A DNA stretch of 64,000 bases from the IMG/VR virus record IMGVR_UViG_3300011116_001227; one strand, written 5' to 3'. The notes below the pieces were generated by a model. The model made no database searches. It saw only the letters and a program-made list of their open reading frames with translations, and was not told where the DNA came from. Each line of letters begins with the position of its first letter. The first letter of the stretch is position 1. The DNA is from a virus. Its lineage: Duplodnaviria > Caudoviricetes. The translations under genes and the position numbers were made by a program. This document shows, one piece after another, positions 1 through 64,000 of the stretch.

Positions 1-1276
1 CCTTTGCGATATAACGGTCAGACGATGGATCAAGAGTCACGCCTGCGAATCTTTCGTTTGGAATAACAGACTTAGCAAGATCTCTGTCAGAAAAAGTTCT
101 AATTACAATGTCGAAAGTTCCGTACTTGTAGAGAGGATCGTTAGACTTGTTGATGTTCTCAATAGAGATCTTAACTTGAGAAGATGCTCCTGCTCCGTCG
201 TCGAGAGCATGAAGCTTAAAGAGATTGACAGGGTTTCCACCAAATTTTTGAGAGATAAACCATGGTGTCACTGCATGACCGAAACGATCTCTAAAATTCT
301 CGTAGTTAGGAACGTTTGCTCCGCCCACATTTCTCGAGAGAGAAGATGTCACTAAGAATGAAGCGGGTTCGTGTCCACCGAGAACAGCTGAACCAGATGC
401 CGCATTAATAACGCCAGAACCTGTTACTGTTGCGAGTGTTGGATGAACATCCCAGTGTGCGTAGAGGTAGTGACCTGCATCTTGCATCTTGAGAGGATCA
501 GTGTTAAAAACATCAGCAAAGTAGTTGTTAGAAGTGACGTCGAAAGAAGCTGTAAGAACATTTGGGTAAGATGCTTCAGTTCCTTTATGTCCATTTAGCA
601 ATAGAACGAATTCTTGCTTTACAGTTCCATTCTGTGTTAGATAGGTGCTGCCTAATGTTGTGCCTAGAGCTGTTGCTTCAGCTGCAACCAACGTTGAAGA
701 AGGAGCAGCTGAAGATAAAGAAGCACCTGGCATAGAAGAGGACATCTTTACTAAGACACCGCTTGGTGCCATTAAAACGCCTCTAACTAAAGGAATTGCT
801 GCTGCTGACGATTGAATTCCTGCATCGCTTAGATAAGTTGATCCTGCAGATTCTGACATGAAGCATCCGAGGAAGTATGTTCTTCCTGGTACGCCGCTAG
901 AATTTGCGTATGGATTTGAGCTTATTGTATCTGGATTTGGCTGTTGTTCACCAACAGTAAAACCTGCATTGTTTACGTCACCTGCTGCTAATCTCTTCTT
1001 GCCGTCACCGACGCCAAGAACTCTCAGGTAAGTCACAGCTTGAGCATTTCGAAGCCACTCACGAACTGCGAGTGGTCCAAACTTCTTTCCGTCAGTCTCA
1101 CCAAATTTAGCTGTCCAATCAGATAAGTTTCCTACTGTAACCGGCACGAATGCTGGTCCGTGTATTGCTGTACCAATTATTCCAGCCGGGACACCCACAG
1201 GTTGTTGTGTTGTTGGACCTGTGAGGTCAATTTCTCTAGCTGTTACGCCTGCGCTTCCGAACTTTAATTTTGCCAT
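1..1276 (-). CDS. gp18: Tail sheath protein (second paralog), partial; runs off the left edge
   Basis: Not in the ORF track. Manual translation from the ATG at 1276 gives MAKLKFGSAGVTAREIDLTGPTTQQPVGVPAGIIGTAIHGPAFVPVTVGNLSDWTAKFG..., the sheath N-terminus, closely paralleling the 1016-aa neighbour (REIDLS...GPAFVPVTV). Confidence 0.88.
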   Translation of the reverse strand, partial: MAKLKFGSAGVTAREIDLTGPTTQQPVGVPAGIIGTAIHGPAFVPVTVGNLSDWTAKFGETDGKKFGPLAVREWLRNAQAVTYLRVLGVGDGKKRLAAGDVNNAGFTVGEQQPNPDTISSNPYANSSGVPGRTYFLGCFMSESAGSTYLSDAGIQSSAAAIPLVRGVLMAPSGVLVKMSSSMPGASLSSAAPSSTLVAAEATALGTTLGSTYLTQNGTVKQEFVLLLNGHKGTEASYPNVLTASFDVTSNNYFADVFNTDPLKMQDAGHYLYAHWDVHPTLATVTGSGVINAASGSAVLGGHEPASFLVTSSLSRNVGGANVPNYENFRDRFGHAVTPWFISQKFGGNPVNLFKLHALDDGAGASSQVKISIENINKSNDPLYKYGTFDIVIRTFSDRDLAKSVIPNERFAGVTLDPSSDRYIAK

Positions 1277-1323
1277 TTAAGCTCTCCAATTACTACTAAC
1301 TAACTATCAGTTAAAGATCATTT

Positions 1324-4300
1324 TCAAACGAACTGAACTCCACTATTTGTCACAATAAAGTCAATTGCGATGAATTCAACAACTCGTGTTGGAACAACCA
1401 CGATTCTTCCATTGAGACGATTAAGATCTGCGTCATCTTGGGTGTTGTTTGTTTCGTTCATAATGACCTGGAATCCTTCTATTCCTGCTTGAACTTGAAT
1501 TAGTCCAAGTTGGAACGAAGCGTCAGCTACGAACTTATTTCTTACAGCGGGTGTGTTTTGTTCGAAGACGATCTTTTGTGCAATACCAATGATGATACGC
1601 TTGATCTCGAGCATAAGACGTCTAACGTTCACTCTATCAAGAGCTGACTTATTGATTTGAAGCGTCTTTTGTCCGTAGATCACGAATCCAAGTCTTGGGA
1701 ATGTTGCGATTGGATTAATTCTTGATTCGTACATACGATCGCGATCAGAGACGTTGAGTCTCACTGCAACATTCGTAACGAAGTCAAGAGCTGCTCTATT
1801 GAAACCAGCTGGTGCGAACCATGGATAAGAAACTCTATCGTTAAATCCTAACGCACCGAGAGCTGCCACAGAGGCAGGAACCTTCACTCTTCTGCTGTTT
1901 GTAGCGTCGTCGACGTACACATCAGGGAAGTAAGTTGCTGCGTAGTTGTTGTCGATGTTTCTTGCATCAAGCTCGTTGCAAACATAATTGATGTTTGGCT
2001 TGCCTGTTGAATCATCGTACAAACGATTACCGCTATCGTCGTAAGATGGAATATCCATGACGTGCATTGCAAGACCGTAATCTTTTACCTTGCTCATTGC
2101 ATTATCATTGATGTAAGGTTCTCTAATTCCAGGAATTGCGAGAATGTTATTATTAGCAACAAGAGGATCTGTCGCAATGTTGATTGCTGTGAGGTAAGAA
2201 GCAACCCCGCTGTTGTTTACATCTTGACCCGCTGGATTTGTAGCAAATCCTTGCACTGCATTATTTGTTGAAGCTCCGCCGCCAGAGTCGAACGATACAG
2301 ACTTATCATTCATTCTGCGTGAATTTCGATCAAGCATGTTTGTTCCATCGAATCCACCGTACATAAAGTTAGTAAACTTCATGAATGTTGAGAACTTATT
2401 GAAGTCAGATGCTGATCCTGATGCCAAAAGTGTCGCGAAGGACATTCTGTTCCTTCCATTTTCAGAATATGTGTACTTTGTATTGTCAAGTGCAGCATTT
2501 CTGATATAGGCAGCTTCCTTCATGTGAGCATTAATTGAGCTTGTTAAGTCTCCAATTGAATTATTAAACAACACAACGTTAGAAAGTGTGAACTTGTTGT
2601 TGTTTAAAAGATCTGCATTAGAACCAGTCACCAAAGCATCTAGCTTTTCAATTCCCATAAACTTGGTTAATGAACCAAGGAGGTTGTTCTTTTCTGTAAC
2701 AACGTTAGGATTGAGAAGAGATGTTCCTGTAGGATCAGAAGCGACGCTGTCTCTCTCGAACTTCACGCCCCAGTAAAGTGCTGGATTTGCGAGCTCAGAG
2801 TTACCTGGCTGACCAATGAATACTGGGCTTGATGCCATCTCGCCTCTTGTTACCTTGAATCTCATTGGCACAGGTGGCAAAAATGATGCTGAAAGACTGT
2901 TAAAGGAAGAATTTAATTGTCCGTCTAGTCTTGCCTTTGAAGATTGCAAAGCGTCAGAAGACTTAAGATTTGGATTGAGGTTGACAAGATGTGCTCCCTT
3001 AAATCCGAAGGGAAGAGAATTTTGTGGAACTTGCTTCTCTTCAACCATAGAATTCATAACAATTCTAACATATCGAGACTTATTGGCATACTTGCCTGTT
3101 GCAACAATTCTCTTCTCGCTTGAGATTGTTGAATCGAAGTTATAGAAGACCTTTCTGTCTCCGATTAGCTTCGCAACATAGTTTGGTGAATCTGGATCGA
3201 GCGTGCAGTTCGAGAACTGCTCAATGACTTGAACTGTTTGATCAGTATCGTCCCAATTTCTAACTTGAACTGTGAATGTTCCGTATCTATTGGCGTCATT
3301 TGTAGATGCCTTAAGATTTGAGATAGAAATCTTGTAGAGCTGATTTGCATACTCACCGTCATCAATCGCCTCAAAGTGGAAGAGATCGTATTCTGTCTTT
3401 CCGAAAGGCTGAGAGATGAAGGATGTTGTTTTTGGTGAAGTGAATCTTGTATTGTAAGATCCGTAAACCTCTCTAAATGTCTTAGAGGAATCTCCTGTAG
3501 CAGAAGAATTTGCTGAGCCTGAGAGAATACCAACACGACTTTGAGCGCTGCCGCTAGCGAAAGCAACAGCTGGATCGACTGCAAAGTCTGCGTGGAGGTA
3601 ATGTTGTTCTTGGTAGAATTTATCTGGGTCTCTGTTCAGGATCTTGCCAATATAGTCCTTATCAGTTGGATCAAACGATGCTGTGAGAACCTTAATTCCA
3701 CCTAATCCATCAGCAACTGAGAATGAAGAACCTAAAGTAGAAGAAATAATTAGCTTAAACTTTCCTGATCCAAGATCTGCGTCGTCATTAAGCGCAGAGC
3801 CGGGTGTGAAAGATGAAGCAACGATGGATCCATTCGCATCTGTGACCATGACCTTTGCTGTATTTGGAGTCATGAGAAGACCTCTCACGAGGTTAACGTA
3901 TGTTGATCCAGCGAAAGAATCGTTGTCTGAGAAGACGGGTGCTGCAGAACCTTCATATGTTCCAACTTCATGTCGTGCAACAAGAAACTGAACTGCACCA
4001 TTATGACGAGAATCTGCTGCAACAGTTCCAGCTAAAGCAAAACCTGCGTTATTAACAACACCGTATGCTGCTGTATTGCTAAGATGCGCATCAGTTGTAT
4101 TTGATCCTGCACCTAAAACTCTGATGTAAGACAAAGAAGATCTATTCTTTAAGAACTCATTTGCAGCGTATGGTCCAAACTTATCAGGATCTAATTTGCC
4201 AAAAACTTCAGCAAATTCATTAAAGTTAGCTACTGTAACAGGAACAAAGGCTGGACCTTTATTTGCTGTTCCAATGATTAAAGCAGGAACGCCGGTCGGG

Positions 4301-4374
4301 CCTGTCACTGCTGGGGCTGAAAGATCAATCTCTCGCTCATAAAAGTTGGGCGACTTAAAAGTCTGCTCTGACAT
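1324..4374 (-). CDS. gp18: Tail sheath protein, 1016 aa
   Basis: N-terminal REIDLS/GPAFVPV and C-terminal PWFAPAGFNRA, INPIATFP, GQKTLQ, LDRVNVRRL, FEQN, PTRVVEFIAIDF motifs typical of T4 gp18-like sheaths. Confidence 0.95.
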   Translation of the reverse strand: MSEQTFKSPNFYEREIDLSAPAVTGPTGVPALIIGTANKGPAFVPVTVANFNEFAEVFGKLDPDKFGPYAANEFLKNRSSLSYIRVLGAGSNTTDAHLSNTAAYGVVNNAGFALAGTVAADSRHNGAVQFLVARHEVGTYEGSAAPVFSDNDSFAGSTYVNLVRGLLMTPNTAKVMVTDANGSIVASSFTPGSALNDDADLGSGKFKLIISSTLGSSFSVADGLGGIKVLTASFDPTDKDYIGKILNRDPDKFYQEQHYLHADFAVDPAVAFASGSAQSRVGILSGSANSSATGDSSKTFREVYGSYNTRFTSPKTTSFISQPFGKTEYDLFHFEAIDDGEYANQLYKISISNLKASTNDANRYGTFTVQVRNWDDTDQTVQVIEQFSNCTLDPDSPNYVAKLIGDRKVFYNFDSTISSEKRIVATGKYANKSRYVRIVMNSMVEEKQVPQNSLPFGFKGAHLVNLNPNLKSSDALQSSKARLDGQLNSSFNSLSASFLPPVPMRFKVTRGEMASSPVFIGQPGNSELANPALYWGVKFERDSVASDPTGTSLLNPNVVTEKNNLLGSLTKFMGIEKLDALVTGSNADLLNNNKFTLSNVVLFNNSIGDLTSSINAHMKEAAYIRNAALDNTKYTYSENGRNRMSFATLLASGSASDFNKFSTFMKFTNFMYGGFDGTNMLDRNSRRMNDKSVSFDSGGGASTNNAVQGFATNPAGQDVNNSGVASYLTAINIATDPLVANNNILAIPGIREPYINDNAMSKVKDYGLAMHVMDIPSYDDSGNRLYDDSTGKPNINYVCNELDARNIDNNYAATYFPDVYVDDATNSRRVKVPASVAALGALGFNDRVSYPWFAPAGFNRAALDFVTNVAVRLNVSDRDRMYESRINPIATFPRLGFVIYGQKTLQINKSALDRVNVRRLMLEIKRIIIGIAQKIVFEQNTPAVRNKFVADASFQLGLIQVQAGIEGFQVIMNETNNTQDDADLNRLNGRIVVVPTRVVEFIAIDFIVTNSGVQFV

Positions 4375-4415
4375 TCTATTATCTCCTTAACAAATACCGA
4401 TCAGTAATTATTGTC

Positions 4416-5687
4416 TTAATTATCACTAATCAAAACAATTTCTAATCCGCCCAAACTATGGCCAGAATAAACTGTCTCTCCCTTCGAGGTTGTCGACACA
4501 GTTTTTATAAAATTATGTCCTCTGGGAACTGACAAAAGTGAAGGATCATTTGAATCTTCAGTTCCTGGCGAATAAGGATTGTGACTAGATATAACTGGAT
4601 AAATTTTTTGCTGTCGCCAACCCGGCGTTCGTTGATCGTCTAACACATTGCTTTGAAGATCAAGTGGTAATGTAGGATCGTCTGACCCTAAAAGATACTT
4701 GTTAGACGGAATTTCACTTGCAATGTCAATTGATCCGCTAGATAGATTCTTAAATGCTATAGTTGGTGACGAGACGTATCTCTTAATTGGAACTGGCATT
4801 CCTGGCGATTGAGTTGCAAAGAAATACGCTGGGACTGTTACAGTAAAATTATGCTTAATGAATCTTTCAGTTGTTGCCATGTCATCGAAGCTAGTCTCCA
4901 TGTTAAAAGACCCACCTTCTACAATTCCTACAAACCAGTAACCTTTCTTTGTATCAAGACGCCAAGACTGTCCTTGAGGTAAAAAAGATGTAATTAACTT
5001 TTCCAAGATCTGATTTGAATGTTGCATGTACTGCGTCCAAACAGTAACTTGGTATTTAATTGTATAGAATTGAGGAGTAGGAACGACAATCGTTTCAAAT
5101 ACGTTATTATTTAGACTGGGCTTCAGATACGCTCCATCTCGTATGTCTTTGTCAACTACGAGCTCGCCTAGTTTTCTTTCTACTACAATTTGATTACCAT
5201 GTCTTGTGTCATTTGGATTGACAGCAAGGTTAGATTGATTCTTTAAAAATAACTTATTAATTAAGGACTGATAATCACGGTCCGATTTATCAAGTCTTCT
5301 CTTAATAACAATCTCACCAACCTGCTGATTAATTCCACGCTTGGTGATATCTGCTGAAAGATCCTGAGTAACTTCTGTCCTCATGATCGTTATTAACGGA
5401 AGAATTAATGAGCCAGTCTTGTCTCGTATTGGGCGTCCTAACTTTAGCATTGCCCATTTTTCTCCTGCAGCAAATACAATTGGAACGCTGATTAAATCTG
5501 TTGAATCGATTCCACCGACTTGAGGAGAAATTTCTTTGTCGAACAACTCAAACATTGCAGTATCGACATCTTCGAGCCCACAAGAGTTGATATAATAATC
5601 TGGCAAGCCCGATGTTTTTTCGTAGCCTGACGGAAGCGGTTGAACGCCGTAGTTCTTCTTGCTTAAAGTCTTAAATCTAGTGGGCAT
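4416..5687 (-). CDS. Tail completion/sheath stabiliser (T4 gp15-like)
   Basis: VPIVFAAGEKW...LPLITI and YQVTVWTQY...NQILEKLI segments resemble gp15-type tail terminators; it lies between the neck and sheath genes. Confidence 0.6.
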   Translation of the reverse strand: MPTRFKTLSKKNYGVQPLPSGYEKTSGLPDYYINSCGLEDVDTAMFELFDKEISPQVGGIDSTDLISVPIVFAAGEKWAMLKLGRPIRDKTGSLILPLITIMRTEVTQDLSADITKRGINQQVGEIVIKRRLDKSDRDYQSLINKLFLKNQSNLAVNPNDTRHGNQIVVERKLGELVVDKDIRDGAYLKPSLNNNVFETIVVPTPQFYTIKYQVTVWTQYMQHSNQILEKLITSFLPQGQSWRLDTKKGYWFVGIVEGGSFNMETSFDDMATTERFIKHNFTVTVPAYFFATQSPGMPVPIKRYVSSPTIAFKNLSSGSIDIASEIPSNKYLLGSDDPTLPLDLQSNVLDDQRTPGWRQQKIYPVISSHNPYSPGTEDSNDPSLLSVPRGHNFIKTVSTTSKGETVYSGHSLGGLEIVLISDN

Positions 5688-5696
5688 AATTCTCTA

Positions 5697-6338
5697 TCAT
5701 TCGTCATAAAAAGACTTAATAATTTTTCTTGGTCCGTCGATCGGTGGATCAAGAGTTCCGTTCTCTCTAAGATCTCTCTTATCAGCGGTTGGATTGCCTT
5801 TAGAATCCAGCTCATTACCTCTTTGCTGTTCGAACTCTGTCTGAACAGCATCAGCATCTGTGTTTGCAATATCTGTAGGACCTTTAAGCGGTGCTTTAAA
5901 CAGACCGTCGCGAGATTTATTACCAATAATCTTGATGCCATTTTTATGTTCAGGTAGACCGAATATATTTTTAGAAACCATTGCTTCGGTCACTTCATAG
6001 AAAATTTCATCGAATGAGAAAAAGTCACCAATATTCACTCGAATTCCCTTGTCGACTAAATCTCTATATTGAATAAATGCTTCAATCATAAACTGCTTGT
6101 CAATACCGAACTTGTCTATCTTGGTTGACTGTTGGAAGTTTGCATCAACAATGCATTCTATTTCTATTGGATTGTCGTAGACTTTCTTCAATGCTTCGTT
6201 ATAAACATCGTGAGTTTTTGTCTTCAACTCTGAAATAGGGTAATAATAGATTTTTTGACCAATCACATCTTTTACTATCTCTTTCGTAATGTCTGAGATA
6301 AAATTTAACTCTCTCTCTGTGATAAACAAACGAGCCAT
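5697..6338 (-). CDS. Neck/head-closure protein (T4 gp14-like)
   Basis: KIYYYP...VYNEA...KFGID...GDFF..FYEV pattern; synteny gp13-gp14-gp15. Confidence 0.6.
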   Translation of the reverse strand: MARLFITERELNFISDITKEIVKDVIGQKIYYYPISELKTKTHDVYNEALKKVYDNPIEIECIVDANFQQSTKIDKFGIDKQFMIEAFIQYRDLVDKGIRVNIGDFFSFDEIFYEVTEAMVSKNIFGLPEHKNGIKIIGNKSRDGLFKAPLKGPTDIANTDADAVQTEFEQQRGNELDSKGNPTADKRDLRENGTLDPPIDGPRKIIKSFYDE

Positions 6339-6350
6339 AAGTTATCTCCT

Positions 6351-7529
6351 TTATCCTATTACGATAGATTTTCCTGATGGCATAGGGATATACCTCAGAC
6401 TCTTGTTAAGATTTTCTGCTGTGAGAGCGTCAGTTTCTATCAGCTTGGCTCTCGTCAAGTTTGATAAAAATTCTTTTAACTGTGTAATTAGTTTGTCCTT
6501 GTCTTCTCTACCCTGCGTAACAAGTGATTCACCATTCAGCTGAAGATCAGCATTTGGAATAGGAATACTCTGAAATTTAGAGCGAATTAGACCTAATAAC
6601 TCTCTGCAAAGCGCAAGAGTATATTGACGAATCCACTGACGTCCAGGTTGTGTGATGCTTCTAAATGGAAGATTTCCATAAGGAATATTCTCTGGTCCTG
6701 AAATACCGTAGATAGAATCGTCTTTAAAGGCTGTAGGATTAAGTGGATCTTTTCTTGGCATTACTTTGCAATAAACTCTTCCCACTTGTGATTCAAGTAC
6801 TGGAATCGGGAATAGACGAAGTTTGCTTCCAATTAATTGATAACTGTATTGTGATCTTCTCACTCTGAATGCAGTTTCTAACATTCCTCTTCTTAAAACA
6901 TCTTCAAATACTGGAAGAACGTAGAACACTGTTGAGTTGATGTACGACTCATAGTTGAAGTTTGTCGCCAAGTAGTTTGTAATATTTGACGCGTTTAAAA
7001 GAAAGTGTTGTGCAGCAATTGGCTCAAAGTGAAACAATTCTACAATTTTTAACTTTCCTTTAGATCCGCTTGGAATAGTGTCGTAAATGTTTAAATTTGT
7101 TTGAGCGTCTTTTAAGTCAGCGTACAAATCGTAGTCTTGTTTGTCGCCTACGACGTCAAAATAGCCTAAAATAGGATTGTAGGAACCTCCTACGTTGGTC
7201 TCAGAAGCATACGCATCTGCCATTCTTGTTAAGAACTCCAACGTATTCCTTGTGTACTTATTTGTCAGATCTGTTGATCCTGTAGGCATTCCTAAAACGT
7301 TTGACAATTCAGACACAATTTTCATTTCATGAATATTTTTGCTATATTCACAGCATGCTTCTTCAAAACATGCCCATATCTCTTTCTTAGTCAATTCAAC
7401 GCTAAGAACATCGTCACCTAACTTTCTTTTTACAAAGTTGACCATGCTGTCAGCTTCAGACTGAAAGTCAGTATCTGAATCAAAAAAACCGAACGGTGTA
7501 GGATTCACAATGTCCGTAAAAGATGCCAT
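6351..7529 (-). CDS. Neck protein/head-tail adaptor (T4 gp13-like)
   Basis: VKRKLG..VLSVELT, WIRQYTLALCRELLG.IRSKF and LNGESL motifs of gp13-like adaptors. Confidence 0.7.
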   Translation of the reverse strand: MASFTDIVNPTPFGFFDSDTDFQSEADSMVNFVKRKLGDDVLSVELTKKEIWACFEEACCEYSKNIHEMKIVSELSNVLGMPTGSTDLTNKYTRNTLEFLTRMADAYASETNVGGSYNPILGYFDVVGDKQDYDLYADLKDAQTNLNIYDTIPSGSKGKLKIVELFHFEPIAAQHFLLNASNITNYLATNFNYESYINSTVFYVLPVFEDVLRRGMLETAFRVRRSQYSYQLIGSKLRLFPIPVLESQVGRVYCKVMPRKDPLNPTAFKDDSIYGISGPENIPYGNLPFRSITQPGRQWIRQYTLALCRELLGLIRSKFQSIPIPNADLQLNGESLVTQGREDKDKLITQLKEFLSNLTRAKLIETDALTAENLNKSLRYIPMPSGKSIVIG

Positions 7530-7556
7530 CTAAAACTCCGAGTACAATCGTACAGA

Positions 7557-7563
7557 TAAATAT
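7557..7563 (-). promoter_or_regulatory. Putative late-promoter motif ATA(N)TTA upstream of the neck operon
   Basis: Minus strand ATATTTA about 28 nt upstream of the ATG; the same heptamer recurs upstream of many structural genes (see findings). Confidence 0.5.
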
Positions 7564-7611
7564 CATTAGGAAAAACTAATCATTAACAAACTCAACAAAA
7601 CAGGTGATATT

Positions 7612-8400
7612 GTGAAAATAATAAAATTTGGTTCATCAGGAGAAGACGTTTCTACGTGGCAAATTTTTTTAAGAGGACTAAAAGAAGACAGCCATGTAAT
7701 TGTCAATGGCTTCTTTGACAATCAGACGAACGCAGAAACAAAAGAATTTCAAGCAAAATCAAATCTAAAAAACGACGGAATAGTCGGTCCTTCGACATTG
7801 GCCGTAGCTTTAAATTTAGGTTTTTGCTTGATGTCAGATGATTCAATTGACGAGAATAGTTCTAATTGGCCCGTTCTGCCTTCACCAAATCAATTTTTAA
7901 GCCCGCAAGCAAGAATTAAATTATTTGGAGCTTTTACTTACGAATCTGCACCTGTTTCGTCAAATCCAGAAGCCATAATCATAAAGGGAGATTGGGTTGC
8001 AAAAAATATAAAGAGTGTAGCAATTCCTCAACTCAAAGGATTAGCTGGCGCTCCTGCAAATTTGGCTGTTCAAATAAATGAAAAGATTGCTGATCAGACA
8101 ATCAAACTATTCACAGCTTGGGAATCAGCAAATCTAAAAGATAAAATTAAAACGTGGGGCGGATCTTGGGTACCTAGATTTATTAGAGGATCTAGATCAA
8201 CATTATCAAATCATGCATGGGGAACGGCATTTGATATAAATGCACAATGGAACATGCTTGGATCTACTCCAGCATTAAAGGGACAGCTAGGGTCGACTAG
8301 AGAACTAGTTCAAATAGCTTACGAACACGGTTTCTATTGGGGAGGCTGGTTTCCTGGTCGACCTGATGGAATGCACTTTGAAGCTTACAAAATTCTATAG
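7612..8400 (+). CDS. Endolysin-like peptidoglycan peptidase: PG-binding domain plus M15 family peptidase
   Basis: N-terminal GSSGEDV..WQ..L...NGFFD..T....KEFQ....L..DGIVGP.T PG-binding repeat; C-terminal SNHAWGTAFDIN and DGMHFE zinc-ligand motifs of M15 peptidases. TTG/GTG-type start taken from the track. Confidence 0.85.
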   Translation: MKIIKFGSSGEDVSTWQIFLRGLKEDSHVIVNGFFDNQTNAETKEFQAKSNLKNDGIVGPSTLAVALNLGFCLMSDDSIDENSSNWPVLPSPNQFLSPQARIKLFGAFTYESAPVSSNPEAIIIKGDWVAKNIKSVAIPQLKGLAGAPANLAVQINEKIADQTIKLFTAWESANLKDKIKTWGGSWVPRFIRGSRSTLSNHAWGTAFDINAQWNMLGSTPALKGQLGSTRELVQIAYEHGFYWGGWFPGRPDGMHFEAYKIL

Positions 8401-8628
8401 TCACATACCAGAAATTAAAGCTTGCACAGCAGTCTTAACTCTTTCTTGCAATTCTTTAGGAAGTGCTGCAAGAAGAACATAATTTTCAACTTTTTGAGAA
8501 GATGCTGGTACACCTCCAGCAACATACTCTTGATTAACTGTAACTACAGTTCTAAGAACTAGAGGAGGAAGGCCTGGTCTGTTTGCGTAAATTGGTTGAT
8601 AAAGATCAGCGTTGTTATTCATGTTCAT
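8401..8628 (-). CDS. Hypothetical protein, about 75 aa
   Basis: ORF track; fits a tightly packed minus-strand run. Confidence 0.55.
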   Translation of the reverse strand: MNMNNNADLYQPIYANRPGLPPLVLRTVVTVNQEYVAGGVPASSQKVENYVLLAALPKELQERVKTAVQALISGM

Positions 8629-8804
8629 CCTTTTAAGATATTGTTAGACTTAGCGAGTGCTTCGTTCATATTGGACATCATCTGTCTAATCTTTAGCAAC
8701 TCTTCTTCTAATTCTTCAACATTCTTGCCTAAAGATCTGTCTTCTTCGATTCTAGCAAGAAGATTCACGTATAATTCATGCAGTTTTTCTGATGATGCGG
8801 GCAT
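8625..8804 (-). CDS. Small coiled-coil hypothetical protein (MPASSEKLHELY...)
   Basis: Start trimmed from the track's 8909 to the ATG at 8804, which removes most of the overlap with the upstream ORF; heptad-like Leu/Glu sequence. Confidence 0.5.
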   Translation of the reverse strand: MPASSEKLHELYVNLLARIEEDRSLGKNVEELEEELLKIRQMMSNMNEALAKSNNILKG

Positions 8805-9081
8805 TTTTTTGTCCTTTCTTGTTAACTTCTTCACTTTCGATTTTGATCTGACTATTATTTTTATTGAGATCGCTAACTCTCTTCTCTTCTTGAAGAATCC
8901 AAGATTCAAACTTTGTTTTGTTAGTTTGATCTTGAACAGTCTGCATATTTTGAAGAATTATTGATCTTAATTCTAACAAAAGATTTTGTTGAGCATCTCT
9001 GCTGTCTGCTTCTACGACTTTCGTCGTAAGAAGAGTTTCATATAGAAAAATTGTCTCAGTAGGGGTTAAAGATAAAAGCAT
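8776..9081 (-). CDS. Hypothetical protein (MLLSLTPTET...)
   Basis: ATG at 9081 preceded by a GGAGGT Shine-Dalgarno; trimmed from the track ORF. Confidence 0.55.
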   Translation of the reverse strand: MLLSLTPTETIFLYETLLTTKVVEADSRDAQQNLLLELRSIILQNMQTVQDQTNKTKFESWILQEEKRVSDLNKNNSQIKIESEEVNKKGQKNARIIRKTA

Positions 9082-9155
9082 TTTTACCTCCAGAAAAATT
9101 AAAAACGGCACACCTTTCGATGCGCCGTCTTATTCTACAATATTTTAATTTAAAA

Positions 9156-9419
9156 TCACCAAGCCTTGTCAGTAAATCTATAATGCTTCTGAAGAGCACG
9201 ATAGATTGTACGGGCTTCACGTCCATCAAAACGGAAAGTATCACCATTTGGTGAATCAACAAAAAGAACAGTTGAATCACTCACAGGATTTGTGCTAACT
9301 GCAACTGTAATTCCTGTATTACGGCGAGTCGTCTCTGTTCGAAGCTTTCCAGTACGATCTTCACGCGAAACAATTGTAGAATTACGATTAGCTGATTGTG
9401 TGTTCTTACGTCGTGTCAT
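9156..9419 (-). CDS. Hypothetical protein, 87 aa
   Basis: ORF with a GAGGT RBS 6 nt upstream of the ATG. Confidence 0.65.
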   Translation of the reverse strand: MTRRKNTQSANRNSTIVSREDRTGKLRTETTRRNTGITVAVSTNPVSDSTVLFVDSPNGDTFRFDGREARTIYRALQKHYRFTDKAW

Positions 9420-9423
9420 AATT

Positions 9424-9479
9424 TACCTCTGTAATATTAGAACCAGTGGTTCCTATGCTTCTATAATAAGACAGAGGTA
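9424..9479 (-). promoter_or_regulatory. Leader hairpin sequestering the RBS of the 87-aa gene
   Basis: Perfect 9-bp inverted repeat TACCTCTGT (9424-9432) / ACAGAGGTA (9471-9479); the proximal arm contains the GAGGT RBS. Internal GAACC-AGT-GGTTC mini-stem. Confidence 0.5.
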
Positions 9480-9507
9480 TGTCTATGTTCAAAACTTGAT
9501 CTTGTAA

Positions 9508-9816
9508 TTATTTTTCTTCAATCTTAGACATCAGTATACCAACCTTCTTAGAAGCATCTGGGTCTGCTGCAAGCAAAGCTTTTACAAATGCTAAAAGAGC
9601 TGCTCCCTTGCTAGCATCGCCCTTTTTGGCAGCGAGAACTGCAACTTTTAATGTCTGTTCATCCATGCCTAATTGATTAGCGATCTCTTTTGTATTGAGC
9701 TGTCCCTTTGTGTCTGTTTTTTCGCCTTTTGCAGAAGCTGCTGAGTCTTCTCCTCCTTCTCGAAGAATCTCTTGACGAATAATTTTACGTAATTGTAGTT
9801 CTGTTAATTTTATCAT
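9508..9816 (-). CDS. Small putative internal head protein with KLTxxxLxxIIxxE N-terminal motif
   Basis: MIKLTELQLRKIIRQEILREGG; motif shared with ORFs starting at 23074, 23542 and 29020; ATACTTA motif upstream. Confidence 0.6.
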   Translation of the reverse strand: MIKLTELQLRKIIRQEILREGGEDSAASAKGEKTDTKGQLNTKEIANQLGMDEQTLKVAVLAAKKGDASKGAALLAFVKALLAADPDASKKVGILMSKIEEK

Positions 9817-9954
9817 TTTTTTTACTTTATTTAAGTATCCAAGAAATTTATTCGGGTCCCAGAGTTTAAATATAAAAAATTACTAAATTATTGGCTGTTG
9901 CCAACAAAAACAAAAGGCGATATTTTCTAATGCCCTGCTTATTAAACAAAGCAG

Positions 9955-11556
9955 TTATTTCGAATTAATTAATCCTGATATAATATTGGGTGAATTACCA
10001 AATTCTGCAGTCTTATTTCCGTCACCTCTAGCAACAGCATAAACTGCTGCAGTTGAAGCAAAAGAAGAAACCTGTTCAGATGTCTTTGACACGTCATCTG
10101 CACCAGTGACCGGATTGAATCCAACAGCATTCTTTCCTCCAACCTTGTTGGCATAAACATGTCCAAACCAACCGTTCTTGATGTTTGCTTTAGGATCCAT
10201 AACATAGAGCCAATTGCAACCGTCGGGAGTTGCGTCAGGCCACGCATTTCCTTGAAGTGGTGTATGAGGAGTATCGCCATATGCGACAAACGTCGTGTTT
10301 TGATCTAGCTTTTCTGTCACACTCTCAGGATCAGTCTGCTGTGACAGATAGTTGTAGAAGCCATTCAGGACCTTCCCTAGGTGTTTTGTGGTATTTCTGC
10401 CTTGGTTCATTAAGGTAGAATTATCAAATGTAACGTGGGGGTCTGTGAAGGTCGTGTCGGAGGTCGGTCCTGGGGATAATGCTACTATCGCAGTCTTCGA
10501 TAACCCAAGAGTAAATGCCTTAGCAACTACGATAAGAACTCTACCAAATTCTTCTATTTGATTTTTTTGAGAAGGCGTCATATAAGAAGAAGATGAAGCT
10601 GCACCGTCGAGCATCTCTTGAATTCCAAAATCAGATAAGTCTTGGCTTGTTGGAGTCAACTGCGAAGCAAAGTTAAGTCCAATGATTCGTGCTGCATTCT
10701 TTGTGACAGACATCTGAGGTAACCATGTAGATCGGCTAGAAGACTTTCTTAGTCCGACAAGTGCTTTATAATAGACCTCAAATAACTCCTGATCGTTTTT
10801 GCTGATTAGAGCAAATTGACTTGCTGCAGAATTAAAAAGATCGATCATTCCTGCAGAGCTTGGAACAGTTGCTACTTCAGGAGCACCTGGCGCTCTTCCA
10901 TACTTGACGGGATCTATTCCAAGGACAGGTACAATCGCGCCTGAACCTGCTGATCCGAGAGATGCAAGTGCTGCCACCATAGTAGAATTACCAGACAATG
11001 ATGTAGAAGAAGTTGGAAATTCTGTGTGTGTCTCATCCTTTCCAGACATGAAGGCAGAGACAGGATACTTTGGGGTTCCTGTAGAATGATCGAACCAAGG
11101 AGCATCAGGACCATAGAAGAAAGGTCTGTCACCGCCTGACCAACTCTTTACGCCAGCTGGAAGAGACGGAATGACATTTCCCTTACCTGATGTGTACGTT
11201 CCACGGTATCCGCTTCCCGGATTGTATCCGTACTGAGACGTATAGAGGTAAGAAGAAAATCCACCGAACTGCGATGTTAATCCAGGAACGTTGGCATTTT
11301 GACATGCCTTGAGACCAACATCAGCGACGGGCCACAGTTCTTGAAACCACGCCTGTGATCCATTTGGAGCTGGTACTATTAATGAACGACCAAATGTAGA
11401 TCCGGCAGCTTCAGCAAGTCCCGATCCACCCTCGTCTGATAAAAAGTTTAAAAGTTTACTTCTCTCAATTCCCACAGCAGCAGCAACAACTGTGCACATT
11501 TTTAGAAATGTTCTGCGTTGTTCTCCTCGAAGATCTTTTAATTTCCAGTTAGACAT
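9955..11556 (-). CDS. Tat-exported DUF1501/DUF1552-like protein, 533 aa
   Basis: Twin-arginine signal QRRTFLK followed by a hydrophobic stretch; C-terminal FTDPH and TFVAYGDTPHTP segments resemble the D-x-H and (G)EFGRTP regions of DUF1501-type proteins. Confidence 0.6.
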   Translation of the reverse strand: MSNWKLKDLRGEQRRTFLKMCTVVAAAVGIERSKLLNFLSDEGGSGLAEAAGSTFGRSLIVPAPNGSQAWFQELWPVADVGLKACQNANVPGLTSQFGGFSSYLYTSQYGYNPGSGYRGTYTSGKGNVIPSLPAGVKSWSGGDRPFFYGPDAPWFDHSTGTPKYPVSAFMSGKDETHTEFPTSSTSLSGNSTMVAALASLGSAGSGAIVPVLGIDPVKYGRAPGAPEVATVPSSAGMIDLFNSAASQFALISKNDQELFEVYYKALVGLRKSSSRSTWLPQMSVTKNAARIIGLNFASQLTPTSQDLSDFGIQEMLDGAASSSSYMTPSQKNQIEEFGRVLIVVAKAFTLGLSKTAIVALSPGPTSDTTFTDPHVTFDNSTLMNQGRNTTKHLGKVLNGFYNYLSQQTDPESVTEKLDQNTTFVAYGDTPHTPLQGNAWPDATPDGCNWLYVMDPKANIKNGWFGHVYANKVGGKNAVGFNPVTGADDVSKTSEQVSSFASTAAVYAVARGDGNKTAEFGNSPNIISGLINSK

Positions 11557-11569
11557 TTTTTACCTCGAT

Positions 11570-12604
11570 TCACTGACAAGAATGTGCTGCACTGAGAAGA
11601 GCAGCTACTGCGATAATCCTCTTTTTATTTAAATCGCTTAGATCATTTGGATTTGCTTTCTGAATAATTAAATTGCACAGAAGCATGTGATCATCCGTAG
11701 CTGCTTGTCCAATTAAGCAACTCACATTTTCTTCTACACAACTACCATCTGACACGTTAAACATTGGCTTGTTCTTTCCATTTAAAGTGCATGCAGGCGC
11801 TTTTGAAGGATCAGAAATATTTGTAATAATTTGAGGTGCAGCTTGAATAAAAATATCCATAATTTTCATTGCAGATGCAGTAGTATGTTCATCCTTTTCG
11901 CCTAGACGAGAATCAAGCTTAGGCACACCTAACGCATTCTTACCTGTATAATAAAGGTAACCAGGCGTTGAAATTTTAGTTACACAGTAACCATCTTTTG
12001 CGTCAGGAGAGTTGTTTCCGACGTCAAGACAAGTACGATTAATTTCGTTCTGCTTGTCATCCTGATTGCAGAAGCACGCTTCTCCGTTTGGACACAATGG
12101 ATCATTACCTTGTCCGGATCCGTTTGCGGTGGTGTCAGCCATTTCACAAGCTGAATTACCTCCGCCAAAAACGTTACCTAACGACTGAGAAGCACCAAAA
12201 ATTGTTACTTGCGTAGTTTTTAAATCAGAAACACTGCCTTGAGGAATTGAGGCTCCACGTGAACGCAACAAATTACCAAGCTGCGTATATGATAATTTAT
12301 GGCAGCTATGCAGTCTAGAAATAATTTCATCTGCAGCAGGAGGCTGATAAGATGGAACTACACTCATACCACCAGAACCATCTTGTGAAGATCCGCTCGA
12401 TGAAGAACTAGATGATGTTGAAACTAAAGAATTTGTTCCACCTGAGCCTGCCATAGAAGATGAAGATACAGATGACACTGCTTCCTGTTCAGGGCAATCG
12501 TATTCTTCAATATCTGGTGGAGTAGATCCACAAGCTAAAATTAATACAAACAGTGTTGCAAATCCAAATAGATTCTTGTTCATTTTAAAACCTCGTGAAA
12601 TCAT
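11570..12604 (-). CDS. Cys-rich putative lipoprotein with Ser/Gly linker, 344 aa
   Basis: Signal-like MNKNLFGFATLFVLILA-C; poly-Ser/Gly linker; more than 10 cysteines. Confidence 0.65.
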   Translation of the reverse strand: MISRGFKMNKNLFGFATLFVLILACGSTPPDIEEYDCPEQEAVSSVSSSSMAGSGGTNSLVSTSSSSSSSGSSQDGSGGMSVVPSYQPPAADEIISRLHSCHKLSYTQLGNLLRSRGASIPQGSVSDLKTTQVTIFGASQSLGNVFGGGNSACEMADTTANGSGQGNDPLCPNGEACFCNQDDKQNEINRTCLDVGNNSPDAKDGYCVTKISTPGYLYYTGKNALGVPKLDSRLGEKDEHTTASAMKIMDIFIQAAPQIITNISDPSKAPACTLNGKNKPMFNVSDGSCVEENVSCLIGQAATDDHMLLCNLIIQKANPNDLSDLNKKRIIAVAALLSAAHSCQ

Positions 12605-14063
12605 CTGAGACTAGAATTTCTCTAAACACTTTCTTTAAGTTATAGTTGTTAGACTTAAACATAACGACAAACTTCGACATTGTCATTAATTCTGGATTTG
12701 GATCATTTCGATCAGGCATACTAACCCAGTTTCTTCCACCGACTTCTGTGATATCTGATCTACCCATCGCATAATTCCACATCCTCTTGACGGCGCACTC
12801 AAGGACTTCATCATCCTTTGACATCTGCTGTCCTAACTCTGACAGACTAGATGCAGGTGCAGGTGTTTCTACGCCATTAACTTTCATAACCTTCTTCCAC
12901 GCAGTTCCATTCTGACCTCCATTAGGACACTTTGAAGGATCAATGCAAAGCCAGTCTGATAACTTTGCACGTGGTGATCCAGGAACAGGAACGAATACTG
13001 AATATTCTCCTGCACCTGTCAGCATCTGATAGACGCCTTTTGAATCGAATTGTGAAAATAGCGGTGCTCTATGATTCCACGTCGCATGACAGTTTGCACA
13101 CACGTTGGCAACGTTATAGGCATGAAAGTCAATTCTACCTCCGTTACATGCACCGGCAATTTCATCGACGGACCATTTATTTTGGTACCCAGGAATCGGA
13201 GTTCCACCGCTACAGGGAGGATTTTGTGGAGGAACATCAGTCGGCTCTCCTCCTGCCTGCTCATTTCCATTTCGACAAAGAAAAGTCTCGTGGAAGAATC
13301 GATTTCGCCTGAACGAAAGATTTCCAAAGAAGATACTTTGAACGCCTGGATCAGTTAAAATTCCTGACGACTTCATCCCGACTCCCATGTTGTTACAATT
13401 ACCGTCAGAGAACACGTGAGTCGTCTGATTGTATGTGGGACACGCGTTGGCATCTTGAGTCAGCAACAATCTCCAATCTTTTTCTTCATAGAAGATTCTT
13501 GCAGCTAATGTGGGGGCAGTCTCACGAGTCGGTTCACCCGGTGTAGTGGAGGGACCGGACATCTTGAAGGTGTAGCGATAAAAGTCCAACATGGTATCAG
13601 CAAAACGAGGATCTGCGAGCTTCTTATCAATGAGCTCTTCATACTTTGCCTTCTGTAGGTCTTTTGGCAAATCGCTCAGCTGATAGATTTCAGAAACTGT
13701 AGGTACGTCTCCAACAATCAGAAAACTCGCTGTTCTTAAGGCTTCTGAATAATCGACTTCTCTCTCGTCCAACTCTGTCTTTTCTAATTGAGGTTGATTT
13801 CCTGATCCTGTAGAAACAGTAGATGAGACTTCTGCAACAGTTGCAACAATTTCATTTCCTGAAGTTGTTGTAGAAGATTTTTCACTTGGAACTACAACTT
13901 CACCAGATCCTGTCGATGGAGTAGGACAGTACTTGTAAATCGATGCTGAAGTGTCACCTGAGGCTTTATTCGGATTAGGACGTTCACACCCGTAGAATAA
14001 GAACGCCATAGAAACAATAACAAAAAAACTACGTTTTAAGAATTTGTTCTTTTCTTCTGACAT
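12585..14063 (-). CDS. Putative lipoprotein/c-type cytochrome with DUF1549/DUF1588/DUF1585-like segments, 492 aa
   Basis: Signal ending FLFYG-C; LRTASFLIVGDVPT and YEELIDKKLADPRF (DUF1549-like), GILTDPG (DUF1588-like), a single CANCH heme-binding motif, CAVKRMWNYAMGR and YNLKKVFREILVSDDF (DUF1585-like). Confidence 0.65.
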   Translation of the reverse strand: MSEEKNKFLKRSFFVIVSMAFLFYGCERPNPNKASGDTSASIYKYCPTPSTGSGEVVVPSEKSSTTTSGNEIVATVAEVSSTVSTGSGNQPQLEKTELDEREVDYSEALRTASFLIVGDVPTVSEIYQLSDLPKDLQKAKYEELIDKKLADPRFADTMLDFYRYTFKMSGPSTTPGEPTRETAPTLAARIFYEEKDWRLLLTQDANACPTYNQTTHVFSDGNCNNMGVGMKSSGILTDPGVQSIFFGNLSFRRNRFFHETFLCRNGNEQAGGEPTDVPPQNPPCSGGTPIPGYQNKWSVDEIAGACNGGRIDFHAYNVANVCANCHATWNHRAPLFSQFDSKGVYQMLTGAGEYSVFVPVPGSPRAKLSDWLCIDPSKCPNGGQNGTAWKKVMKVNGVETPAPASSLSELGQQMSKDDEVLECAVKRMWNYAMGRSDITEVGGRNWVSMPDRNDPNPELMTMSKFVVMFKSNNYNLKKVFREILVSDDFTRF

Positions 14064-14075
14064 ATAGACTCATTA

Positions 14076-14082
14076 TAACTAT
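14076..14082 (-). promoter_or_regulatory. Putative late-promoter motif upstream of the exported three-gene module
   Basis: Minus strand ATAGTTA about 13 nt upstream of the ATG at 14063. Confidence 0.4.
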
Positions 14083-14140
14083 AAATTGAATGGTAAGATA
14101 AACTTTTAAAAAAATACAACATGTAATTAAGCAATTATTT

Positions 14141-14494
14141 TTAAGAATTTTTTAAAGTCAAATGAGATAAACGATGATGCTTCTTTCTAAGAACAAGAGG
14201 ATTGTCTTTGACGAGCCAGAATTCTTTCTCTAGCGGAGGTTCTTCTCCTGCTTTAAACCACATCAACTTTCTTCCGCAAGACGAAGAATATACGCCAATT
14301 ATCGTTATCTCTCCAGCATGAATTAGATCATGACACGTGTGACACACTATAGCCAAATTGTGATTGTCGTTGGAGCATCGAGGATCGCACCGCGGAATGA
14401 TGTGGTGAAAGTTCAACGCCGCAGACCGATCAAACCCACAGACCTCGCACTGTTTTTTGACGAGTTTAGGTTGATTTCTGCTGCGACGCTTCAC
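14141..14494 (-). CDS. HNH endonuclease, 117 aa
   Basis: CEVCG...FHHIIP...NDNHNLAIVCHTCHDLIH: classic zinc-bound HNH motif. Confidence 0.85.
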   Translation of the reverse strand: MKRRSRNQPKLVKKQCEVCGFDRSAALNFHHIIPRCDPRCSNDNHNLAIVCHTCHDLIHAGEITIIGVYSSSCGRKLMWFKAGEEPPLEKEFWLVKDNPLVLRKKHHRLSHLTLKNS

Positions 14495-14581
14495 TCGCTT
14501 TATTATACAATTCAGCGAAAATCTTAAATGAAATCAACGATACAATTATGACAACTCGTTCGCAGAAGGATATATAAAGAC

Positions 14582-15286
14582 ATGTTGTACGACAAGATTG
14601 TTCGTCGGCTGCTGAAAGAATCAAAGCTCGATTCATTCGCTCGTCAAATTAACAGAATGACGATGGACGGCATAAAAAACGTTATTTCTTCTAAATCGAC
14701 AAAAAGAAAAAATAAATTTCGATTTAAAAACGAAGCAACCGACAAAGATGGCACATCTATAGAGGTTGTCACTGACGTATTATTTCGCGAGAACAACAAT
14801 CGAGTGTCCGTAAGTGCCGGCTGGGACTGGCAAAATAGAGTAATGGACGTTCTCGTAAAAATTCCCGATGGAGTCGACAACTATAAAAATCTGCAAGAAA
14901 TTCAATCGAAGCTCTACGAAGCTATTAGACACGAGCTGGAACATTCCACACAAAGTGACGAAGAGGTTGATTCAGCAGAAGAAGCATATCACGACTTCGA
15001 ACAAGACAAATACGACATTGACGCGATTAAGAACTACTACTCTAACGAATCAGAAATACCTGCATTCGTTGCTGGTATTTATCACGCAGCAAAGCGTCTT
15101 CGAAAACCATTCTACCAATTAATGGAAGACAGGTTGGAAAAAATAAAGAAAAATATGAGCAAAAGAGCTGATGATATAGAACCCAGCTACATCAATTCAT
15201 CCGTAGAAGAAATAAGAACTGCGTGGAAAAATTACGCAAGTTTAAGATTTCCGAAAGCAGTCTTAAACAATACCTCAAATGATTAA
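14582..15286 (+). CDS. Putative zinc metallopeptidase-like protein (HExxH)
   Basis: AIRHELEH followed about 40 aa later by YYSNESEIPAF (third-ligand Glu region). Confidence 0.6.
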   Translation: MLYDKIVRRLLKESKLDSFARQINRMTMDGIKNVISSKSTKRKNKFRFKNEATDKDGTSIEVVTDVLFRENNNRVSVSAGWDWQNRVMDVLVKIPDGVDNYKNLQEIQSKLYEAIRHELEHSTQSDEEVDSAEEAYHDFEQDKYDIDAIKNYYSNESEIPAFVAGIYHAAKRLRKPFYQLMEDRLEKIKKNMSKRADDIEPSYINSSVEEIRTAWKNYASLRFPKAVLNNTSND

Positions 15287-15309
15287 TTAATTGTCTGGCG
15301 TAGCATGCA

Positions 15310-15399
15310 TTAAGAGTTAAGCGACGCGGACGTTCGTATCCGCAGATTTCACAATGGTCTTTTACACAATTTTTCTTTTCAACGTCTGCGTCGCTTCAC
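15310..15399 (-). pseudogene. Degenerate 5' fragment of an HNH gene paralogous to 14141-14494
   Basis: With one in-frame TGA, a +1 and a -1 frameshift it reads VKRRRR*KEKL/VKDHCEICGYER/ASLN versus VKRRSRNQPKLVKKQCEVCGFDRSAALN; both begin GTGAAGCG(A/T)CGCAG. Confidence 0.65.
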
Positions 15400-15436
15400 A
15401 AGAAAGATTATAAGCAAATTATCGTGTTGTTAAATT

Positions 15437-15460
15437 AAAAAACCGCAGCAGAGCCGCGGT
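15437..15460 (-). terminator. Intrinsic terminator downstream of 15486-15935
   Basis: Minus strand ACCGCGG-CTCTG-CTGCGGT stem-loop (one G-U pair) followed by a T run. Confidence 0.7.
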
Positions 15461-15485
15461 CTCTTAAAACACAAAGTGATTGTTC

Positions 15486-15935
15486 TCAGGTTCCGCTGAA
15501 TGTCATCGTTCCTGAAACTGCTGTCTGCAAGAAAGACTTGCCGTCGCAGATATAAGCTGCTGCATTGCCAAGAATCGCTTGAAATGTAGATTTGCTGCCG
15601 TGACCAGCATTGTTTCCTGTTCCCGCAGATCCAGCAAACACTAGAGTTCCAGGATCTTCTTGAGAGCCTGTAAGGACGTGTGCCGTTGCAGAAGCATTTC
15701 TAAAAACGAAAAGAGATCCTGGCACTGTCGCTGCAAGAGGCATTGTAACAGTAACAGCAGATGCGCCGCTGATTGTGTACACGCCGCCAGCAACGAGTGT
15801 TGTGTTTGATGTAATAGGCGTAATTGTAACGACTGGTGTTGATGCAAATGTAATTGCAGAATCAATCTGCACGCCTGTCTGACCGCCAATCTGATTGAAA
15901 CCTGATGTGTCGTCAATCTTAACTTTAATACTCAT
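15486..15935 (-). CDS. Putative virion structural protein, Thr/Ala/Gly-rich beta protein, 149 aa
   Basis: Composition and the TITPITSNTTL..GGVYTI..AVTVTMP pattern typical of fibre/decoration domains; AAGGAG RBS and ATATTTA motif upstream. Confidence 0.5.
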   Translation of the reverse strand: MSIKVKIDDTSGFNQIGGQTGVQIDSAITFASTPVVTITPITSNTTLVAGGVYTISGASAVTVTMPLAATVPGSLFVFRNASATAHVLTGSQEDPGTLVFAGSAGTGNNAGHGSKSTFQAILGNAAAYICDGKSFLQTAVSGTMTFSGT

Positions 15936-16029
15936 TGTGATTTTTCTCCTTGAATTTCCCCCACACTAAAATTGGGACACACTAAATATAGACTAGTCGA
16001 TTATTTAAAATAATTGTTCTATAGTCGAA

Positions 16030-16473
16030 TTATTTAGACATCATATAAGACTTGAATGCATCACTTCCAATAGCGTGATGCTTTCCTTCAATCTGATAAT
16101 AAAGATTCACACCGACGTTTAACGACCATTGCACCATCCAATTGAGAGTCTTAACGTCAAGTTTTCCCCCTGCTTCTGCAACCTCATAATGCGTGAGATC
16201 AGGTTGAGAAGGTAAAATAATTTTTGAAATTATGACTCCTGTTAAGTCAGGTCTCATCCACTCTGGAAAAGTTTCCTGCTCGGCGAGCCACGCGCAATTA
16301 TACGTTTTGCATACATCTGGACGACCTACATAATCAGTACATTTTCCTTTCGAGAGAAAGAAACAAGGACAACCTGGATACATGCTGTGACCTTTAATAT
16401 TAGCTGACAACCATCCTTCACAACACTTTGTGCATTCTCCACAAGTTCTATTTGCAATTTTTAATTGTTTCAT
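16030..16473 (-). CDS. YkgJ-like cysteine-cluster (CxxCxxCC) protein
   Basis: RTCGECTKCCEG...CFFLSKGKCTDYVGRPDVCKTYNC; start trimmed to the ATG at 16473 (MKQLKIANRT). Confidence 0.75.
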   Translation of the reverse strand: MKQLKIANRTCGECTKCCEGWLSANIKGHSMYPGCPCFFLSKGKCTDYVGRPDVCKTYNCAWLAEQETFPEWMRPDLTGVIISKIILPSQPDLTHYEVAEAGGKLDVKTLNWMVQWSLNVGVNLYYQIEGKHHAIGSDAFKSYMMSK

Positions 16474-16753
16474 CTGATTCCCAGTTTGATTTACCCACTG
16501 GATAACACTTGTAACATCTGCTGCCTCTTTCAAATGCTTGAAGAGTCTTTGGTTGAACTTCTCCACACTTCACGCATTCAAATTTGAGATACTGCTGTTG
16601 TCTTGATCTGTATTCTTCTAGATTTGTAATTAATTTAAACTCTTTTGATCTCTCTAATATTCTTTCTTCTATTGTTAAAGTTACCAACATTTTATTTTCA
16701 GATATTTTTTTAAGAGTCTCCTGGGTGTGGTGTCGACCATAAAAATGGTTTCC
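16448..16753 (-). pseudogene. Truncated NUMOD3/Zn-ribbon homing endonuclease remnant
   Basis: Upstream of and in frame with the track ORF is GNHFYGRHHTQETLKKISENK (NUMOD3-like) with no start codon; then CVKCG...CYKCYP..KSNWE, which stops before any nuclease domain. Confidence 0.65.
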
Positions 16754-16757
16754 GGGA

Positions 16758-16790
16758 ATACATTAACTGAATGTTTATAAACTACAAAGG
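16758..16790. repeat. 33-bp direct repeat, copy 1
   Basis: ATACATTAACTGAATGTTTATAAACTACAAAGG; one mismatch to 17642-17674. Confidence 0.9.
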
Positions 16791-16800
16791 ACATGTTGAT

Positions 16801-17628
16801 TCAAGACAGCTCTGCATCCTCCGGGGCGAGCATCACCACGAACCACCAATTGCGCTTCTCACAGAAAGCCTTCGCGGCGTCCCACTTGGCCTGGTCCACG
16901 GCGTCGTGGCGACCCTTCACCTCGTACAGGGTGCGGTCGTCAAATCCGTAGAAATCAGGAATGTAAGTCCGAGTGGTGCCGTCGGGGTGGGTATAGGGAA
17001 TCTGGATGCCGTGGTTCTTGGTGACGTGGTACTGGCGAGACACGCAGGCCTGGTAGAACGCTGACTCCCAAGACGAGTGCATGTGCTCCTCCTCGCCGGT
17101 CCACGGGCTGATCAGGGTCTCACGCTTGAAGGGAGCGTGCGGTCCGATCTTGTTGTCAGCCAAGAGCTGCACGGCACGAGCGGAGGCTTCTTGCCGGAGG
17201 ACGGGTGCGAGGGGCGACTCAGCCCAGAAGCGACGAATAGACTCTGTCTGTTTCTTTATTGCCTCAGGAGTTTTTGAAAGAGGATTCATCTTTTTTATTC
17301 TCTTTTTTGCTACATCTGGGTGTTTTGACATGAATTCTTTCATGTTTACAGAGTTCTTCCTCCCGATCTTCGCCTTCTCTTCTTCAGATTTGATTCTGCC
17401 ATGTGCGTGATGTCCGTGAATAAATCGGGTAAAATCCTTTAAGGCAATATTCCACTTATTTTTGGAACCACATCCACAAGCACAGTGTGGAGCTTGTCCA
17501 CCGTATTTCCACTTGAGCACGTATTCTTGCGCGTTGATCTTGTGACATCGAATGTGTCTTAAGACGAACTCTAATGAATCGAATTCAGTATTACACTCTT
17601 TACAGACATTGTCAATTTCAGTTAACAT
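16801..17628 (-). mobile_element. Free-standing homing endonuclease-like gene (C2H2 finger, NUMOD3-like helix, TnsA-type PD-(D/E)xK nuclease)
   Basis: CKEC...HIRCH; CACGCG; HAHGRIKSEEEKAKIG; HSSWESAF...RTYIPDF...YEVKG. Confidence 0.75.
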
Positions 17629-17641
17629 ATAACTATTATAT

Positions 17642-17674
17642 ATACATCAACTGAATGTTTATAAACTACAAAGG
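17642..17674. repeat. 33-bp direct repeat, copy 2
   Basis: ATACATCAACTGAATGTTTATAAACTACAAAGG; overlaps the base of the capsid-gene terminator. Confidence 0.9.
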
Positions 17675-17692
17675 CCACCTTTTGGGTGGCCT
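17672..17692 (-). terminator. Intrinsic terminator of the major capsid gene
   Basis: AGGCCACC...GGTGGCCT 8-bp stem followed on the minus strand by TTGTAGTTT. Confidence 0.8.
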
Positions 17693-17730
17693 CTGCAGAT
17701 CTTAGGCTATGAATTCAGATGATATTCATG

Positions 17731-19608
17731 TCATATCACGTTCATGTCCAAGCATGTGACAGTCCCGAAGAAATCACTTCGGACCATCTTCTTGCCGTAG
17801 CGAGTCATCACGCCTTTTCTTGGCGTAAAGTCCTCAGGAGCGAAGATGGTGGGTGTCACAATGAGTGGAACGTATGGAGCGTAGACGTAGCCGGTCTCGA
17901 GGTAGGAGCCGCCCTTGTAGCCGACGAGGATCTTGTTACGTGGGAAGTAAGGATCCTTGTAGACTGTGAAGCGGTTAGAAACTGAGCCGATTGCCTCTGC
18001 ACCGATTGTGAATGGAGAAGCGACCTGTCCCTCGCCATCGATAGAAAGCTTTGGCTTGTAGAGGACAGAGCTCTCGAGGATCGTTGCAACATCTGGGCCG
18101 CAGACCATGAAGTTTGCAGAGCCACGGAGTGTCTTGCGGTGAATGGTGTTCGCAACGTCGATGACTGTCTCAACGAGTGTCTCGTACCACTCACGAACTG
18201 TACCGGTGAAGGCTGGTCCGATCTGGAGGCCATCAGCGAGGGCAGAGCGTGCTCCTGTAACCTTGTTAACGAAGCGACCAGGTGAACGTGACCAGTAGTA
18301 GTTAGCGCCGTTTGCCTGTGTGACGAGGTCGTTGAGGATCTCGCGGTCGATCTCGAGAGCAATTTGCTCAGAGAGGATCGAGGTGAGCTCAACCTCTGCG
18401 TCCATCGAGTGATAGGCGTTGAGGTCTTGCGCGAGTTCAGGTGACCAACGTGCGCGGAGCTTGCGGGTCTCAGCTGTCACAGCGATAGACTCGATACGGA
18501 TGTCGATCTCTGGGATAACTGGAGATGGGTTTGATCCGAAGTCAGATTCGAAAGAAGGCACTGTAACTGTGCTGCCAGCTGTGCTGTCAACTGAGAGTGC
18601 AGATGAAACAGCGTATGTTACGTGAGCTGTGGCTGTACCTTGAAGCTGAGATGTGTTTGTTGCTGCAACAAGTGCGAGAAGGTGTGCACCGCCGAGTGGG
18701 TTTGGTGTCCAAACCTTAGAGGTGTTGTTCCAGTCACCGCGCTTGTTGAGGCGACGAAGGTTCTTGATGCCTGTGCCACCTTGGAAAGCCTCGCCCCATG
18801 CGAGTGCGTTGGTGAGACCGCTGTGAACAGCGACCTGATCGATTGCAAGTGCGTCGACGTTTGATCCGAGATCGGAGAGCTTGACAACGACGAATGCAGC
18901 ATCGAGTGTTCCTAGTGCAAGAGCATTCTCGACCTGTGGGTCGAAATCTGCGTAGCGAGCGTTAGATCCGCTGAACATGGAATCAGATGTGATCATTGCA
19001 CCCTCAACCCATGTACCAGCAGCGTTCCAAGAACCTGAAGCGTTTCCTGTTGCTGATGCGTCGTAGGTGAGATCGAGTGTAGAAACTGATCCTGTCACGC
19101 GGCTGTAACCTGCACCAACGAGGTCGTACATACCACCAGCTGCAAGAGATCCAGATTGGACGCCCTTACCACGTGGGTTGTTGTAGATAGATTGACCTGC
19201 GGTGTATGTTGATGTAGAATCTCCGCTGATTTGACCAACGTTTGTTCCGTAGGTGTAATCAAGGTAGAAGATTAGACCTGATGGGAGGCTCATTGGTTGG
19301 ATGGAGACGAGCTCGTTGGCAACGAGGCCACCGAACACGCGGCGGACGATTGGGAATGCGATGTTGCTGAAGCCCTGGATCTGACCGGAAGAAGCAATGT
19401 TTCCGCCGCCAGAAGAAAGAGCTGAGCTCTCCTTGAGGACCTGTGCTGCTTGGTTCTCGAGAAGCTGTGACATCATCTCGCGGCGTTGACCGTCGAGTCC
19501 ACGGAGGAGGCCTGTGCGGCTCCACTTCTCTGTTAAACGGGCGCGCTCTGCACCAACGTGCTTGTCGCGAATGCCCTGTGCTAATTGATCTAAGCTAAAA
19601 TACTTCAT
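17731..19608 (-). CDS. gp23: Major capsid protein (T4 gp23-like), 625 aa
   Basis: FPIVRRVFGGLVANELVSIQPMSLPSGLIFY, AETRKLRARWSPELAQDLNAYH, EIDREIL, YAPYVPL, GVMTRYG. Confidence 0.97.
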   Translation of the reverse strand: MKYFSLDQLAQGIRDKHVGAERARLTEKWSRTGLLRGLDGQRREMMSQLLENQAAQVLKESSALSSGGGNIASSGQIQGFSNIAFPIVRRVFGGLVANELVSIQPMSLPSGLIFYLDYTYGTNVGQISGDSTSTYTAGQSIYNNPRGKGVQSGSLAAGGMYDLVGAGYSRVTGSVSTLDLTYDASATGNASGSWNAAGTWVEGAMITSDSMFSGSNARYADFDPQVENALALGTLDAAFVVVKLSDLGSNVDALAIDQVAVHSGLTNALAWGEAFQGGTGIKNLRRLNKRGDWNNTSKVWTPNPLGGAHLLALVAATNTSQLQGTATAHVTYAVSSALSVDSTAGSTVTVPSFESDFGSNPSPVIPEIDIRIESIAVTAETRKLRARWSPELAQDLNAYHSMDAEVELTSILSEQIALEIDREILNDLVTQANGANYYWSRSPGRFVNKVTGARSALADGLQIGPAFTGTVREWYETLVETVIDVANTIHRKTLRGSANFMVCGPDVATILESSVLYKPKLSIDGEGQVASPFTIGAEAIGSVSNRFTVYKDPYFPRNKILVGYKGGSYLETGYVYAPYVPLIVTPTIFAPEDFTPRKGVMTRYGKKMVRSDFFGTVTCLDMNVI

Positions 19609-19660
19609 TTTAAAAAACTCCTAAAATTCTAAAGTTGGTTTGTTGTTAATAAGTTTCACA

Positions 19661-21568
19661 TCACTTAATGATGCCCGCGAGCTTAGCCCAACGATCAGCT
19701 TCGTAGCCTTCGTTGAGAGTTGTCGCCGCGGGACGCGCGGGACGTGACGAAGAGCCAACAACACTGCGGTTAGTGGACTCAGAAATCTGACGTCCTGTTG
19801 AACCGCCTTGAAGGGTCTTCACCAAGCTCTCGTAAACAAGCTTCACTTCACGAACATTTGATGCCTCGTCCAATCTCTCAATTACTTCGGCCTTCTGGCG
19901 CTTTGTGAGAGACTCGTTCTGGAGAAGCTTGTTTGTGAAAAGCAGCTTCGCGTTGAACAGATTTGTTTCTGCCAACTTTTCGCGGAGTGTTTCGGTTTCC
20001 TCCGCCAACCGTTGTGAACGACCATTTGTGGTCGATTCTTGACGTGCAGTCGCCTCAGCGAGCATGCCGCTTAGTTTTCTAGAACGAGCAACAGACTCAT
20101 TGAATTGTTGCGCGTAATAATTGTATGCTTCCTTCATGCGAGAAGATTGATTCTTTGCTTTCTTCTTTTGATGTTCTGTCTTGCTCATCTTCGCTTGACG
20201 ATCGGCCTTCATGCCTTGCTTCTTTGCTTGAGAAGCCTTCTTCTTTGCCTCAAACTGAAGTCTTGCTTCAGCAGCAAGCTTTCGCTTGATAGACTCAGCT
20301 TGGCGATTTGATTGGACAGCTGGATGTGCATCTCTCTCGGAGCGAACCTTCTTTGTAGGTCGTTCCATGTGCATCTTCTCTCCCATCTCGTCGACCTCGT
20401 CGACCTCGTCGACCTCGTCAACTTCGTCGACTTCGTGTGCGTCAGCTTCATAAGCTTCTTCGGGTATGTCCTTCTCGTCCATCTCATCAACCATCTCGTC
20501 TGTTGCATGAGCATCGGCTTCTGAGAGATCGATGTCGACGAAGGGGTCACCCATGTCTTCATCTTCAAATTCATCAGAAACTTCACCAGGACCGTGGCCC
20601 CAAGCTTGAACGTCTGCCATGTCTGAAGACTCACGAATTGACTTCATTCTGCTAATTTCATTTCTCAGCATGTTCTCGTCGATCTCAACGACTAAATTAC
20701 CCTTGAGCCAGCGAGTTTCAGTTGCGGTTTCTTCAGATTCCTCTTCCTCAGATGGTTCTTCCGCTTCTGGAGCCTCTTCTTCAGCTTCTTCAGCTTCTTC
20801 AGCTTCACCAGCTTCACCAGCAGCCTCTTCATCAGACTCGCCACCTTCGCTTTCGCTTTCGTCTTCGACAAGTTCAATTTCAACTTCTTCGAGGTCGACG
20901 TCATCTGGAAGATTTTTAAGCTTTAATGAGATTTCTGCTTCGTTGAGTGAGATTTTTTTCATAGTGTTCATTTCTTGCTCCATGAGCTTTTTAAGTGTAT
21001 TGTGGCATTCCTTTAATCGTTCAATTAATGACTGTTTAGCAGAAGAATCTTTCTGTTTCTGCAACGCAGAATACGTATTCTCTACTTCGTTAATAGTAGA
21101 AACTAGTCCTACTAGATACATCTTTGTTTCTCTTAAAATTGCACTAGCACCGGCATAGTTCTCAACAACTTTTTCTAAATTGTTCACGATAGATTCAGTG
21201 CTAACAGTAAGTGACTGATCTCCAGGAACTAAAGCCGAAACAGCTTCTGGATCGTCCATGCTAAGATATGGATCTTCAGAAGTTAAATCTAATATAACTT
21301 CTTCTGCATCATCTTCATCTGGCAAAGAAATTGCAGAAGCTATTTGAGGATCCACATTAACGGCGTCTGGCATCTCGCCAGGGACACCATACATGTCGTC
21401 AAAAAGTAATTCATCATCAGCTGCTGTTTCTCCTAAAAGCTGATTCTCGATAAGATCTTTAATTCTTGGTGTAACAGCCTCTAGAATTGCTCTTTTTGCA
21501 TTGTCTTCAGCTATTTCTTTAAGCTTTTTGACATCCGCTAGAGCTTCCTCGTACAATTGCTTGCTCAT
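19661..21568 (-). CDS. Prohead core/scaffolding protein, 635 aa
   Basis: Very acidic low-complexity centre, coiled-coil C-terminus (ETNLFNAKLLFTNKLL, RWAKLAGI), immediately upstream of the capsid gene. Confidence 0.8.
   Translation of the reverse strand: MSKQLYEEALADVKKLKEIAEDNAKRAILEAVTPRIKDLIENQLLGETAADDELLFDDMYGVPGEMPDAVNVDPQIASAISLPDEDDAEEVILDLTSEDPYLSMDDPEAVSALVPGDQSLTVSTESIVNNLEKVVENYAGASAILRETKMYLVGLVSTINEVENTYSALQKQKDSSAKQSLIERLKECHNTLKKLMEQEMNTMKKISLNEAEISLKLKNLPDDVDLEEVEIELVEDESESEGGESDEEAAGEAGEAEEAEEAEEEAPEAEEPSEEEESEETATETRWLKGNLVVEIDENMLRNEISRMKSIRESSDMADVQAWGHGPGEVSDEFEDEDMGDPFVDIDLSEADAHATDEMVDEMDEKDIPEEAYEADAHEVDEVDEVDEVDEVDEMGEKMHMERPTKKVRSERDAHPAVQSNRQAESIKRKLAAEARLQFEAKKKASQAKKQGMKADRQAKMSKTEHQKKKAKNQSSRMKEAYNYYAQQFNESVARSRKLSGMLAEATARQESTTNGRSQRLAEETETLREKLAETNLFNAKLLFTNKLLQNESLTKRQKAEVIERLDEASNVREVKLVYESLVKTLQGGSTGRQISESTNRSVVGSSSRPARPAATTLNEGYEADRWAKLAGIIK
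20388..20432. repeat. 9-bp tandem coding repeat (EVD)n in the scaffold gene
   Basis: TCGTCGACC-type units, about 5 copies, encoding EVDEVDEVDEVDEVD. Confidence 0.8.
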
Positions 21569-21603
21569 TTGAGTCCTTTCAAGTTACCAATATTGTCAAT
21601 AGC

Positions 21604-21610
21604 TAATTAT
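21604..21610 (-). promoter_or_regulatory. Putative late-promoter motif upstream of the scaffold-capsid operon
   Basis: Minus strand ATAATTA about 36 nt upstream of the ATG. Confidence 0.5.
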
Positions 21611-21656
21611 TAGCATTTTTCTCAATTTACGATATTTTCTTAAAAGAGATATCAAA

Positions 21657-22259
21657 TCACGATTTTTTGCTACTTCCTAGTTCAATTTGAGAATCAACAG
21701 ACGACGCTCCGATCAGCGGAGAAGATAAACTTGGCGATACGGTTCCCAGATTTTGTCTGTTTTTATTATCAATAGAAGTAGATGATACGGTAATATTCGG
21801 CTTATAAGTTTTTGCATCTTGTAATGTTGAAGATGCTCTTTCAAAATTAACATCTATCGATCCTAAGACACCGGAAGCACCAGGTGATGCTAAATCGGGC
21901 ATAAAGGCATTTGAAGGATCTCCAGCAACTGATTTAGATGGATCTATAAAATTTTCTGCTGAAGTATCAGGTAATGGGACTGCTGAAGTTCCGACAAAGT
22001 ATCTTGGTTTACTTTTGTTGTCAGTTTGAATTAAAACACCGTCAGTCTTTAATGTCGATACAAACGTCTCAGAAATTGAAGCTGCTGCATTTGAATTGTT
22101 AGTCTCATTAGAAATAGACGTAGATCCATACAACAAACCCTTCTGATCAGTCATGGGACTGCTATTAAAAAGTTTGTGTAGCCTGCTGTATTTACTAGTC
22201 GGGCCAGGAATAGGAATACCAACAAAATCTGTGTATCTACCTTTTCCCGGCCCAGACAT
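21657..22259 (-). CDS. Hypothetical head-region protein, paralog A (MSGPGKGRYT)
   Basis: Shares MSGPGKGRYT, GDPSNAxxPDxxSPGA and NLGTxSP with 22277-22795. Confidence 0.7.
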   Translation of the reverse strand: MSGPGKGRYTDFVGIPIPGPTSKYSRLHKLFNSSPMTDQKGLLYGSTSISNETNNSNAAASISETFVSTLKTDGVLIQTDNKSKPRYFVGTSAVPLPDTSAENFIDPSKSVAGDPSNAFMPDLASPGASGVLGSIDVNFERASSTLQDAKTYKPNITVSSTSIDNKNRQNLGTVSPSLSSPLIGASSVDSQIELGSSKKS

Positions 22260-22276
22260 TATATGAACCTACTATA

Positions 22277-22795
22277 TCAAGCAGAACCTTGTGATTTGCC
22301 TATGGTTAAATCAGTTCCGATTGGAATAGATCCAATTGCTGTAGAAGTTACCACAGGAGACTGAGTGCCTAAATTATTAGCATTTTGTCCTACTGCAGTA
22401 GTTGGCGCTAAATGATTTGGCTTCATTATAGTTGCATCTATCTTTTTAGGACCATGAGGTGCAACATTTACTGCATCTGTTCCTGTAGCTCCTGGAGAGC
22501 TGATGTCTGGAACGTAAGCATTTGATGGATCTCCTGCTATGTTTTTTGTCGTATCAAATGCTTTCGCACCTGAATAGTTCATCTGAACTCCTTGAGGAAA
22601 CATTTGTGCATCTCCCGCGCCTGCGCTTAAAAGATCTTTTGCATTCGTAGCAAGAGTAACAGCATCAACAGGAAACTTTCCTCTGTCGTTAGAAGACTTT
22701 GCGTTGAACAGCGAATATCTAGCATCGTATCGAGCTTTGCTCTTGACATCTAACGGCGTATAGTTGGTGTATCTACCTTTTCCGGGTCCAGACAT
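22277..22795 (-). CDS. Hypothetical head-region protein, paralog B (MSGPGKGRYT)
   Basis: Tandem paralog of 21657-22259; AAGGA RBS. Confidence 0.7.
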   Translation of the reverse strand: MSGPGKGRYTNYTPLDVKSKARYDARYSLFNAKSSNDRGKFPVDAVTLATNAKDLLSAGAGDAQMFPQGVQMNYSGAKAFDTTKNIAGDPSNAYVPDISSPGATGTDAVNVAPHGPKKIDATIMKPNHLAPTTAVGQNANNLGTQSPVVTSTAIGSIPIGTDLTIGKSQGSA

Positions 22796-22837
22796 AAAAT
22801 TTTTCCTTTAGTAAGAATTTAATCGTCTAGAATGAGA

Positions 22838-23074
22838 TCACTTCCAGCTATTCTTCAGCTCAGTAATCTTTTCGAGACGTCGACGAAGACGTGACTCTTC
22901 AATCTTGAGAGCCTTCATAAAATCAATAGAAAGTTCGTGAGCCTTATCAGATCCAAGTTCATCTGCATCGAGCTCAACAGCATCCTTTGCGTGATCCTCT
23001 GTTGACTCCATCTCGCCGAACTTTGAAACTTCTTCTTCAATAATTTGCTTTAGTAACTTGCTTGTTAATTTCAT
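22838..23074 (-). CDS. Small putative head protein with KLTxxxLKQIIEEE motif
   Basis: MKLTSKLLKQIIEEEV; AAGGA RBS and ATATTTA motif upstream. Confidence 0.7.
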   Translation of the reverse strand: MKLTSKLLKQIIEEEVSKFGEMESTEDHAKDAVELDADELGSDKAHELSIDFMKALKIEESRLRRRLEKITELKNSWK

Positions 23075-23128
23075 TTTCGTATCCTTTGACTGTTTTCTTT
23101 TATTAAATATTCGCTAGCTAAAAAAGAA

Positions 23129-23542
23129 TTATTTATTTGGACTATTTGCAAAAGCTAAATTTGCCCATTTTGATGCTGCTTCTTCTCCAAAGATCTCTTC
23201 GGGATCTTTAGACGCAACAATATTTTCTACAATTCCAACTGGACCTAATTTGGTGGGTGCTCCCGATCGATCATTTTCTATCATTGTGGGTAAACTCTTT
23301 GCTGCAGTATCAGCAAGAATTTCTGCCATTATTGGATTTCCACCTGATTCTTGTAGGATTGCTTGATGAAGAGCGGGTGACTCTCTTCTCTTTGTCTGAA
23401 TTTTTTGTTGAGTTTTGTTGATTGATGTCTTAGACGATTCTTGAATTGGAGTTTTTGAAGCAGTTGCACCAATTCCTTCGCTAAGAATTTCTACAAGGCA
23501 TTCTTTGACAATTGATTTTAGATCTGATTTTGTTAATTTCAT
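23129..23542 (-). CDS. Hypothetical protein with KLTxxxLKxIVxE motif
   Basis: Start trimmed to the ATG at 23542 (MKLTKSDLKSIVKECLVEILSEG), after an AAAGGT RBS. Confidence 0.65.
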   Translation of the reverse strand: MKLTKSDLKSIVKECLVEILSEGIGATASKTPIQESSKTSINKTQQKIQTKRRESPALHQAILQESGGNPIMAEILADTAAKSLPTMIENDRSGAPTKLGPVGIVENIVASKDPEEIFGEEAASKWANLAFANSPNK

Positions 23543-23562
23543 CAAATTTACCTTTCTGCTGA

Positions 23563-23991
23563 TCAGCCCACGCCACTCCAACCACCAAGAATTTCTCCAC
23601 CAGTTGATCCCGATAAAGATCCCGTAAGAGGAGGCATCTGTGCGCTTGAAATTGTTGTTAAACCTGCATATAAGCTAAAACTAATAGTATTGCTAGCATC
23701 TGCTCTAACGTAAACTTCTGTAACTCTAGCATCAAGTGTTACTGTGCTTCCAAAATCAACAATAAAGAAATAATTTCCGCCCACACCATTGACACCATTC
23801 GCAGTAAAACCAATGCGTAATTTCTTTGTAGCTGTTTCGTTATTTCTAATAGTAATACTCTTAGACACTCTTGGAAGTGTGTACTTAATAACATCTGTTG
23901 CCGATGTTGATCCTGTAATAACCCATGGTAAAGGTGATACTTGAAACTCTGGTACGCTGAAGAAGCCCGATGAAGGATTGTTTAATGCCAT
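23563..23991 (-). CDS. Hypothetical virion-associated protein, 142 aa
   Basis: Beta-rich ORF in the head gene cluster, GGAG RBS. Confidence 0.6.
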   Translation of the reverse strand: MALNNPSSGFFSVPEFQVSPLPWVITGSTSATDVIKYTLPRVSKSITIRNNETATKKLRIGFTANGVNGVGGNYFFIVDFGSTVTLDARVTEVYVRADASNTISFSLYAGLTTISSAQMPPLTGSLSGSTGGEILGGWSGVG

Positions 23992-24042
23992 TTCTATCTC
24001 CTGATCTCTAGAATATTCTTTTTTATTGTTTCTTAGAAACTA

Positions 24043-24654
24043 TCATCTTTTTAAACTGAGAATATCGTTTAGAATTCTGTCAATTCTATCGGACTTGTTA
24101 AAAGCATTCTTCAGTTCGTGAGGATTTATTGTCTTCCCCTCTGGAAGCATAAATGCGCCAGGAGTTGAAGGTTCAGATACGAAATCCCAGCAGATCAGCT
24201 GAAAATCGTCTTGAACGATATGATAATCACCTTGTTTCTTTGTGGTTCCCACACCTCGAGAAGAAATTCCAAGCTTTACACCAGATTCAATTAGTGACTG
24301 AAGTATCTTTCCTGAAGGTGTGTCAAGAATTTCAACAGTACCGTATACAACTTGTTTATCAATGTGAGCTTCTCTAATAAGATGTGAAGCATTCTTTAAA
24401 TTGACGACAGAGGAATCAGGGTGATCAAGCTCACCAAGTGCTCTATTCTCGACAATAAATTTTTGATAATTTCTAACCTCTCTCTCGAGCACATCAATAG
24501 GATAGATTCTTCCATTTTGATTAAGTGTATCAGCTTTTTGCAAGATACCTTTCATCATCACTTTTCCACCATTTTTGTCGCGAGATTCTTTAATCATCTC
24601 TGGCGTGTAATCAAATATTTCGTAAGAATTTAAGAGCTTAAGATCAGCAGACAT
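24043..24654 (-). CDS. gp21: Prohead (capsid maturation) protease, T4 gp21-like
   Basis: NQNGRIYP, ALGELDHP (catalytic His), GISSRGVG (catalytic Ser), WDFVSEPSTPGAF. Confidence 0.95.
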   Translation of the reverse strand: MSADLKLLNSYEIFDYTPEMIKESRDKNGGKVMMKGILQKADTLNQNGRIYPIDVLEREVRNYQKFIVENRALGELDHPDSSVVNLKNASHLIREAHIDKQVVYGTVEILDTPSGKILQSLIESGVKLGISSRGVGTTKKQGDYHIVQDDFQLICWDFVSEPSTPGAFMLPEGKTINPHELKNAFNKSDRIDRILNDILSLKR

Positions 24655-24657
24655 ACA

Positions 24658-25512
24658 TCACTCCTTTGACTCAAGCTCAGAATTGAGCTTTGAATAAATC
24701 ATAAATTTTGTTATTGTTGAATCATCAACAGTTTCAATGCTCTCTTTCAAAAGTTCTTCTTTTGTTTCAAGAAGCTTTTTAGATAAGTGAGGCAAAGATT
24801 TTGTTTCTTCAGCGTAAGCATCAATGCTGCTTATAAGATTGGTTCGAACTTCTTCTAACTTAGTTCTAAGATGTGTAGAATCATTAGATTCTGTCGAGAG
24901 TGCGTAAGCTTTTATAATACTCTTTTGTTGATCACTCAATCCAGAATATTTTTCATTAAGCTTCTTTGTCATGACAGTCATTAGAAGACGAGAAGTTCCT
25001 GCTGAATCTTCTGAAATTGTATGCTCATTCACTGACTTCTTCGGAGTCAAAAGCCAAGAAACAAGTTGATCTTCATACTCAGCAACTCTAGAAATATCAA
25101 CGTCGTCTGATCTCCACTCATTTATTAGTTGTTGAATAGTAGCACACATTCTGTATTCAGAAATATGTTGGTCATAAAATTCTGAATCGTTAATAGTATG
25201 ATTAATATTTCTGATTAAGAGAGACTTTTCTCTGTTGAGATCTTCAACATTTATTTGAATCGCAGCATCTTTTGCTTCTTTTAGAATTCTTGATGCGACC
25301 TGAGGAGAAGAAACAGATGTTTTGACTAAAGAATTTAAAAGTCTAAACTCTCTATACAAATTTGTTCCTTTTTTAAAGTGTCTTCTTAGTATCTTTAATG
25401 AAACTGAAGACTTTTTCTTGTCGTTTTCGACAAGAGATTTAGAAATAGACGAAACTAAAAACTCATATAACAGTATAGAGTTTCTTTTCTTGTTGTGGTT
25501 CTTGCTCATCAC
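24658..25512 (-). CDS. Conserved hypothetical head-assembly-region protein, 284 aa
   Basis: KNHNKKRNSILLYEFL N-terminus; translationally coupled between the portal and protease genes. Confidence 0.65.
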   Translation of the reverse strand: MMSKNHNKKRNSILLYEFLVSSISKSLVENDKKKSSVSLKILRRHFKKGTNLYREFRLLNSLVKTSVSSPQVASRILKEAKDAAIQINVEDLNREKSLLIRNINHTINDSEFYDQHISEYRMCATIQQLINEWRSDDVDISRVAEYEDQLVSWLLTPKKSVNEHTISEDSAGTSRLLMTVMTKKLNEKYSGLSDQQKSIIKAYALSTESNDSTHLRTKLEEVRTNLISSIDAYAEETKSLPHLSKKLLETKEELLKESIETVDDSTITKFMIYSKLNSELESKE

Positions 25513-28500
25513 TGTAACTCCTCATTGTCACTGTCATCTAATTCGATTCCTGTCACTTCAGACAGTAGGTTTTTTGTTGCAATACTTTTTTGGAATGTTG
25601 GTGAGGATGCCATCTTTTTTAGTGCTGACATCACATCGATTCCTACTCTTGTCCTTGACTCCTTAAACGGATTAGAAAGTGCATTATTTATTCCTTTCAT
25701 ATCGTAAGGATCTGTCATTGCAAGATCATCACTACTCAAAGAATCTTCCCACTTGGGCATGTGAAGTTTTGCTGGTCCTGCGTGACGAATTCTAGCCCTA
25801 TTGCGTCTAATTCTGTCAATTTGACGTTGTGCTTTGACCGGTGTGTCAATATCTTTGAGATTAAATTTAATTGAAAAATCTTCGTCGTCATTATCGGGAT
25901 CATCTGACGAAAGAAGAAGGTCTCGCTTATCACCTTCATCCTCAGGATTATCTCCTGCGAACAGATCTTCTCCACCGCCTTCTTCTCCTCCTGTCTCTTC
26001 TTCGCCTGCTCCACCTTCTCCAGATTCCTCACCTTCAGGTTCAGTTGACGTCTCCTCACCTGATGAGTCTTCTTCTCCTTCGGGTTTTGCGCTTTCAATT
26101 GCTTGATCAACCATCTTTTCTTTAAGACGCTGATCATCAATTTTATCGCACTGTTCGTTGCTTAATCCCCAAATCTCTTTTCTAATAAATTCTTTGCTCA
26201 TCTGACCTTCAGGTGCAGATCCTGCAATTTCAAACTTTGATCTCCAGAGTTCAAGCTTTTGTTGCTGTGCAATAGTAGAAGGATTTGGAAGTCTCAGAAC
26301 GAAATTCTGTAAATCTTCGTCATCGAATCCATGAGAATAAAGATGAATAATTGCAATCTTGTTTAATTCAGCTAGAAGCGTCTTTTGAATTACAGCAATT
26401 GTTCTAGAAAAACGAATGTCTTCTTGAGCTAATGTCGCCTTTGAGCTTAAAGACTCATCGTATCCCAGATATGCTTTTGGAATCTTTAAAGCAGCAAAAA
26501 GCTTCTTTTGAATATAAGCAACGTCTTCAACTGCAGCAGCATTTTGACCACCTGCAAGAGTATCAATTTTAGTACCAGATTCTCCGCCGCGGACTGGAAT
26601 GAAATAGTCTTCATCTACTGAAAGAGGATTATATCGAAGATCAACTCTTCCCGTTGCTCTGTCTATAACTTGACTCGATCTAAGATTCTTTCGCTGTTCT
26701 TCAACATACATTGGAACATTTTCAGGAGGAATGTTAGCTACGTCGATATAAAATACTCTTCGTTCTGGTGCTCGAACGACTCTATACACCAACATTGCAT
26801 CTTCAATAAGAATTAACTGTCTCCAAATTCTTCTTGCAGCTTCGACAATTGAAGAACCGTATGGCAAGAAAGCATCATTACCTAAGAGTCTAAAGTGAAT
26901 TACTTCCCAATTCTCAAGAGTCTTGTTTCCCATCGTGACCCACTTATACCGAATCGCCATGGGGTCATCTGGGTCATAATTTTCTTCTCTAAGAATTTCA
27001 TTAACAGGTATAGGAAAAACATTAATTACTCCGTGCTCAGGAGAGACGTCGCAGTACAGGAAAAAATCTCCGTACTTGACTAAATTTCTTGCCCAAGAAC
27101 GAAGATTAAATTCTACGTTAAGGATATCGTAGAAAAGTTCTTCTAAAACTTCCTTAATCTTTTCATTCTCTGAATGAATATGAAGAACTCGACCTCTCTC
27201 ATCTTGAGCGCATGTCTCATCTGCGTAAATGTCGAGGGCACTCGCAATCTCAGGAGTGTTGTGAGAAATGACTGTGTCTGTAGCGAAGTTCTTATAGCCG
27301 TCGACAGTTAGATCATACAGTGGGATCACACCATGATAGTCGATAGACGCAACTTTAAGATTTTCGTAGTTATGAGAAAATTCAGTGTAGTTTTTATAAC
27401 CTTGTTCGGCAAGTCGCTTAGAAAGAATTGTATCTGTCGTGCCCAAAGACTGAATTAGATCCTTCTTTGACATGCCTTTAGAAAAAATTGAGCATATTCT
27501 GTCAAAGGTAACTGAATGATTATATCGAGGATTATTCTCGCCTTGGTTGCTCCATCCTGCGTTGTGCCAATCTGGGTTGTATGCTTTGGCGAATGTTTGG
27601 AAGTCTTGATATCCGTGTTTTCGTAGTTTACGTTTGATTACATTGGGATCGGTATCAAGAACTTCGCACATCTTTCGAGAATTGAAGTTTGTTCTTTCGG
27701 CAACTTCTAAAATTCGACCGAATGTGATGTCCTTCCGCTCGGCAGGATTGTTCTCGGACATGAACTTAGAATGATTGATCTTGAACTGTTGAATCCAGTC
27801 AGAATTTTGTTCAGACCATTTAGCACCGTTGAGAATCTCTGCATGAAGCTTTTGATGAGCTTCACTTGTCATCACCTGGAGATTTTCGGGTCTATTGTCG
27901 TATTTGATGAAATTTTTGTGGTGAACGACTTCGTCGTTTGTCAAAGGAGAACCTTTTATCATTTCTCCGACGACTCGATGCTCAGATACCCATCCATTCA
28001 TCTTCGACCGTCGATCCATTGTGTAGATCCAACGATAACCTTCACCTTCTTCTTTGCAGCCGTTAAAAAGATCCCGACGATAGAATGGCATCATTGCATC
28101 GCCAGCTTTAAGATCTTCAATCTTGCAGAAGGTTCCATCGCGCTTCATGAGTCGATGGTTAGGAGTTCCGATGATCTTCTGCCCGTTGTCGAAAGTAACT
28201 GTGTAAGCGTGATCGGTTCGGGTTTGTCGAGCTTGTTTACCCCAAGCTGGAATAATTCTTCCTAAGTTATGATCATAAGAATAGACTAGGAATGTTTTGT
28301 CTGGGTCTGAAGAGCATTCTTCAGCAAGATCTTTAATTTTCTTATAACCGTCAGGTACTGCGATTAGAGTATCTCCATGAAGACAGTACTCCATCTCAAC
28401 GAAATCCTGGTACCTCATCATTCTCTCTGAGAGGTTATATGCATTTGCTGTGATAGTTGTGTATGTAGGAGCTACGCTTTTTTGGAAAAGAAGCGTACCA

Positions 28501-28625
28501 CTGCTTTTTGTAGAATCAGGAAGTGCTACAGTTGTGTCAAGACCTCTAATTTTTCTCTTGACAATTGGGCCACTCTTAAAAAGTCTTGTTAATTTTTGAA
28601 AAAGAGATTGTTGATTTTTAGCCAT
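25509..28625 (-). CDS. gp20: Portal protein (T4 gp20-like) interrupted by an intein
   Basis: RYQDFVEMEY|...|TPEIASALDIYADE, EDAMLVYRVVRAPERRVFYIDV, EDYFIPVRG, TLAQEDIRFSRTI. Confidence 0.93.
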   Translation of the reverse strand: MAKNQQSLFQKLTRLFKSGPIVKRKIRGLDTTVALPDSTKSSGTLLFQKSVAPTYTTITANAYNLSERMMRYQDFVEMEYCLHGDTLIAVPDGYKKIKDLAEECSSDPDKTFLVYSYDHNLGRIIPAWGKQARQTRTDHAYTVTFDNGQKIIGTPNHRLMKRDGTFCKIEDLKAGDAMMPFYRRDLFNGCKEEGEGYRWIYTMDRRSKMNGWVSEHRVVGEMIKGSPLTNDEVVHHKNFIKYDNRPENLQVMTSEAHQKLHAEILNGAKWSEQNSDWIQQFKINHSKFMSENNPAERKDITFGRILEVAERTNFNSRKMCEVLDTDPNVIKRKLRKHGYQDFQTFAKAYNPDWHNAGWSNQGENNPRYNHSVTFDRICSIFSKGMSKKDLIQSLGTTDTILSKRLAEQGYKNYTEFSHNYENLKVASIDYHGVIPLYDLTVDGYKNFATDTVISHNTPEIASALDIYADETCAQDERGRVLHIHSENEKIKEVLEELFYDILNVEFNLRSWARNLVKYGDFFLYCDVSPEHGVINVFPIPVNEILREENYDPDDPMAIRYKWVTMGNKTLENWEVIHFRLLGNDAFLPYGSSIVEAARRIWRQLILIEDAMLVYRVVRAPERRVFYIDVANIPPENVPMYVEEQRKNLRSSQVIDRATGRVDLRYNPLSVDEDYFIPVRGGESGTKIDTLAGGQNAAAVEDVAYIQKKLFAALKIPKAYLGYDESLSSKATLAQEDIRFSRTIAVIQKTLLAELNKIAIIHLYSHGFDDEDLQNFVLRLPNPSTIAQQQKLELWRSKFEIAGSAPEGQMSKEFIRKEIWGLSNEQCDKIDDQRLKEKMVDQAIESAKPEGEEDSSGEETSTEPEGEESGEGGAGEEETGGEEGGGEDLFAGDNPEDEGDKRDLLLSSDDPDNDDEDFSIKFNLKDIDTPVKAQRQIDRIRRNRARIRHAGPAKLHMPKWEDSLSSDDLAMTDPYDMKGINNALSNPFKESRTRVGIDVMSALKKMASSPTFQKSIATKNLLSEVTGIELDDSDNEELQ
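27258..28385 (-). mobile_element. Intein (376 aa) with HNH endonuclease in the portal gene
   Basis: Begins CLHGDT (Cys at 28385), has block B GTPNHRLM, HNH motif HHKNFIKYDNRPENL, ends YDLTVDGYKNF...ISHN (27258), followed by Thr as the +1 nucleophile. Confidence 0.92.
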
Positions 28626-28705
28626 AACTTTTGCCTCTTCACTTGTTGAAGCCGGCTCTTCACCTTGCGGGATTATATTAAACTATTATTGTTAGTAATT
28701 CAATA

Positions 28706-29020
28706 CTACTTTGCTGAAGGTTTAAATATTACACTTTGTGCTGCAGGATTTGACTTGCTAGATACATCAATATAGCTCATTGCATTTTTTGCAACATTGT
28801 CAAGTTTTGACGCTAAATCATCTAGAGCAGCTATTCCTACATGTGACTTGGCTGATTCAGATGAAGATTCTTTAAAAGAATTTATTGCACGAATTAAATC
28901 AGCAGCTGATTTCATAACTTTAGAACCGGCTGTGATATCAGCAGCATCATGTCCTTCAGTAAGATTTTGAATCTCTTCTTTGATTATTTGCTTAAGCTGT
29001 TTAGCAGTAATTTTATGCAT
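28706..29020 (-). CDS. Small putative head protein with KITxxxLKQIIKEE motif
   Basis: MHKITAKQLKQIIKEEIQNLTEG. Confidence 0.65.
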   Translation of the reverse strand: MHKITAKQLKQIIKEEIQNLTEGHDAADITAGSKVMKSAADLIRAINSFKESSSESAKSHVGIAALDDLASKLDNVAKNAMSYIDVSSKSNPAAQSVIFKPSAK

Positions 29021-29050
29021 TGCAATTGTTCCTGGGTATATGTATCTTCT

Positions 29051-30673
29051 TCACTTGTAGAGCCAAGAAAAATCTGAATTGTCTGTTTGATTTGTTGATT
29101 CGGAATGATTTTGATTTCCAAATGGTGACATACTTCTAATTTGAGGATGGACTGGCATCATAGTATTTCTATTGCCTGGCAATCCTATTGCATCGCTTAC
29201 AGATCTACTTCCTCTTGAAGTAGCTTTTAACATTGCATAAGCCATATTTGATGCTTGATCGTTACCCGAACTCTCACCCGCTGTCAGCCACATTCCAATA
29301 GCGATACTGATTATAAGATCATCGTGTGCATCTTTTGATGCCATCGCTTTTGAACCATTCCATACGAAGGCCTGCATTTGGTCGTAAAGTCGCTGAGAAT
29401 AAGATTTAATAACACCATTTCTTATCAACTCTTCAAGCTTTGCAAGCATTTGATGACGAGACTTGGCTTGTGTTGAAAATCCTGGAAGATCATCTGAATT
29501 TACTGGTCTATAATCGAATGGGTCACCTCTAGTACCACTGTAATACAGTCTTGGATATCCTGCATCTCTTAGCTTTACACACGTAAAGTAGCCGAAAGAA
29601 TTTTGTTCAGGACAGAGCAGGGCATCATTATAGAGTTTTCCATATTCAAAAAGAATATCAGCAAGTTTGTCGGGCGGAATTTTTCCCATAAATTCTGCAC
29701 AAACTTCGCAAGTTTCGTAATCAATTACATGAAAAGCTGAATAATCAGAAGCATCACCACGAGAGACGTCTGCTGAAATAACATATTTTTTGTTAACTTC
29801 AGGATTTCTCCAAATCCAAACACCGTTCTGAGGTCCGGACTTTGTAATTGGATTTTGAATCATCTCTCTCATTCTGTCAAGCTCACCCGGCTGAAGGAAT
29901 GTGTCGCCTGATGTGATAAAGTCGCATAAAAATTCTTGTGCAACTTTTCTTCTAGGAAGATTCCTTGTCTCTTTATCAAACCATTCTTGATCATGGTCAG
30001 GATGAACATACCATGGGAGTCTGATAGGATTAAAATCATTAAGACCTGATTCAGCTTCCGTCCACAACTTGTAATATTGACCACCTACACCGTTCGGTGT
30101 CGACAAAATAACAGCACTACCACCAGTTGAAAGAGTAGGGTAGAGACCGGTCCAGATGTCGTCAAAGTCTCTAATGAATGCAGCCTCATCAACAATAAGC
30201 AAGGCCAACGCTTCAGAACGTCCAGCGTCAGGAGAAGTCGGAACTGCTGTTATTGTCGAACCATTTGAAAATCTAATTGACTGTTTGGTTGGCTCAAATT
30301 TAGTCAACAATAACCATGCTGGAAGAGAATCAAGCATTGTCTTCACCTTTTTGATGAAGTTCATTGCAGTAGGCAATTTTGTTGCGATAACAAGAATATT
30401 CTTGTCTTTTTTAAAGAGTGCCATCCAGAGCGCATAAGCAGCAGTAACAGTAGACAAACCAAGCTGTCTAGATTTCAAAACAATGTTAAATCTACTTTCT
30501 TGAAAAGACTTGACACATTCATCTTGAAATTCATAAGTTTCAAAAGGAATTAAACCTTTAACTGGGTGCTGAATTTTCGTGTATTCTTTCATAAAATACA
30601 CGGGATTTTTTCCGCACTTTAAAATTTCTGAAACTTGCTGCTGTCTGTTTATATTGACTGGATTTTTACTCAT
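29051..30673 (-). CDS. gp17: Terminase large subunit (T4 gp17-like)
   Basis: VLKSRQLGLST (Walker A), LLIVDEAAF (Walker B), LSTPNG, ISADVSRG..DYSA nuclease motif, HDDLI. Confidence 0.95.
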   Translation of the reverse strand: MSKNPVNINRQQQVSEILKCGKNPVYFMKEYTKIQHPVKGLIPFETYEFQDECVKSFQESRFNIVLKSRQLGLSTVTAAYALWMALFKKDKNILVIATKLPTAMNFIKKVKTMLDSLPAWLLLTKFEPTKQSIRFSNGSTITAVPTSPDAGRSEALALLIVDEAAFIRDFDDIWTGLYPTLSTGGSAVILSTPNGVGGQYYKLWTEAESGLNDFNPIRLPWYVHPDHDQEWFDKETRNLPRRKVAQEFLCDFITSGDTFLQPGELDRMREMIQNPITKSGPQNGVWIWRNPEVNKKYVISADVSRGDASDYSAFHVIDYETCEVCAEFMGKIPPDKLADILFEYGKLYNDALLCPEQNSFGYFTCVKLRDAGYPRLYYSGTRGDPFDYRPVNSDDLPGFSTQAKSRHQMLAKLEELIRNGVIKSYSQRLYDQMQAFVWNGSKAMASKDAHDDLIISIAIGMWLTAGESSGNDQASNMAYAMLKATSRGSRSVSDAIGLPGNRNTMMPVHPQIRSMSPFGNQNHSESTNQTDNSDFSWLYK

Positions 30674-31098
30674 GACATATCAAAGATGTACGTTTTTCTA
30701 TAATACGCTGTTCTCTTTGGTGTGTGATGGTAACCACCGCCTATCATCTCAACAGAGTCAGATTCGTCAAATTTTTCTAGCTTCAAAGAATCTCCTGTTA
30801 ATTCTTTATAAGCTTTCTTAAGAGAACTTATTCTATCTTTTATAAGTCTATCTGCAGACTCTGATGATCTCTTCTTTGTGATCTGTGCCTCACCGCTAGA
30901 AGAAAAATTAATAATGTCAATATAAGTTACCGTCAGTCTTGATCCAAAGTCTCCAGATTTTTCATCTTTATCAGCCAAGTGTACTACACCTGAAAATGAA
31001 AATTTTACCGAATAAGATGAAGCTTTTGGAGTCGAAGATCTTCCCCATGTTGTATCTACAATATTGTTTAGTGCACTGAGATCAATTTTTTTTGACAT
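30670..31098 (-). CDS. Hypothetical protein, 142 aa
   Basis: ORF overlapping the terminase start by 4 nt (ATGA coupling). Confidence 0.6.
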   Translation of the reverse strand: MSKKIDLSALNNIVDTTWGRSSTPKASSYSVKFSFSGVVHLADKDEKSGDFGSRLTVTYIDIINFSSSGEAQITKKRSSESADRLIKDRISSLKKAYKELTGDSLKLEKFDESDSVEMIGGGYHHTPKRTAYYRKTYIFDMS

Positions 31099-31129
31099 AA
31101 CTTGCGCTCGCTGATACAGTAAATAGGTG

Positions 31130-31399
31130 TCACATTTTTAATTTAGACTTAATGTATTCTTTAGAGGGTCTCCAGTCAACTTTCCAGTCTTCAAGTTTAG
31201 GATAAATTATCTTATTGGAACAAGAATCACAGCACTCAAATTTTCTAAAAGACTCTTCGTCATAGTAAGAAGTCATAATTGTCTCGCAAAATGGACAAAA
31301 AAGCGGTGGTGAAGTTGAAGGATCCTTCTCTTTAATGACATAAAATCCATCACACTCTTTAATCAACCTGTCATTAAGATACGATTTCCACTCGCTCAT
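31130..31399 (-). CDS. Small Zn-binding hypothetical protein
   Basis: CPFC...CCDSC; coupled to the sbcC stop codon. Confidence 0.6.
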   Translation of the reverse strand: MSEWKSYLNDRLIKECDGFYVIKEKDPSTSPPLFCPFCETIMTSYYDEESFRKFECCDSCSNKIIYPKLEDWKVDWRPSKEYIKSKLKM

Positions 31400-33978
31400 A
31401 CGAACACCATCTTTGAATCTTTCTCGTTCTTTGTAATCTCTAGGATATGATCAGCAACATCCTTAATTCCGTCAACATGTGTGATCACCAAAATTAATCT
31501 AAAAAACTTCTTTAAACTTGTCAGTAATCTATTGCATGATTCAACGCCAGAATCATCTAATGTTCCAAACCCTTCATCAATGATGAACATGTCTGACTTT
31601 GACATCGAAGAAACATTCACCAATGCAACTCTTAGTGCAATAGAAGCGATCGTCTTCTCCATTCCAGAGCACAATTCAATTATTCTACGAGAATCTCCAT
31701 AATTGATGTAGATCTCAGATGCATCTGATTCATCATCATTCTCCAACTCAACTGAGAAATCTACGATTCCGTGGAGGATCTTTGAAATCTCTGCATTAAT
31801 GACCGGTAGCTGTGACCTTGTTATGATCAAAGGAATTCCTTTCTTTGAGAAAGATCCTGAAATGATCTCATATGTCTTCATCGACTTTAAGATAACATCT
31901 CTAGCTGTTCTCTCTGTAGATAATTTTTCGATATCTGAGAGGAGTTTTCCTCTCTGAGTTGCCAAGTTCATCCTGATCTCATCCGATGATTTGATAAGCT
32001 TAGTTAATTCTTCTATTTTCGACCTAATAGAAACTACTTCTGTATTTTCTTCATTTTTTAAAGCTTCTTGGAGATCGACCAAACGCTGCTGCGCTGTCTT
32101 TAGAGACTCATCGATCGAGTCACAAGAAGACCTAGACTTTTCTATCTCGGTTTCTTTCTTCGAAATTTCCAATTTAATCTTTGAAGAAAGCACTGAAGCT
32201 TTCTCTAATTTATCAATCTTTAATTCGATTGATTCTTTATTTAATGTAATGATCGAGTCTTTTAGTCTTGTCAGCTTTTTTAAAGTAGATGCAATCTTTT
32301 TATTTTGAGATTCAATTTTATCTCTACTTTGATGAGCATCTTTAATAAATTTACATGTGGGATAATCATCTCCACAGGGAACTTCGTCCAGAATCTTTAG
32401 AGATTTCTGGTGTTGATTGAGGATCGATGTTTCTTTGTCGTATAGATGATTTAACTCTGAAAGAGATCTTTCAAGCTCATTTATTGAAGAAAGTCTTCTT
32501 TTTAGATCATCAATGTCATCAGAAGACTCAACTTCTTCTACAATCATTAGCTTTTTCTTCAAATCAGTAATATCTGATGATAACATTCCAATCTTTGATT
32601 TGCAGTCTTGACAAGATTTAACTAATGTGTCAACTTTTTTCTCTTGCAATTGCACGTCAGTAGGCGTGACAACTTTTACTTCTTTGTGACAAGAAAGTTC
32701 TGTTCTCAAATCAGATATTTCAGTCTGATGCTGATTAATAGAATGGACTAGTTCATCAATTTTTGATTCAATAACGTCTATAGAATCTTGTGCTTGTTTC
32801 TTTAATTCATCCCAATTTCTATCAGGATAATTTTTTAATTGAGACTTAAAAGAATTTAAGTCTTTATTTGCAAGATCTGACATTTTGTCAAAAATGTCAA
32901 GTCCTAAAAATTTTGACAAATAAGCTCTTCTTTTTGTAGATCCTTGAGAGATAAAAGAATTGATATCACCCTGCGCTGACAAAGAAGTAATTGAAAAATC
33001 TTCGTGTGTCCCAATTAAAGATCTAATAGATTTTTCAGTATCAGTTCTTAAATCTCCACACAGATCCTCAAGTTCCCCGTCTTCTTGAGCTCTAAAGAAA
33101 TTTAAAGAAGTCGTAGCATTGACTACACCTCGTTTATTCGTAGATTTGGTTGTCTGTCTTTCCGCAATATAAATTTTTCCGTTATGATCAAATATTGCTC
33201 TAGAATAACAGTGAGGTTTTCTAATATTGCAAACATGAAGATTCTTTAAGGCGCCTCTATCTGTAGTGTTAAATAGTGTATAGACCATTGTCCCTACAAT
33301 TGAAGACTTACCCGTTCTATTTGGGCCAAAGATTCCAATGATGCCATTTAACTTAGAAAAATCAATTTCATTATCTTCACCGTAGGCAAAAGTATTGTCC
33401 CACTTTAAATGCTTTAAAGACCACGTAGAACCTCTAGAAAAGTCATCTGACGAAATGACAGTCGATAAGTATTTTTTAGTCTGACCAGCTAGAGCATCCC
33501 AGTCAACTTCTGTGTTGCCGTTCTCTTTGCAGTAAGTTTGAATTAAACTTAAAATTACCTCTGGTGAGTTTAAATCTGACTTTACAATCGTAGAAGTTCC
33601 CGCTTTAATGACTTCACTTTCTGCTTTGTATTCAGATTTAAATGTTACTTCTGTGGCAGAATATTTGTTTTTTAGCGTTTCATTTAGAAAACTAATATCA
33701 TCTTGACTAAGCGAATTAGGTGATTTAATTCTAAATCTTGACTGAAGTGGGTGATTTTTAACTTCTTTTAAGAAGTCTTCTTGAGAACCTGACCATTGAA
33801 TGGTAACAAAAGGTTTTGGATTAGGGAGCTTTTTAAATGTGACATCCCAATCATTCTCATCTTTGATATCCCAAAGAAGATAACCATGGTCCAACTCCTC
33901 TGCGTAATTCTGCTGCACCGGACAACCACTGTAAGCTATCCAAGGTTTTTTTACCTTTATTTTTATCTTTTTTCCCAT
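31396..33978 (-). CDS. sbcC: SbcC/Rad50 (gp46-like) ATPase with N-terminal C-half of the SbcD/Mre11 nuclease
   Basis: N-terminal WIAYSGCPVQQNYAEE..HGYLLWDI (SbcD C-terminal motifs); then GIFGPNRTGKSS Walker A, CxxC hook CPTC, CSGMEK signature, FIIDEGFGTLD Walker B, VITH. Confidence 0.9.
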   Translation of the reverse strand: MGKKIKIKVKKPWIAYSGCPVQQNYAEELDHGYLLWDIKDENDWDVTFKKLPNPKPFVTIQWSGSQEDFLKEVKNHPLQSRFRIKSPNSLSQDDISFLNETLKNKYSATEVTFKSEYKAESEVIKAGTSTIVKSDLNSPEVILSLIQTYCKENGNTEVDWDALAGQTKKYLSTVISSDDFSRGSTWSLKHLKWDNTFAYGEDNEIDFSKLNGIIGIFGPNRTGKSSIVGTMVYTLFNTTDRGALKNLHVCNIRKPHCYSRAIFDHNGKIYIAERQTTKSTNKRGVVNATTSLNFFRAQEDGELEDLCGDLRTDTEKSIRSLIGTHEDFSITSLSAQGDINSFISQGSTKRRAYLSKFLGLDIFDKMSDLANKDLNSFKSQLKNYPDRNWDELKKQAQDSIDVIESKIDELVHSINQHQTEISDLRTELSCHKEVKVVTPTDVQLQEKKVDTLVKSCQDCKSKIGMLSSDITDLKKKLMIVEEVESSDDIDDLKRRLSSINELERSLSELNHLYDKETSILNQHQKSLKILDEVPCGDDYPTCKFIKDAHQSRDKIESQNKKIASTLKKLTRLKDSIITLNKESIELKIDKLEKASVLSSKIKLEISKKETEIEKSRSSCDSIDESLKTAQQRLVDLQEALKNEENTEVVSIRSKIEELTKLIKSSDEIRMNLATQRGKLLSDIEKLSTERTARDVILKSMKTYEIISGSFSKKGIPLIITRSQLPVINAEISKILHGIVDFSVELENDDESDASEIYINYGDSRRIIELCSGMEKTIASIALRVALVNVSSMSKSDMFIIDEGFGTLDDSGVESCNRLLTSLKKFFRLILVITHVDGIKDVADHILEITKNEKDSKMVFV

Positions 33979-34865
33979 AACTTCTTAGTCAAAACTTTTG
34001 AAAAATTTTCACTTATTATTTCTGATTCCCAAAATCTTAATAGATGTAACCTTGCATCTATTGCAAGCTGATTTTTTATGTTATCATTAACAAAATTGTA
34101 CTCTTGGATGTGATCTTTTTCTTTGTATAGAGACGGATTTGCATGCCAATAATCACCATCACATTCAATCAATATTTTCATCTCAGGAATATAAAAATCA
34201 AATTCTCTCTTTACTAAATCTAATTCAAGAGTGTAGGGATGAACAAATTGTATTTGTAAAGAAGTTAATAACTCATATACTATTTTTTCTATTCTCGTGT
34301 CTCTTTTAGGAATAGCTTCTTTTGCAATCTGCTGACTTGTTTTTCCGTATAACTCAATATTCGTTTTTTCACATTTTTTACGAACATCCCTGTTTGACCA
34401 CGGATGTTTAAATCCATATTTTTCTTCGCACGTTTTCTTACGTTTTTCTTTACTAAACTCAAGTTGTCCTAGAGAACAACCTGTCTCTTTTTTTCTTCTA
34501 TCAGAAACTTGTTTCATTAATTCTGAATGATTAATGACGTTTTCCTCTTTACTCCAATATATTTTTTGAGATTCTCTTACAAGGCTTCTTGTTTCTTCTG
34601 ATGGAGAAATTCCGTACATCGGATTATTTTCACCAATGTATGTTATTTTTTGATGATCATCTTTACACGATCTTGAACAATATCTCTTATTTTTTTCGGA
34701 TTTCCAATCCTTACAAAAAACAAATTCTTCTTGACAATTTTCACATTTCTTTTTTTCTCTAGCTGCCTTAGTATTCTGCTTTGCTACACCTACAGCTTGA
34801 CATTTTCTACTACAATAACTCTTTTGTTTTGCAAGTTGTTCATCGCAGTTATTACATTTTTTCAT
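33963..34865 (-). mobile_element. Free-standing homing endonuclease (Zn-finger repeats, NUMOD3-like, DUF559/Vsr-like nuclease)
   Basis: CNNC...YCSRKC and CENC...YCSRSC; NPMYG..SEET; KTCEEKYG/KTNIELYG repeats; FDFYIP..KILIECDGDYWH...LLRFWES. Confidence 0.85.
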
Positions 34866-34870
34866 TGTAA

Positions 34871-34877
34871 TAACTAT
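34871..34877 (-). promoter_or_regulatory. Putative late-promoter motif in front of the endonuclease that splits sbcD
   Basis: Minus strand ATAGTTA 5 nt upstream of the ATG at 34865. Confidence 0.4.
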
Positions 34878-34902
34878 ACCTGCTCAACAAAATCTTGCTG
34901 AA

Positions 34903-35553
34903 TTATTCAATGATGGTACATCCAGGATATTTGTATAAATCATCTTCATCTATCTCTATTTCTACTTCTCTAAAATCAAGATACTGAGTCTTGTGAATGT
35001 CACCGAGAAACACATAAGGATAATCTTTAAAAAACTCAACCTTCAACTGTGCTTCATCTAGTTCCCATCCAGATTCAGTAACTGCACCGTGAACAGGACC
35101 ATGATAACATGCAATGTTGATCTTACCAGGTTCTGGTTTGACATTCTTCCACCCCTCTTCGTCAAAGAGTGAATAAACACACCAATTAAATCCAGGTTGA
35201 AACTCATAAACGCCGCTCTTCTTATAGAGATGAACCTTGGGATTATTTAATGCTGTTACGATAGGAGACACGGCATCTTGTCTGGACAGATTAGTCAAAT
35301 TGCCATCATGATTTCCTAAAGTTAAATGAACTGGTGCTACTTCAGCCATTGCTTCGAGCCACCAAGTTAATTGGTCAATATACTCGGGTGAGATGCCAGT
35401 TGTTTTGGTATGGAAAATGTCGCCACCGACAAAGATATGATCGACTTTATTCTTCTTGCAATCTTTTACAAATGCTGTAAAAACTTCTCGATATTCATCG
35501 TGACGACTTAAACCACGCCAATGTATGTCGGCAGTATGTGCAATCTTTAGCAT
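34903..35553 (-). CDS. sbcD: SbcD/Mre11 (gp47-like) nuclease, N-terminal fragment
   Basis: HTADIH, GGDIFH, LGNHD, CYHG, LGDIHK metallophosphoesterase motifs; ends before the AYSG motif, which lies in the next-but-one ORF. Confidence 0.9.
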   Translation of the reverse strand: MLKIAHTADIHWRGLSRHDEYREVFTAFVKDCKKNKVDHIFVGGDIFHTKTTGISPEYIDQLTWWLEAMAEVAPVHLTLGNHDGNLTNLSRQDAVSPIVTALNNPKVHLYKKSGVYEFQPGFNWCVYSLFDEEGWKNVKPEPGKINIACYHGPVHGAVTESGWELDEAQLKVEFFKDYPYVFLGDIHKTQYLDFREVEIEIDEDDLYKYPGCTIIE

Positions 35554-35614
35554 CTAAGTTATAAGCATACAATGCTTTTATTGTCATGTTTAAATCTAGT
35601 CAATATAAACATTG

Positions 35615-36589
35615 CTAAAATACAAAGCTAGACGAAGTTACTTTTTCGAGTCTATTTGAAAATAAGTCGACCCATTCCATGGGTTTTGCATTTATAAGTG
35701 CATCTTCAAATTGTTTTTTCGTCATTGCTCCTGGATCTCCCCACGGTCTTACATCTACAACGATTACATCAACGTTGTATTCTTTCAATTTTTTAACGAT
35801 TTTTGGAGTTTTCTTGTTCCACATATCACCGTCAAGAGCGAGAGCGACAGGTGTTTGATGGATTAAAATTTTATTGAAGAGTTCGTGTCTTTCGTCTAGA
35901 TCAGAACCAAGAAGAGCTGTTGAATTTTCAGTACATTTAACTAAATCAAATGGACCTTCACATAAAACAAGTCTTTTAGACCAGTCGATGTTGATCTCAT
36001 TAAAAACAATTGGATTTTTATCTACATCAGGATTGTCATACTTCGGTCTTCGTGTAGGATCAATAGCTCGAGCAGCAAAATAGTTTAAATGTCCTCGATT
36101 ATTAAAAGAGGGCATTATAATTCTTCGCTTCCATCGAGTCTCATTTGACAAACCAAACTTGAAGTACCAAGCATCCTTCTCGGTTAGACCTCGACTTTCA
36201 ACGTAGTTCCAAGCTGCTTTAACATCCGGATCTGAAGTACTTGAAAGTGTCAGTAGACAAAAATCTTTTGGCAGTTCTATCTTCTTTTCTGCTTCAACTT
36301 CTGCAGTGATTATTTTAGAATCACCTAATCCAAAGAGTTCTTTGTAAGAACTTAACTGTGAATTTGTTCCATATTTTCTGATAAGAGGAGCGAGGCTTCT
36401 AGCCTTCCATCCGCAAGTCCAGCAATGATTAGCATCATCAGACGTTCTAATTGCAAGTTTCTTTTTGCTGGCATCTGAAGGAGAACAAATTGGACAGCGA
36501 ACGTCAAAATTCTTACCGTTTCCAGAAAGTCGACCTCTTCCAAAGATCGATTCATAAAAATTGATTTTATCAGTCAGCGAAAAAACCAC
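35615..36589 (-). CDS. DNA primase (Zn finger plus TOPRIM)
   Basis: CPIC...HCWTCG zinc finger; RIIMPS, YFAAR, LCEGPFD, ALDGD TOPRIM motifs. Confidence 0.88.
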   Translation of the reverse strand: MVFSLTDKINFYESIFGRGRLSGNGKNFDVRCPICSPSDASKKKLAIRTSDDANHCWTCGWKARSLAPLIRKYGTNSQLSSYKELFGLGDSKIITAEVEAEKKIELPKDFCLLTLSSTSDPDVKAAWNYVESRGLTEKDAWYFKFGLSNETRWKRRIIMPSFNNRGHLNYFAARAIDPTRRPKYDNPDVDKNPIVFNEINIDWSKRLVLCEGPFDLVKCTENSTALLGSDLDERHELFNKILIHQTPVALALDGDMWNKKTPKIVKKLKEYNVDVIVVDVRPWGDPGAMTKKQFEDALINAKPMEWVDLFSNRLEKVTSSSFVF

Positions 36590-36621
36590 AAATTTAATCT
36601 AACACGAAGAACTTAGACTGT

Positions 36622-37182
36622 TCATTTTTTGATCAAACTTGCAGCACGTGCAATCACATAAGCATCAGTCATATCTCTACTGGCGTCTATTGGCTCACCA
36701 TTTTTCTTAGTTTGCCACTGAATATGACTTAAATCATTTTCAGACATGTACTTAAATACTTGCTCTTTTCCGTTCATGCCTGCAATAGCAGTTTTCTGCA
36801 TTTTGATTCCACAAATCTTTCTTGCTGTAGAAGAAGAAATATATTCGGGATCAATCTTAAAAACTTCTCTAGAAATGTAGGACACTATTCCATTAAATCT
36901 CATGAGAGTCGTGATGGTCGCAGCAGAAGACATTCCAGTGCGAAATCCCATAAGAGGTTCTTCAAGAACAACTCTATAATCTCCAGGGAATCTTTTTGCA
37001 AGATCGAAGAATTCAATAGCAATTTTATCAGCTTTTTCCCAAAGTGTCTTGCACTTCTTAAAGTCGACTCGATCAAGATAAGTAATGTGGGCACCTTTAG
37101 AGTCAGGAATAATCCCAGGGTCTAGAATACATACCCCTGTCACAGAAGTCGAAACATCGAGGCCGAGGATCAAATTACCCAC
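36622..37182 (-). CDS. RuvC-like Holliday junction resolvase
   Basis: ILGLDVSTSVTG, VLEEP, terminal DMTDAYVIA acidic catalytic motifs. Confidence 0.8.
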   Translation of the reverse strand: MGNLILGLDVSTSVTGVCILDPGIIPDSKGAHITYLDRVDFKKCKTLWEKADKIAIEFFDLAKRFPGDYRVVLEEPLMGFRTGMSSAATITTLMRFNGIVSYISREVFKIDPEYISSSTARKICGIKMQKTAIAGMNGKEQVFKYMSENDLSHIQWQTKKNGEPIDASRDMTDAYVIARAASLIKK

Positions 37183-37221
37183 TCGATGATTGTTGACACA
37201 GATTGACTTATGTAAATCTTT

Positions 37222-37641
37222 TTAAATAAGACCCATATTCTTTAATTCAATTTCTGTCAATATTACGTAAGTGGCTCCGAATGTTTCGCACCAGGCTTGA
37301 GCAGCTGTAGTCTTCTTCTTCACTATAGCTTGCTCAAGCTTTCTTTTTTGTTTGATCTCTATTACTTTTTTAGATCCATCAGAAAATTCAACATAAAAAT
37401 CCGGAAAGTATCTTCGTATTTTTTTAGTCTTTTGATTAGAGACATATTCTATCACTAATTTTTCATAAGTCCAAGAAGAGACGTCAGGATTCTCGTCTAG
37501 ATGAATCATGTATTTCTGTTCCCAGCCAGATCTAAAATTGTATTGAATGCCAGACTTTGTCGAAGAATACGTGCCTCTATGATATCGACTGCGTTTCTTC
37601 TTTTTGCGTGATTTTTTTGGCATACAAAATTTAGCTGTCAA
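37222..37641 (-). CDS. Head completion nuclease (T4 gp4-like, TnsA N-terminal fold)
   Basis: RSGWE, YEKLVIEY, RRYFPDFYV, IEIK, AAQAWC. Confidence 0.8.
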   Translation of the reverse strand: MTAKFCMPKKSRKKKKRSRYHRGTYSSTKSGIQYNFRSGWEQKYMIHLDENPDVSSWTYEKLVIEYVSNQKTKKIRRYFPDFYVEFSDGSKKVIEIKQKRKLEQAIVKKKTTAAQAWCETFGATYVILTEIELKNMGLI

Positions 37642-40153
37642 AAGAAATCTTAAAGAGAATCTTGTCTCCAGATCTCTTAATGATCGGCTGCGCTAATTTA
37701 GCTTTAGCTATTACATTCATGTTTTCATCATGAAAATTCACGCCGGTCACGTAAATGAATTTATCTTTATCAGTCGGATCCCCCGAAGCTCTCATTGTCT
37801 CTTGACTGAGATTATATGAAGGATTAGAAGAAGAATTTAGCATTCCTGAGTCAGCTAAAATTTCGTACTTCGTTGAATAGATGTTACTAACACCCTTAAA
37901 AGAAATCTCATATTGATTTTTTCCAAAGAAGTAGAGATGTGGACTCTTAATAAGAATTATACCTTCATCGTAGAAGATATTACCTACACTGTTCTGTGTC
38001 GCGCAAGATGTGTCTGAGTCAGCTCTATAGAGATTTCCTAAACTATCGTCTTTTAATGTGACTCCGACAGTTCCTTCAGACCCAGATATAGCTGTGTCAG
38101 AAATAGAAAAGCTTCCTGGAAGAATTCTTCTTCCATAATAAAGATTACTGATATTAAAGATAGTCACCTGATTTGACGATGGCTCTCTTAGAGTTTTAAA
38201 GATAGTTAACGGTAAATTTTTCTGTACTCCTCTATCGAAAGAAGCATCATCTACAGATGCTGAAAGCTGATCATATATTTTTTGATAATAAGTCTCTGAT
38301 CCTGGACCTGGTGGTAAACCAGCATATTCAGCATTAGCACCATAAATTGATTTATTAAATTCAATTGCATTTGAGAGAGAAGGATCGTATTGTCCTAATC
38401 CGCTTCCGCTCAGAGTATCTATTGATACAAGATCGTCAAGATAAATGTAGCTCCAATCAACAGCTCCCAAAGAATTGACAAATTTACTTGTGTATTTCTC
38501 TGATTTTAGCAATTCGTAATTTGGATCAAAAGTTCCATCATCACAAGGAAGAATCGTCAAATTTCTCTTTGAAACTCCCGACATATTATATAGAGCACTA
38601 TTTGCTTCTATAGGATCAGACGTGTAATCAATAAGAGACGCTGTGAGATTCATTAATCTTGGAAACTGTGAATTAGAAAAATCCTTGCAGAAATTTTCAA
38701 GATTTATGTAATGACCATTGACTCCGAAAGCCATCGAAACATTAAAAGGATCGTCAGTTGTTCCGTCTATAGCGAAGAAGGGCGTCTGAGGTATTCCTCC
38801 AGATCCATTAACATCTCTTCTTATCGCTGATTCTTGCACAAAGAATGGAGGTAAATAGAAAGCTATTTTTGTATTGTCTAATGAGTCTATTCCAAGACCG
38901 GACAAACTAGAAGAATGAATGTCAGAATCAAGAGAATAATATCTTTTAATTGAGAGATCATGAACTTCAGCTTTAAGAGGATGTCTAAAAGAATAACTTT
39001 CAGGATTATCACGCGAAGTGTCTGAAATTAATTCAGCAACTCCATCTCTCTTTGAAGAGTTTGTAGTAAAAAAGTAGCTTTGTGAAGAATTGCCTGAATT
39101 CATTCCTTCGTAAAAGTTTCCAATACAAAGTGCAGAAGGATCACTGTGTGTATTTGAAGAAACAGGATTAATAGTTCCAGAGGGAACAACGAAGTAACCT
39201 CTATTTTTTCCATTTACTATAAATGATCCTGATCCATCGTTTAATGTATTGGTTCCCCATCTGACAACAACGTGATGCCATTTATTAAAATCAAGAACAT
39301 TGTCATCTGATAAAAATACCAAATCATTTGGATAAGATCCTTCAGCAGCTTGCGATGGAGGTATATCTGCACTGTGAAGTAATTGAAGCATTAATCTAAA
39401 AGATGAAGGTTGACCTGATGGATCTTTTAAAGATCCTGTCACAAGAGAAAGAGCATAACTTGAAGATAAATGAAAAATTGTTCCTGCTTTAAAATAAGCC
39501 TCGTCAATTCCATCTTTTTTGTATCTTGGATTGATATGAAAATCAAAAGTAAAAGCGCCAGACAAGCAGTAAGTTCCTGAAACATGACCTACTTGATCTG
39601 GTAAATTGCTATTCAAGATATTTGGGTAGACAAGAACAGACGATGTAGGAATTAATTTTGAATCTGAAGAAACGCTAAAAAAATTTAGAGAATGATAATT
39701 TGTATAAGCCCAATGAGCATGAGGATAATCAGCTCTATAGTGCTTCATTAAGATGTCTTTAATGCTATTTTTAGCAGTAGTGTACTTCGTGACATTTATA
39801 GTCGGTGTAAATCTTTCAACTTCTAGCGTGCTTATGGGTTTTAAACTAGAATCGTGAACAAGCTGTATGTATTGACCAACATTTTGTGTGATAGATTGAT
39901 TAGCTTCTCTCTTGGATCTGGAGACATTTTTTATTGCTTCATACGCAGTTTTAAAGTTTGAAACAGACCAGTTTCCGTAGTCATTACCATCAAGAAATGC
40001 TTCTCCAGTCATAATTTTTTCTGAAGAAGAAAGTCGTGGAAATACTTTTACTGATCCTGTTACGCCAGAAGATCCAGACGAGTATTCTCGTCTGGGTGTA
40101 GTAACGATTGTGAAATGTTCTACATCTTCTCTTTCAACAGGTATAATTGCCAT
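37631..40153 (-). CDS. Virion structural protein with LamG/ConA-like domain, 840 aa
   Basis: FTFDFHINP...KWHHVVVRWG...FIVNG jelly-roll pattern; C-terminal HDENMNVIAKAKLAQP domain. Confidence 0.6.
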   Translation of the reverse strand: MAIIPVEREDVEHFTIVTTPRREYSSGSSGVTGSVKVFPRLSSSEKIMTGEAFLDGNDYGNWSVSNFKTAYEAIKNVSRSKREANQSITQNVGQYIQLVHDSSLKPISTLEVERFTPTINVTKYTTAKNSIKDILMKHYRADYPHAHWAYTNYHSLNFFSVSSDSKLIPTSSVLVYPNILNSNLPDQVGHVSGTYCLSGAFTFDFHINPRYKKDGIDEAYFKAGTIFHLSSSYALSLVTGSLKDPSGQPSSFRLMLQLLHSADIPPSQAAEGSYPNDLVFLSDDNVLDFNKWHHVVVRWGTNTLNDGSGSFIVNGKNRGYFVVPSGTINPVSSNTHSDPSALCIGNFYEGMNSGNSSQSYFFTTNSSKRDGVAELISDTSRDNPESYSFRHPLKAEVHDLSIKRYYSLDSDIHSSSLSGLGIDSLDNTKIAFYLPPFFVQESAIRRDVNGSGGIPQTPFFAIDGTTDDPFNVSMAFGVNGHYINLENFCKDFSNSQFPRLMNLTASLIDYTSDPIEANSALYNMSGVSKRNLTILPCDDGTFDPNYELLKSEKYTSKFVNSLGAVDWSYIYLDDLVSIDTLSGSGLGQYDPSLSNAIEFNKSIYGANAEYAGLPPGPGSETYYQKIYDQLSASVDDASFDRGVQKNLPLTIFKTLREPSSNQVTIFNISNLYYGRRILPGSFSISDTAISGSEGTVGVTLKDDSLGNLYRADSDTSCATQNSVGNIFYDEGIILIKSPHLYFFGKNQYEISFKGVSNIYSTKYEILADSGMLNSSSNPSYNLSQETMRASGDPTDKDKFIYVTGVNFHDENMNVIAKAKLAQPIIKRSGDKILFKISFDS

Positions 40154-40172
40154 TTTAGCCTGAATCTAGACA

Positions 40173-41411
40173 TCAGAAATCAAGTCTAACTCTAAAAGTA
40201 AGATCTCTACCAGAACTCTTTTCAACTGGTCTGCTTAATTTAGCAACAGCTAGTAAGCCGCCTGAAGCATCGTATAAACCAATAGTTGTAACATAAGCAA
40301 AGGTTTCTTGTACCTCATCAGGAAGTGCAGGATCATAGATTGTGAGTCTACCTTCATTTGTTGTTCCGGCAGGCTCTACGTAAGTAGGATTAGATGAGAA
40401 ATTAAAGTCATCTGGCATTGCTCTGCAGAATATCAGCGACGAGTTGATGTTTGTAACATTTTGGAAAGTTATTGCAGTATTCGTGCTGCTTCCGAATCTT
40501 GTAAAGCAGAAATGATCAATAATGTTATCAACGCTTCCTGAAGTCATAAAATCAGGAACAAGCTTTGATTTTCCTGCAGTTTCTGTACCAGATGCTCCAA
40601 GAACAAGTTGACCAGTTGCAGTCATTGCATCAATCGTTCCAGACATAAATTGAGAACCAGATGTTATTTTCTCAATGTCGAGGACAGCAACACCATAGTC
40701 ATAATAAAGTCTTCCAACTGCTCTAGAAGTATTAGAAGCATCAACAAGGTAACCATATTGACCTCCAATACTAAAGAATTTTTGATCAGAAGAACCAATG
40801 TCTGTAAAGATCATTGATCCTGATGTTGTAGGTCTATTAAGATTGGGTTTGTTTACGTCTGTCGATGCTGTTGCAAAAAGCTTCATTGCAAAAGTCTCTC
40901 GTTTGATTTGATCTCTTGCAAAGAGTCTCTTAAACGCAATAAACATCGCAGAATCAATCTCTGTTGTTGTTGTATTAGAAGAGGTAGAAGATGCGTCTAC
41001 AGGAAGCGTAAAGACTTCAGTTCTACTTCCAAGTAGTGTTTGAGAAAATTGGCTGTATAAATCAGTTTTTTCTCTCATCATGAGAGAGCTACTTGGATAA
41101 AGATACTTCCCACCAGAATCTTGAGCTGTTGAAGCAATTGAAGCGACACCATCACTTTTTGCTTCTGGCGGTGCTAGACCGACTGTTACGTCAAATACTG
41201 GGTTCGCAGTCTGAAGAGTAAAGTCTTGATCGTAGACTGTTTGGAATAACGAAGATGTTACTCCCGGCCCGATTCCACCCGTGACGTAAACTTGATACTT
41301 TCTTCTCGATACAGATGAAGAAATGTCTTCTTGTAGTACGTCTATAAGCTGATTAAGAAAAGATCTCGTCGTTTTTTTGTCGCCTGAACCGAGCTGCTTA
41401 GATAAGGCCAT
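40173..41411 (-). CDS. Baseplate/tail structural protein, 412 aa
   Basis: C-terminal TTIGLYDASGGLLAVAKLSRPVEK, shared with the 840-aa neighbour. Confidence 0.55.
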   Translation of the reverse strand: MALSKQLGSGDKKTTRSFLNQLIDVLQEDISSSVSRRKYQVYVTGGIGPGVTSSLFQTVYDQDFTLQTANPVFDVTVGLAPPEAKSDGVASIASTAQDSGGKYLYPSSSLMMREKTDLYSQFSQTLLGSRTEVFTLPVDASSTSSNTTTTEIDSAMFIAFKRLFARDQIKRETFAMKLFATASTDVNKPNLNRPTTSGSMIFTDIGSSDQKFFSIGGQYGYLVDASNTSRAVGRLYYDYGVAVLDIEKITSGSQFMSGTIDAMTATGQLVLGASGTETAGKSKLVPDFMTSGSVDNIIDHFCFTRFGSSTNTAITFQNVTNINSSLIFCRAMPDDFNFSSNPTYVEPAGTTNEGRLTIYDPALPDEVQETFAYVTTIGLYDASGGLLAVAKLSRPVEKSSGRDLTFRVRLDF

Positions 41412-41424
41412 TTTTCCTCTTTGA

Positions 41425-42174
41425 TTATGCTACGAATGTATAAGTTGACGGGATGTCTAGCGTCACTCCATGACGATTTCCAACAACAGTCACTGATGAT
41501 GTGATAGTTCTTTCAGATGTTCCTGTTTTCTTTCCATAGACAGTCTTTGTTGTACTGTCTAAGCTTCTTACATTTATTGTGAAACCAACTGGTTGAGCTG
41601 GATCGGCTACACTTAAAACGTATGTCGCAATTCTAGAAGGATCACTAGCAACTATTGTTGATATAGCAGCATCTGAAGTTGTCAAAGTTCCGTTTACAGG
41701 ATTTGATAGAGTAAAAAATCTATCAGAAACTTTGATGTTATAAGCAGTTTGAGCAACTTCTCTAATTGCTGTAGGATCTGATGATCCTTTAATTTTTAAT
41801 GAAAGCGTTAACTGAAGCGAAGTCGTAGACTGAGCAGCAGTTGAAAGAAGAGAAACCGATGATGGATTAGAAGATAGAACAGGCATGTAGACTTGAGAAG
41901 CCGCCGTTCCAACATTTTCTCTTCCGACCAGTCTGTATTTAAGCGCAATACTTGGATTTGTGAGAGCTTCAAATACGGGAGTATTCTTTTCAATCTTTTC
42001 TTTACCTACTGCTCTTCCATACTTCTTTATCATTCTATAGTCGACTTCGTCGTCGCCTAAAGAAAAATGAGTAATATTGAAACTGCTGTTCGTTAAAGAA
42101 AGCTGTTGACGACCGTAATCTGTTAATACTGCGTCTAATATGATGTTGTTTGTTGAATGATCAAGCCATCCCAT
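41425..42174 (-). CDS. Baseplate/tail structural protein, 249 aa
   Basis: MGWLD...IILDAVLTDYGRQQL...FSLGDDEVDY N-terminal domain, related to 50640-52070. Confidence 0.55.
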   Translation of the reverse strand: MGWLDHSTNNIILDAVLTDYGRQQLSLTNSSFNITHFSLGDDEVDYRMIKKYGRAVGKEKIEKNTPVFEALTNPSIALKYRLVGRENVGTAASQVYMPVLSSNPSSVSLLSTAAQSTTSLQLTLSLKIKGSSDPTAIREVAQTAYNIKVSDRFFTLSNPVNGTLTTSDAAISTIVASDPSRIATYVLSVADPAQPVGFTINVRSLDSTTKTVYGKKTGTSERTITSSVTVVGNRHGVTLDIPSTYTFVA

Positions 42175-42275
42175 TTTATCTTCTTCCGTATATTACATCA
42201 AAATTATCAAGCTGCTTGACGAATTTTCCAATCTAATATTCTAGATAAATCTCTTGAATGTTAAATTTAACTAAA

Positions 42276-44099
42276 CTAATTATCGTCAGTCAGCTGATTT
42301 GGATCCAGAACATTAATCTTAATTATCTGCGCGATCTGATTGTCAAGATTAATAATCTGCATAAGATAATATGGTTTGTCTGATACACCTGGCTTTTGTG
42401 CTTCGACAACTCTAAAATTCTTACCTCTCTCGTCGACAACATTCAGATATTCTGGAGTGAAATAAATCTGTAATTGCTTGGTTTCGTCTCCTCCAGTATT
42501 AATAGAATCTTTGAACGCATCTATCTTTAGATTCATATTTGGATACGCTCTTGGAGATCCTTCGTCGCAGATCATTTCTATTTTAAGTTTATTTCTAAAA
42601 GGATCAAACGTAACTCGATGCTGAGAAGAATAATTTGATATTATTCCGTGAGCATCAACAGAACACAGCGCATAAATGTAAGACGTCGTTTCAAAAAATT
42701 CAGAATCAACTACGAAGTCTTTGTCAACATGTCGATAAACAGGTCCGTCAGCCTGTTTGACTAATTGCTTTAAATCAGGAGATAAATTTTCATAATTGTT
42801 AGCATCTACAACTTCTCCTGTCTTGTAACGTTGATTGTCTGGTAATCCCGGTATGGACTTATCAAATCCGTATTGTGCAATTAATTCAAATGGATTCTTT
42901 ATTGATTTTCTACGAAATACTTGAAATTGCTTTATATCGTGCTGTGGATTTACAGGAAAATCCCACATTAAAGAAACGTTATTTTTTTGATAGTCGAACA
43001 CAAATTTAATATCAATAGGAGGCGGAGGAGGTGTAAATTCAACACACGTCGTTCCTATTGATGAAGTTCTAGACACCAAGTTAATTGTCATGAACTCATA
43101 AGATTCTTTGTCGTCATTTGATAAACCTAACAAATCCAATTCAGCAACTACGCTAAGCGTGTAAACATAAGAAACTCCATACAGAACTTCTCTATCGTTG
43201 TAAGACGTTACTAAAGGATCATTTAGATATTCTACGAATTCCTTCTTTAAACCATCTCCCATCTTTTTGTATCTTGTCAAAAGATAACCTTTGATTCTGG
43301 GAGGATCATCTGCTTTTAATTGGTCTCCAGCATCATCAGACCCTCTTTTAAATGCAAAAACTTGTGGTAACTGTTGAGGATATTTTGCATTAAAAGTCTT
43401 AGCGTCTTGATAATAAGACTGAAAAATTCCAAGGCTTCCAGAAGAAGTCATCTTCTGAGAATTATTAAAAAAATCAGGAATTGCAAGTTTATGAACTTTT
43501 AAATTTAGCGTCAAAGATCTTGCTAAAGTTTTTAAAAAGTCTCTATCGTCTGTAAGATTTCCTTCATTGTCATAGACTCTAAGACCCAAAGAATCTATAG
43601 GTAAATCTGATATTGCATCATACGCATTTGCAAGAAGCTTAATTCCTTCTTTAAATTCAGAACTATTGACTCCACCTTTTTCAATAATTGACTTTAGAGC
43701 TTCTTTTGAGAGTTTTGTCTTACTCTCAATATTTTTTTGATTTAGCGAAGAATAATTTGCAAGATCAGCTGATCCTTGTTTTATAGAAGTAATATCAGAA
43801 AAATTTTGAGACAAGTACATTGGAGAAAAACCGCTGTCTTCAGATACTAGCCTTGAAAGAAGAACGTCAGTTGTCTCGTGTCCTTTGATAAATTTAAAAT
43901 TAGAAGTAGGAAGTGGATCCCAATTTAATTTGACGTATCTTGGCACTTTATCTAAAGACACAGAAGCTGCTTCTAAAGGAAGCTCAGTTACTCTTTCGTC
44001 TTCTGTGTAGTAATTGTAGACAAAGTCTCCTGAAAAATTAGTGACTTCTGGAATGTTTGCAACATAAGCAGAGTCTGATATTTTTGATTTAATCGTCAT
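42276..44099 (-). CDS. Virion structural protein with Ig/FN3-like segments, 607 aa
   Basis: YNDREVLYGVSYVYTL, PPPPIDIKF...VSLMWD...FQVFRR, YIYALCSVDAHG FN3-like patterns. Confidence 0.5.
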   Translation of the reverse strand: MTIKSKISDSAYVANIPEVTNFSGDFVYNYYTEDERVTELPLEAASVSLDKVPRYVKLNWDPLPTSNFKFIKGHETTDVLLSRLVSEDSGFSPMYLSQNFSDITSIKQGSADLANYSSLNQKNIESKTKLSKEALKSIIEKGGVNSSEFKEGIKLLANAYDAISDLPIDSLGLRVYDNEGNLTDDRDFLKTLARSLTLNLKVHKLAIPDFFNNSQKMTSSGSLGIFQSYYQDAKTFNAKYPQQLPQVFAFKRGSDDAGDQLKADDPPRIKGYLLTRYKKMGDGLKKEFVEYLNDPLVTSYNDREVLYGVSYVYTLSVVAELDLLGLSNDDKESYEFMTINLVSRTSSIGTTCVEFTPPPPPIDIKFVFDYQKNNVSLMWDFPVNPQHDIKQFQVFRRKSIKNPFELIAQYGFDKSIPGLPDNQRYKTGEVVDANNYENLSPDLKQLVKQADGPVYRHVDKDFVVDSEFFETTSYIYALCSVDAHGIISNYSSQHRVTFDPFRNKLKIEMICDEGSPRAYPNMNLKIDAFKDSINTGGDETKQLQIYFTPEYLNVVDERGKNFRVVEAQKPGVSDKPYYLMQIINLDNQIAQIIKINVLDPNQLTDDN

Positions 44100-44102
44100 A
44101 AT

Positions 44103-47100
44103 TCAACTAATGTCGTAAGGTTCTACAGTAATCCAATATTCGTCCATATAGATATCAGATTGCTGAGTTTGTCTATTCCACTTGTAGACTGCAGTCGGAC
44201 CTCCGCCTTTGACTATTTTTAGAAGTCCTTGATCAACATATTTGGCAGCGTAACCTGACGACCATTCAGCAGTTGCTATTTCAAAATCATCTGGATCGAA
44301 CATTATGTTAAATGTTCTATCAAATTTCTTAGGATACAAAATCTTCTTAACATAAGAATCAGTGTCTAGAAGAAGCGTCTCATTTTTTAAATATGATTTA
44401 ACTGATGCTTGCAAATTCTCAACTATTAAATCTAGGTTGTTAATATCAGGAGGATTGCTTCCAAACAAATTGGTTGCATCAAATTTTCCTCCTGTGGTTT
44501 TTATGTAGTTGTCGTACTGAATCGATATGTTTTTTAATTCTTCGTCAAGTCCTGAATAATTGTAATATCTTGATTCGTCTATAGAAGATCCAGTAAACCA
44601 TTTGACATATTCCTCTAAGACAAAACTAAAAACATGATTCAAGTAGATCTGAGCTCTTTCTTCTTGATTTAAAAAGTTTCCATAATTTGAAAATGCTTCA
44701 TTAAAATTCTTGTGAAGAAGAATCTTCTTTCCATCGAAATATTTCGTAGGTGCATCAAAGAAATTCTTAAATCCATTTAAGTTACCCCAATTTGATACGA
44801 TTCTAGTTGGGAATCTGTTAACTTCAAAGAGAAAAGTTTTTGGTTTAAAAACAATGCCAGGATTTAAAACATCGTTCTTGTAGACACATAGTCTAACGAC
44901 ATTTCTTCTTAAATTTTCTTCTTTAGACAGAGAAATTCCTGCAGGACTTCCAATTAAGTTTCTCAACATTCGAGGAGGTAAACCTACAGATAAAATTCGT
45001 TTATTATTTCCTTTAAAATTTGAAAATTCATCAAGATTCTTGAAGAGCTGTGACAAAGAAGTGTAAGAAATTAAGTCTATATCGTTAACAGGACAGTAAT
45101 TGATAAATTTATCCGGAAAATCTAAGAAATCTGGGAATGTCTTTAACTTTGATTCTGAATCGTTTGAAGAATCAAATCTGTCTATAAGCTCAGTCATAAT
45201 GTGTTCAGCAAGAACAATTTGCTCTCGAGAAAATGAAAGATTAGCAAGAGAAAGTCGTTGTTCTGGGCTTAACATTGTGTCTTTATTAAAGATGTCTCTT
45301 GTCGCTGTCAAATACTGCAAAAAGTTCTGCGATAAAGATGTTTTAAATGAAGATAGTTTCAAGCTAGCATTTGAAACAAACTTATCAAGCAAGTCAATCC
45401 AATTAGCTACTCTTGTAGACTCTGAGTAATAGCTTTTTGCAAAATTATCCAGCTGCTTTGGATAAATTGTCTTTCCGTCAGAAAGAACAGAAAAATAATC
45501 TTGAAGCTGATTTGCCTGAAGATCTAAGGAATAACCGCCTATCTTTACGTCTCCAGAAGCTGCTGTAAAAAATCCTTGAAATGTATCTGGAGTTATCATG
45601 GATATCATTTCAATGATTAAATTAAAGTACGTCCACAACATCCCCATCGATGTCTGATTGCCATATACAGTGTTTGTCGATGACGACTTAGTTACTGTTG
45701 ATTTAAAGATGTCACTTTGAAAAAGATTTGTCATTAATTCGACTACAATCTTAAAGAGACCTTCAACGTTACCGTCCAATCCTGTTCCAAAGTTTTTAAC
45801 GAAAGGATTGCCTTCTAAAAATAAAGCTCGAAAAACAGGATCGTCTACTAGATCAGCTATATTCTGATCAAATCCTTTGACTCTAGCTGTAGAAGTGACA
45901 GGAATATATTTTGGTATTCCTCCTTGAGAATCGTCTATGCTTTTTACGTTAAGTTTTTGACTCTTCTCAAGAAGTATTGCATCTAAAATTAACTCAGGCG
46001 TGTTGGCTTCAACATCTCCTGTATACAAAGCCCGAGCATATTCATTGCTATCAGACCAAAAATAATTGCTTCCTATTCCGCCTGGGGAGCCATATTCTGT
46101 TGATATTGCAAGTTGAGTTTCAGCAGGAGGTTCATCCTTTTTAAAACCTTTTCCTATAGTCTTTACTTTAAATTCTGAAGTAAAGGGTAGATAATTGACA
46201 GATGTTCCTGGAAAAGATTTTTTGTAGGCTTCTCTTACTAAGATTTGAAAAAGAACTAGCGCGAGTTTTCTATGTAATTTGGCAAATTTAAATATAGCTG
46301 CTGGAAGAACAAACCACGATTGCCACGGAATTCCTTGATCTTTTAGATAAAGCGCATCTTTTCTTAATTGTGAATCTACGGCTACATTGCCAGCTGCATC
46401 AATAGTTAAAAAACTTTGATAAGCGTTGATAAGAGGTTGAAGAGCATTCAATAGATTGTCTATAGGATCATCTACTTCGCTTGATCTCTCGTCAAGCATC
46501 TTGTAAATATCCTTTTCACCTGATCCTGGTGTTCCTGAATAGATTTGCTTGATTAACTTAATTGACTCTTTAGACTGTTTTAAAGAAGATAAAAGAAAAT
46601 CTAAACGAGATGTATCAAATTTTTCAAGATTATTTGTGCTTAATGCACTGTCGATATAAAAGAATGATCCATGTGTTAAACCGTACTGAGAATCATTTAT
46701 CAGAGGCATATCTGAAGTTTCAAAAGTTAAAACACTGTATTCTTTGCTTTTATTGTCTTCGCTAGTGACAGTATTTTTGGACCTTGATAGTCCAAGCAAT
46801 GAAGGATCTGGATTGACTATGCCTGTAGTAGTTCCTGCAAGTTGATTCGAAGCAAAAGAAAGATCTAAAGAATCTCTTAAAAATTTTGGTCCTATTAGAG
46901 AGTTCCATACTTCATAATTCGTTGAGCCTTCAGCAAGATTAACAGCGTAGTTTAAAGTTGAAAGATCTTGTTGAATTGTTGAATTTTTTAGTCCTCTAGA
47001 AAAAACGACAAATTTTGAAAAAAGTGTTGCTATTGTTTCTATATTAGAATTTATGCTTCCGTCAGAATTGATTGCAAAATTATCATCTAAAGATGCTAAA

Positions 47101-48200
47101 GTAATTGGATCATTACTGTATTGATCTCCATTTATTGCATTAGCAAGATCTACAACAGTTAATTGTGCAATTGATTCAAGCGTTAGAGTATCTTGTTTTT
47201 TTAGATAAACTCTCTTAAATAGTAGACCTGGATCTGTAAGATCAGATTTGGTTTGTGGAACTAACACTCCATTTGAATTTATAGAAAATAGTCCTCTTAA
47301 TTTGTACGTCTCGTCATACTCGCCTTGCAATAAAGGTAAACTGCTTATAGAATTATTCAAGTATGGAGTGTGAGTTAATAATGCTCTTTTTGTTTCCAGT
47401 ATGAATTGTTGATACAGAACTGTAGGAGATAATTTTTTAGTTTGATCTCCCCAGCCAATGTCTCTCAAGTAAGATTCAAAACCCTGAAAAGAGTCTGCTA
47501 AAACTTGAGATACAGCTTTAGACGACAATATTTTTATATTGTTGTTCGGATTTGCGGAAGAAATCATTCCAGAAAGTCCAATTCCACTTCCTGCTCCTTC
47601 GTTTGGAGACCCACTTCCAGCCTGGGCTTTATTGCTTGGAATAAAGTATGGTTTCGCAATATGAGAAAAATTCTTTACGTCAAGTGCACCAATAGCTTCA
47701 GTAAGCGACTTTAAAAGAATAGTAGTTCTATCAGTTTGAGATTTTGCAAAATCAACAAGCTTTTTCTTGTTAGATTCTACAAGTTTTTTTGTTTCTTCGT
47801 TTTTTGTTAAAACTGTAATAGAATTTTTAGCAGTTAAAATTATAGATTTTTCTTTTACGTTAAGTGCGTAATCTCTTTCCGAAGAATTTATAGAACCTTT
47901 TATAGGTAAAAATTCAGAAGAAATAATTATTGTAGGCGTATCTTGTGATAGACCAGTATTAATTGTAAAAGTTTCGCTAGTCGTATTAGGAATTCCTGCA
48001 TTTTGAACTTTTATATCTTTGTTGTAAAGATCAGAAATACCTCCGCCAGCTTCTTGAAAATTAGTTTGATCGTATGTTTGTTCTAATTTTAAAGAATCAT
48101 CAGAATTAGCCTGTGTACTTTTTTGATCAGTAACATGTATAGAAGAAGTCTTGACGATATTGTTGCTTAACTTTGTGACTTTTCCAACTTTTATAGGCAT
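44103..48200 (-). CDS. Large hypothetical virion/baseplate protein, 1365 aa
   Basis: Long uninterrupted ORF within the structural block; no catalytic motif recognised. Confidence 0.55.
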   Translation of the reverse strand: MPIKVGKVTKLSNNIVKTSSIHVTDQKSTQANSDDSLKLEQTYDQTNFQEAGGGISDLYNKDIKVQNAGIPNTTSETFTINTGLSQDTPTIIISSEFLPIKGSINSSERDYALNVKEKSIILTAKNSITVLTKNEETKKLVESNKKKLVDFAKSQTDRTTILLKSLTEAIGALDVKNFSHIAKPYFIPSNKAQAGSGSPNEGAGSGIGLSGMISSANPNNNIKILSSKAVSQVLADSFQGFESYLRDIGWGDQTKKLSPTVLYQQFILETKRALLTHTPYLNNSISSLPLLQGEYDETYKLRGLFSINSNGVLVPQTKSDLTDPGLLFKRVYLKKQDTLTLESIAQLTVVDLANAINGDQYSNDPITLASLDDNFAINSDGSINSNIETIATLFSKFVVFSRGLKNSTIQQDLSTLNYAVNLAEGSTNYEVWNSLIGPKFLRDSLDLSFASNQLAGTTTGIVNPDPSLLGLSRSKNTVTSEDNKSKEYSVLTFETSDMPLINDSQYGLTHGSFFYIDSALSTNNLEKFDTSRLDFLLSSLKQSKESIKLIKQIYSGTPGSGEKDIYKMLDERSSEVDDPIDNLLNALQPLINAYQSFLTIDAAGNVAVDSQLRKDALYLKDQGIPWQSWFVLPAAIFKFAKLHRKLALVLFQILVREAYKKSFPGTSVNYLPFTSEFKVKTIGKGFKKDEPPAETQLAISTEYGSPGGIGSNYFWSDSNEYARALYTGDVEANTPELILDAILLEKSQKLNVKSIDDSQGGIPKYIPVTSTARVKGFDQNIADLVDDPVFRALFLEGNPFVKNFGTGLDGNVEGLFKIVVELMTNLFQSDIFKSTVTKSSSTNTVYGNQTSMGMLWTYFNLIIEMISMITPDTFQGFFTAASGDVKIGGYSLDLQANQLQDYFSVLSDGKTIYPKQLDNFAKSYYSESTRVANWIDLLDKFVSNASLKLSSFKTSLSQNFLQYLTATRDIFNKDTMLSPEQRLSLANLSFSREQIVLAEHIMTELIDRFDSSNDSESKLKTFPDFLDFPDKFINYCPVNDIDLISYTSLSQLFKNLDEFSNFKGNNKRILSVGLPPRMLRNLIGSPAGISLSKEENLRRNVVRLCVYKNDVLNPGIVFKPKTFLFEVNRFPTRIVSNWGNLNGFKNFFDAPTKYFDGKKILLHKNFNEAFSNYGNFLNQEERAQIYLNHVFSFVLEEYVKWFTGSSIDESRYYNYSGLDEELKNISIQYDNYIKTTGGKFDATNLFGSNPPDINNLDLIVENLQASVKSYLKNETLLLDTDSYVKKILYPKKFDRTFNIMFDPDDFEIATAEWSSGYAAKYVDQGLLKIVKGGGPTAVYKWNRQTQQSDIYMDEYWITVEPYDIS

Positions 48201-48201
48201 G

Positions 48202-50643
48202 TTATACTCGCCTCAATACTTTAGAAGAAAGTTCTTCTTTGACAAGAATAGAATTAGTAAAATATGTTGATTTTATTTGATAATCATTTGTGATTGGAGT
48301 CACTTCATAGTAAACGGTTCCTAAATCTTCTTCACCTAACTTGTGATAAATGTAAGTTTTATTAGTTTTTCCTAGAAGATTTTTTTTGCCATTGACAACT
48401 TTAGTCACTACAAAACAATCATAAATAAAGTTTGGATCAATTGACCAAGAAATTTTGCTGAGTGACCTTGAAAATTTTTCAGCTCTTGGAGAAACCGAAT
48501 AATCAGATGAAGTAACGGGTACTGTAACTTCAGTATTTCCAGATATTCTTACGGGATCTGCTGTGAATAATTCTGTTTTTTGAATGTCTGGTATTCCTTC
48601 AATATCATCAACATACAAGATTCCAGTGTTTAAGACCTTTGGATTATTCCATTTGTACGGTCTATAAAACCACTTCTTGCCATTATTTGTTCCATTCTGG
48701 ATAAAATCTTTAGAAGAAGAAGAGGGATCTCTTTTAAAAGTTACAACTTGATAAAGATAAGTTCGACCCTCTACAAGGTCAGTTATCTTATTATTTCTTC
48801 TAGATGTTGCATCGTCTGAGAACGCGCCATCAGAAATAAGATCAAAAGTAACTTTTTCAAATGTCGTCGTATCTATTCTTGTAATCTGATGAAAGTAAAG
48901 ATCGTTATATTCTTTAATATCTTTTGTCTTTCCAGATATAGTTTTATTTGGATCAAAATTACTCTGGAAAGTTATATCGCCAGTTGATGCATTTATTGCT
49001 GTTTTTAAAACATCGTTAGACTGTTGTTTATTTCCATCTGTACTAATAGAAAAAGATACTGAATTTTTTGTGACATTTAATTGATTGATTGTTGTCTTAG
49101 AAGATCCTTTTGAAAGTCTTAAAACTTCCACCAAAGATGGTCTTGAAGTTTGAATTACTTTTCCATCTTTAAGAGTTTCTACAAAATACTCATATAGATG
49201 ACCTGGTGTTACAGAATTGTCTGAAAAACTGAGGCTTGAAGTCTTAGAGCCATTAACGATATTGATTAATTCGAATTCTGAATATAATGAATTTGTGCAA
49301 TTTCTTCTATAAAAGTTAATAACTTCTGTAACTATAGAAATATTGTTTAGACTAAGCGTAACATTGTTATTTTCTGTTTGATTAGCATAAAAATTTAAGT
49401 TTAAGCCAACATACCCAGGAAAACCTTCACCTATCACAACATCAGAAAAAATATTGGATTCACCTTTTTCTGTGACAGGAATAACTCTGATAATGTCTAA
49501 GGACTTCTCAGAAGCTCCAGAAAATTCTGACGTTCCTTGCTGAATATTTTTTTTAGCAACGTTTAATGAAGAAACAAGCGAATACTGACTTGATAAACCA
49601 TAAGAGTTTATAGATTTTCTATAGACGTTAAAAGATGTAATTTTTTTCTTTTCTTCTTCTGACGAAGAAAAAGCAACAATATTCTTTCTTAAAGAAAAGT
49701 TACCTGCATTTGTAGTTGTTACGTCTAGAATAGGATCAAAAAATAAAGCATTGTAAGCTTCAAAGTATTTTTCTAATTTTAAAGAAGTATTAACTGTTTC
49801 TTCTGGTTGATTAGTGTTAATTTTATATAGATCAAACTTAGCTAATAAAGAAGAATTCTTGTATTTGATCGGTAGATCTACATCGGCAGATATTTCTAAA
49901 GTATCCAAATAATTTAGAGCTTCTTGCTTTTGATAAAATGTCATTCCCTCTAATAGATTATTTGGAATAGCATTATTGTCGTGAATAAAATAGTCTATCA
50001 CTCGATTAGAAAAACTTGATTTGTCTTCTTGATTTGTCAAGAATTGAGTTGGTGTTTTAAAAAACGTATTAATGTCATTTAAGAGTCTATTTGGATCTAA
50101 TTTGATCGACGTGAGTCTTTGACCTTGATCAAGATTTACTGACTCTGGGATTACTAGATCTACGCTTCTAAAAGGATTGTTGAGGGCATCTTTGATTTTG
50201 TCATTGATGTACACGGAAACTGTAGTGACCGAATCTGCGTTTTTCTTATTTCCTTTTACGTAATCAATTGCCTTTAATGTTTGATTTATTCTTTCTGCAG
50301 ATTGTGCAGAAATTTTAGTATCTACACTTCTAATTTTTGAAAAGTCTCTATTGAGTTTTAATTTTGAAATAGAATTTGAAGTTAACTCAGTATTTGATGA
50401 ATTTGAATTAAATTTAGAAGATTTAACTTTTGCTACAACTGATTCTTGCTGAGTCGTTAATAAAGAAATAACTACTTTCTTGTAGTCGACAGGATCTATG
50501 GCAACATTATTCAGTGAAATTTTAAAAAAGAATCTTACAGTAAATTTTTCTTCGCTTACATCAATTATCTGAGCAAATTCTACAGGATCGACTGAAAGAA
50601 TTTGTGATAATGAATTTTTGCTGGTAACAAATTTAATAGTCAT
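48202..50643 (-). CDS. Virion structural protein with FN3-like repeats, 813 aa
   Basis: FNVYRK, FSDNSVTPGHLYEYFV, TYLYQV, YYEVTP patterns. Confidence 0.5.
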   Translation of the reverse strand: MTIKFVTSKNSLSQILSVDPVEFAQIIDVSEEKFTVRFFFKISLNNVAIDPVDYKKVVISLLTTQQESVVAKVKSSKFNSNSSNTELTSNSISKLKLNRDFSKIRSVDTKISAQSAERINQTLKAIDYVKGNKKNADSVTTVSVYINDKIKDALNNPFRSVDLVIPESVNLDQGQRLTSIKLDPNRLLNDINTFFKTPTQFLTNQEDKSSFSNRVIDYFIHDNNAIPNNLLEGMTFYQKQEALNYLDTLEISADVDLPIKYKNSSLLAKFDLYKINTNQPEETVNTSLKLEKYFEAYNALFFDPILDVTTTNAGNFSLRKNIVAFSSSEEEKKKITSFNVYRKSINSYGLSSQYSLVSSLNVAKKNIQQGTSEFSGASEKSLDIIRVIPVTEKGESNIFSDVVIGEGFPGYVGLNLNFYANQTENNNVTLSLNNISIVTEVINFYRRNCTNSLYSEFELINIVNGSKTSSLSFSDNSVTPGHLYEYFVETLKDGKVIQTSRPSLVEVLRLSKGSSKTTINQLNVTKNSVSFSISTDGNKQQSNDVLKTAINASTGDITFQSNFDPNKTISGKTKDIKEYNDLYFHQITRIDTTTFEKVTFDLISDGAFSDDATSRRNNKITDLVEGRTYLYQVVTFKRDPSSSSKDFIQNGTNNGKKWFYRPYKWNNPKVLNTGILYVDDIEGIPDIQKTELFTADPVRISGNTEVTVPVTSSDYSVSPRAEKFSRSLSKISWSIDPNFIYDCFVVTKVVNGKKNLLGKTNKTYIYHKLGEEDLGTVYYEVTPITNDYQIKSTYFTNSILVKEELSSKVLRRV

Positions 50644-52070
50644 TCTTCGTCACCTTCACGTCTAGAAAATATTAAAGTGAACATGTTGACGTAACAGGTT
50701 GTTCCTCTATCGTCAAGAAATGTTTTTCCTGCGAAATAAACTTTATTGCTGACTACAGTAGAGTCAAAAGAATCATTTTTGACATCTCCGTAATTAATTA
50801 AGTCCAGCTTCTTTACTGTTCCATCGGCTACTTCAAATAATTGACAAAGTATGTTGTTCTTTCTTGAAGTCTCTACGAAGCTAATCTTTTCACCAAAGTA
50901 ATTTGAAACTTGCTTAGAAATATCTTGAAAGCTTAATTGTTTTTTATTATCTCCAAGCGGAGGATAATTTCCAAGAAGATAAGGATTAATTGCATCAAGA
51001 TTAGACTTGTCTGTAACTGTTGTATCGCTTACTTTAATTATTGGTGGAAGGTATCTAAAGTTGTCAAGATTACTTAGCTTATCATCATTAAAGATAGAAT
51101 CAATTGAATTTAATGAAGGTGCATGCTTTATAACATCTTTGATAGACTTGTCAAGTCTAGAAATATCAAAATTAATTTCATTATTTGTTAAGTTAAATTT
51201 GTCTTCAAAAAAGATGGGATCTATTGTCGAGAGAGTTCTTAACTCTTGAAAATTATCGAAAGAAGAAGATAAAATTCCATCAATTTGTGAAGCAAATACA
51301 GCATTTGGAAGTTCTACTACGTCTGGTCTGCCTCCCATCAAAGATTCTTCAATAATAAATGGAAGAGAAGCCGTAAAAGATCCCATAGATCCCGTGACTA
51401 ATTTTGTTGCTACTTTTTCATGACTTCCACTAATATCAGTAATGTAGATATAATTTTCTCTATCAACAGCTTCAACTTTAGGACCAGATCCTGATGATGC
51501 AATTTCAATTGATCGTTGTATTGCTGTCGTTAAATCTACAGAATTAATTCCGCCTTTAACACCCACATAAGAAAAGTCTGGTAACGAGGAAGATATTGTA
51601 CCTGCTTTTACATTCTTATCAAGAATTACTGAAGAAAATTTTCCATTACTGTCGCAGTAAGAAAAACCTACTCCTGCTTCTTTAAATTTTTCTGAAATGC
51701 TTGAAACTTTAACTCTAGCACCGTAATTTATTTGATAAGCAATAGCTTTTCCATCAACAAAAGATGCAGCTACTCTTCTAGGAAGAAGCGAATCAATTCT
51801 TTGTATGTCTATTGTTTTATCTCTAAGTGGAACAATTTTTCCAGAATCATTTGCTTCAAATATGATTTGGTCTTGAGGTAAACTTTTAGCTTCTAGGTAA
51901 ATTCTGTCTGTAGGATCAACGTGACCTTCAATTAAGTCACTTTCATAAACTACATCATTGTCTGTAAAAGTAGCAAAAGACACATTGAAGGTGCCTTCCG
52001 CCATCTGTCTTCTTCCCTCGACAGTTATTATCGCGTCTATGATTCTTGATTTACTGTCGAGAATACCCAT
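50640..52070 (-). CDS. Baseplate/tail structural protein, 476 aa
   Basis: MGILD..SRIIDAIITVEGRRQM...FTDNDVVY N-terminus related to 41425-42174. Confidence 0.5.
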   Translation of the reverse strand: MGILDSKSRIIDAIITVEGRRQMAEGTFNVSFATFTDNDVVYESDLIEGHVDPTDRIYLEAKSLPQDQIIFEANDSGKIVPLRDKTIDIQRIDSLLPRRVAASFVDGKAIAYQINYGARVKVSSISEKFKEAGVGFSYCDSNGKFSSVILDKNVKAGTISSSLPDFSYVGVKGGINSVDLTTAIQRSIEIASSGSGPKVEAVDRENYIYITDISGSHEKVATKLVTGSMGSFTASLPFIIEESLMGGRPDVVELPNAVFASQIDGILSSSFDNFQELRTLSTIDPIFFEDKFNLTNNEINFDISRLDKSIKDVIKHAPSLNSIDSIFNDDKLSNLDNFRYLPPIIKVSDTTVTDKSNLDAINPYLLGNYPPLGDNKKQLSFQDISKQVSNYFGEKISFVETSRKNNILCQLFEVADGTVKKLDLINYGDVKNDSFDSTVVSNKVYFAGKTFLDDRGTTCYVNMFTLIFSRREGDEE

Positions 52071-52143
52071 GAAGACATCCTAATTCGTCATCTAAAATTA
52101 TATGCTTCTCAGCATACTATGCCTATAATTTAATAAGATGTCA

Positions 52144-53520
52144 TCAAAGAATCTGAGAAGCTAATGTTGCCAGTGCAGATCTTTCGCCCTTTAATAAAGT
52201 CACATGCCCTGAAACATCGTAATCTTTAAATTTTTCAATTGCGTGCGTAAGACCATTTGTAAAAGAATCAACGTGAACATTGTCAATTTGTTCAAGATCA
52301 CCAGTTAAAACTATCTTCGATCCTTCTCCAGCACGTGTGATGATAGTCTTAAGCTCATGAGTTGATAAATTTTGTGCTTCATCAATGATGATGAATGCAT
52401 TAGGAATAGATCTTCCTCTGATATAAGTAATTGCTTCTATTTCTATTAGGCCCTTCTGCTGCATTAACTCTAGATAAGGATCTGAAAAGAATGTTTGTTG
52501 ATCTTCTGGCTTCTTCTTTCTATTTCTTGCAGTCATCTTTTTTCCAGCAGCAGAGCAAAGTAGATATTCAAGATTATCTCTGACTGGAGCGATCCACGGC
52601 TCCATCTTTTCCGCTAAAGTTCCTGGAAGGAATCCAATGTCCTTGCCGACAGCATGAATAGGTCTAGACACTATTAACTTTTGATAAATTCCATTTGTCC
52701 CTATTGACTCTAATTGATCTAGTCCAGCTGCTAGTGCAAGAAGCGTCTTGCCACATCCTGCTCTTCCTGAGAGAGTCACTAATTTTATGTTAGGATTCAT
52801 CAGAAGATCAATAGAAAAATGTTGTTCTTTATTCCTTGGCCTTACACCAAAGATATTCTCGAATTTTTGTAGATGAACAAGAGAGCCGCTAGAATCAACT
52901 CTGCAGAGAGCTGAATTGACGTTTGTGTCTAGAGACTTAAGAACAAAAATTTGATTTGGATAAAATTTATCTTCAACTACTTCAGCAGCTTTTTTTGTCA
53001 TACCGCTGTAGAATTCTTTAATAAACTCTGAAGTAGTTGTAACAACTTTAACGCCTGAATATAAAGCATCAAAGCTTTCAGAGACCCTTTGACTTAAATA
53101 GTCTTGCGCCTCAATCGATAGAGACGAGCATTTAACTCTAACATTGATGTCCTTAGAAACCAAGAAAACTGGATTAGTACTTGTTTTCTTCATTGCTAAG
53201 GCAAAGTTAATGATCATATTGTCAACAGAAGTCGGTTCAAGTAATTCTTGCGGTGTTTCTGTTTGAACACTTGTCATTACTTTTAGAGTTCCACCGGTAG
53301 GAAGCTCCACTCCTTCTTTTAAAGACTTTCCTTTAGAAAGAGAGTCTAAGAGTCTAATAACTTCTCTACAATTTCTTCCAACTTCATCAGAACGTGTCTT
53401 GTGTTTATCAAGCTCTTCCAAGACCAACATTGGAATAATGAGGTCATTATCTTTAAAATTGTTAAAACAGTTTGGATCACTCAGTAAAACGTTTGTGTCT
53501 AGTATGTAGGTTTTTCTCAT
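52144..53520 (-). CDS. phoH: PIN domain-PhoH family ATPase
   Basis: YILDTNVLL (PIN), GRAGCGKT (Walker A), YIRGRS, IIDEAQN, RAGEGSKIVLTGDLEQID. Confidence 0.93.
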   Translation of the reverse strand: MRKTYILDTNVLLSDPNCFNNFKDNDLIIPMLVLEELDKHKTRSDEVGRNCREVIRLLDSLSKGKSLKEGVELPTGGTLKVMTSVQTETPQELLEPTSVDNMIINFALAMKKTSTNPVFLVSKDINVRVKCSSLSIEAQDYLSQRVSESFDALYSGVKVVTTTSEFIKEFYSGMTKKAAEVVEDKFYPNQIFVLKSLDTNVNSALCRVDSSGSLVHLQKFENIFGVRPRNKEQHFSIDLLMNPNIKLVTLSGRAGCGKTLLALAAGLDQLESIGTNGIYQKLIVSRPIHAVGKDIGFLPGTLAEKMEPWIAPVRDNLEYLLCSAAGKKMTARNRKKKPEDQQTFFSDPYLELMQQKGLIEIEAITYIRGRSIPNAFIIIDEAQNLSTHELKTIITRAGEGSKIVLTGDLEQIDNVHVDSFTNGLTHAIEKFKDYDVSGHVTLLKGERSALATLASQIL

Positions 53521-53533
53521 GAATCTGATCGTC

Positions 53534-53545
53534 TCTTGTACAAGA
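53534..53545. promoter_or_regulatory. Perfect 12-bp palindrome between divergent phoH and the sigma-region-4 gene
   Basis: TCTTGTACAAGA. Confidence 0.35.
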
Positions 53546-53580
53546 CTGTGTCTTAGATAAAATATACTGTTTAGAGGAAG

Positions 53581-53850
53581 ATGTCACATAAAATAGAAAA
53601 ACAAAGATTACCAGTTATCGAACAGACATGTTTTGAAGTTAGCGAAAAATTTAATTGCAATTGTCAGAAAAAATCTTGCAATCAATGGATACCTTATGAG
53701 AAAGGAAATAATTGTATTTTGGTGACCACAAGAAAAGGTCCCCTAACCCTTAGAGAGATAGGGGACATTTATGGTTTGACTAGAATGAGAATCTGTCAAA
53801 TAGAAAAGAAAATCTATAAGAAAATAAAAGAGCACATCGTAATGGTGTGA
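53581..53850 (+). CDS. Small sigma70 region 4-like HTH protein with Cys-rich N-terminus
   Basis: LTLREIGDIYGLTRMRICQIEKK matches the TLxEIG..xGxTRERxRQIE sigma70 region 4 consensus; C-C-C-C-C cluster upstream. Confidence 0.8.
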   Translation: MSHKIEKQRLPVIEQTCFEVSEKFNCNCQKKSCNQWIPYEKGNNCILVTTRKGPLTLREIGDIYGLTRMRICQIEKKIYKKIKEHIVMV

Positions 53851-53851
53851 C

Positions 53852-54121
53852 TTATTCTTTAGACTTGACTTTCTTTTTTGTTACTTTTGCTGTTGACTGT
53901 TCATTCTGCTCAAGAGTCTCTAATTGATCTTGGGCAGTTTTTTCTATTTCCGAATTATCATCATTAGATGATTTTTCGTCTTTTGTAATAGATACAGTTT
54001 CAACAGACACAACTTCTTGTTGTAATTGAATAAATTTACCATCAGAGTAATAAAATGGTTTAGATGGATCAATTCCTTCAAGAGCCAATTGTCTTAATAC
54101 TGTAAGTTGATGTCTACTCAT
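53852..54121 (-). CDS. Hypothetical protein, 89 aa
   Basis: ORF track; convergent with the sigma-like gene. Confidence 0.55.
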   Translation of the reverse strand: MSRHQLTVLRQLALEGIDPSKPFYYSDGKFIQLQQEVVSVETVSITKDEKSSNDDNSEIEKTAQDQLETLEQNEQSTAKVTKKKVKSKE

Positions 54122-54139
54122 AAAACACAGTCCAACTAA

Positions 54140-54343
54140 TCAGTCTTCAGTCTTTTTAGACTTGTCGTTCTCAAGAGTTAACTTCACAAGATCCTTAGAG
54201 GATGTTGCTAATTGACGAAGTCCTTTTCTAACTCGAACACCAGCTGCTGCAACTCCCTTTACGTTCTTTGCAACATCAACCTCGAGTGCTTCGACAAGAC
54301 CCTTTAATTCATTCCACTTGCTTAAAATTGTTTCAGATGACAT
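54140..54343 (-). CDS. Histone H1-like Hc1-family small protein
   Basis: LVEALEVDVAKNVKGVAAAGVRVRKGL resembles the K-G-N/V-xAAGxRxRK core of Hc1-like proteins; GGAGGT RBS. Confidence 0.6.
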   Translation of the reverse strand: MSSETILSKWNELKGLVEALEVDVAKNVKGVAAAGVRVRKGLRQLATSSKDLVKLTLENDKSKKTED

Positions 54344-54412
54344 TTATTATTAACCTCCAATGGTCAATATAAACATAGCTGACTTATGTGTAAATGTCTC
54401 TAAAGTAATTTA

Positions 54413-56068
54413 TTAGACAACTTTACCAATGTGTCCTTCAAACATCCTCTTGTTTTTATTAAAAAAATTTGTCCAGTCTGAGTCAAGAATGTATGAAATT
54501 GCAAAATCATTCTCATTTCTAATGGATCTTCCCAAAGACTGAATTAATGATTTTGCTGTAGCATAGGAATACCAAGTCTCATTCTTTTCTAGTCTCTTTT
54601 TAACAACTTCGTCACCTAGATAAGGAAAAGGAACCTTGCAAATAATCTGAAATCTACTTAAATTATCTGAAAGATCTACTCCCTCCATCATAGATGGGCT
54701 AATTAAAACTGTTGGATTTTCGCTGTTAATGTGATCTTTTAAGATTTTATCTCTATTGGATACATCATGCGACAAGAGACGATCAGACTTAATTGAATCA
54801 ATGAGATATTTTGAAATCTTATAGTTGACCGTGTGAATGATTCCCTTTTCTTCTTTGTGTTTATCAAGCAACAATTTTATTGCTTCAACAAGAATCGGTA
54901 AAGTCGAATCAATCTTATTCTTAGACATGCTTCCAACAGGCATAAAATGAATAGGCCTGTTTTCGTCAGAAAAAGGGCTATGCTTTTTCATATAAGCGAC
55001 GTCTGAAGGTTTTAGACCAATAGACTCACAAAAAATATCTTTGTCAACTATTGTAGCTGACATCATAAGAATTTTAGGTGCTTTTGAAAAGAGATGTTTT
55101 TCACAATAAGGAGAAACATCAACAGTTTTAAACTCAAACCTACTCATTATATTTGTGGTCTTTCCTTGACTGTACAATTTCTTTTCTAGGTTCATTACCC
55201 AACTTTTTGGATTATAAACTTCGATAAATTTTTCAACTTTTTCTTGATGCTTTTGAATCATCTCATAATTTTTAGAAGCATCTTTACACTTATTAAGTGA
55301 AGTTGTATTTTTCTTTAAAGTCGACTCAAGTTTTTCAGAATACTTCTTGAGAGATTTTAAATAAGAAGTTTTAATCCAATCAAAAATAGATTTTTGATCT
55401 TGAGACTTTGGTGGTTTAATCTTTAAGACATCATTTGAAAATTTTTCTGAAAAACTTACTTCAATAAACCTACCGACTTCTGACTCTACATTGTGTGCTT
55501 CGTCAATTACTAATAATCCTCTAGAACCAAGCTTACCTGAATAAGAAGTCTCTGCCAAAAAATAAGAAAAATTAGTAATTGAAACGGATGAATCAATAAA
55601 TTCTTGTTTTTCTTGACTATACTGACATTGCTTTGTGCAATGATTCTGAAATTCTGTTCCACTTAAATTCTTAGCAAGTCTACTAAGCAACATCTTAGAT
55701 TCTGCACAAGACTGGTCATCGTAAAAAGAGCAAGTATAGTTTGAAGATGACTTTATAGTTCTAAGAACAGGAAGTTTTGATCCTGGTCCAAAATCACGAA
55801 CATACTGTTCTTGAAGAATCTTTTGAGTAGTTAAAACGTACGCTCCCGTTAAAGAATCTCCATTTTCGTCTTTGATAGTAGGAAAATTATTTTCAAGATA
55901 TCTTGCTATTGTAATTCCAATTGCAGATTTTCCAGTGCCAGTTCCTAGCTCTAGAAGAACATATTTCTTTCCTGACTCATAAGAATCAATAGCAAATTCA
56001 ATTGCTTCTTTCTGTTCTTTTCTAATCTCTTTAAAAGGAAAATAACTTCTATAATCGTGTAGAGGCAT
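54413..56068 (-). CDS. DinG/XPD-like SF2 helicase
   Basis: RKEQ (Q motif), GTGTGKS, four Cys consistent with an Fe-S cluster, IDEAH, MSAT, EGVDL...QIICKVPFP, QSLGRSIR. Confidence 0.9.
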   Translation of the reverse strand: MPLHDYRSYFPFKEIRKEQKEAIEFAIDSYESGKKYVLLELGTGTGKSAIGITIARYLENNFPTIKDENGDSLTGAYVLTTQKILQEQYVRDFGPGSKLPVLRTIKSSSNYTCSFYDDQSCAESKMLLSRLAKNLSGTEFQNHCTKQCQYSQEKQEFIDSSVSITNFSYFLAETSYSGKLGSRGLLVIDEAHNVESEVGRFIEVSFSEKFSNDVLKIKPPKSQDQKSIFDWIKTSYLKSLKKYSEKLESTLKKNTTSLNKCKDASKNYEMIQKHQEKVEKFIEVYNPKSWVMNLEKKLYSQGKTTNIMSRFEFKTVDVSPYCEKHLFSKAPKILMMSATIVDKDIFCESIGLKPSDVAYMKKHSPFSDENRPIHFMPVGSMSKNKIDSTLPILVEAIKLLLDKHKEEKGIIHTVNYKISKYLIDSIKSDRLLSHDVSNRDKILKDHINSENPTVLISPSMMEGVDLSDNLSRFQIICKVPFPYLGDEVVKKRLEKNETWYSYATAKSLIQSLGRSIRNENDFAISYILDSDWTNFFNKNKRMFEGHIGKVV

Positions 56069-56111
56069 TCAAAATACAAACTATACAGCAATTTAAAGAA
56101 TTACAATTCTT

Positions 56112-56717
56112 TTAGTCACCTATAATCTTGTCTACAATTCCCATTTCTATAGCTTGCTGCGGTGAAAGGTATACATCGTGACCCTTCTTCATTAATTTTT
56201 CAATTTCTACTTTAGAAAGTTTTGTTTCTTTTGAAATTGCATCTACCATTTGATCTTGAAGACGTTTGCTTTCTTCAACATCGTTCATAATTTCAAAAAT
56301 ATTTCCTTGTGCCCCACCAGAAATTGGGTGCATCATAATTCTTGCTGACCTACCAATCATTCTAGTTCCCTTTTCTCCTGAGGCTAGAAGAAGAACTCCT
56401 GCTGACATGACCTTACCCAATGCAATTGTATGAACTGGACATGGTAGGAATTTTATCGTGTCGTACAACGTAAACATTTCGTCTACAGAACCGCCGTAAG
56501 TAGAAATAACAAGATGAATTGGATTGTGATTTTGACTAGCTAAATGAAGCATTTGTGCCATGACTGACGAAATAGATTGCTCATTAACATCACAATGAAG
56601 AATGACTAGACGAGAACTATCACCTGCATGAATCATCATTCCAGATGATTCATATTCATATGTGCTTCTTCTTGAATGAGTCTTTTTATTAGTTGGTGGT
56701 GTATATTCTCTTCCCAT
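56112..56717 (-). CDS. clpP: ClpP-family protease proteolytic subunit
   Basis: ISTYGGSV, GKVMSAG (Ser), IMMHPISGG (His), DVYLSPQQAIEMGIVDKI. Confidence 0.9.
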   Translation of the reverse strand: MGREYTPPTNKKTHSRRSTYEYESSGMMIHAGDSSRLVILHCDVNEQSISSVMAQMLHLASQNHNPIHLVISTYGGSVDEMFTLYDTIKFLPCPVHTIALGKVMSAGVLLLASGEKGTRMIGRSARIMMHPISGGAQGNIFEIMNDVEESKRLQDQMVDAISKETKLSKVEIEKLMKKGHDVYLSPQQAIEMGIVDKIIGD

Positions 56718-56718
56718 T

Positions 56719-56991
56719 TTATTTCTCTACTTCCTGTTCAGTCCAGTTATCTTCACCTGTAGCATAAAGTTTTGACACAAATATATCTTTTTCTTTCTTG
56801 CTCTTGATGAAATTAACCATTTCTTTCATGTCTTGGACGTCTTCTATCTCTAAACTTAAGAGATGAATCACCATCCACCTTTGTCTGTCGCTAATTCCAA
56901 ATTTGTTTATTTCGTCTACAATTTGAACTGCTACTTTTTTATCTTCAGCAATCTTTTCTGTCTGTAATTCGCCGTATAAAGATTGATTCAT
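56719..56991 (-). CDS. Hypothetical protein, 90 aa
   Basis: ORF track; packed in the operon. Confidence 0.6.
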   Translation of the reverse strand: MNQSLYGELQTEKIAEDKKVAVQIVDEINKFGISDRQRWMVIHLLSLEIEDVQDMKEMVNFIKSKKEKDIFVSKLYATGEDNWTEQEVEK

Positions 56992-57010
56992 AACAACACC
57001 ATAATTTGTA

Positions 57011-57523
57011 TTAGAAGTAATCGTTTCTAGAAAAATTTTCTATCTTAAAGAAATTTTCGCCTAAAATTCTTAGATATTTTCCTTGTCTAGTGTCTCCGTC
57101 ATCTTCTTGTTCTAAAAGAACAAATGCACCCCAATCTTTATTTTCTATTGCAAAATTTGCCTGTTCCCATACATGTAGTTCAGCTTTATATCTTTCTAAG
57201 ATAGAAGCTAGATCTTTTATCATTGAAAGTTTAATATCTTCAATTGATATGATTGAAGACGCATTTTCTTTACCGCTTTGAATTTCTGAAGTACAGATGT
57301 CAGTAATCTTATGAATTATTCCACAATTATTACATTGAGCGTACTTAATATCAACATTATCAGACTCATCAATAATTGAGAAAACAATAAATTTATGACG
57401 AACAGGATCTGTAGCGTTCTTAAATTGAGGAAGCACACATCTACATTGTATTAGATGTCTAAATCCTCTCTTTGTCTTAGACGTTTCTAAGACTTCTTTT
57501 TTTGCAATCTTTTTTTTAGCCAC
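57011..57523 (-). CDS. Hypothetical protein with Cys motifs, 170 aa
   Basis: CRC...CNNCGIIH...C. Confidence 0.6.
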   Translation of the reverse strand: MAKKKIAKKEVLETSKTKRGFRHLIQCRCVLPQFKNATDPVRHKFIVFSIIDESDNVDIKYAQCNNCGIIHKITDICTSEIQSGKENASSIISIEDIKLSMIKDLASILERYKAELHVWEQANFAIENKDWGAFVLLEQEDDGDTRQGKYLRILGENFFKIENFSRNDYF

Positions 57524-57526
57524 GCT

Positions 57527-57826
57527 TCATTTCTTGCTTAAAGTCTTCTTATTTTCAGTCTCAAAATTAGAAGTTTGATTTAAATTTACTAGCTTCTGAA
57601 CTTGACCATGAAAGCTATTAAATCCTTTTTGAAATGAATTTTCTAGAGCGCTTCCAACTAGCGTCGTAATTGTTCTTAAGTCATTTTCATTTAGAGTAAG
57701 ATTACCCTTAGAAGTTTCGTCAACAATTGTTTTGACAGCATGATCTTTTGAGTAAGTAAATAAATCAAGAGCTTCTTTACAAATTTTGTCTGCGTTATTC
57801 ATGGTTGTAATCAGATAATAAGGCAA
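57527..57826 (-). CDS. Hypothetical protein (start uncertain)
   Basis: ORF track; the true start may be the internal MNNADK. Confidence 0.5.
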   Translation of the reverse strand: MPYYLITTMNNADKICKEALDLFTYSKDHAVKTIVDETSKGNLTLNENDLRTITTLVGSALENSFQKGFNSFHGQVQKLVNLNQTSNFETENKKTLSKK

Positions 57827-57844
57827 TTATTGATGAAGTAAAGG

Positions 57845-58987
57845 TCATAATATTTCTCCAATATTGTTAATAACAGCTTCTAGTTTAACAGAGAATTCTT
57901 TCGCATGCTTTTCAGCATCTATCCTCTTACTCATTGCAGCTGTAATAAGCCTAATTCCTTCATCAATCTCTTGTGAAAAAGAGTAAAAGTTAATGTCGTC
58001 TGGAATTGCAATGTCTATGCTGTTTGCTGACAATGACTTTATTCTTTTAAAAATAAATTCTTTAGATTCTTCTCTTGAATCTTCAGCTTTCTTTTTTAAT
58101 CTATCTATATGAGACCTAACGACATCAGTTGTTCTAGAATTTTTTAAAAGTATTCCATCATTTATGATCAACATAGAATCAATGTCTCTTAAATTAGACA
58201 CATTAATAGAAGATATTAGTTCACCTTTAAGACAAGACACAACATCACAACCCGCAACCACTGCAATATCAACAAGAGTATTGACGTTTTCTACGTCAAA
58301 TTGAACTTTAAACGGAAAACACGTCAGAGATTCTCTGTTGTTATTTACACTAATTGTATTCAAAACATCATCGGACATTCCTCTACAGAATATAGCTAAG
58401 GGTCGACCGGTCTCGTTCGTAGAAAAATGCTGGAATAAATGGTGAAGTTCAGAAACGTCTTCTACAAAACCGTCAATGCACACAGCTTTTAAAGACTTTA
58501 TATGACTTCTTTTTTGTTTGACTAAACTTTCAACATTAAAATGATAGCTGTTTGAAGATTCTATAAAAGTCTTATCGTTGATAGACTTTTTTAATTTTAT
58601 TCTCGTATGAGCATGACATAAAGTTAAAACTTCTTTCAATAAAGAAGAAGACTTTAAAGTTAGATTTAAGCGATCTATTTCTTTCTCTAGATCTTTTTTA
58701 GTCTTTGGTACATCTTTTTTCAGAGATAATTCTAAACTGATACCAGAAAATATTTTTATCATCTCAGATCCAGCACCAGGACACGAACGTTCAGATTTTT
58801 CTGCAAAGTCTAAGATTATCTCAAATAATTTTTGTGTCTTCTTATCTGAAAATCGCTTGCAAAAAAGATGTTGCAACTTTCTTTGTGATCTAAGAGATCC
58901 ATCTTTTTCAAATTTTAGAGAAAATTCTACATTTGAATTTTCTTTTAAAAATGATTTAATACAAGAAATTTCTTTAAAGTTAGACAC
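57845..58987 (-). CDS. Degenerate GroEL/Cpn60-like chaperonin, 380 aa
   Basis: CIDGFVEDVSEL, PLAIFCRGMSDDVLNTISVN, LVDIAVVAG, FIFKRIKSL resemble the GroEL apical/intermediate region; no GDGTT ATP motif. Confidence 0.6.
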   Translation of the reverse strand: MSNFKEISCIKSFLKENSNVEFSLKFEKDGSLRSQRKLQHLFCKRFSDKKTQKLFEIILDFAEKSERSCPGAGSEMIKIFSGISLELSLKKDVPKTKKDLEKEIDRLNLTLKSSSLLKEVLTLCHAHTRIKLKKSINDKTFIESSNSYHFNVESLVKQKRSHIKSLKAVCIDGFVEDVSELHHLFQHFSTNETGRPLAIFCRGMSDDVLNTISVNNNRESLTCFPFKVQFDVENVNTLVDIAVVAGCDVVSCLKGELISSINVSNLRDIDSMLIINDGILLKNSRTTDVVRSHIDRLKKKAEDSREESKEFIFKRIKSLSANSIDIAIPDDINFYSFSQEIDEGIRLITAAMSKRIDAEKHAKEFSVKLEAVINNIGEIL

Positions 58988-59031
58988 TAAAAATCAGTGT
59001 ACAACTTTTGTAGATTCTTTTACAAGAATTT

Positions 59032-59589
59032 TTATAATTTTGTCTCAAGCCATTTAAACAAAAGCGTCAAAGCACCGCCGGCTATTGCTACTACAACCCA
59101 CCTCACTGCACCAGAAATAGAATTTTTACTTTCTTGAAGATCTTCAACATTTTTTTCTAAAGCTACAATCTTTTCAGAAGACTCTTCAGAGATTGTTTCA
59201 AGCTTTACGTCTTCTTTGTCTTTTTGTTTTTTCCACTCATTGATCTCTATTAGCTTTTGTTCGGTTTCATTAATTTTACTAACTGTCTCTGCAGTTGTCG
59301 TATTAATCTTAGAAAAAATTCCATCGTGTGGATCGTAGATTGCATCGTGAATTTTGTCGACTTTATCGACTAATTGTTCTTGATTTTGCTCTATTTTTTC
59401 AATTTTAAACATTAAGATATCAAAGCCGCCATTCAAAGCTGCGCTTCCGACTATCTTCTTATGAATATCTTCAAGAACTTTTTTCTTTTGAGCCGCTGGT
59501 CTTTTTGACATTGTTGTTTTTGGACTTGATTTTTTAATTGAAATCTCAGCTGATTTTATTTTTCCATCAGTTAATTTTGACATATACAA
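59032..59589 (-). CDS. Coiled-coil protein with C-terminal transmembrane helix
   Basis: Heptad centre; AVRWVVVAIAGGALTLLFKW at the C-terminus. Confidence 0.6.
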   Translation of the reverse strand: MYMSKLTDGKIKSAEISIKKSSPKTTMSKRPAAQKKKVLEDIHKKIVGSAALNGGFDILMFKIEKIEQNQEQLVDKVDKIHDAIYDPHDGIFSKINTTTAETVSKINETEQKLIEINEWKKQKDKEDVKLETISEESSEKIVALEKNVEDLQESKNSISGAVRWVVVAIAGGALTLLFKWLETKL

Positions 59590-59610
59590 AGTCTCGCTAG
59601 CGGTTATTTT

Positions 59611-59705
59611 TAGCTATAAATATCTAGCTTAGTAAGCTATTTAAGCTATTAAATAAGCTAATAAAATTAAATATTTAATAGTTTTTATAAGCTAAATAAA
59701 GCTTT
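59611..59705. repeat. AT-rich intergenic cluster of seven (T/A)AGCT(A/T) units
   Basis: AGCT at 59612, 59626, 59635, 59644, 59656, 59690 and 59700, between divergent genes. Confidence 0.7.
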
Positions 59706-59722
59706 AAGCAAAAGGATTAGCA

Positions 59723-61627
59723 GTGAACAGCTTTAAAGATACAATATTTGTAAATCCAAATTCTTTGATCGACCCTTCATCAGAAGTAATATTCGTTGCT
59801 GATCTTTTTGTTGAAGATTATGTGGGAGGAGCAGAGTTAACATCTGAAGCCTTGATTGAAGAATCACCTTATAAAATTCAAAAGCTTCATTCTTCAAAAG
59901 TCAATCTGGCGACTCTGGATCAAGGAAAAGAAAAATTTTGGATATTTGGAAATTTTAGTCAATTAAATCCAGAATTACTTCCCAGTATTGTAGCTAATCT
60001 AAGATATTCCGTGCTTGAATACGACTACAAATACTGTAAGTTTAGATCCCCAGAAAAACATCAAGCTGCAACCGGAACATCTTGCGATTGTCACGAAAAT
60101 ATTACAGGAAAGATTGTTTCAGCTTTTTATTACGGCTCAAAGTGCATGTGGTGGATGTCAGAGGCACAAAAGCAAAGATATCTTAGCAAATTTCCTTTCT
60201 TAGCTGAAAAAGACAACATTGTTTTATCCAGCGTCTTTTCAAAAGAAACTCTGGGATACATTACTCACTTAAAACAAAAATCTTCTTCTATTGATAGAAA
60301 AGGATGGATAGTTTTAGGCTCTGATTCTTGGGTAAAAGGTGCTAACGAAGCAAAGAATTGGTGTGAAGAAAATAAAAAACAATACGAAGTCTTGTGGAAT
60401 CTTTCGTATGAAAAGTTACTAGAAAAATTATCAACATCCGAAGGATTTGTCTATCTTCCTTCAGGAGCTGATACTTGTCCTAGAATGGTAATAGAAGCTA
60501 AGCTTCTTGGATGTAAGCTTCATCTCAACGATAATGTCCAGCACAAAAACGAAGAATGGTTTGCAACTGATGACATTCAGTCTATTTCGGATTATCTTTA
60601 TTCATCTCCAGAAGTATTTTGGAAAGCGATTAAGAAAATCAATGATAAAAAATTGACCATTAGCGGATACACAACCACATACAACTGTCTTAAACAAGGA
60701 TATCCTTTTGTAGAGTCTATCAAATCAATGTTACAGTTTTGTAATGAAGTCTGCATAGTAGATGGAGGATCTACAGACGGGACGCTTGATGTTATTTCTA
60801 AATTACAAAGAGAAGACGATAGAATAAAATTTAAAGTTGTAGAAAGAGATTGGAATAATCCTAGATTTGCTGTTTTTGATGGTCAACAAAAGGCAGAGTC
60901 TAGGTCAATGTGCACCGGTGATTTCTGTTGGCAGATGGACTCTGATGAAGTTGTCCATGAAGACGATGCTCAAAAAATTATTGACCTTTGCAAAAAGATT
61001 CCAAACAATATCGATATCGTAGCACTTCCCGTAATTGAATATTGGGGTGGACCTGAAAAAGTTAGATGTGATATTATGCCGTGGAAGTGGAGATTAAGCA
61101 AAAATGCTGCTTATATCACACATGGAATTCCCGTTGAATTACGAGGAAAAGATGATAATGGAAACATGTTTGCAGTTGGCGGAACAGATGGCTGCGACAT
61201 GATTCATAAAGAATCAGGCCAAAGAATTCCTCATGTAACTTTTCACACACCTGAATCAGAATCTGCAAGACAAGCTGCAGTTCAAGGAAACAAAGAAGCA
61301 TTAAACACTTATCAAAATTGGTTTAATGAAGTCGTCAAATCTTTGCCAGGAGTTCATCATTATTCTTGGTACGATATTCCTAGAAAAATGAGACTCTACA
61401 GAGACTACTGGACAAAGCACTGGAATTCTCTTTATAACAAATCTCTTGAAGATACTGCTGAAACGAACATGATGTTTGACATGCCTTGGTCTGAAGTCAC
61501 TGAAGATATGATAGAAGCTAAGGCTAAAGAATTAAAAGAAAAAACAGGCGGATGGATTTGGCACAGCAAGTGGCAGGGACAGTCTATTCCGTTTATTAAA
61601 GTCAATGTATCGGAACCTAAAAAATGA
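59723..61627 (+). CDS. Two-domain glycosyltransferase (GT-B-like plus GT2/GT-A)
   Basis: GFVYLPSGADTCPRMVIEAKLLGC (GT-B donor motif); ISGYTTTYN, IVDGGSTDGT, WQMDSDE (GT2 DxD). Confidence 0.85.
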   Translation: MNSFKDTIFVNPNSLIDPSSEVIFVADLFVEDYVGGAELTSEALIEESPYKIQKLHSSKVNLATLDQGKEKFWIFGNFSQLNPELLPSIVANLRYSVLEYDYKYCKFRSPEKHQAATGTSCDCHENITGKIVSAFYYGSKCMWWMSEAQKQRYLSKFPFLAEKDNIVLSSVFSKETLGYITHLKQKSSSIDRKGWIVLGSDSWVKGANEAKNWCEENKKQYEVLWNLSYEKLLEKLSTSEGFVYLPSGADTCPRMVIEAKLLGCKLHLNDNVQHKNEEWFATDDIQSISDYLYSSPEVFWKAIKKINDKKLTISGYTTTYNCLKQGYPFVESIKSMLQFCNEVCIVDGGSTDGTLDVISKLQREDDRIKFKVVERDWNNPRFAVFDGQQKAESRSMCTGDFCWQMDSDEVVHEDDAQKIIDLCKKIPNNIDIVALPVIEYWGGPEKVRCDIMPWKWRLSKNAAYITHGIPVELRGKDDNGNMFAVGGTDGCDMIHKESGQRIPHVTFHTPESESARQAAVQGNKEALNTYQNWFNEVVKSLPGVHHYSWYDIPRKMRLYRDYWTKHWNSLYNKSLEDTAETNMMFDMPWSEVTEDMIEAKAKELKEKTGGWIWHSKWQGQSIPFIKVNVSEPKK

Positions 61628-61986
61628 AAGAAAATAAGCTACATCAATCTATTTCTAAGCTCATCACAGAGAGATTAGCAAGAAGAGCGGGAGAGAAATT
61701 AGATTCTTCAACTTGCAGCTCAATTTATCAAGATATATTTTTTACATTGGCTGAAGTTTTTAAAGAAGCACAAACTCCACTATGTAATGAGTCTGTAAAT
61801 CTTTTGTCGCAGATGTACTATGATTCTATTAAAATAAATAACACAATAGAACTAGACCCAAATATCTTTACTCAAAGAGCCAGTCTTAAAAATATCGAAA
61901 TAAAAGAAATTGCACTTTTAGCAACAATGATGAATGGAACAGCATTTGCTACTATCTTCATAGAAGAAGTGAGGAAAAGATCTTGA
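61624..61986 (+). CDS. Hypothetical protein, 120 aa
   Basis: Coupled ORF in the GT operon. Confidence 0.6.
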   Translation: MKENKLHQSISKLITERLARRAGEKLDSSTCSSIYQDIFFTLAEVFKEAQTPLCNESVNLLSQMYYDSIKINNTIELDPNIFTQRASLKNIEIKEIALLATMMNGTAFATIFIEEVRKRS

Positions 61987-62708
61987 ATCATAATGTAACA
62001 ACTTACATCTGCGGCTTAAAGCTAGACGGTTTTATAAAACCAGTTCATATTGGCCCAAAGCTTGTTTTCATTGATTGTGGAGCAAGACAAGGTGAAAATT
62101 TTATGTGGGATGGAGTCACACCAGACTCAGGTATTATGTCTAGAAATTTACAGGTGTGTCTATCTAGACCCGGTATTCCTATCGTCGCAAGTTCTCTTAG
62201 AGGAGCAGAAATACACATGTTTGAGCCGAATTCCATGTGGAAAAAAGAGCGACACGAAATAGCAAAAGAAGTCTCAAAATCAGCTCTAGCAGTTTATGTT
62301 CATGACTGCGCAGTTTGGACAAAGAACGAAAAAAAGAATTTCTTTGTAGGAATAGATGAGTTTGGTGATTTAGGAAGTTCTCTTTGTGAAGATAAAAATG
62401 AAAAGCTCGATAGAGAAAATCCCTGTGAGGTAGATTGTATTGATCTTGCAGATTTCATTATTAAAAACTTTAAAGTAAGTGATAATGTCATTCTAAAGAT
62501 TGATGTTGAGGGAGCTGAGTACGACATACTTCCTTGTATGATTAATATTCAAGAGTGTATGGAGAGAATTGATTCTTTATTTGTTGAATGGCATCCTAAC
62601 TTTTTTCCTGAAAAACATAGTCAGTTATTTCCTCAACTCTTCCAAATTTTTTCTCATTTATCGGTCCAGAATGGATTACATTACGCACCATGGCATCCTG
62701 CTTGGTGA
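61983..62708 (+). CDS. FkbM-family SAM-dependent methyltransferase
   Basis: FIDCGARQGE, HMFEPN, LKIDVEGAEYDIL, FVEWH. Confidence 0.85.
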   Translation: MNHNVTTYICGLKLDGFIKPVHIGPKLVFIDCGARQGENFMWDGVTPDSGIMSRNLQVCLSRPGIPIVASSLRGAEIHMFEPNSMWKKERHEIAKEVSKSALAVYVHDCAVWTKNEKKNFFVGIDEFGDLGSSLCEDKNEKLDRENPCEVDCIDLADFIIKNFKVSDNVILKIDVEGAEYDILPCMINIQECMERIDSLFVEWHPNFFPEKHSQLFPQLFQIFSHLSVQNGLHYAPWHPAW

Positions 62709-62712
62709 ATAA

Positions 62713-63576
62713 ATGAAGCTTGTTACAAATAATTATGGTTGTGGAACTTCGTCTTCTATTTTAGACTATGGCATCAAAGACGTAGTAATTGTTTCAGAAG
62801 AAAATTACGATCATATTTTCGATGTCGAAGATGATCTTTTCTTTATTGGACACGATTTTCTTTTTTATTTGTGGGACAATGAAGAAAAATTAAAAAGATG
62901 GATAGATCGATCTCAGAAATACGAACACTGGATTTGGTGTTTTGAGAGAATTGATGCTATTGTACCGATATGGCAACAAAAAAGTCATGCTTCGCTTTCT
63001 ATAGCATCAAAATTTTGCAAGAGAATTTTTGCATGCGATGAAGATGACTGTGACAAATATAATTTTGAATGGTTGCCTCAATGGGCATCTCGAAATTTTT
63101 ATGACTTAAGAAATTCTCAACAGCCAGCTACTGATAAAATTTTATTTAGCGGTCAAGCTGGAATACCAGAATACCACATGAGAAATATTTTGCTTTCCAA
63201 TATTTTGAACAGTGAAGAATTAAAAGATAAGATTTCTATTACAAATACAAAAAGAAGTCTTACATGGGAAGAGTACATACAAAATTTCTTATTTCATAAG
63301 ACAATATTGAATCCTGTCGGTATATTAAAAGGACTCAATACGAGAGCATATGAAGCACTATATGCTGGAAGATTTTTACTTCAACATGCAGCAGGAATTT
63401 ATAAACGTCATGAGAGCTTGCTTCAAGATAATCCTGGCGTGATATTTTTTAGAGATCATTCTGACTTAAAGAAAGCAATTCTAGAATCAGAGATAAGATC
63501 TACAAATACTGAAAAATCTTTTAGTGAACATTCTCTTTACGCAAGAATGAAAATGATTGGAATTGATATCAAATGA
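62713..63576 (+). CDS. Putative glycosyltransferase (GT-B-like, spore-coat/CgeB-type C-terminus)
   Basis: ILFSGQ...R..LL...LNPVG...LNTRAYEALYAGRFLL pattern. Confidence 0.55.
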   Translation: MKLVTNNYGCGTSSSILDYGIKDVVIVSEENYDHIFDVEDDLFFIGHDFLFYLWDNEEKLKRWIDRSQKYEHWIWCFERIDAIVPIWQQKSHASLSIASKFCKRIFACDEDDCDKYNFEWLPQWASRNFYDLRNSQQPATDKILFSGQAGIPEYHMRNILLSNILNSEELKDKISITNTKRSLTWEEYIQNFLFHKTILNPVGILKGLNTRAYEALYAGRFLLQHAAGIYKRHESLLQDNPGVIFFRDHSDLKKAILESEIRSTNTEKSFSEHSLYARMKMIGIDIK

Positions 63577-64000
63577 TTTCTGAATTAGAAAAAAATTCAA
63601 TTCGATTAAATTGGAAAGAAATATCTAGAAAATTACCTCTTATTTGTGGTTTAAAAACACTCAATGCAGAATTAACAATTTATTCTGTATTAAGACAAGC
63701 TTACCATCAGTTTGATTGCATTGTTATTACTGATGATGGATCAACAGACGGAACAAAAGAAGAAATTGTTAGATGTGTCAAAGATTTTGAGATTAAAAAT
63801 CTAATCTTTGTAGATGTTAGCACAATAAATCCTTGGGAAGATAATCAGATAGAGAAACGACCTGGCGATCATCATGTTCCTCGCCCAGATGGAAAGACAC
63901 ATGCAAAAGCTCAGTGGAAGTCTTATGAATTTATAAAAAAGAATTTTCAAAATTCTATCTTTGTCTCTCTTGAAGACGATGTAATCTTAGAAGATAATAT
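63573..64000 (+). CDS. GT2-family glycosyltransferase, partial; runs off the right edge
   Basis: Not in the track. Manual translation MISELEKNSIRLNW...KTLNAELTIYSVLRQ...IVITDDGSTDGT. Confidence 0.75.
   Translation, partial: MISELEKNSIRLNWKEISRKLPLICGLKTLNAELTIYSVLRQAYHQFDCIVITDDGSTDGTKEEIVRCVKDFEIKNLIFVDVSTINPWEDNQIEKRPGDHHVPRPDGKTHAKAQWKSYEFIKKNFQNSIFVSLEDDVILEDN

Follow-up and report, generated by a model that had tools for sequence, protein, structure and literature searches.

The window analysed here, a stretch of 64,000 nucleotides from the Caudoviricetes record IMGVR_UViG_3300011116_001227, harbours three tightly packed, co-oriented open reading frames on the minus strand at positions 9955–14063, an arrangement already reported in a sequence-only reading of this DNA. 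Gene A (12585–14063, 492 aa) encodes a lipoprotein assigned to the PSCyt2/PSCyt3/PSD2 superfamily and carrying a CxxCH motif, gene B (11570–12604, 344 aa) a Cys-rich lipoprotein whose C-terminal core (~135 aa) is conserved and which also has a Ser/Gly linker of low complexity, and gene C (9955–11556, 533 aa) a Tat-signal protein with a DUF1501/DUF1552-like fold of the alkaline phosphatase superfamily. In the ORF listing, the reading frames of A and B share 20 nt and a gap of 13 nt separates B from C. The three envelope-targeting signals described previously were all located, namely FLFYG-C in A (residues 21–26), LILA-C in B (21–25) and QRRTFLK in C (13–19). The placement of the trio inside the morphogenesis region is likewise borne out by the window annotation, in which genes for the gp23 capsid protein, sheath, gp15, adaptor and endolysin lie around it; the slot itself has the gp23 gene on one side and the endolysin, gp13, gp15 and sheath genes on the other, all on the same strand. 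Such a position between capsid and tail genes might suggest a part for the three proteins in virion structure or assembly, but this is very improbable, as export signals on all three would remove the products from the cytoplasm, where T4-like virions are assembled, their homologues are chromosomal operons outside phage contexts and the trio has no PHROG match.

The signal peptide and lipobox of A (13986–14063, minus strand) read MSEEKNKFLKRSFFVIVSMAFLFYG followed by the lipobox Cys26. In both A and B the signal peptide ends in a lipobox with a small residue at position −1 (LFYG or LILA before the Cys), and this Cys is invariant in the 36 and 33 homologues compared, respectively. The single CANCH motif, a candidate c-type haem attachment site, occupies residues 322–326 (13086–13100, minus strand), at the start of a predicted helix spanning residues 320–336 (AF2 model, pLDDT 79). 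The lipobox Cys, C322, C325, H326, T328, N330, H331 and R332 are invariant in 36/36 homologues, down to 39% identity, so the Cys and His of the CxxCH motif are conserved throughout the family. Against the A protein of the window, the Pfam models PSCyt2/DUF1549 (PF07583; 24.6 bits, cut-off 29.8, E 2.7e-5) and PSD2/DUF1585 (PF07624; residues 405–436, 23.6 bits, cut-off 25.8, E 4.3e-5) score below threshold, and PSCyt3/DUF1588 (PF07627) aligns at E 0.12 with residues 312–346, a span that includes CANCH. Within the A family, PSCyt2 matches 30 of the 36 members at E ≤ 0.01 (best 5e-10), PSD2 matches 26, with precomputed PF07624 assignments on many close homologues, and PSCyt3 matches five at E ≤ 0.01. 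Foldseek searches of AFDB with the A model returned DUF1549/DUF1592/DUF1585/DUF1588 proteins (E 5e-12 to 1e-5; DUF1549 proteins, E 4e-10), and no solved structure homologous to A was found. By sequence and fold A is a probable member of the PSCyt2/PSCyt3/PSD2 ‘planctomycete cytochrome’ superfamily, as the earlier proposal of a DUF1549/DUF1585/DUF1588 relationship had anticipated. A is a lipoprotein anchored in the inner or outer membrane whose single CxxCH probably carries a c-type haem; we know of no demonstration of haem binding by a PSCyt-type CxxCH.

B is the Cys-rich lipoprotein noted previously, and 13 Cys in addition to its lipobox Cys25 are invariant in 33 homologues. B has no match in Pfam, NCBIfam or PHROG, the Pfam result extending to all 33 members, and its homologues form 211 clusters within 1.84 billion representatives. 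An assignment to PSD1/DUF1553 (PF07587) was considered and rejected, there being no Pfam match in the 33 members and only E 0.6 in hhalign against 24 PSD1 domains; the resemblance in shape is weak (TM 0.34–0.38) and comes from a low-confidence Atlas model. In some myxobacteria the C-terminal core of B is naturally fused to A, a Rosetta-stone arrangement in which a C homologue follows each fusion. B is probably a disulfide-rich lipoprotein and, on the strength of these fusions, it probably works bound to A.

The twin-arginine motif of C, QRRTFLK (11500–11520, minus strand), is followed by the hydrophobic stretch MCTVVAAAVGI and fits the Tat pattern S/T-R-R-x-F-L-K plus a hydrophobic stretch; R14, R15 and F17 do not vary across the 43 homologues. 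TIGR01409 scores C just below its cut-off (16.0 against 16.7 bits), TAT_signal matches 24/43 homologues and NCBI names homologues as Tat-signal proteins. The fold compares with a Myxococcota DUF1501 cluster of the Atlas (TM 0.57/0.65 over 380 residues, rmsd 4.9) and moderately with DUF1552 (Atlas, TM 0.49/0.57), and the C model retrieves DUF1501 entries from AFDB at E 2e-5 to 1e-3. As modelled, C thus has the core α/β fold of the alkaline phosphatase superfamily, closest to DUF1501/DUF1552. The description of C as a Tat-exported, DUF1501-like protein accordingly holds for the signal and the fold but not at the level of Pfam, profile comparison or motifs. Across the 43 homologues there was no match to Pfam DUF1501 (PF07394) at E ≤ 1 and none to DUF1552/HXXSHH (PF07586). 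Comparison by hhalign with 36 DUF1501 sequences was not significant, and that with DUF1552 aligned only the Tat signal and the R-x7-N-G of strand 1 (E 0.026, probability 2%). In Minicystis rosea, PF07394 is found in eight genes, none at the C locus. Judged against an alignment of 22 strong DUF1501 members made in this analysis, C lacks the GGxxD after strand 1, having g-N-G there, and has GDTPH instead of the EFGR...GRDH near the C-terminus; the HxxSHH of DUF1552 is replaced by D-E-T-H-T. Three invariant acid-x-His motifs, E175-T-H177, D372-P-H374 and D428-T-P-H431 (10264–11034, minus strand), each directly follow a predicted β strand and, given the fold class, form a candidate metal site. Among the 43 homologues no obvious invariant Ser/Thr/Cys nucleophile occupies the usual alkaline phosphatase position, T176 and T178 being only nearly invariant.

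The intergenic region upstream of A (14064–14140, minus strand) contains a T-run and TATAGTTATAAT, a putative promoter-like element; the T-run and a TATAnT-like box ~8–12 nt before the ATG of A are kept in related phages. The ATAGTTA motif described earlier is indeed present, 13 nt upstream of this ATG, but its proposed tie to structural genes is weak. The window contains seven copies where 9.4 are expected, apart from A just three minus-strand ORFs (starts 1276, 17628 and 34865) have the motif upstream, and a scan of the window found none before the capsid or sheath genes. Contigs from RNA libraries match genes C and A, which is weak evidence for expression as DNA carry-over is possible.

A search of IMG/VR for syntenic trios identified at least 35 contigs with A-B-C in the same slot, to which one contig of 273 kb can be added. 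The trio is a clade-wide trait of large freshwater T4-like phages and is not confined to this phage. The bacterial affinity of its homologues, together with a GC content (42.5%) slightly above that of the rest of the window (36.8%), could be taken to indicate bacterial DNA misjoined into a phage contig. However, the bacterial copies have 61–69% GC and a GC3 of 0.77–0.97, whereas the phage copy is wholly phage-like, as had been observed from its composition. In addition, one 16-kb contig from an independent lake metagenome crosses both junctions of the block, and the run behind this DNA is a virome, near-identical DNA occurring in ~9 further studies. A chimera or host contamination, to which we attach a negligible probability, is ruled out by the IMG/VR synteny, the base composition and the junction-spanning contig. 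With its signals and CxxCH conserved and its junctions confirmed by independent assemblies, the block stands as a genuine phage module.

Cellular homologues of the trio were found solely in the class Polyangia of the Myxococcota, in the order A-B-C at 79/79 genome loci, and an extra gene for a CxxCH lipoprotein (X) lies upstream of A in 26–32 of the Polyangia loci. In the closest bacteria the trio occupies a syntenic chromosomal site, ClpB-GidB-[ABC]-GH35-antiporter. The phage C proteins form one clade (SH-aLRT 95) within a larger one of 100% support that also includes seven freshwater Polyangiaceae copies, among which the phage clade is nested and to which its proteins are 70–76% identical. 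The GC3 of C is 0.22–0.32 in the phages. Synonymous sites are saturated among the phage copies (pS ~0.77–0.80), whilst pN is 0.125 for C, 0.187 for A and 0.24 for B and dN/dS, where estimable, is 0.06–0.15; despite this saturation, C remains 80–87% identical among phage copies and is about as conserved as the capsid protein of the same phages. The phage-like GC3, saturated synonymous sites and conserved proteins indicate a single old capture of the trio followed by strong purifying selection. The earlier view that the phage has kept a whole host-derived extracytoplasmic three-gene module is thereby upheld, with conserved signals, a Polyangia origin and purifying selection. The gap in GC between phage (37%) and candidate hosts (61–69%) is unusually large, so the host assignment is one made by gene phylogeny alone.

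Envelope remodelling, superinfection exclusion and redox support, the possible roles named in the earlier reading, are guesses. The phage proteins share 64–76% identity with the orthologues that bacteria encode at a conserved chromosomal locus, and every invariant motif is retained, which suggests that their biochemical task is still that of the host proteins and points away from a new, phage-specific binding role. This bears on the rival proposal that the trio has no metabolic role and alters or hides the phage receptor, or destroys receptors on debris, in the manner of T5 Llp, Cor and receptor-destroying enzymes. Two of the three products are envelope-directed lipoproteins, the genes sit amid late and structural genes, and surface polymers are abundant in Polyangia, all of which would suit superinfection exclusion or receptor masking; nevertheless, the architecture is unlike any known exclusion protein and we regard this explanation as rather improbable.

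The trio is a small, phage-borne variant of a functionally unexplained and very large family of bacterial modules. The pairing of PSCyt/PSD proteins with Tat-exported DUF1501/DUF1552 proteins, invoked in the earlier description, is documented (PMC3542564, PMC5615132), and the same pattern of Tat, signal and cytochrome features has been noted for PSCyt plus DUF1501 modules (PMC3542564, PMC5615132). The modules compared here combine PSCyt1/PSCyt2/PSD1 (DUF1549/DUF1553) with a Tat-DUF1501 protein (Studholme 2004; Kamneva 2012, PMC3542564; He 2017, PMC5615132). As in those of Planctomycetota, Verrucomicrobiota and Lentisphaerota, which have many paralogues per genome, a helical PSCyt/PSD-type gene with CxxCH lies directly upstream of a Tat gene with an alkaline phosphatase fold, and both products are exported. 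The trio differs in that two lipoproteins, A and B, share the place of the PSCyt/PSD partner, A is without a PSCyt1 domain and has a PSD2-like end in place of PSD1, PF07394 misses C, which also lacks GGxxD, and the distribution is Polyangia and phages. A second comparison is with the DUF1592/DUF1588/DUF1585 (PSD4/PSCyt3/PSD2) plus DUF1552 pairs, which are abundant in Myxococcota, the phylum of the trio's bacterial homologues. In common with these, A has a PSCyt3-type CxxCH followed by a PSD2-like region, and C has R-x7-N-G after its first strand and a fold matching DUF1552 models. However, A is far shorter and without PSD3/PSD4/PSD5, C is missed by PF07586 and has D-E-T-H-T in place of HxxSHH, and gene B has no counterpart.

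Electron transport has been proposed for PSCyt/DUF1501 modules (Kamneva et al. 2012, PMC3542564), and a redox or respiratory role has to be weighed for the trio. A, with X in bacteria, would then be a true cytochrome, and electrons would move through C, to or from a substrate in the periplasm, so that host energy metabolism is sustained. The invariant CxxCH of A, the additional CxxCH lipoprotein upstream in many bacterial loci and the Tat signal of C, suggestive of a cofactor-bearing enzyme, are in keeping with this. Against it, the fold of C belongs to hydrolases and transferases of the alkaline phosphatase superfamily, unlike known oxidoreductases, and the operon has a single haem motif and no quinone-linked or membrane-integral partner. 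We regard redox support, too, as rather improbable.

We consider it probable that the trio is a host-derived auxiliary operon, captured once and kept under selection, that encodes a haem-lipoprotein unit and a Tat-exported enzyme. An ancestor of the ~180–270 kb freshwater T4-like phage clade would have captured it from a freshwater Polyangiaceae-type myxobacterium. Following infection, it would be expressed from the phage's own promoter-like element, and host Sec/Lgt/Lsp, Tat and cytochrome c maturation would deliver the products to the periplasm, C being exported folded and probably with a metal. The A/B unit may assist C through substrate presentation or electron transfer, and C may act on a substrate of the envelope or the environment, cleaving or transferring a group of the phospho- or sulfo-ester type. 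To our knowledge, no member of the PSCyt/PSD or DUF1501/DUF1552 families has a known function, and the chemistry of C is consequently a guess from its fold class. The phage copy would maintain or increase an envelope activity of the host that is limiting for phage yield, most likely either release of nutrients (P or S) in oligotrophic lakes or modification of a surface polymer. Phage auxiliary metabolic genes serve nutrient acquisition elsewhere, for example cyanophage pstS/phoA. Like these, the trio is host-derived, envelope or periplasmic and selected in aquatic T4-like phages, and its enzyme class overlaps the phosphatases; unlike these, it is an operon of three genes for exported products, one of them a lipoprotein with a haem motif, its protein families are different and its link to phosphate is hypothetical.

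A more specific and distinctly tentative reading is that the trio is a minimal, self-sufficient PSCyt/PSD plus DUF1501/DUF1552 module, acting in the periplasm as an esterase or transferase that is assisted by a haem lipoprotein and whose activity is directly limiting for phage production. Examples of such activity are the freeing of phosphate or sulfate from organic esters and the editing of surface polymers. If correct, this would be the first auxiliary metabolic operon of its class and a compact three-protein model for working out what thousands of paralogues in planctomycetes, verrucomicrobia and myxobacteria do.

In Planctomycetota, Verrucomicrobiota and Myxococcota, few unexplained modules are as abundant as those of the PSCyt/PSD plus DUF1501/DUF1552 type, with tens of copies per genome (see also PMC3542564). 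That a lytic-type phage clade keeps a three-gene version, with C about as conserved as the capsid, suggests that the module's activity matters within one infection and can do without additional dedicated partners. The trio therefore narrows the hypotheses on module function and offers biochemistry a small expressible system. Among phage auxiliary genes it represents a new class, and it provides a host lead, freshwater Polyangiaceae, for which we know of almost no phages, for cosmopolitan uncultured freshwater jumbo-like T4 phages.

The three genes lie on the minus strand of a T4-like myovirus and follow closely upon one another: gene A (12585-14063; 492 aa) overlaps gene B (11570-12604; 344 aa) by 20 nt, and gene C (9955-11556; 533 aa) starts 13 nt past B, with GAGG before its start codon. 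Direct translation verified each of the motifs named in the sequence-only reading. The N-terminus of A is MSEEKNKFLKRSFFVIVSMAFLFYG followed by the lipobox cysteine, and CANCH occupies residues 322-326; the N-terminal signal of B ends in FATLFVLILA before its cysteine, and C, the Tat-signal protein, opens with MSNWKLKDLRGEQRRTFLK. The region is flanked by genes for the Gp23 major capsid protein (17731-19608, minus strand) and the tail sheath (1324-4374), and genes for a gp15-like sheath stabiliser, a head-tail adaptor and an M15 endolysin also surround the trio. The closest GenBank relatives of the capsid protein, from an uncultured 484-kb phage and from Flavobacterium phages, share only 46-48% identity with it; of its 625 residues the Gp23 domain is confined to about 340-614, and the long N-terminal extension has no family match. 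Directly upstream of A is an HNH endonuclease gene (14141-14494, minus strand), which is found in many, not all, related phage contigs (70-81% identity) and, given this patchy distribution, behaves like a mobile element inserted at the cassette margin.

An assembly chimera or contamination by host DNA would account for such genes in a phage contig, but this explanation is refuted by a contig spanning both junctions, by shared synteny and by composition. The source of the window is a viral metagenome, and near-identical DNA turns up in about nine further studies of lake, freshwater and river metagenomes. A single 16,052-nt contig from an independent lake sample covers positions 7000-9457 and 9754-16790, thus crossing both junctions between the trio and phage genes, and has 38 mismatches across 9858-16790. 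The GC content of the trio is 42.5%, against 36.8% for the remainder of the window, and lies at 38-44% in the remaining members of the clade, whose C genes have a GC3 of 0.22-0.32. The bacterial homologues, in contrast, have 58-69% GC (61-69% in all but one) and a GC3 of 0.66-0.97 (0.77-0.97 in all but one), so that the base composition, already described as phage-like from the sequence alone, argues against contamination. Adjoining the conserved trio, the stretch 9457-9857 downstream of C, around a 102-aa ORF (9508-9816), is a variable spot at which the lake contig carries unrelated sequence (296 nt skipped against 260 other letters, plus 120 inserted letters).

The sequence-only reading had pointed to IMG/VR for syntenic trios, and A-B-C does occur at the same place in 35 of its contigs, as well as in a 273-kb ENA contig, with the gp23 capsid gene upstream and the endolysin, gp13, gp15 and sheath genes downstream. 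A pattern-based search of IMG/VR with C and A profiles, which may miss distant copies, returned no second, distant phage-borne cassette: only one clade was found, within which C is 80-86% identical. The one exception was a truncated match to A at a contig end (L240; 59% over residues 6-216). Larger contigs with C at 48-66% identity, considered as candidate phages, all proved to be cellular. None of the three proteins matched any of 50,697 GenBank phage records by tblastn; the clade is absent from isolate collections. One protein of the phage clade (P0136, on the 187-kb contig L020, IMGVR_UViG_3300022752_005671) is publicly recorded under a 'Proteobacteria bacterium' MAG; since capsid, endolysin and gp13 genes lie on that contig, it comes from a phage and was binned as bacterial.

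In the window copy of A, Pfam matches are sub-threshold and comprise PSCyt2/DUF1549 (residues 100-163), PSCyt3/DUF1588 (312-346, spanning CANCH) and PSD2/DUF1585 (405-436). Among its homologues, PSCyt2 is detected in 30 of 36 (best E 5e-10), PSD2 in 26, PSCyt3 in five and DUF1800 in three; these matches support the proposed kinship of A with DUF1549/1588/1585 proteins, the window copy itself falling below threshold. The AlphaFold model of A (pLDDT 79), in which residues 37-92 form a disordered Ser/Thr/Gly linker, matches AFDB clusters of DUF1549, DUF1592, DUF1585, DUF1588 and a cytochrome c domain with E values from 5e-12 to 1e-5; no solved structure resembling it was found. The CxxCH motif, whose lack of conservation would have counted against the sequence-only reading, is conserved: the lipobox cysteine, six further cysteines and C322-x-x-C325-H326-x-T-x-N-H-R do not vary even among homologues with only 39% identity.

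Protein B has no family match in Pfam, NCBIfam or PHROGs (the latter two gave nothing useful), and its profile recovers only 211 clusters among 1.84 billion representatives, with conservation in the C-terminal ~135 residues. The possibility that B is a detached PSD1 domain was rejected, as an hhalign comparison of the B family with PSD1 domains gave no significant result; a low-confidence Atlas model bears a weak shape resemblance to PSD1, which is a lead only. In three independent long proteins (P0373, P0388 and P0409) the B core is found at the C-terminus of an A-type protein. Residues 1-441 of P0373 (L241:5001-6875, on a 530-kb myxobacterial contig) align to the whole A family with a probability of 100% and residues 490-624 constitute the B core, and a C homologue follows directly (39% identity, E 2e-108). 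PSCyt2 and PSCyt3 precede the B core in P0388 and P0409, with PSD2 in P0388 only. These Rosetta-stone fusions argue for A and B working as a single unit.

Protein C had been called DUF1501-like, which Pfam did not bear out: no domain other than the Tat signal was detected in any of 43 homologues. The named families that come closest amongst predicted structures are DUF1501 (Atlas TM 0.57/0.65 across 380 residues; AFDB E values no better than 2e-5) and DUF1552 (TM 0.49/0.57). Alignment of the C family to both families by hhalign was insignificant save for the Tat signal and first strand, and the C homologue of Minicystis rosea is not among the eight PF07394 genes of that genome. The C profile gave only a chance match to PDB sequences, and Foldseek against the PDB reached only E of about 0.1, although every row belonged to the alkaline-phosphatase superfamily. 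After strand 1, DUF1501 proteins carry GGxxD, whereas C has R-x7-N-G, a feature it shares with DUF1552. Its own invariant motifs, D-E175-T-H177-T, D372-P-H374 and G-D428-T-P-H431, each follow a predicted strand, and in the alkaline-phosphatase superfamily metal ligands follow strands. The most fitting description of C is that of a third, unnamed family alongside DUF1501 and DUF1552. Residues 30-52 (window about 11401-11469), immediately behind the hydrophobic stretch of the Tat signal, read LLNFLaDEGGxGLAEAA and are nearly invariant across the family yet modelled with low confidence, a finding unusual beside a signal-peptide cleavage site.

When one genome per species (185,579 species) was scanned with the C profile, a pattern-based search that copies elsewhere could escape, 79 loci were recovered, all in Myxococcota, and every locus assigned below phylum fell in the class Polyangia (Polyangiaceae, Polyangium, Byssovorax, Minicystis rosea, Chondromyces apiculatus, Labilithrix and Kofleriaceae). 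The order A-B-C is retained at each locus with enough flank, many genomes hold several paralogous copies, and one bacterial contig carries two trios in tandem. In 26-32 Polyangia loci (L003:6250-7572; L053, L062-L068, L072 and others) a further gene immediately upstream of A codes for a lipoprotein of 380-450 aa that has one or two CxxCH motifs and falls in no Pfam family; this gene is absent from the phage and the closest bacterial loci. The nearest cellular C proteins (69-76% identical) belong to freshwater Polyangiaceae MAGs from Lake Zurich, the Rimov reservoir and Lake Tanganyika. These MAGs and their relatives (L002, L209, L210 and others) share a syntenic chromosomal site: ClpB and GidB/RsmG lie upstream on the opposite strand, and most of the loci have a GH35 glycosidase and an Mrp-type antiporter downstream; no phage genes lie nearby. 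In L209, OmpA-like and FGE-sulfatase-family genes are also near the trio.

In a maximum-likelihood phylogeny built from 103 C proteins (quick IQ-TREE search, LG+C20, SH-aLRT only, midpoint root), all 28 phage rows form one clade (support 95). It falls within a larger clade of 100% support that also includes seven freshwater Polyangiaceae rows, and this larger clade is nested among deeper Polyangia clades. Together with the conserved chromosomal locus and a far greater diversity among the bacteria, this nesting indicates a single capture from bacterium to phage, a direction that depends on the midpoint root. The gene tree points to freshwater Polyangiaceae as the donor and hence as the probable host; the GC gap between the phage and these MAGs is large, at 25-30 points.

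Synonymous differences have reached saturation amongst 18-21 phage copies (median pS 0.77-0.80), whilst non-synonymous differences are 0.125 for C, 0.187 for A and 0.24 for B, and dN/dS is 0.06-0.15 where dS is finite. In its conservation across the clade C is roughly on a par with the major capsid protein (73-86%). All three genes are therefore functional in the phage, and enough time has passed since the capture for codon usage to ameliorate completely. In related phages a T-run and a TATAnT-like box are kept about 8-12 nt before the start codon of A, which makes a promoter of its own probable for the trio. The heptamer ATAGTTA, previously proposed as common to the trio and the structural genes, was rejected as their shared promoter: it occurs seven times in the window against 9.4 expected, and is absent before the capsid and sheath genes. 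Of its five minus-strand copies, four are found no more than 30 nt ahead of a start codon (starts 1276, 14063, 17628 and 34865), and it may be part of a promoter class serving a few genes. Two RNA libraries yielded short contigs that match gene C (267 nt, no mismatches) and gene A (216 nt, one mismatch), which is weak evidence of transcription.

The lipoprotein signals of A and B imply lipid anchoring on the periplasmic side, and the CxxCH of an exported protein is a substrate of cytochrome c maturation. The Tat route carries C across the membrane folded, which usually means that the protein takes up a cofactor or metal in the cytoplasm. In the favoured model a membrane-anchored haem-lipoprotein unit of A and B would serve an alkaline-phosphatase-fold enzyme, C, and the phage copy would maintain or raise the host activity of the module during infection. 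A complex prediction for C (53-533) and A (95-492) scored 0.00 and weighs neither way. By analogy of fold class, and given the oligotrophic lake setting, this activity is most likely the release of ester-bound nutrients or the modification of an envelope or surface polymer; receptor masking or exclusion, and pure electron transport, rank lower on the same grounds. Modules of PSCyt and DUF1501 proteins with the same outline have been published, their function being stressed as unknown (PMC3542564; PMC5615132). The module type is already known, but the three-gene variant of Polyangia is distinct and its enzyme escapes the DUF1501 and DUF1552 models. In line with the sequence-only reading, no paper on such a module in a phage was found in the literature under the DUF names, and the one phage paper that names DUF1501 describes just a weak match in a 61-aa protein. 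The trio is a solid, somewhat surprising auxiliary operon and gives a tractable way into a large family of unknown function.

Follow-up and report, generated by a model that had tools for sequence, protein, structure and literature searches.

Aeromonas phage Aeh1 carries the arrangement nrdA-a/mobE/nrdA-b, reportedly the subject of Friedrich et al. 2007, to which Crona et al. refer for it. There, as at the locus analyzed here, a gene for an essential enzyme is split by a free-standing homing endonuclease with no RNA or protein splicing, and the halves end in tails of opposite charge that intact homologs lack. The charged tails of split Aeh1 NrdA are essential for activity, are needed only for higher-order assembly and not for association of the halves, and were proposed to have arrived with the endonuclease (Crona et al. 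2011, PMC3045599). Aeh1 differs in its host gene (RNR), its HNH endonuclease, and its charge polarity, which is reversed, the N-fragment tail being basic and the C-fragment tail acidic. It is also a single known phage, whereas the group described below comprises many alleles with gain, spread, and decay, and the tail function that is essential in Aeh1 is here predicted from models. The phage T4 topoisomerase genes 39/60, split by mobA, form another endonuclease-split gene with a different host gene and endonuclease, in which gene 60 additionally undergoes translational bypassing. The T4 topoisomerase fragments have tail-like charged extensions as well (Crona et al. 2011, PMC3045599).

From Lake Gatun GOS data, Dassa et al. 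(2009, Nucleic Acids Res 37:2560, PMC2677866) reported an intein-less "SbcD-like" fractured gene. This one partial locus, likened to ours by its description, has N- and C-half ORFs separated by a free-standing Vsr-like endonuclease ORF and lacks an intein; at the break, one half is extended C-terminally by about 25 residues and the other N-terminally by 9, the endonuclease 3′ end overlaps the downstream start, and the habitat is freshwater. The 2009 account of it contains no mobility, decay, selection, or tail-structure evidence and does not mention an Mre11-Rad50 fusion. [quoted passage not shown] 2009) have the same genomic layout, and split-intein halves also associate via charge-complementary antiparallel strands, but split inteins measure at least 130 aa versus about 31 aa for the tails here, and a locus that lacks splicing motifs must leave its products non-covalent. 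The endonuclease shares its nuclease domain fold, with invariant Asp, His, and Asp, with the I-Bth0305I/Vsr-like "EDxHD" family (Taylor et al. 2011, PMC3239194). I-Bth0305I is encoded by an intron in recA, and its N-terminal modules are of the NUMOD2/HTH kind, whereas our endonuclease is free-standing, has Cys-rich repeats and a weak NUMOD3 match, and is a putative cleavage enzyme.

The locus lies on the minus strand of a 64,000-nucleotide stretch of freshwater phage DNA, the whole of which we call the window. The earlier note had laid out three ORFs here, and its coordinates were reproduced exactly, together with the 37-nt spacer, the 0.9-kb gap between the fragments (924 nt), and the 16-nt overlap of the endonuclease ORF 3′ end with the C-fragment ORF. 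The N-fragment ORF (35553..34903) ends in ...GDIHKTQYLDFREVEIEIDEDDLYKYPGCTIIE followed by a stop codon, and the C-fragment ORF (33978..31396, 860 aa) starts MGKKIKIKVKKPWIAYSGCPVQQNY in the same reading frame. The features are as follows.

34903..35553, minus strand: N-fragment gene, 216 aa, Mre11/SbcD phosphoesterase core (PF00149, phrog_100, invariant columns, fold match)
34906..34968, minus strand: acidic C-terminal tail E196-E216, EVEIEIDEDDLYKYPGCTIIE, starting where the alignment to intact L015 stops (alignment and models)
34866..34902, minus strand: 37-nt spacer (hairpin folding, z = -2.2)
33963..34865, minus strand: free-standing homing-endonuclease gene, 300 aa (Pfam/PHROG matches, conservation, model, Foldseek)
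33981..33986, minus strand: AAGAAG, which we infer to be the likely ribosome-binding site of the C-fragment, within the endonuclease gene 3′ end
33946..33978, minus strand: basic N-terminal leader M1-K11 (MGKKIKIKVKK) of the C-fragment (alignment and models)
33409..33945, minus strand: C-fragment residues 12-190, the last Mre11 core strands (KPWIAYSG..QQNYAEE), capping domain, and linker (predicted contacts, fold match)
31396..33408, minus strand: C-fragment residues 191-860, Rad50/SbcC-like ATPase in the same polypeptide (phrog_77 at 1.5e-59; weak SMC_N and SbcC_Walker_B)
33850..35290, minus strand: tract of about 1.4 kb imported by recombination relative to L015 (mismatch profile against L015 and L009)

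The host protein had been named SbcD/Mre11, an identity borne out by matches of the N-fragment to PF00149 Metallophos (2e-15) and the SbcD-like phrog_100; a Rad50 fusion, which the earlier note mentioned just in passing, has to be added. As described there, the N-fragment carries the catalytic motifs and then the acidic tail. Its metal-ligand motifs I-V are D9/H11, D45, N81/H82, H151, and GDIH (184-187), and D9, H11, D45, N81, H82, H151, D185, and H187 are invariant across 46 sequences. The C-fragment likewise opens with the basic leader and resumes the nuclease at IAYSG..QQNY. Its single 860-aa ORF joins the Mre11 remainder to an ATPase, so that the Rad50/SbcC partner of Mre11 is fused in cis; it matches the SbcC-like phrog_77, and its ATPase part comprises a Walker A motif (GPNRTGKS), a coiled coil, and an SbcC Walker B region, both Pfam matches being weak. 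When a split allele is modeled with AF2 across its stop codon (pLDDT 83.8), the result resembles Mre11/SbcD structures 3qg5, 7yzo, 7dog, and 4m0v (E 1e-13 to 1e-12), and this structure comparison recovers the Mre11 nuclease and capping-domain fold. In about 60 of 80 related viral contigs the homolog is intact, a single ORF of about 1052 aa. These matches identify the intact host gene as a single-chain Mre11-Rad50 fusion, not SbcD alone.

The endonuclease combines Cys-rich repeats at its N-terminus and a NUMOD3-like motif with a Vsr-like (EDxHD/DUF559) nuclease domain at its C-terminus. Its model (pLDDT 90) has Vsr 1cw0 (E 2e-4) and I-Bth0305I 3r3p (TM 0.75 by target, E 1e-3) as top Foldseek matches. 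D223, H241, and D261 are invariant, with Vsr D51 and H69 as their aligned counterparts, and the Pfam Vsr match falls under the gathering score. The spacer and first endonuclease codons fold into two hairpins, the second of which encloses the endonuclease start codon, at a modest z of -2.2. A hairpin occurs at the 5′ end of 15 of 16 fractured-gene endonucleases (Dassa et al. 2009, PMC2677866). The window locus has features of a fractured gene in that study, including this 5′ hairpin and the 16-nt 3′ overlap. At the other end, the AAGAAG hexamer is the likely ribosome-binding site of the C-fragment, and the endonuclease 3′ end is the part that alleles without the endonuclease keep (...GACTAA[G/T]AAGTTATG in L002, L004, and L007). 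This type of split has been known since 2009, and the locus is a well-documented example of it rather than a new mechanism.

Alignment to about 60 intact homologs, a check that the earlier note had proposed, places the insertion in a variable β-hairpin loop 3′ of the GDIH motif, between that motif and the KPW..YPG..QQNY strand; the loop is 0-9 residues long in the intact proteins. The tail (21 aa, 8 acidic and 1 basic residues, predicted as strand, short helix, strand) and the leader (about 10 aa, 6 lysines) are extra in split alleles, and nearly all intact alleles lack them. In being oppositely charged and missing from intact homologs they resemble the Aeh1 NrdA tails, and their pattern is kept even in lineages whose cores are only about 50% identical. 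The termini had been called new, which holds relative to the intact homologs; their having arisen in this genome does not, because endonuclease homologs of 40-46% identity share the site and tail style, which makes the tails old. The alternative that the extensions are halves of an ancestral long β-hairpin also falls, the tails being instead an extension of an existing short hairpin.

Spread of the insertion can be followed against L015, a near-isogenic intact relative used as the reference for the imported tract. L015 carries a nonsense codon. The two genomes share 98-99% identity across the 6.3 kb upstream and the 1 kb downstream, and at the break L015 has 15 nt versus 1014 nt in the window. 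Mismatches rise from 0-7 to 17-24 per 100 nt in 35290-34967 only, and 25 mismatches fall in 33950-33850. Upstream, 35300-35000 matches the intact L009 allele at 95-100% identity, and L009-type flank gives way to cassette-type sequence about 30 nt ahead of the tail. Within the tract, L009-type N-domain sequence accounts for about 300 nt; the rest comprises the tail, endonuclease gene, and leader plus about 100 nt of downstream sequence. The window endonuclease gene is 91-94% identical to the L005/L006 copy, while the backbones are about 70% identical, and in close split alleles pS is 0.13-0.38 for tail and leader codons versus 0.65-0.86 for the N-core. On a backbone tree with junction columns left out, the split state must have changed no fewer than 8 times (12 split rows). 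The comparative data show presence/absence polymorphism and flank co-conversion, as expected of a mobile endonuclease. On this sequence comparison, the tails travel with the endonuclease as one cassette, and the window acquired tail, endonuclease, and leader together in one imported tract.

Loss is visible as well. L002 and L003 retain a 44-aa endonuclease remnant, L004, L007, and L025 retain 5′ and/or 3′ scraps, and a deletion allele coexists with an endonuclease-bearing allele in the same samples. The earlier note had regarded same-site splits lacking an endonuclease as evidence against its reading; such homologs exist, but because several keep endonuclease remnants the reading stands. Compared with the endonuclease-free L047 and L058, the tails give pN/pS of 0.15-0.2 with pS saturated, which indicates purifying selection that also acts after endonuclease loss.

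The earlier note had proposed reassembly of the two halves in trans, and complex prediction of the fragments supports it: the interaction is confident, with an ipSAE of 0.90 versus 0.00 for the best control, although halves of a known fold would be expected to score highly, possibly through the model's memory of it, and the score does not bear on whether the tails are needed. The mark applied to such scores was attained for 58 of 80 solved complexes and for 2 of 110 mismatched pairs. Runs have at least 92% of contacts in common, with partner pLDDT of at least 72. At the predicted interface, N residues 178-216 and C residues 2-21 are among the confident parts, and C residues 13-21 and 31-44 pack on N residues 1-11 and 178-194. 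A read-through AF2 model of L025 has two 13-residue strands, 188-200 and 233-245 (pLDDT 84-93), and tail and leader are predicted to form an antiparallel ribbon in confident mutual contact. The proposed E/D-K ionic β-zipper agrees with the predicted register, in which E196:K10, E198:K8, E200:K6, and D202:K4 would form a charge face and V197:V9, I199:I7, and I201:I5 a hydrophobic face; this register is extrapolated from the best-scored contacts and strand boundaries rather than read off coordinates.

One polypeptide or mRNA could in principle be restored by a group I intron, a degenerate split intein, stop-codon read-through, or ribosomal bypassing. The common frame of the window's fragments would suit such a process, and the relative L086 has a true split intein with an endonuclease fracturing its Rad50 part, in Walker A. 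However, an Rfam E-value scan of 33000-36000 found no intron, its sole match being a chance snoRNA, and no group I intron core was found at the break, where non-coding sequence amounts to only 37 nt. The endonuclease ORF takes up the gap in a different frame, leaving no room for a group I intron, as the earlier note had stated, and the host frame there has stops. Neither intein motifs nor a Pfam intein match was found at the window locus; the tail has no Cys or Ser at position 1, the leader has no terminal His-Asn, and the two are just 21 and 10 aa. Because these intein features are missing, the locus falls under the intein-less variant that Dassa et al. describe for SbcD. The ORFs of L002, L007, L058, and L059 stand in differing frames, each with its own start codon. 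Splicing or recoding is thus highly improbable, and the earlier proposal of endonuclease invasion that dispenses with splicing is upheld: there is no intron and no intein, and by comparison the cassette is seen entering intact alleles. A decaying pseudogene or assembly artefact is barely credible. Broken copies do occur in assemblies, as the L015 nonsense codon illustrates, but here both ORFs are intact with every catalytic motif and pN/pS is well under 1. Assembly error, which the earlier note had also entertained, is ruled out by the split architecture in 12 of 80 related IMG/VR contigs and the presence of the stretch in at least three independent freshwater studies; no RNA run contains it.

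A different history would have the gene first divided into two adjacent tailed genes, with the endonuclease settling later in the gap and not causing the fracture. Many T4 endonucleases sit in intergenic gaps. The spacers of L047, L058, and L059 (12, -1, and 1 nt) hold no endonuclease remnant, nor does L055, which has a different ORF of 103 aa, and L055, L058, and L059 form an all-split clade; in these four the split may be older than the endonuclease. As a general account this history is improbable, since endonucleases diverged to 40% identity occupy the exact same site with matching tails, several endonuclease-free alleles hold endonuclease scraps, tail, endonuclease, and leader reached the window in one tract, and the C-fragment start site lies within the endonuclease 3′ end. 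The tails, for their part, might not act as a clasp, the halves joining via the phosphoesterase fold alone and the tails being scars or serving dimerization, solubility, or regulation. The majority of the roughly 200 predicted contacts are indeed in the core (N residues 1-11 against C residues 33-38, for instance), and the Aeh1 tails are dispensable for heterodimer formation (Crona et al. 2011, PMC3045599). This is unlikely given that the pattern is conserved even where core identity drops to about 50%, that selection on the tails stays purifying once the endonuclease is gone, and that tail and leader are predicted to be in confident contact with complementary charge and hydrophobic register, though it deserves the most serious hearing of the alternatives.

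The Mre11-Rad50 gene is thus quite probably a gene in pieces, split by a mobile cassette, with products that reassemble non-covalently and a split that persists after the endonuclease is lost. In gene direction, the cassette would consist of acidic-tail codons and a stop, the hairpin spacer, and the Vsr-like endonuclease gene, whose 3′ end would hold the ribosome-binding site, start codon, and basic-leader codons. The endonuclease presumably cuts intact alleles during co-infection, and repair off cassette-bearing genomes would copy the entire cassette and short flanks, so that a gene in one piece becomes a gene in two within a single step, a pattern directly visible in the comparative data. 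The N- and C-products would be translated separately and reassemble non-covalently, the C-fragment strands completing the phosphoesterase sandwich while tail and leader are predicted to extend the native hairpin with a Glu/Asp-Lys face and an Ile/Val face, capped by the tail return strand. Later deletion would remove the endonuclease gene in many lineages, and the split and tails would stay under purifying selection.

These natural before/after alleles bear on how a phage survives when a selfish endonuclease breaks a gene for an essential enzyme, the insert supplying a stop codon, a start codon, a ribosome-binding site, and two complementary peptide ends. The idea of Crona et al. for one phage becomes testable on intact, freshly invaded, endonuclease-decayed, and endonuclease-gone alleles, and a natural split-protein clasp of about 31 aa is a candidate protein-engineering tool. 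Whether tail, endonuclease, and leader amount to a self-contained mobile element with its own protein-level antidote, a portable split "clasp", is in our judgment evenly balanced. If so, it would be a third kind of self-neutralizing invader beside introns and inteins, a single homing event would leave a formerly intact essential gene working in two pieces, and the clasp would outlast the endonuclease so that fission becomes permanent. Gene fission fixed after loss of the causative parasite is documented by these alleles.

The Mre11/SbcD gene of the window comes in two pieces around an endonuclease ORF, as the earlier note had claimed and as the ORF coordinates and family matches confirm. On the minus strand, the trio runs head to tail, and one further endonuclease ORF is found nearby:

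35553..34903, minus strand: N-fragment gene, 216 aa, with a Metallophos/SbcD signature (PF00149, 2e-15; phrog_100)
34865..33963, minus strand: endonuclease ORF, 300 aa, labeled homing endonuclease in PHROGs, with weak Vsr, NUMOD3, and DUF7487 matches
33978..31396, minus strand: C-fragment gene, 860 aa (phrog_77, 1.5e-59)
37222-37641, minus strand: small TnsA-like endonuclease ORF (PF08722, 1.9e-16)

Every metal-ligand motif is located in the N-fragment; the first ~190 residues of the C-fragment carry on the Mre11 fold, and the remainder is the SbcC/Rad50 ATPase. The 37-nt spacer, 16-nt overlap, and ~0.9-kb gap described at the break are exact, with the gap measuring 924 nt. Assignment of the endonuclease to the Vsr type is borne out by its AF2 model (pLDDT 90.3), which most closely resembles Vsr 1cw0 (2e-4) and the catalytic domain of I-Bth0305I (3r3p, TM 0.75 by target). 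Residues D223, H241, and D261 are invariant among 46 homologs, and Vsr D51 and H69 align with D223 and H241. Vsr-like EDxHD endonucleases were characterised by Taylor et al. 2011 (PMC3239194).

Scanning IMG/VR with the N-fragment yielded 80 related loci, about 60 of which keep the gene as a single, uninterrupted ORF (about 1052 aa), and the normal gene is therefore a single-chain Mre11-Rad50. In the alignment, intact alleles read ...GDIHQxQYLGYR, 0-9 variable residues, and then KPWIxYPGxPxQQNYAEE. Split alleles extend the sequence after R[ED] by about 21 acidic residues followed by a stop (the tail), and ahead of KPW they have a new Met plus about 10 basic residues (the leader). Alignment with uninterrupted homologs, which had been proposed as a check, thereby located the insertion and marked both ends as additions of the split alleles. 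The break maps to the turn of a beta-hairpin after motif V, based on an AF2 model and Foldseek matches to Mre11/SbcD structures (E about 1e-13). A separate, nucleic-acid hairpin with a modest folding signal encloses the endonuclease start codon. The 5-kb region has no blastn match among 50,697 phage records, and the best named relative, Microcystis phage Mel-JY01, is detectable at the protein level only (38% identity). In this phage (PP395634.1; L001:3953-7153), the gene is intact and encodes a single-chain Mre11-Rad50 (about 1066 aa) whose sole annotation is 'AAA domain containing protein'; a primase gene lies upstream of it, and the window has the same order. No relevant report of a single-chain phage Mre11-Rad50 turned up in a literature search. 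The near-isogenic intact relative of the window, L015 (IMGVR_UViG_3300008055_000063), has a lone nonsense codon at residue 278 (L015:6001-6834; RFRIK*PNSL vs RFRIKSPNSL in the window), which could reflect either a genuine pseudogene or an error in sequencing, and the ORF of L038 ends early, after 380 aa.

To predict the complex, the N-fragment was modeled with residues 1-190 of the C-fragment using family alignments. This check, also proposed beforehand, predicts an interaction (ipSAE 0.90; best control 0.00) with tail and leader in the interface, and the runs had at least 92% of contacts in common and a partner pLDDT of at least 72. Of 80 solved complexes, 58 attain the same mark, as do 2 of 110 mismatched pairs; both counts are only rough here because custom alignments were used. 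Two halves of a known fold would be expected to pass; what is informative is the presence of N residues 195-216 and C residues 2-13 in the confident interface. The top-scored pairs (194:12, 193:13, 192:14, and 191:15) set an antiparallel register in which i + j = 206. Carried further by means of the listed contacts and the strand boundaries rather than model coordinates, this register would place E196:K10, E198:K8, E200:K6, and D202:K4 along one face, with V197:V9, I199:I7, and I201:I5 along the opposite face. The ionic E/D-K beta-zipper suggested in the earlier note is thus matched by a predicted pairing of E/D with K on one face. An independent AF2 model of the split locus L025, read through its single stop, has two 13-residue strands (188-200 and 233-245) in the same register, a short helix (201-206), and a return strand (211-216), with pLDDT of 84-93 for the ribbon strands (blocks 181-200 and 231-250), 84 for the helix block, and 69 for the return-strand block. 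Together, the complex contacts and the L025 model suggest that tail and leader extend the native hairpin, producing a small clasp of three strands. In a distant clade, the intact locus L076:6001-9237 has the hairpin loop NEIIEIDEDDLP, where sister loci have ITRD. This loop is the acidic strand of the clasp, unbroken, and its DNA is only about 70% similar to the tail codons of the window; L076 may represent a split gene that has healed (re-fused), or else a precursor.

Other ways of joining the halves were considered. The claimed absence of a group I intron agrees with an Rfam scan of the locus, which returned no family match. No RNA run was found to contain this stretch. An intein was rejected on motifs and size, there being no intein motif and no Pfam intein match at the break. 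Read-through or bypassing was likewise rejected, since in L002, L007, L058, and L059 the split ORFs occupy different frames and each has its own start. The interpretation offered in the earlier note, reassembly of the two halves in trans, is supported in silico.

Comparison of the window with L015 bears on how the cassette (tail codons, spacer, endonuclease gene, and leader codons) arrived. L015 1-6587 matches window 41553-34967 gap-free, L015 6603-7818 matches window 33952-32737, and 15 nt of L015 correspond to 1014 nt in the window. Against a background of 0-7 mismatches per 100 nt, the two differ by 17-24 per 100 nt in 35290-34967 and by 25 mismatches in 33950-33850. Window 35300-35000 has 95-100% identity to the intact L009 allele, and about 30 nt ahead of the tail codons the window flips from L009 type to sequence common to all split alleles; the 3′ crossover is about 100-130 nt inside the C-fragment. 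The endonuclease gene is 91-94% identical to the copy in L005/L006, genomes that elsewhere show only about 70% identity to the window. The divergent tracts around the break are nested co-conversion tracts: the cassette entered an L009-type allele first and then, with about 300 nt of L009-type flank, an L015-type genome. These nested tracts agree with the low synonymous divergence that close split alleles show in their tail and leader codons (0.13-0.38 vs 0.65-0.86 in the adjoining core; N-core pS/pN from pairs with indels, or unaligned rows, were unreliable and excluded), with at least 8 changes of split state on a backbone tree (12 split rows; tree made without the junction), and with the crossovers, both of which adjoin the coding motifs with the highest conservation (LGDIH and QQNYAEE). 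Such motifs would act as homology arms between diverged phages. The cassette is present in yet another backbone in a lake sample. At the 3′ end of the Rad50 part, window 31400-31830 has 95-97% identity to L012, with backbones at about 70%, and seems to be a second recombination patch, with no endonuclease seen adjoining.

Split alleles differ in how much of the endonuclease they retain. It is intact in L005/L006, an in-frame 44-aa remnant in L002/L003, and present only as 5′ and/or 3′ scraps in L004, L007, and L025, and the spacers of L047, L058, and L059 are 12, -1, and 1 nt. An 877-nt deletion allele occurs alongside the endonuclease-bearing allele in three public samples. The final ~35 nt of the endonuclease gene, including AAGAAG and the C-fragment ATG, are kept in L002, L004, and L007. 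In L055:6654-6962, a GC-rich split allele, the gap is filled not by the Vsr-like endonuclease but by an unrelated ORF of 103 aa that has no Pfam match. When tail and leader codons are compared with endonuclease-free L047 and L058, pS is saturated and pN is 0.11-0.22, which indicates purifying selection on them. The association of endonuclease and tails is old, because endonucleases only 40-46% identical (P0004, P0005, and P0012) occupy the same site in more distant phages beside the same acidic-tail pattern, x[IL]x[IV]DExxLxx[YH]Pxxx[IV][IV]E, and basic-leader pattern, M[GAS]KK[ILFY][KR]I[KRN]x[KRN][KR]P.

Invaders of three kinds make the Mre11-Rad50 gene family a hotspot. A second fracture lies within Rad50 Walker A in L086:3816-7823, where the upstream ORF ends in ...ASGK plus a 29-aa Cys-initiated N-intein piece, followed by a 422-aa ORF with no Pfam match and an ORF opening with an about 125-aa C-intein that ends ...SHN|S (PF14890, 7e-6); the arrangement resembles an atypical split intein whose N-part is very short. 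In L072:6001-10290, a 1429-aa Mre11-Rad50 homolog has a LAGLIDADG homing-endonuclease domain near residues 627-710, probably as part of a full intein. Elsewhere in the window, the TnsA-like ORF has a RuvC-like resolvase gene on one side and, on the other, a large structural gene, and L084 has a longer NUMOD3 + TnsA-like version at the matching place; this ORF may be another free-standing mobile nuclease gene.

With the observation confirmed, the split Mre11-Rad50 locus is an arrangement of an already known type. Dassa 2009 includes an SbcD-like fractured locus, and Crona et al. 2011 (PMC3045599) found the oppositely charged tails of Aeh1 NrdA, which is split by mobE, to be essential and proposed that such tails come in with the endonuclease. 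What is added here is a near-isogenic before/after pair, nested co-conversion tracts, and a full decay series, along with a selection signal on the tails and a predicted charge/hydrophobic register through which they may pair.
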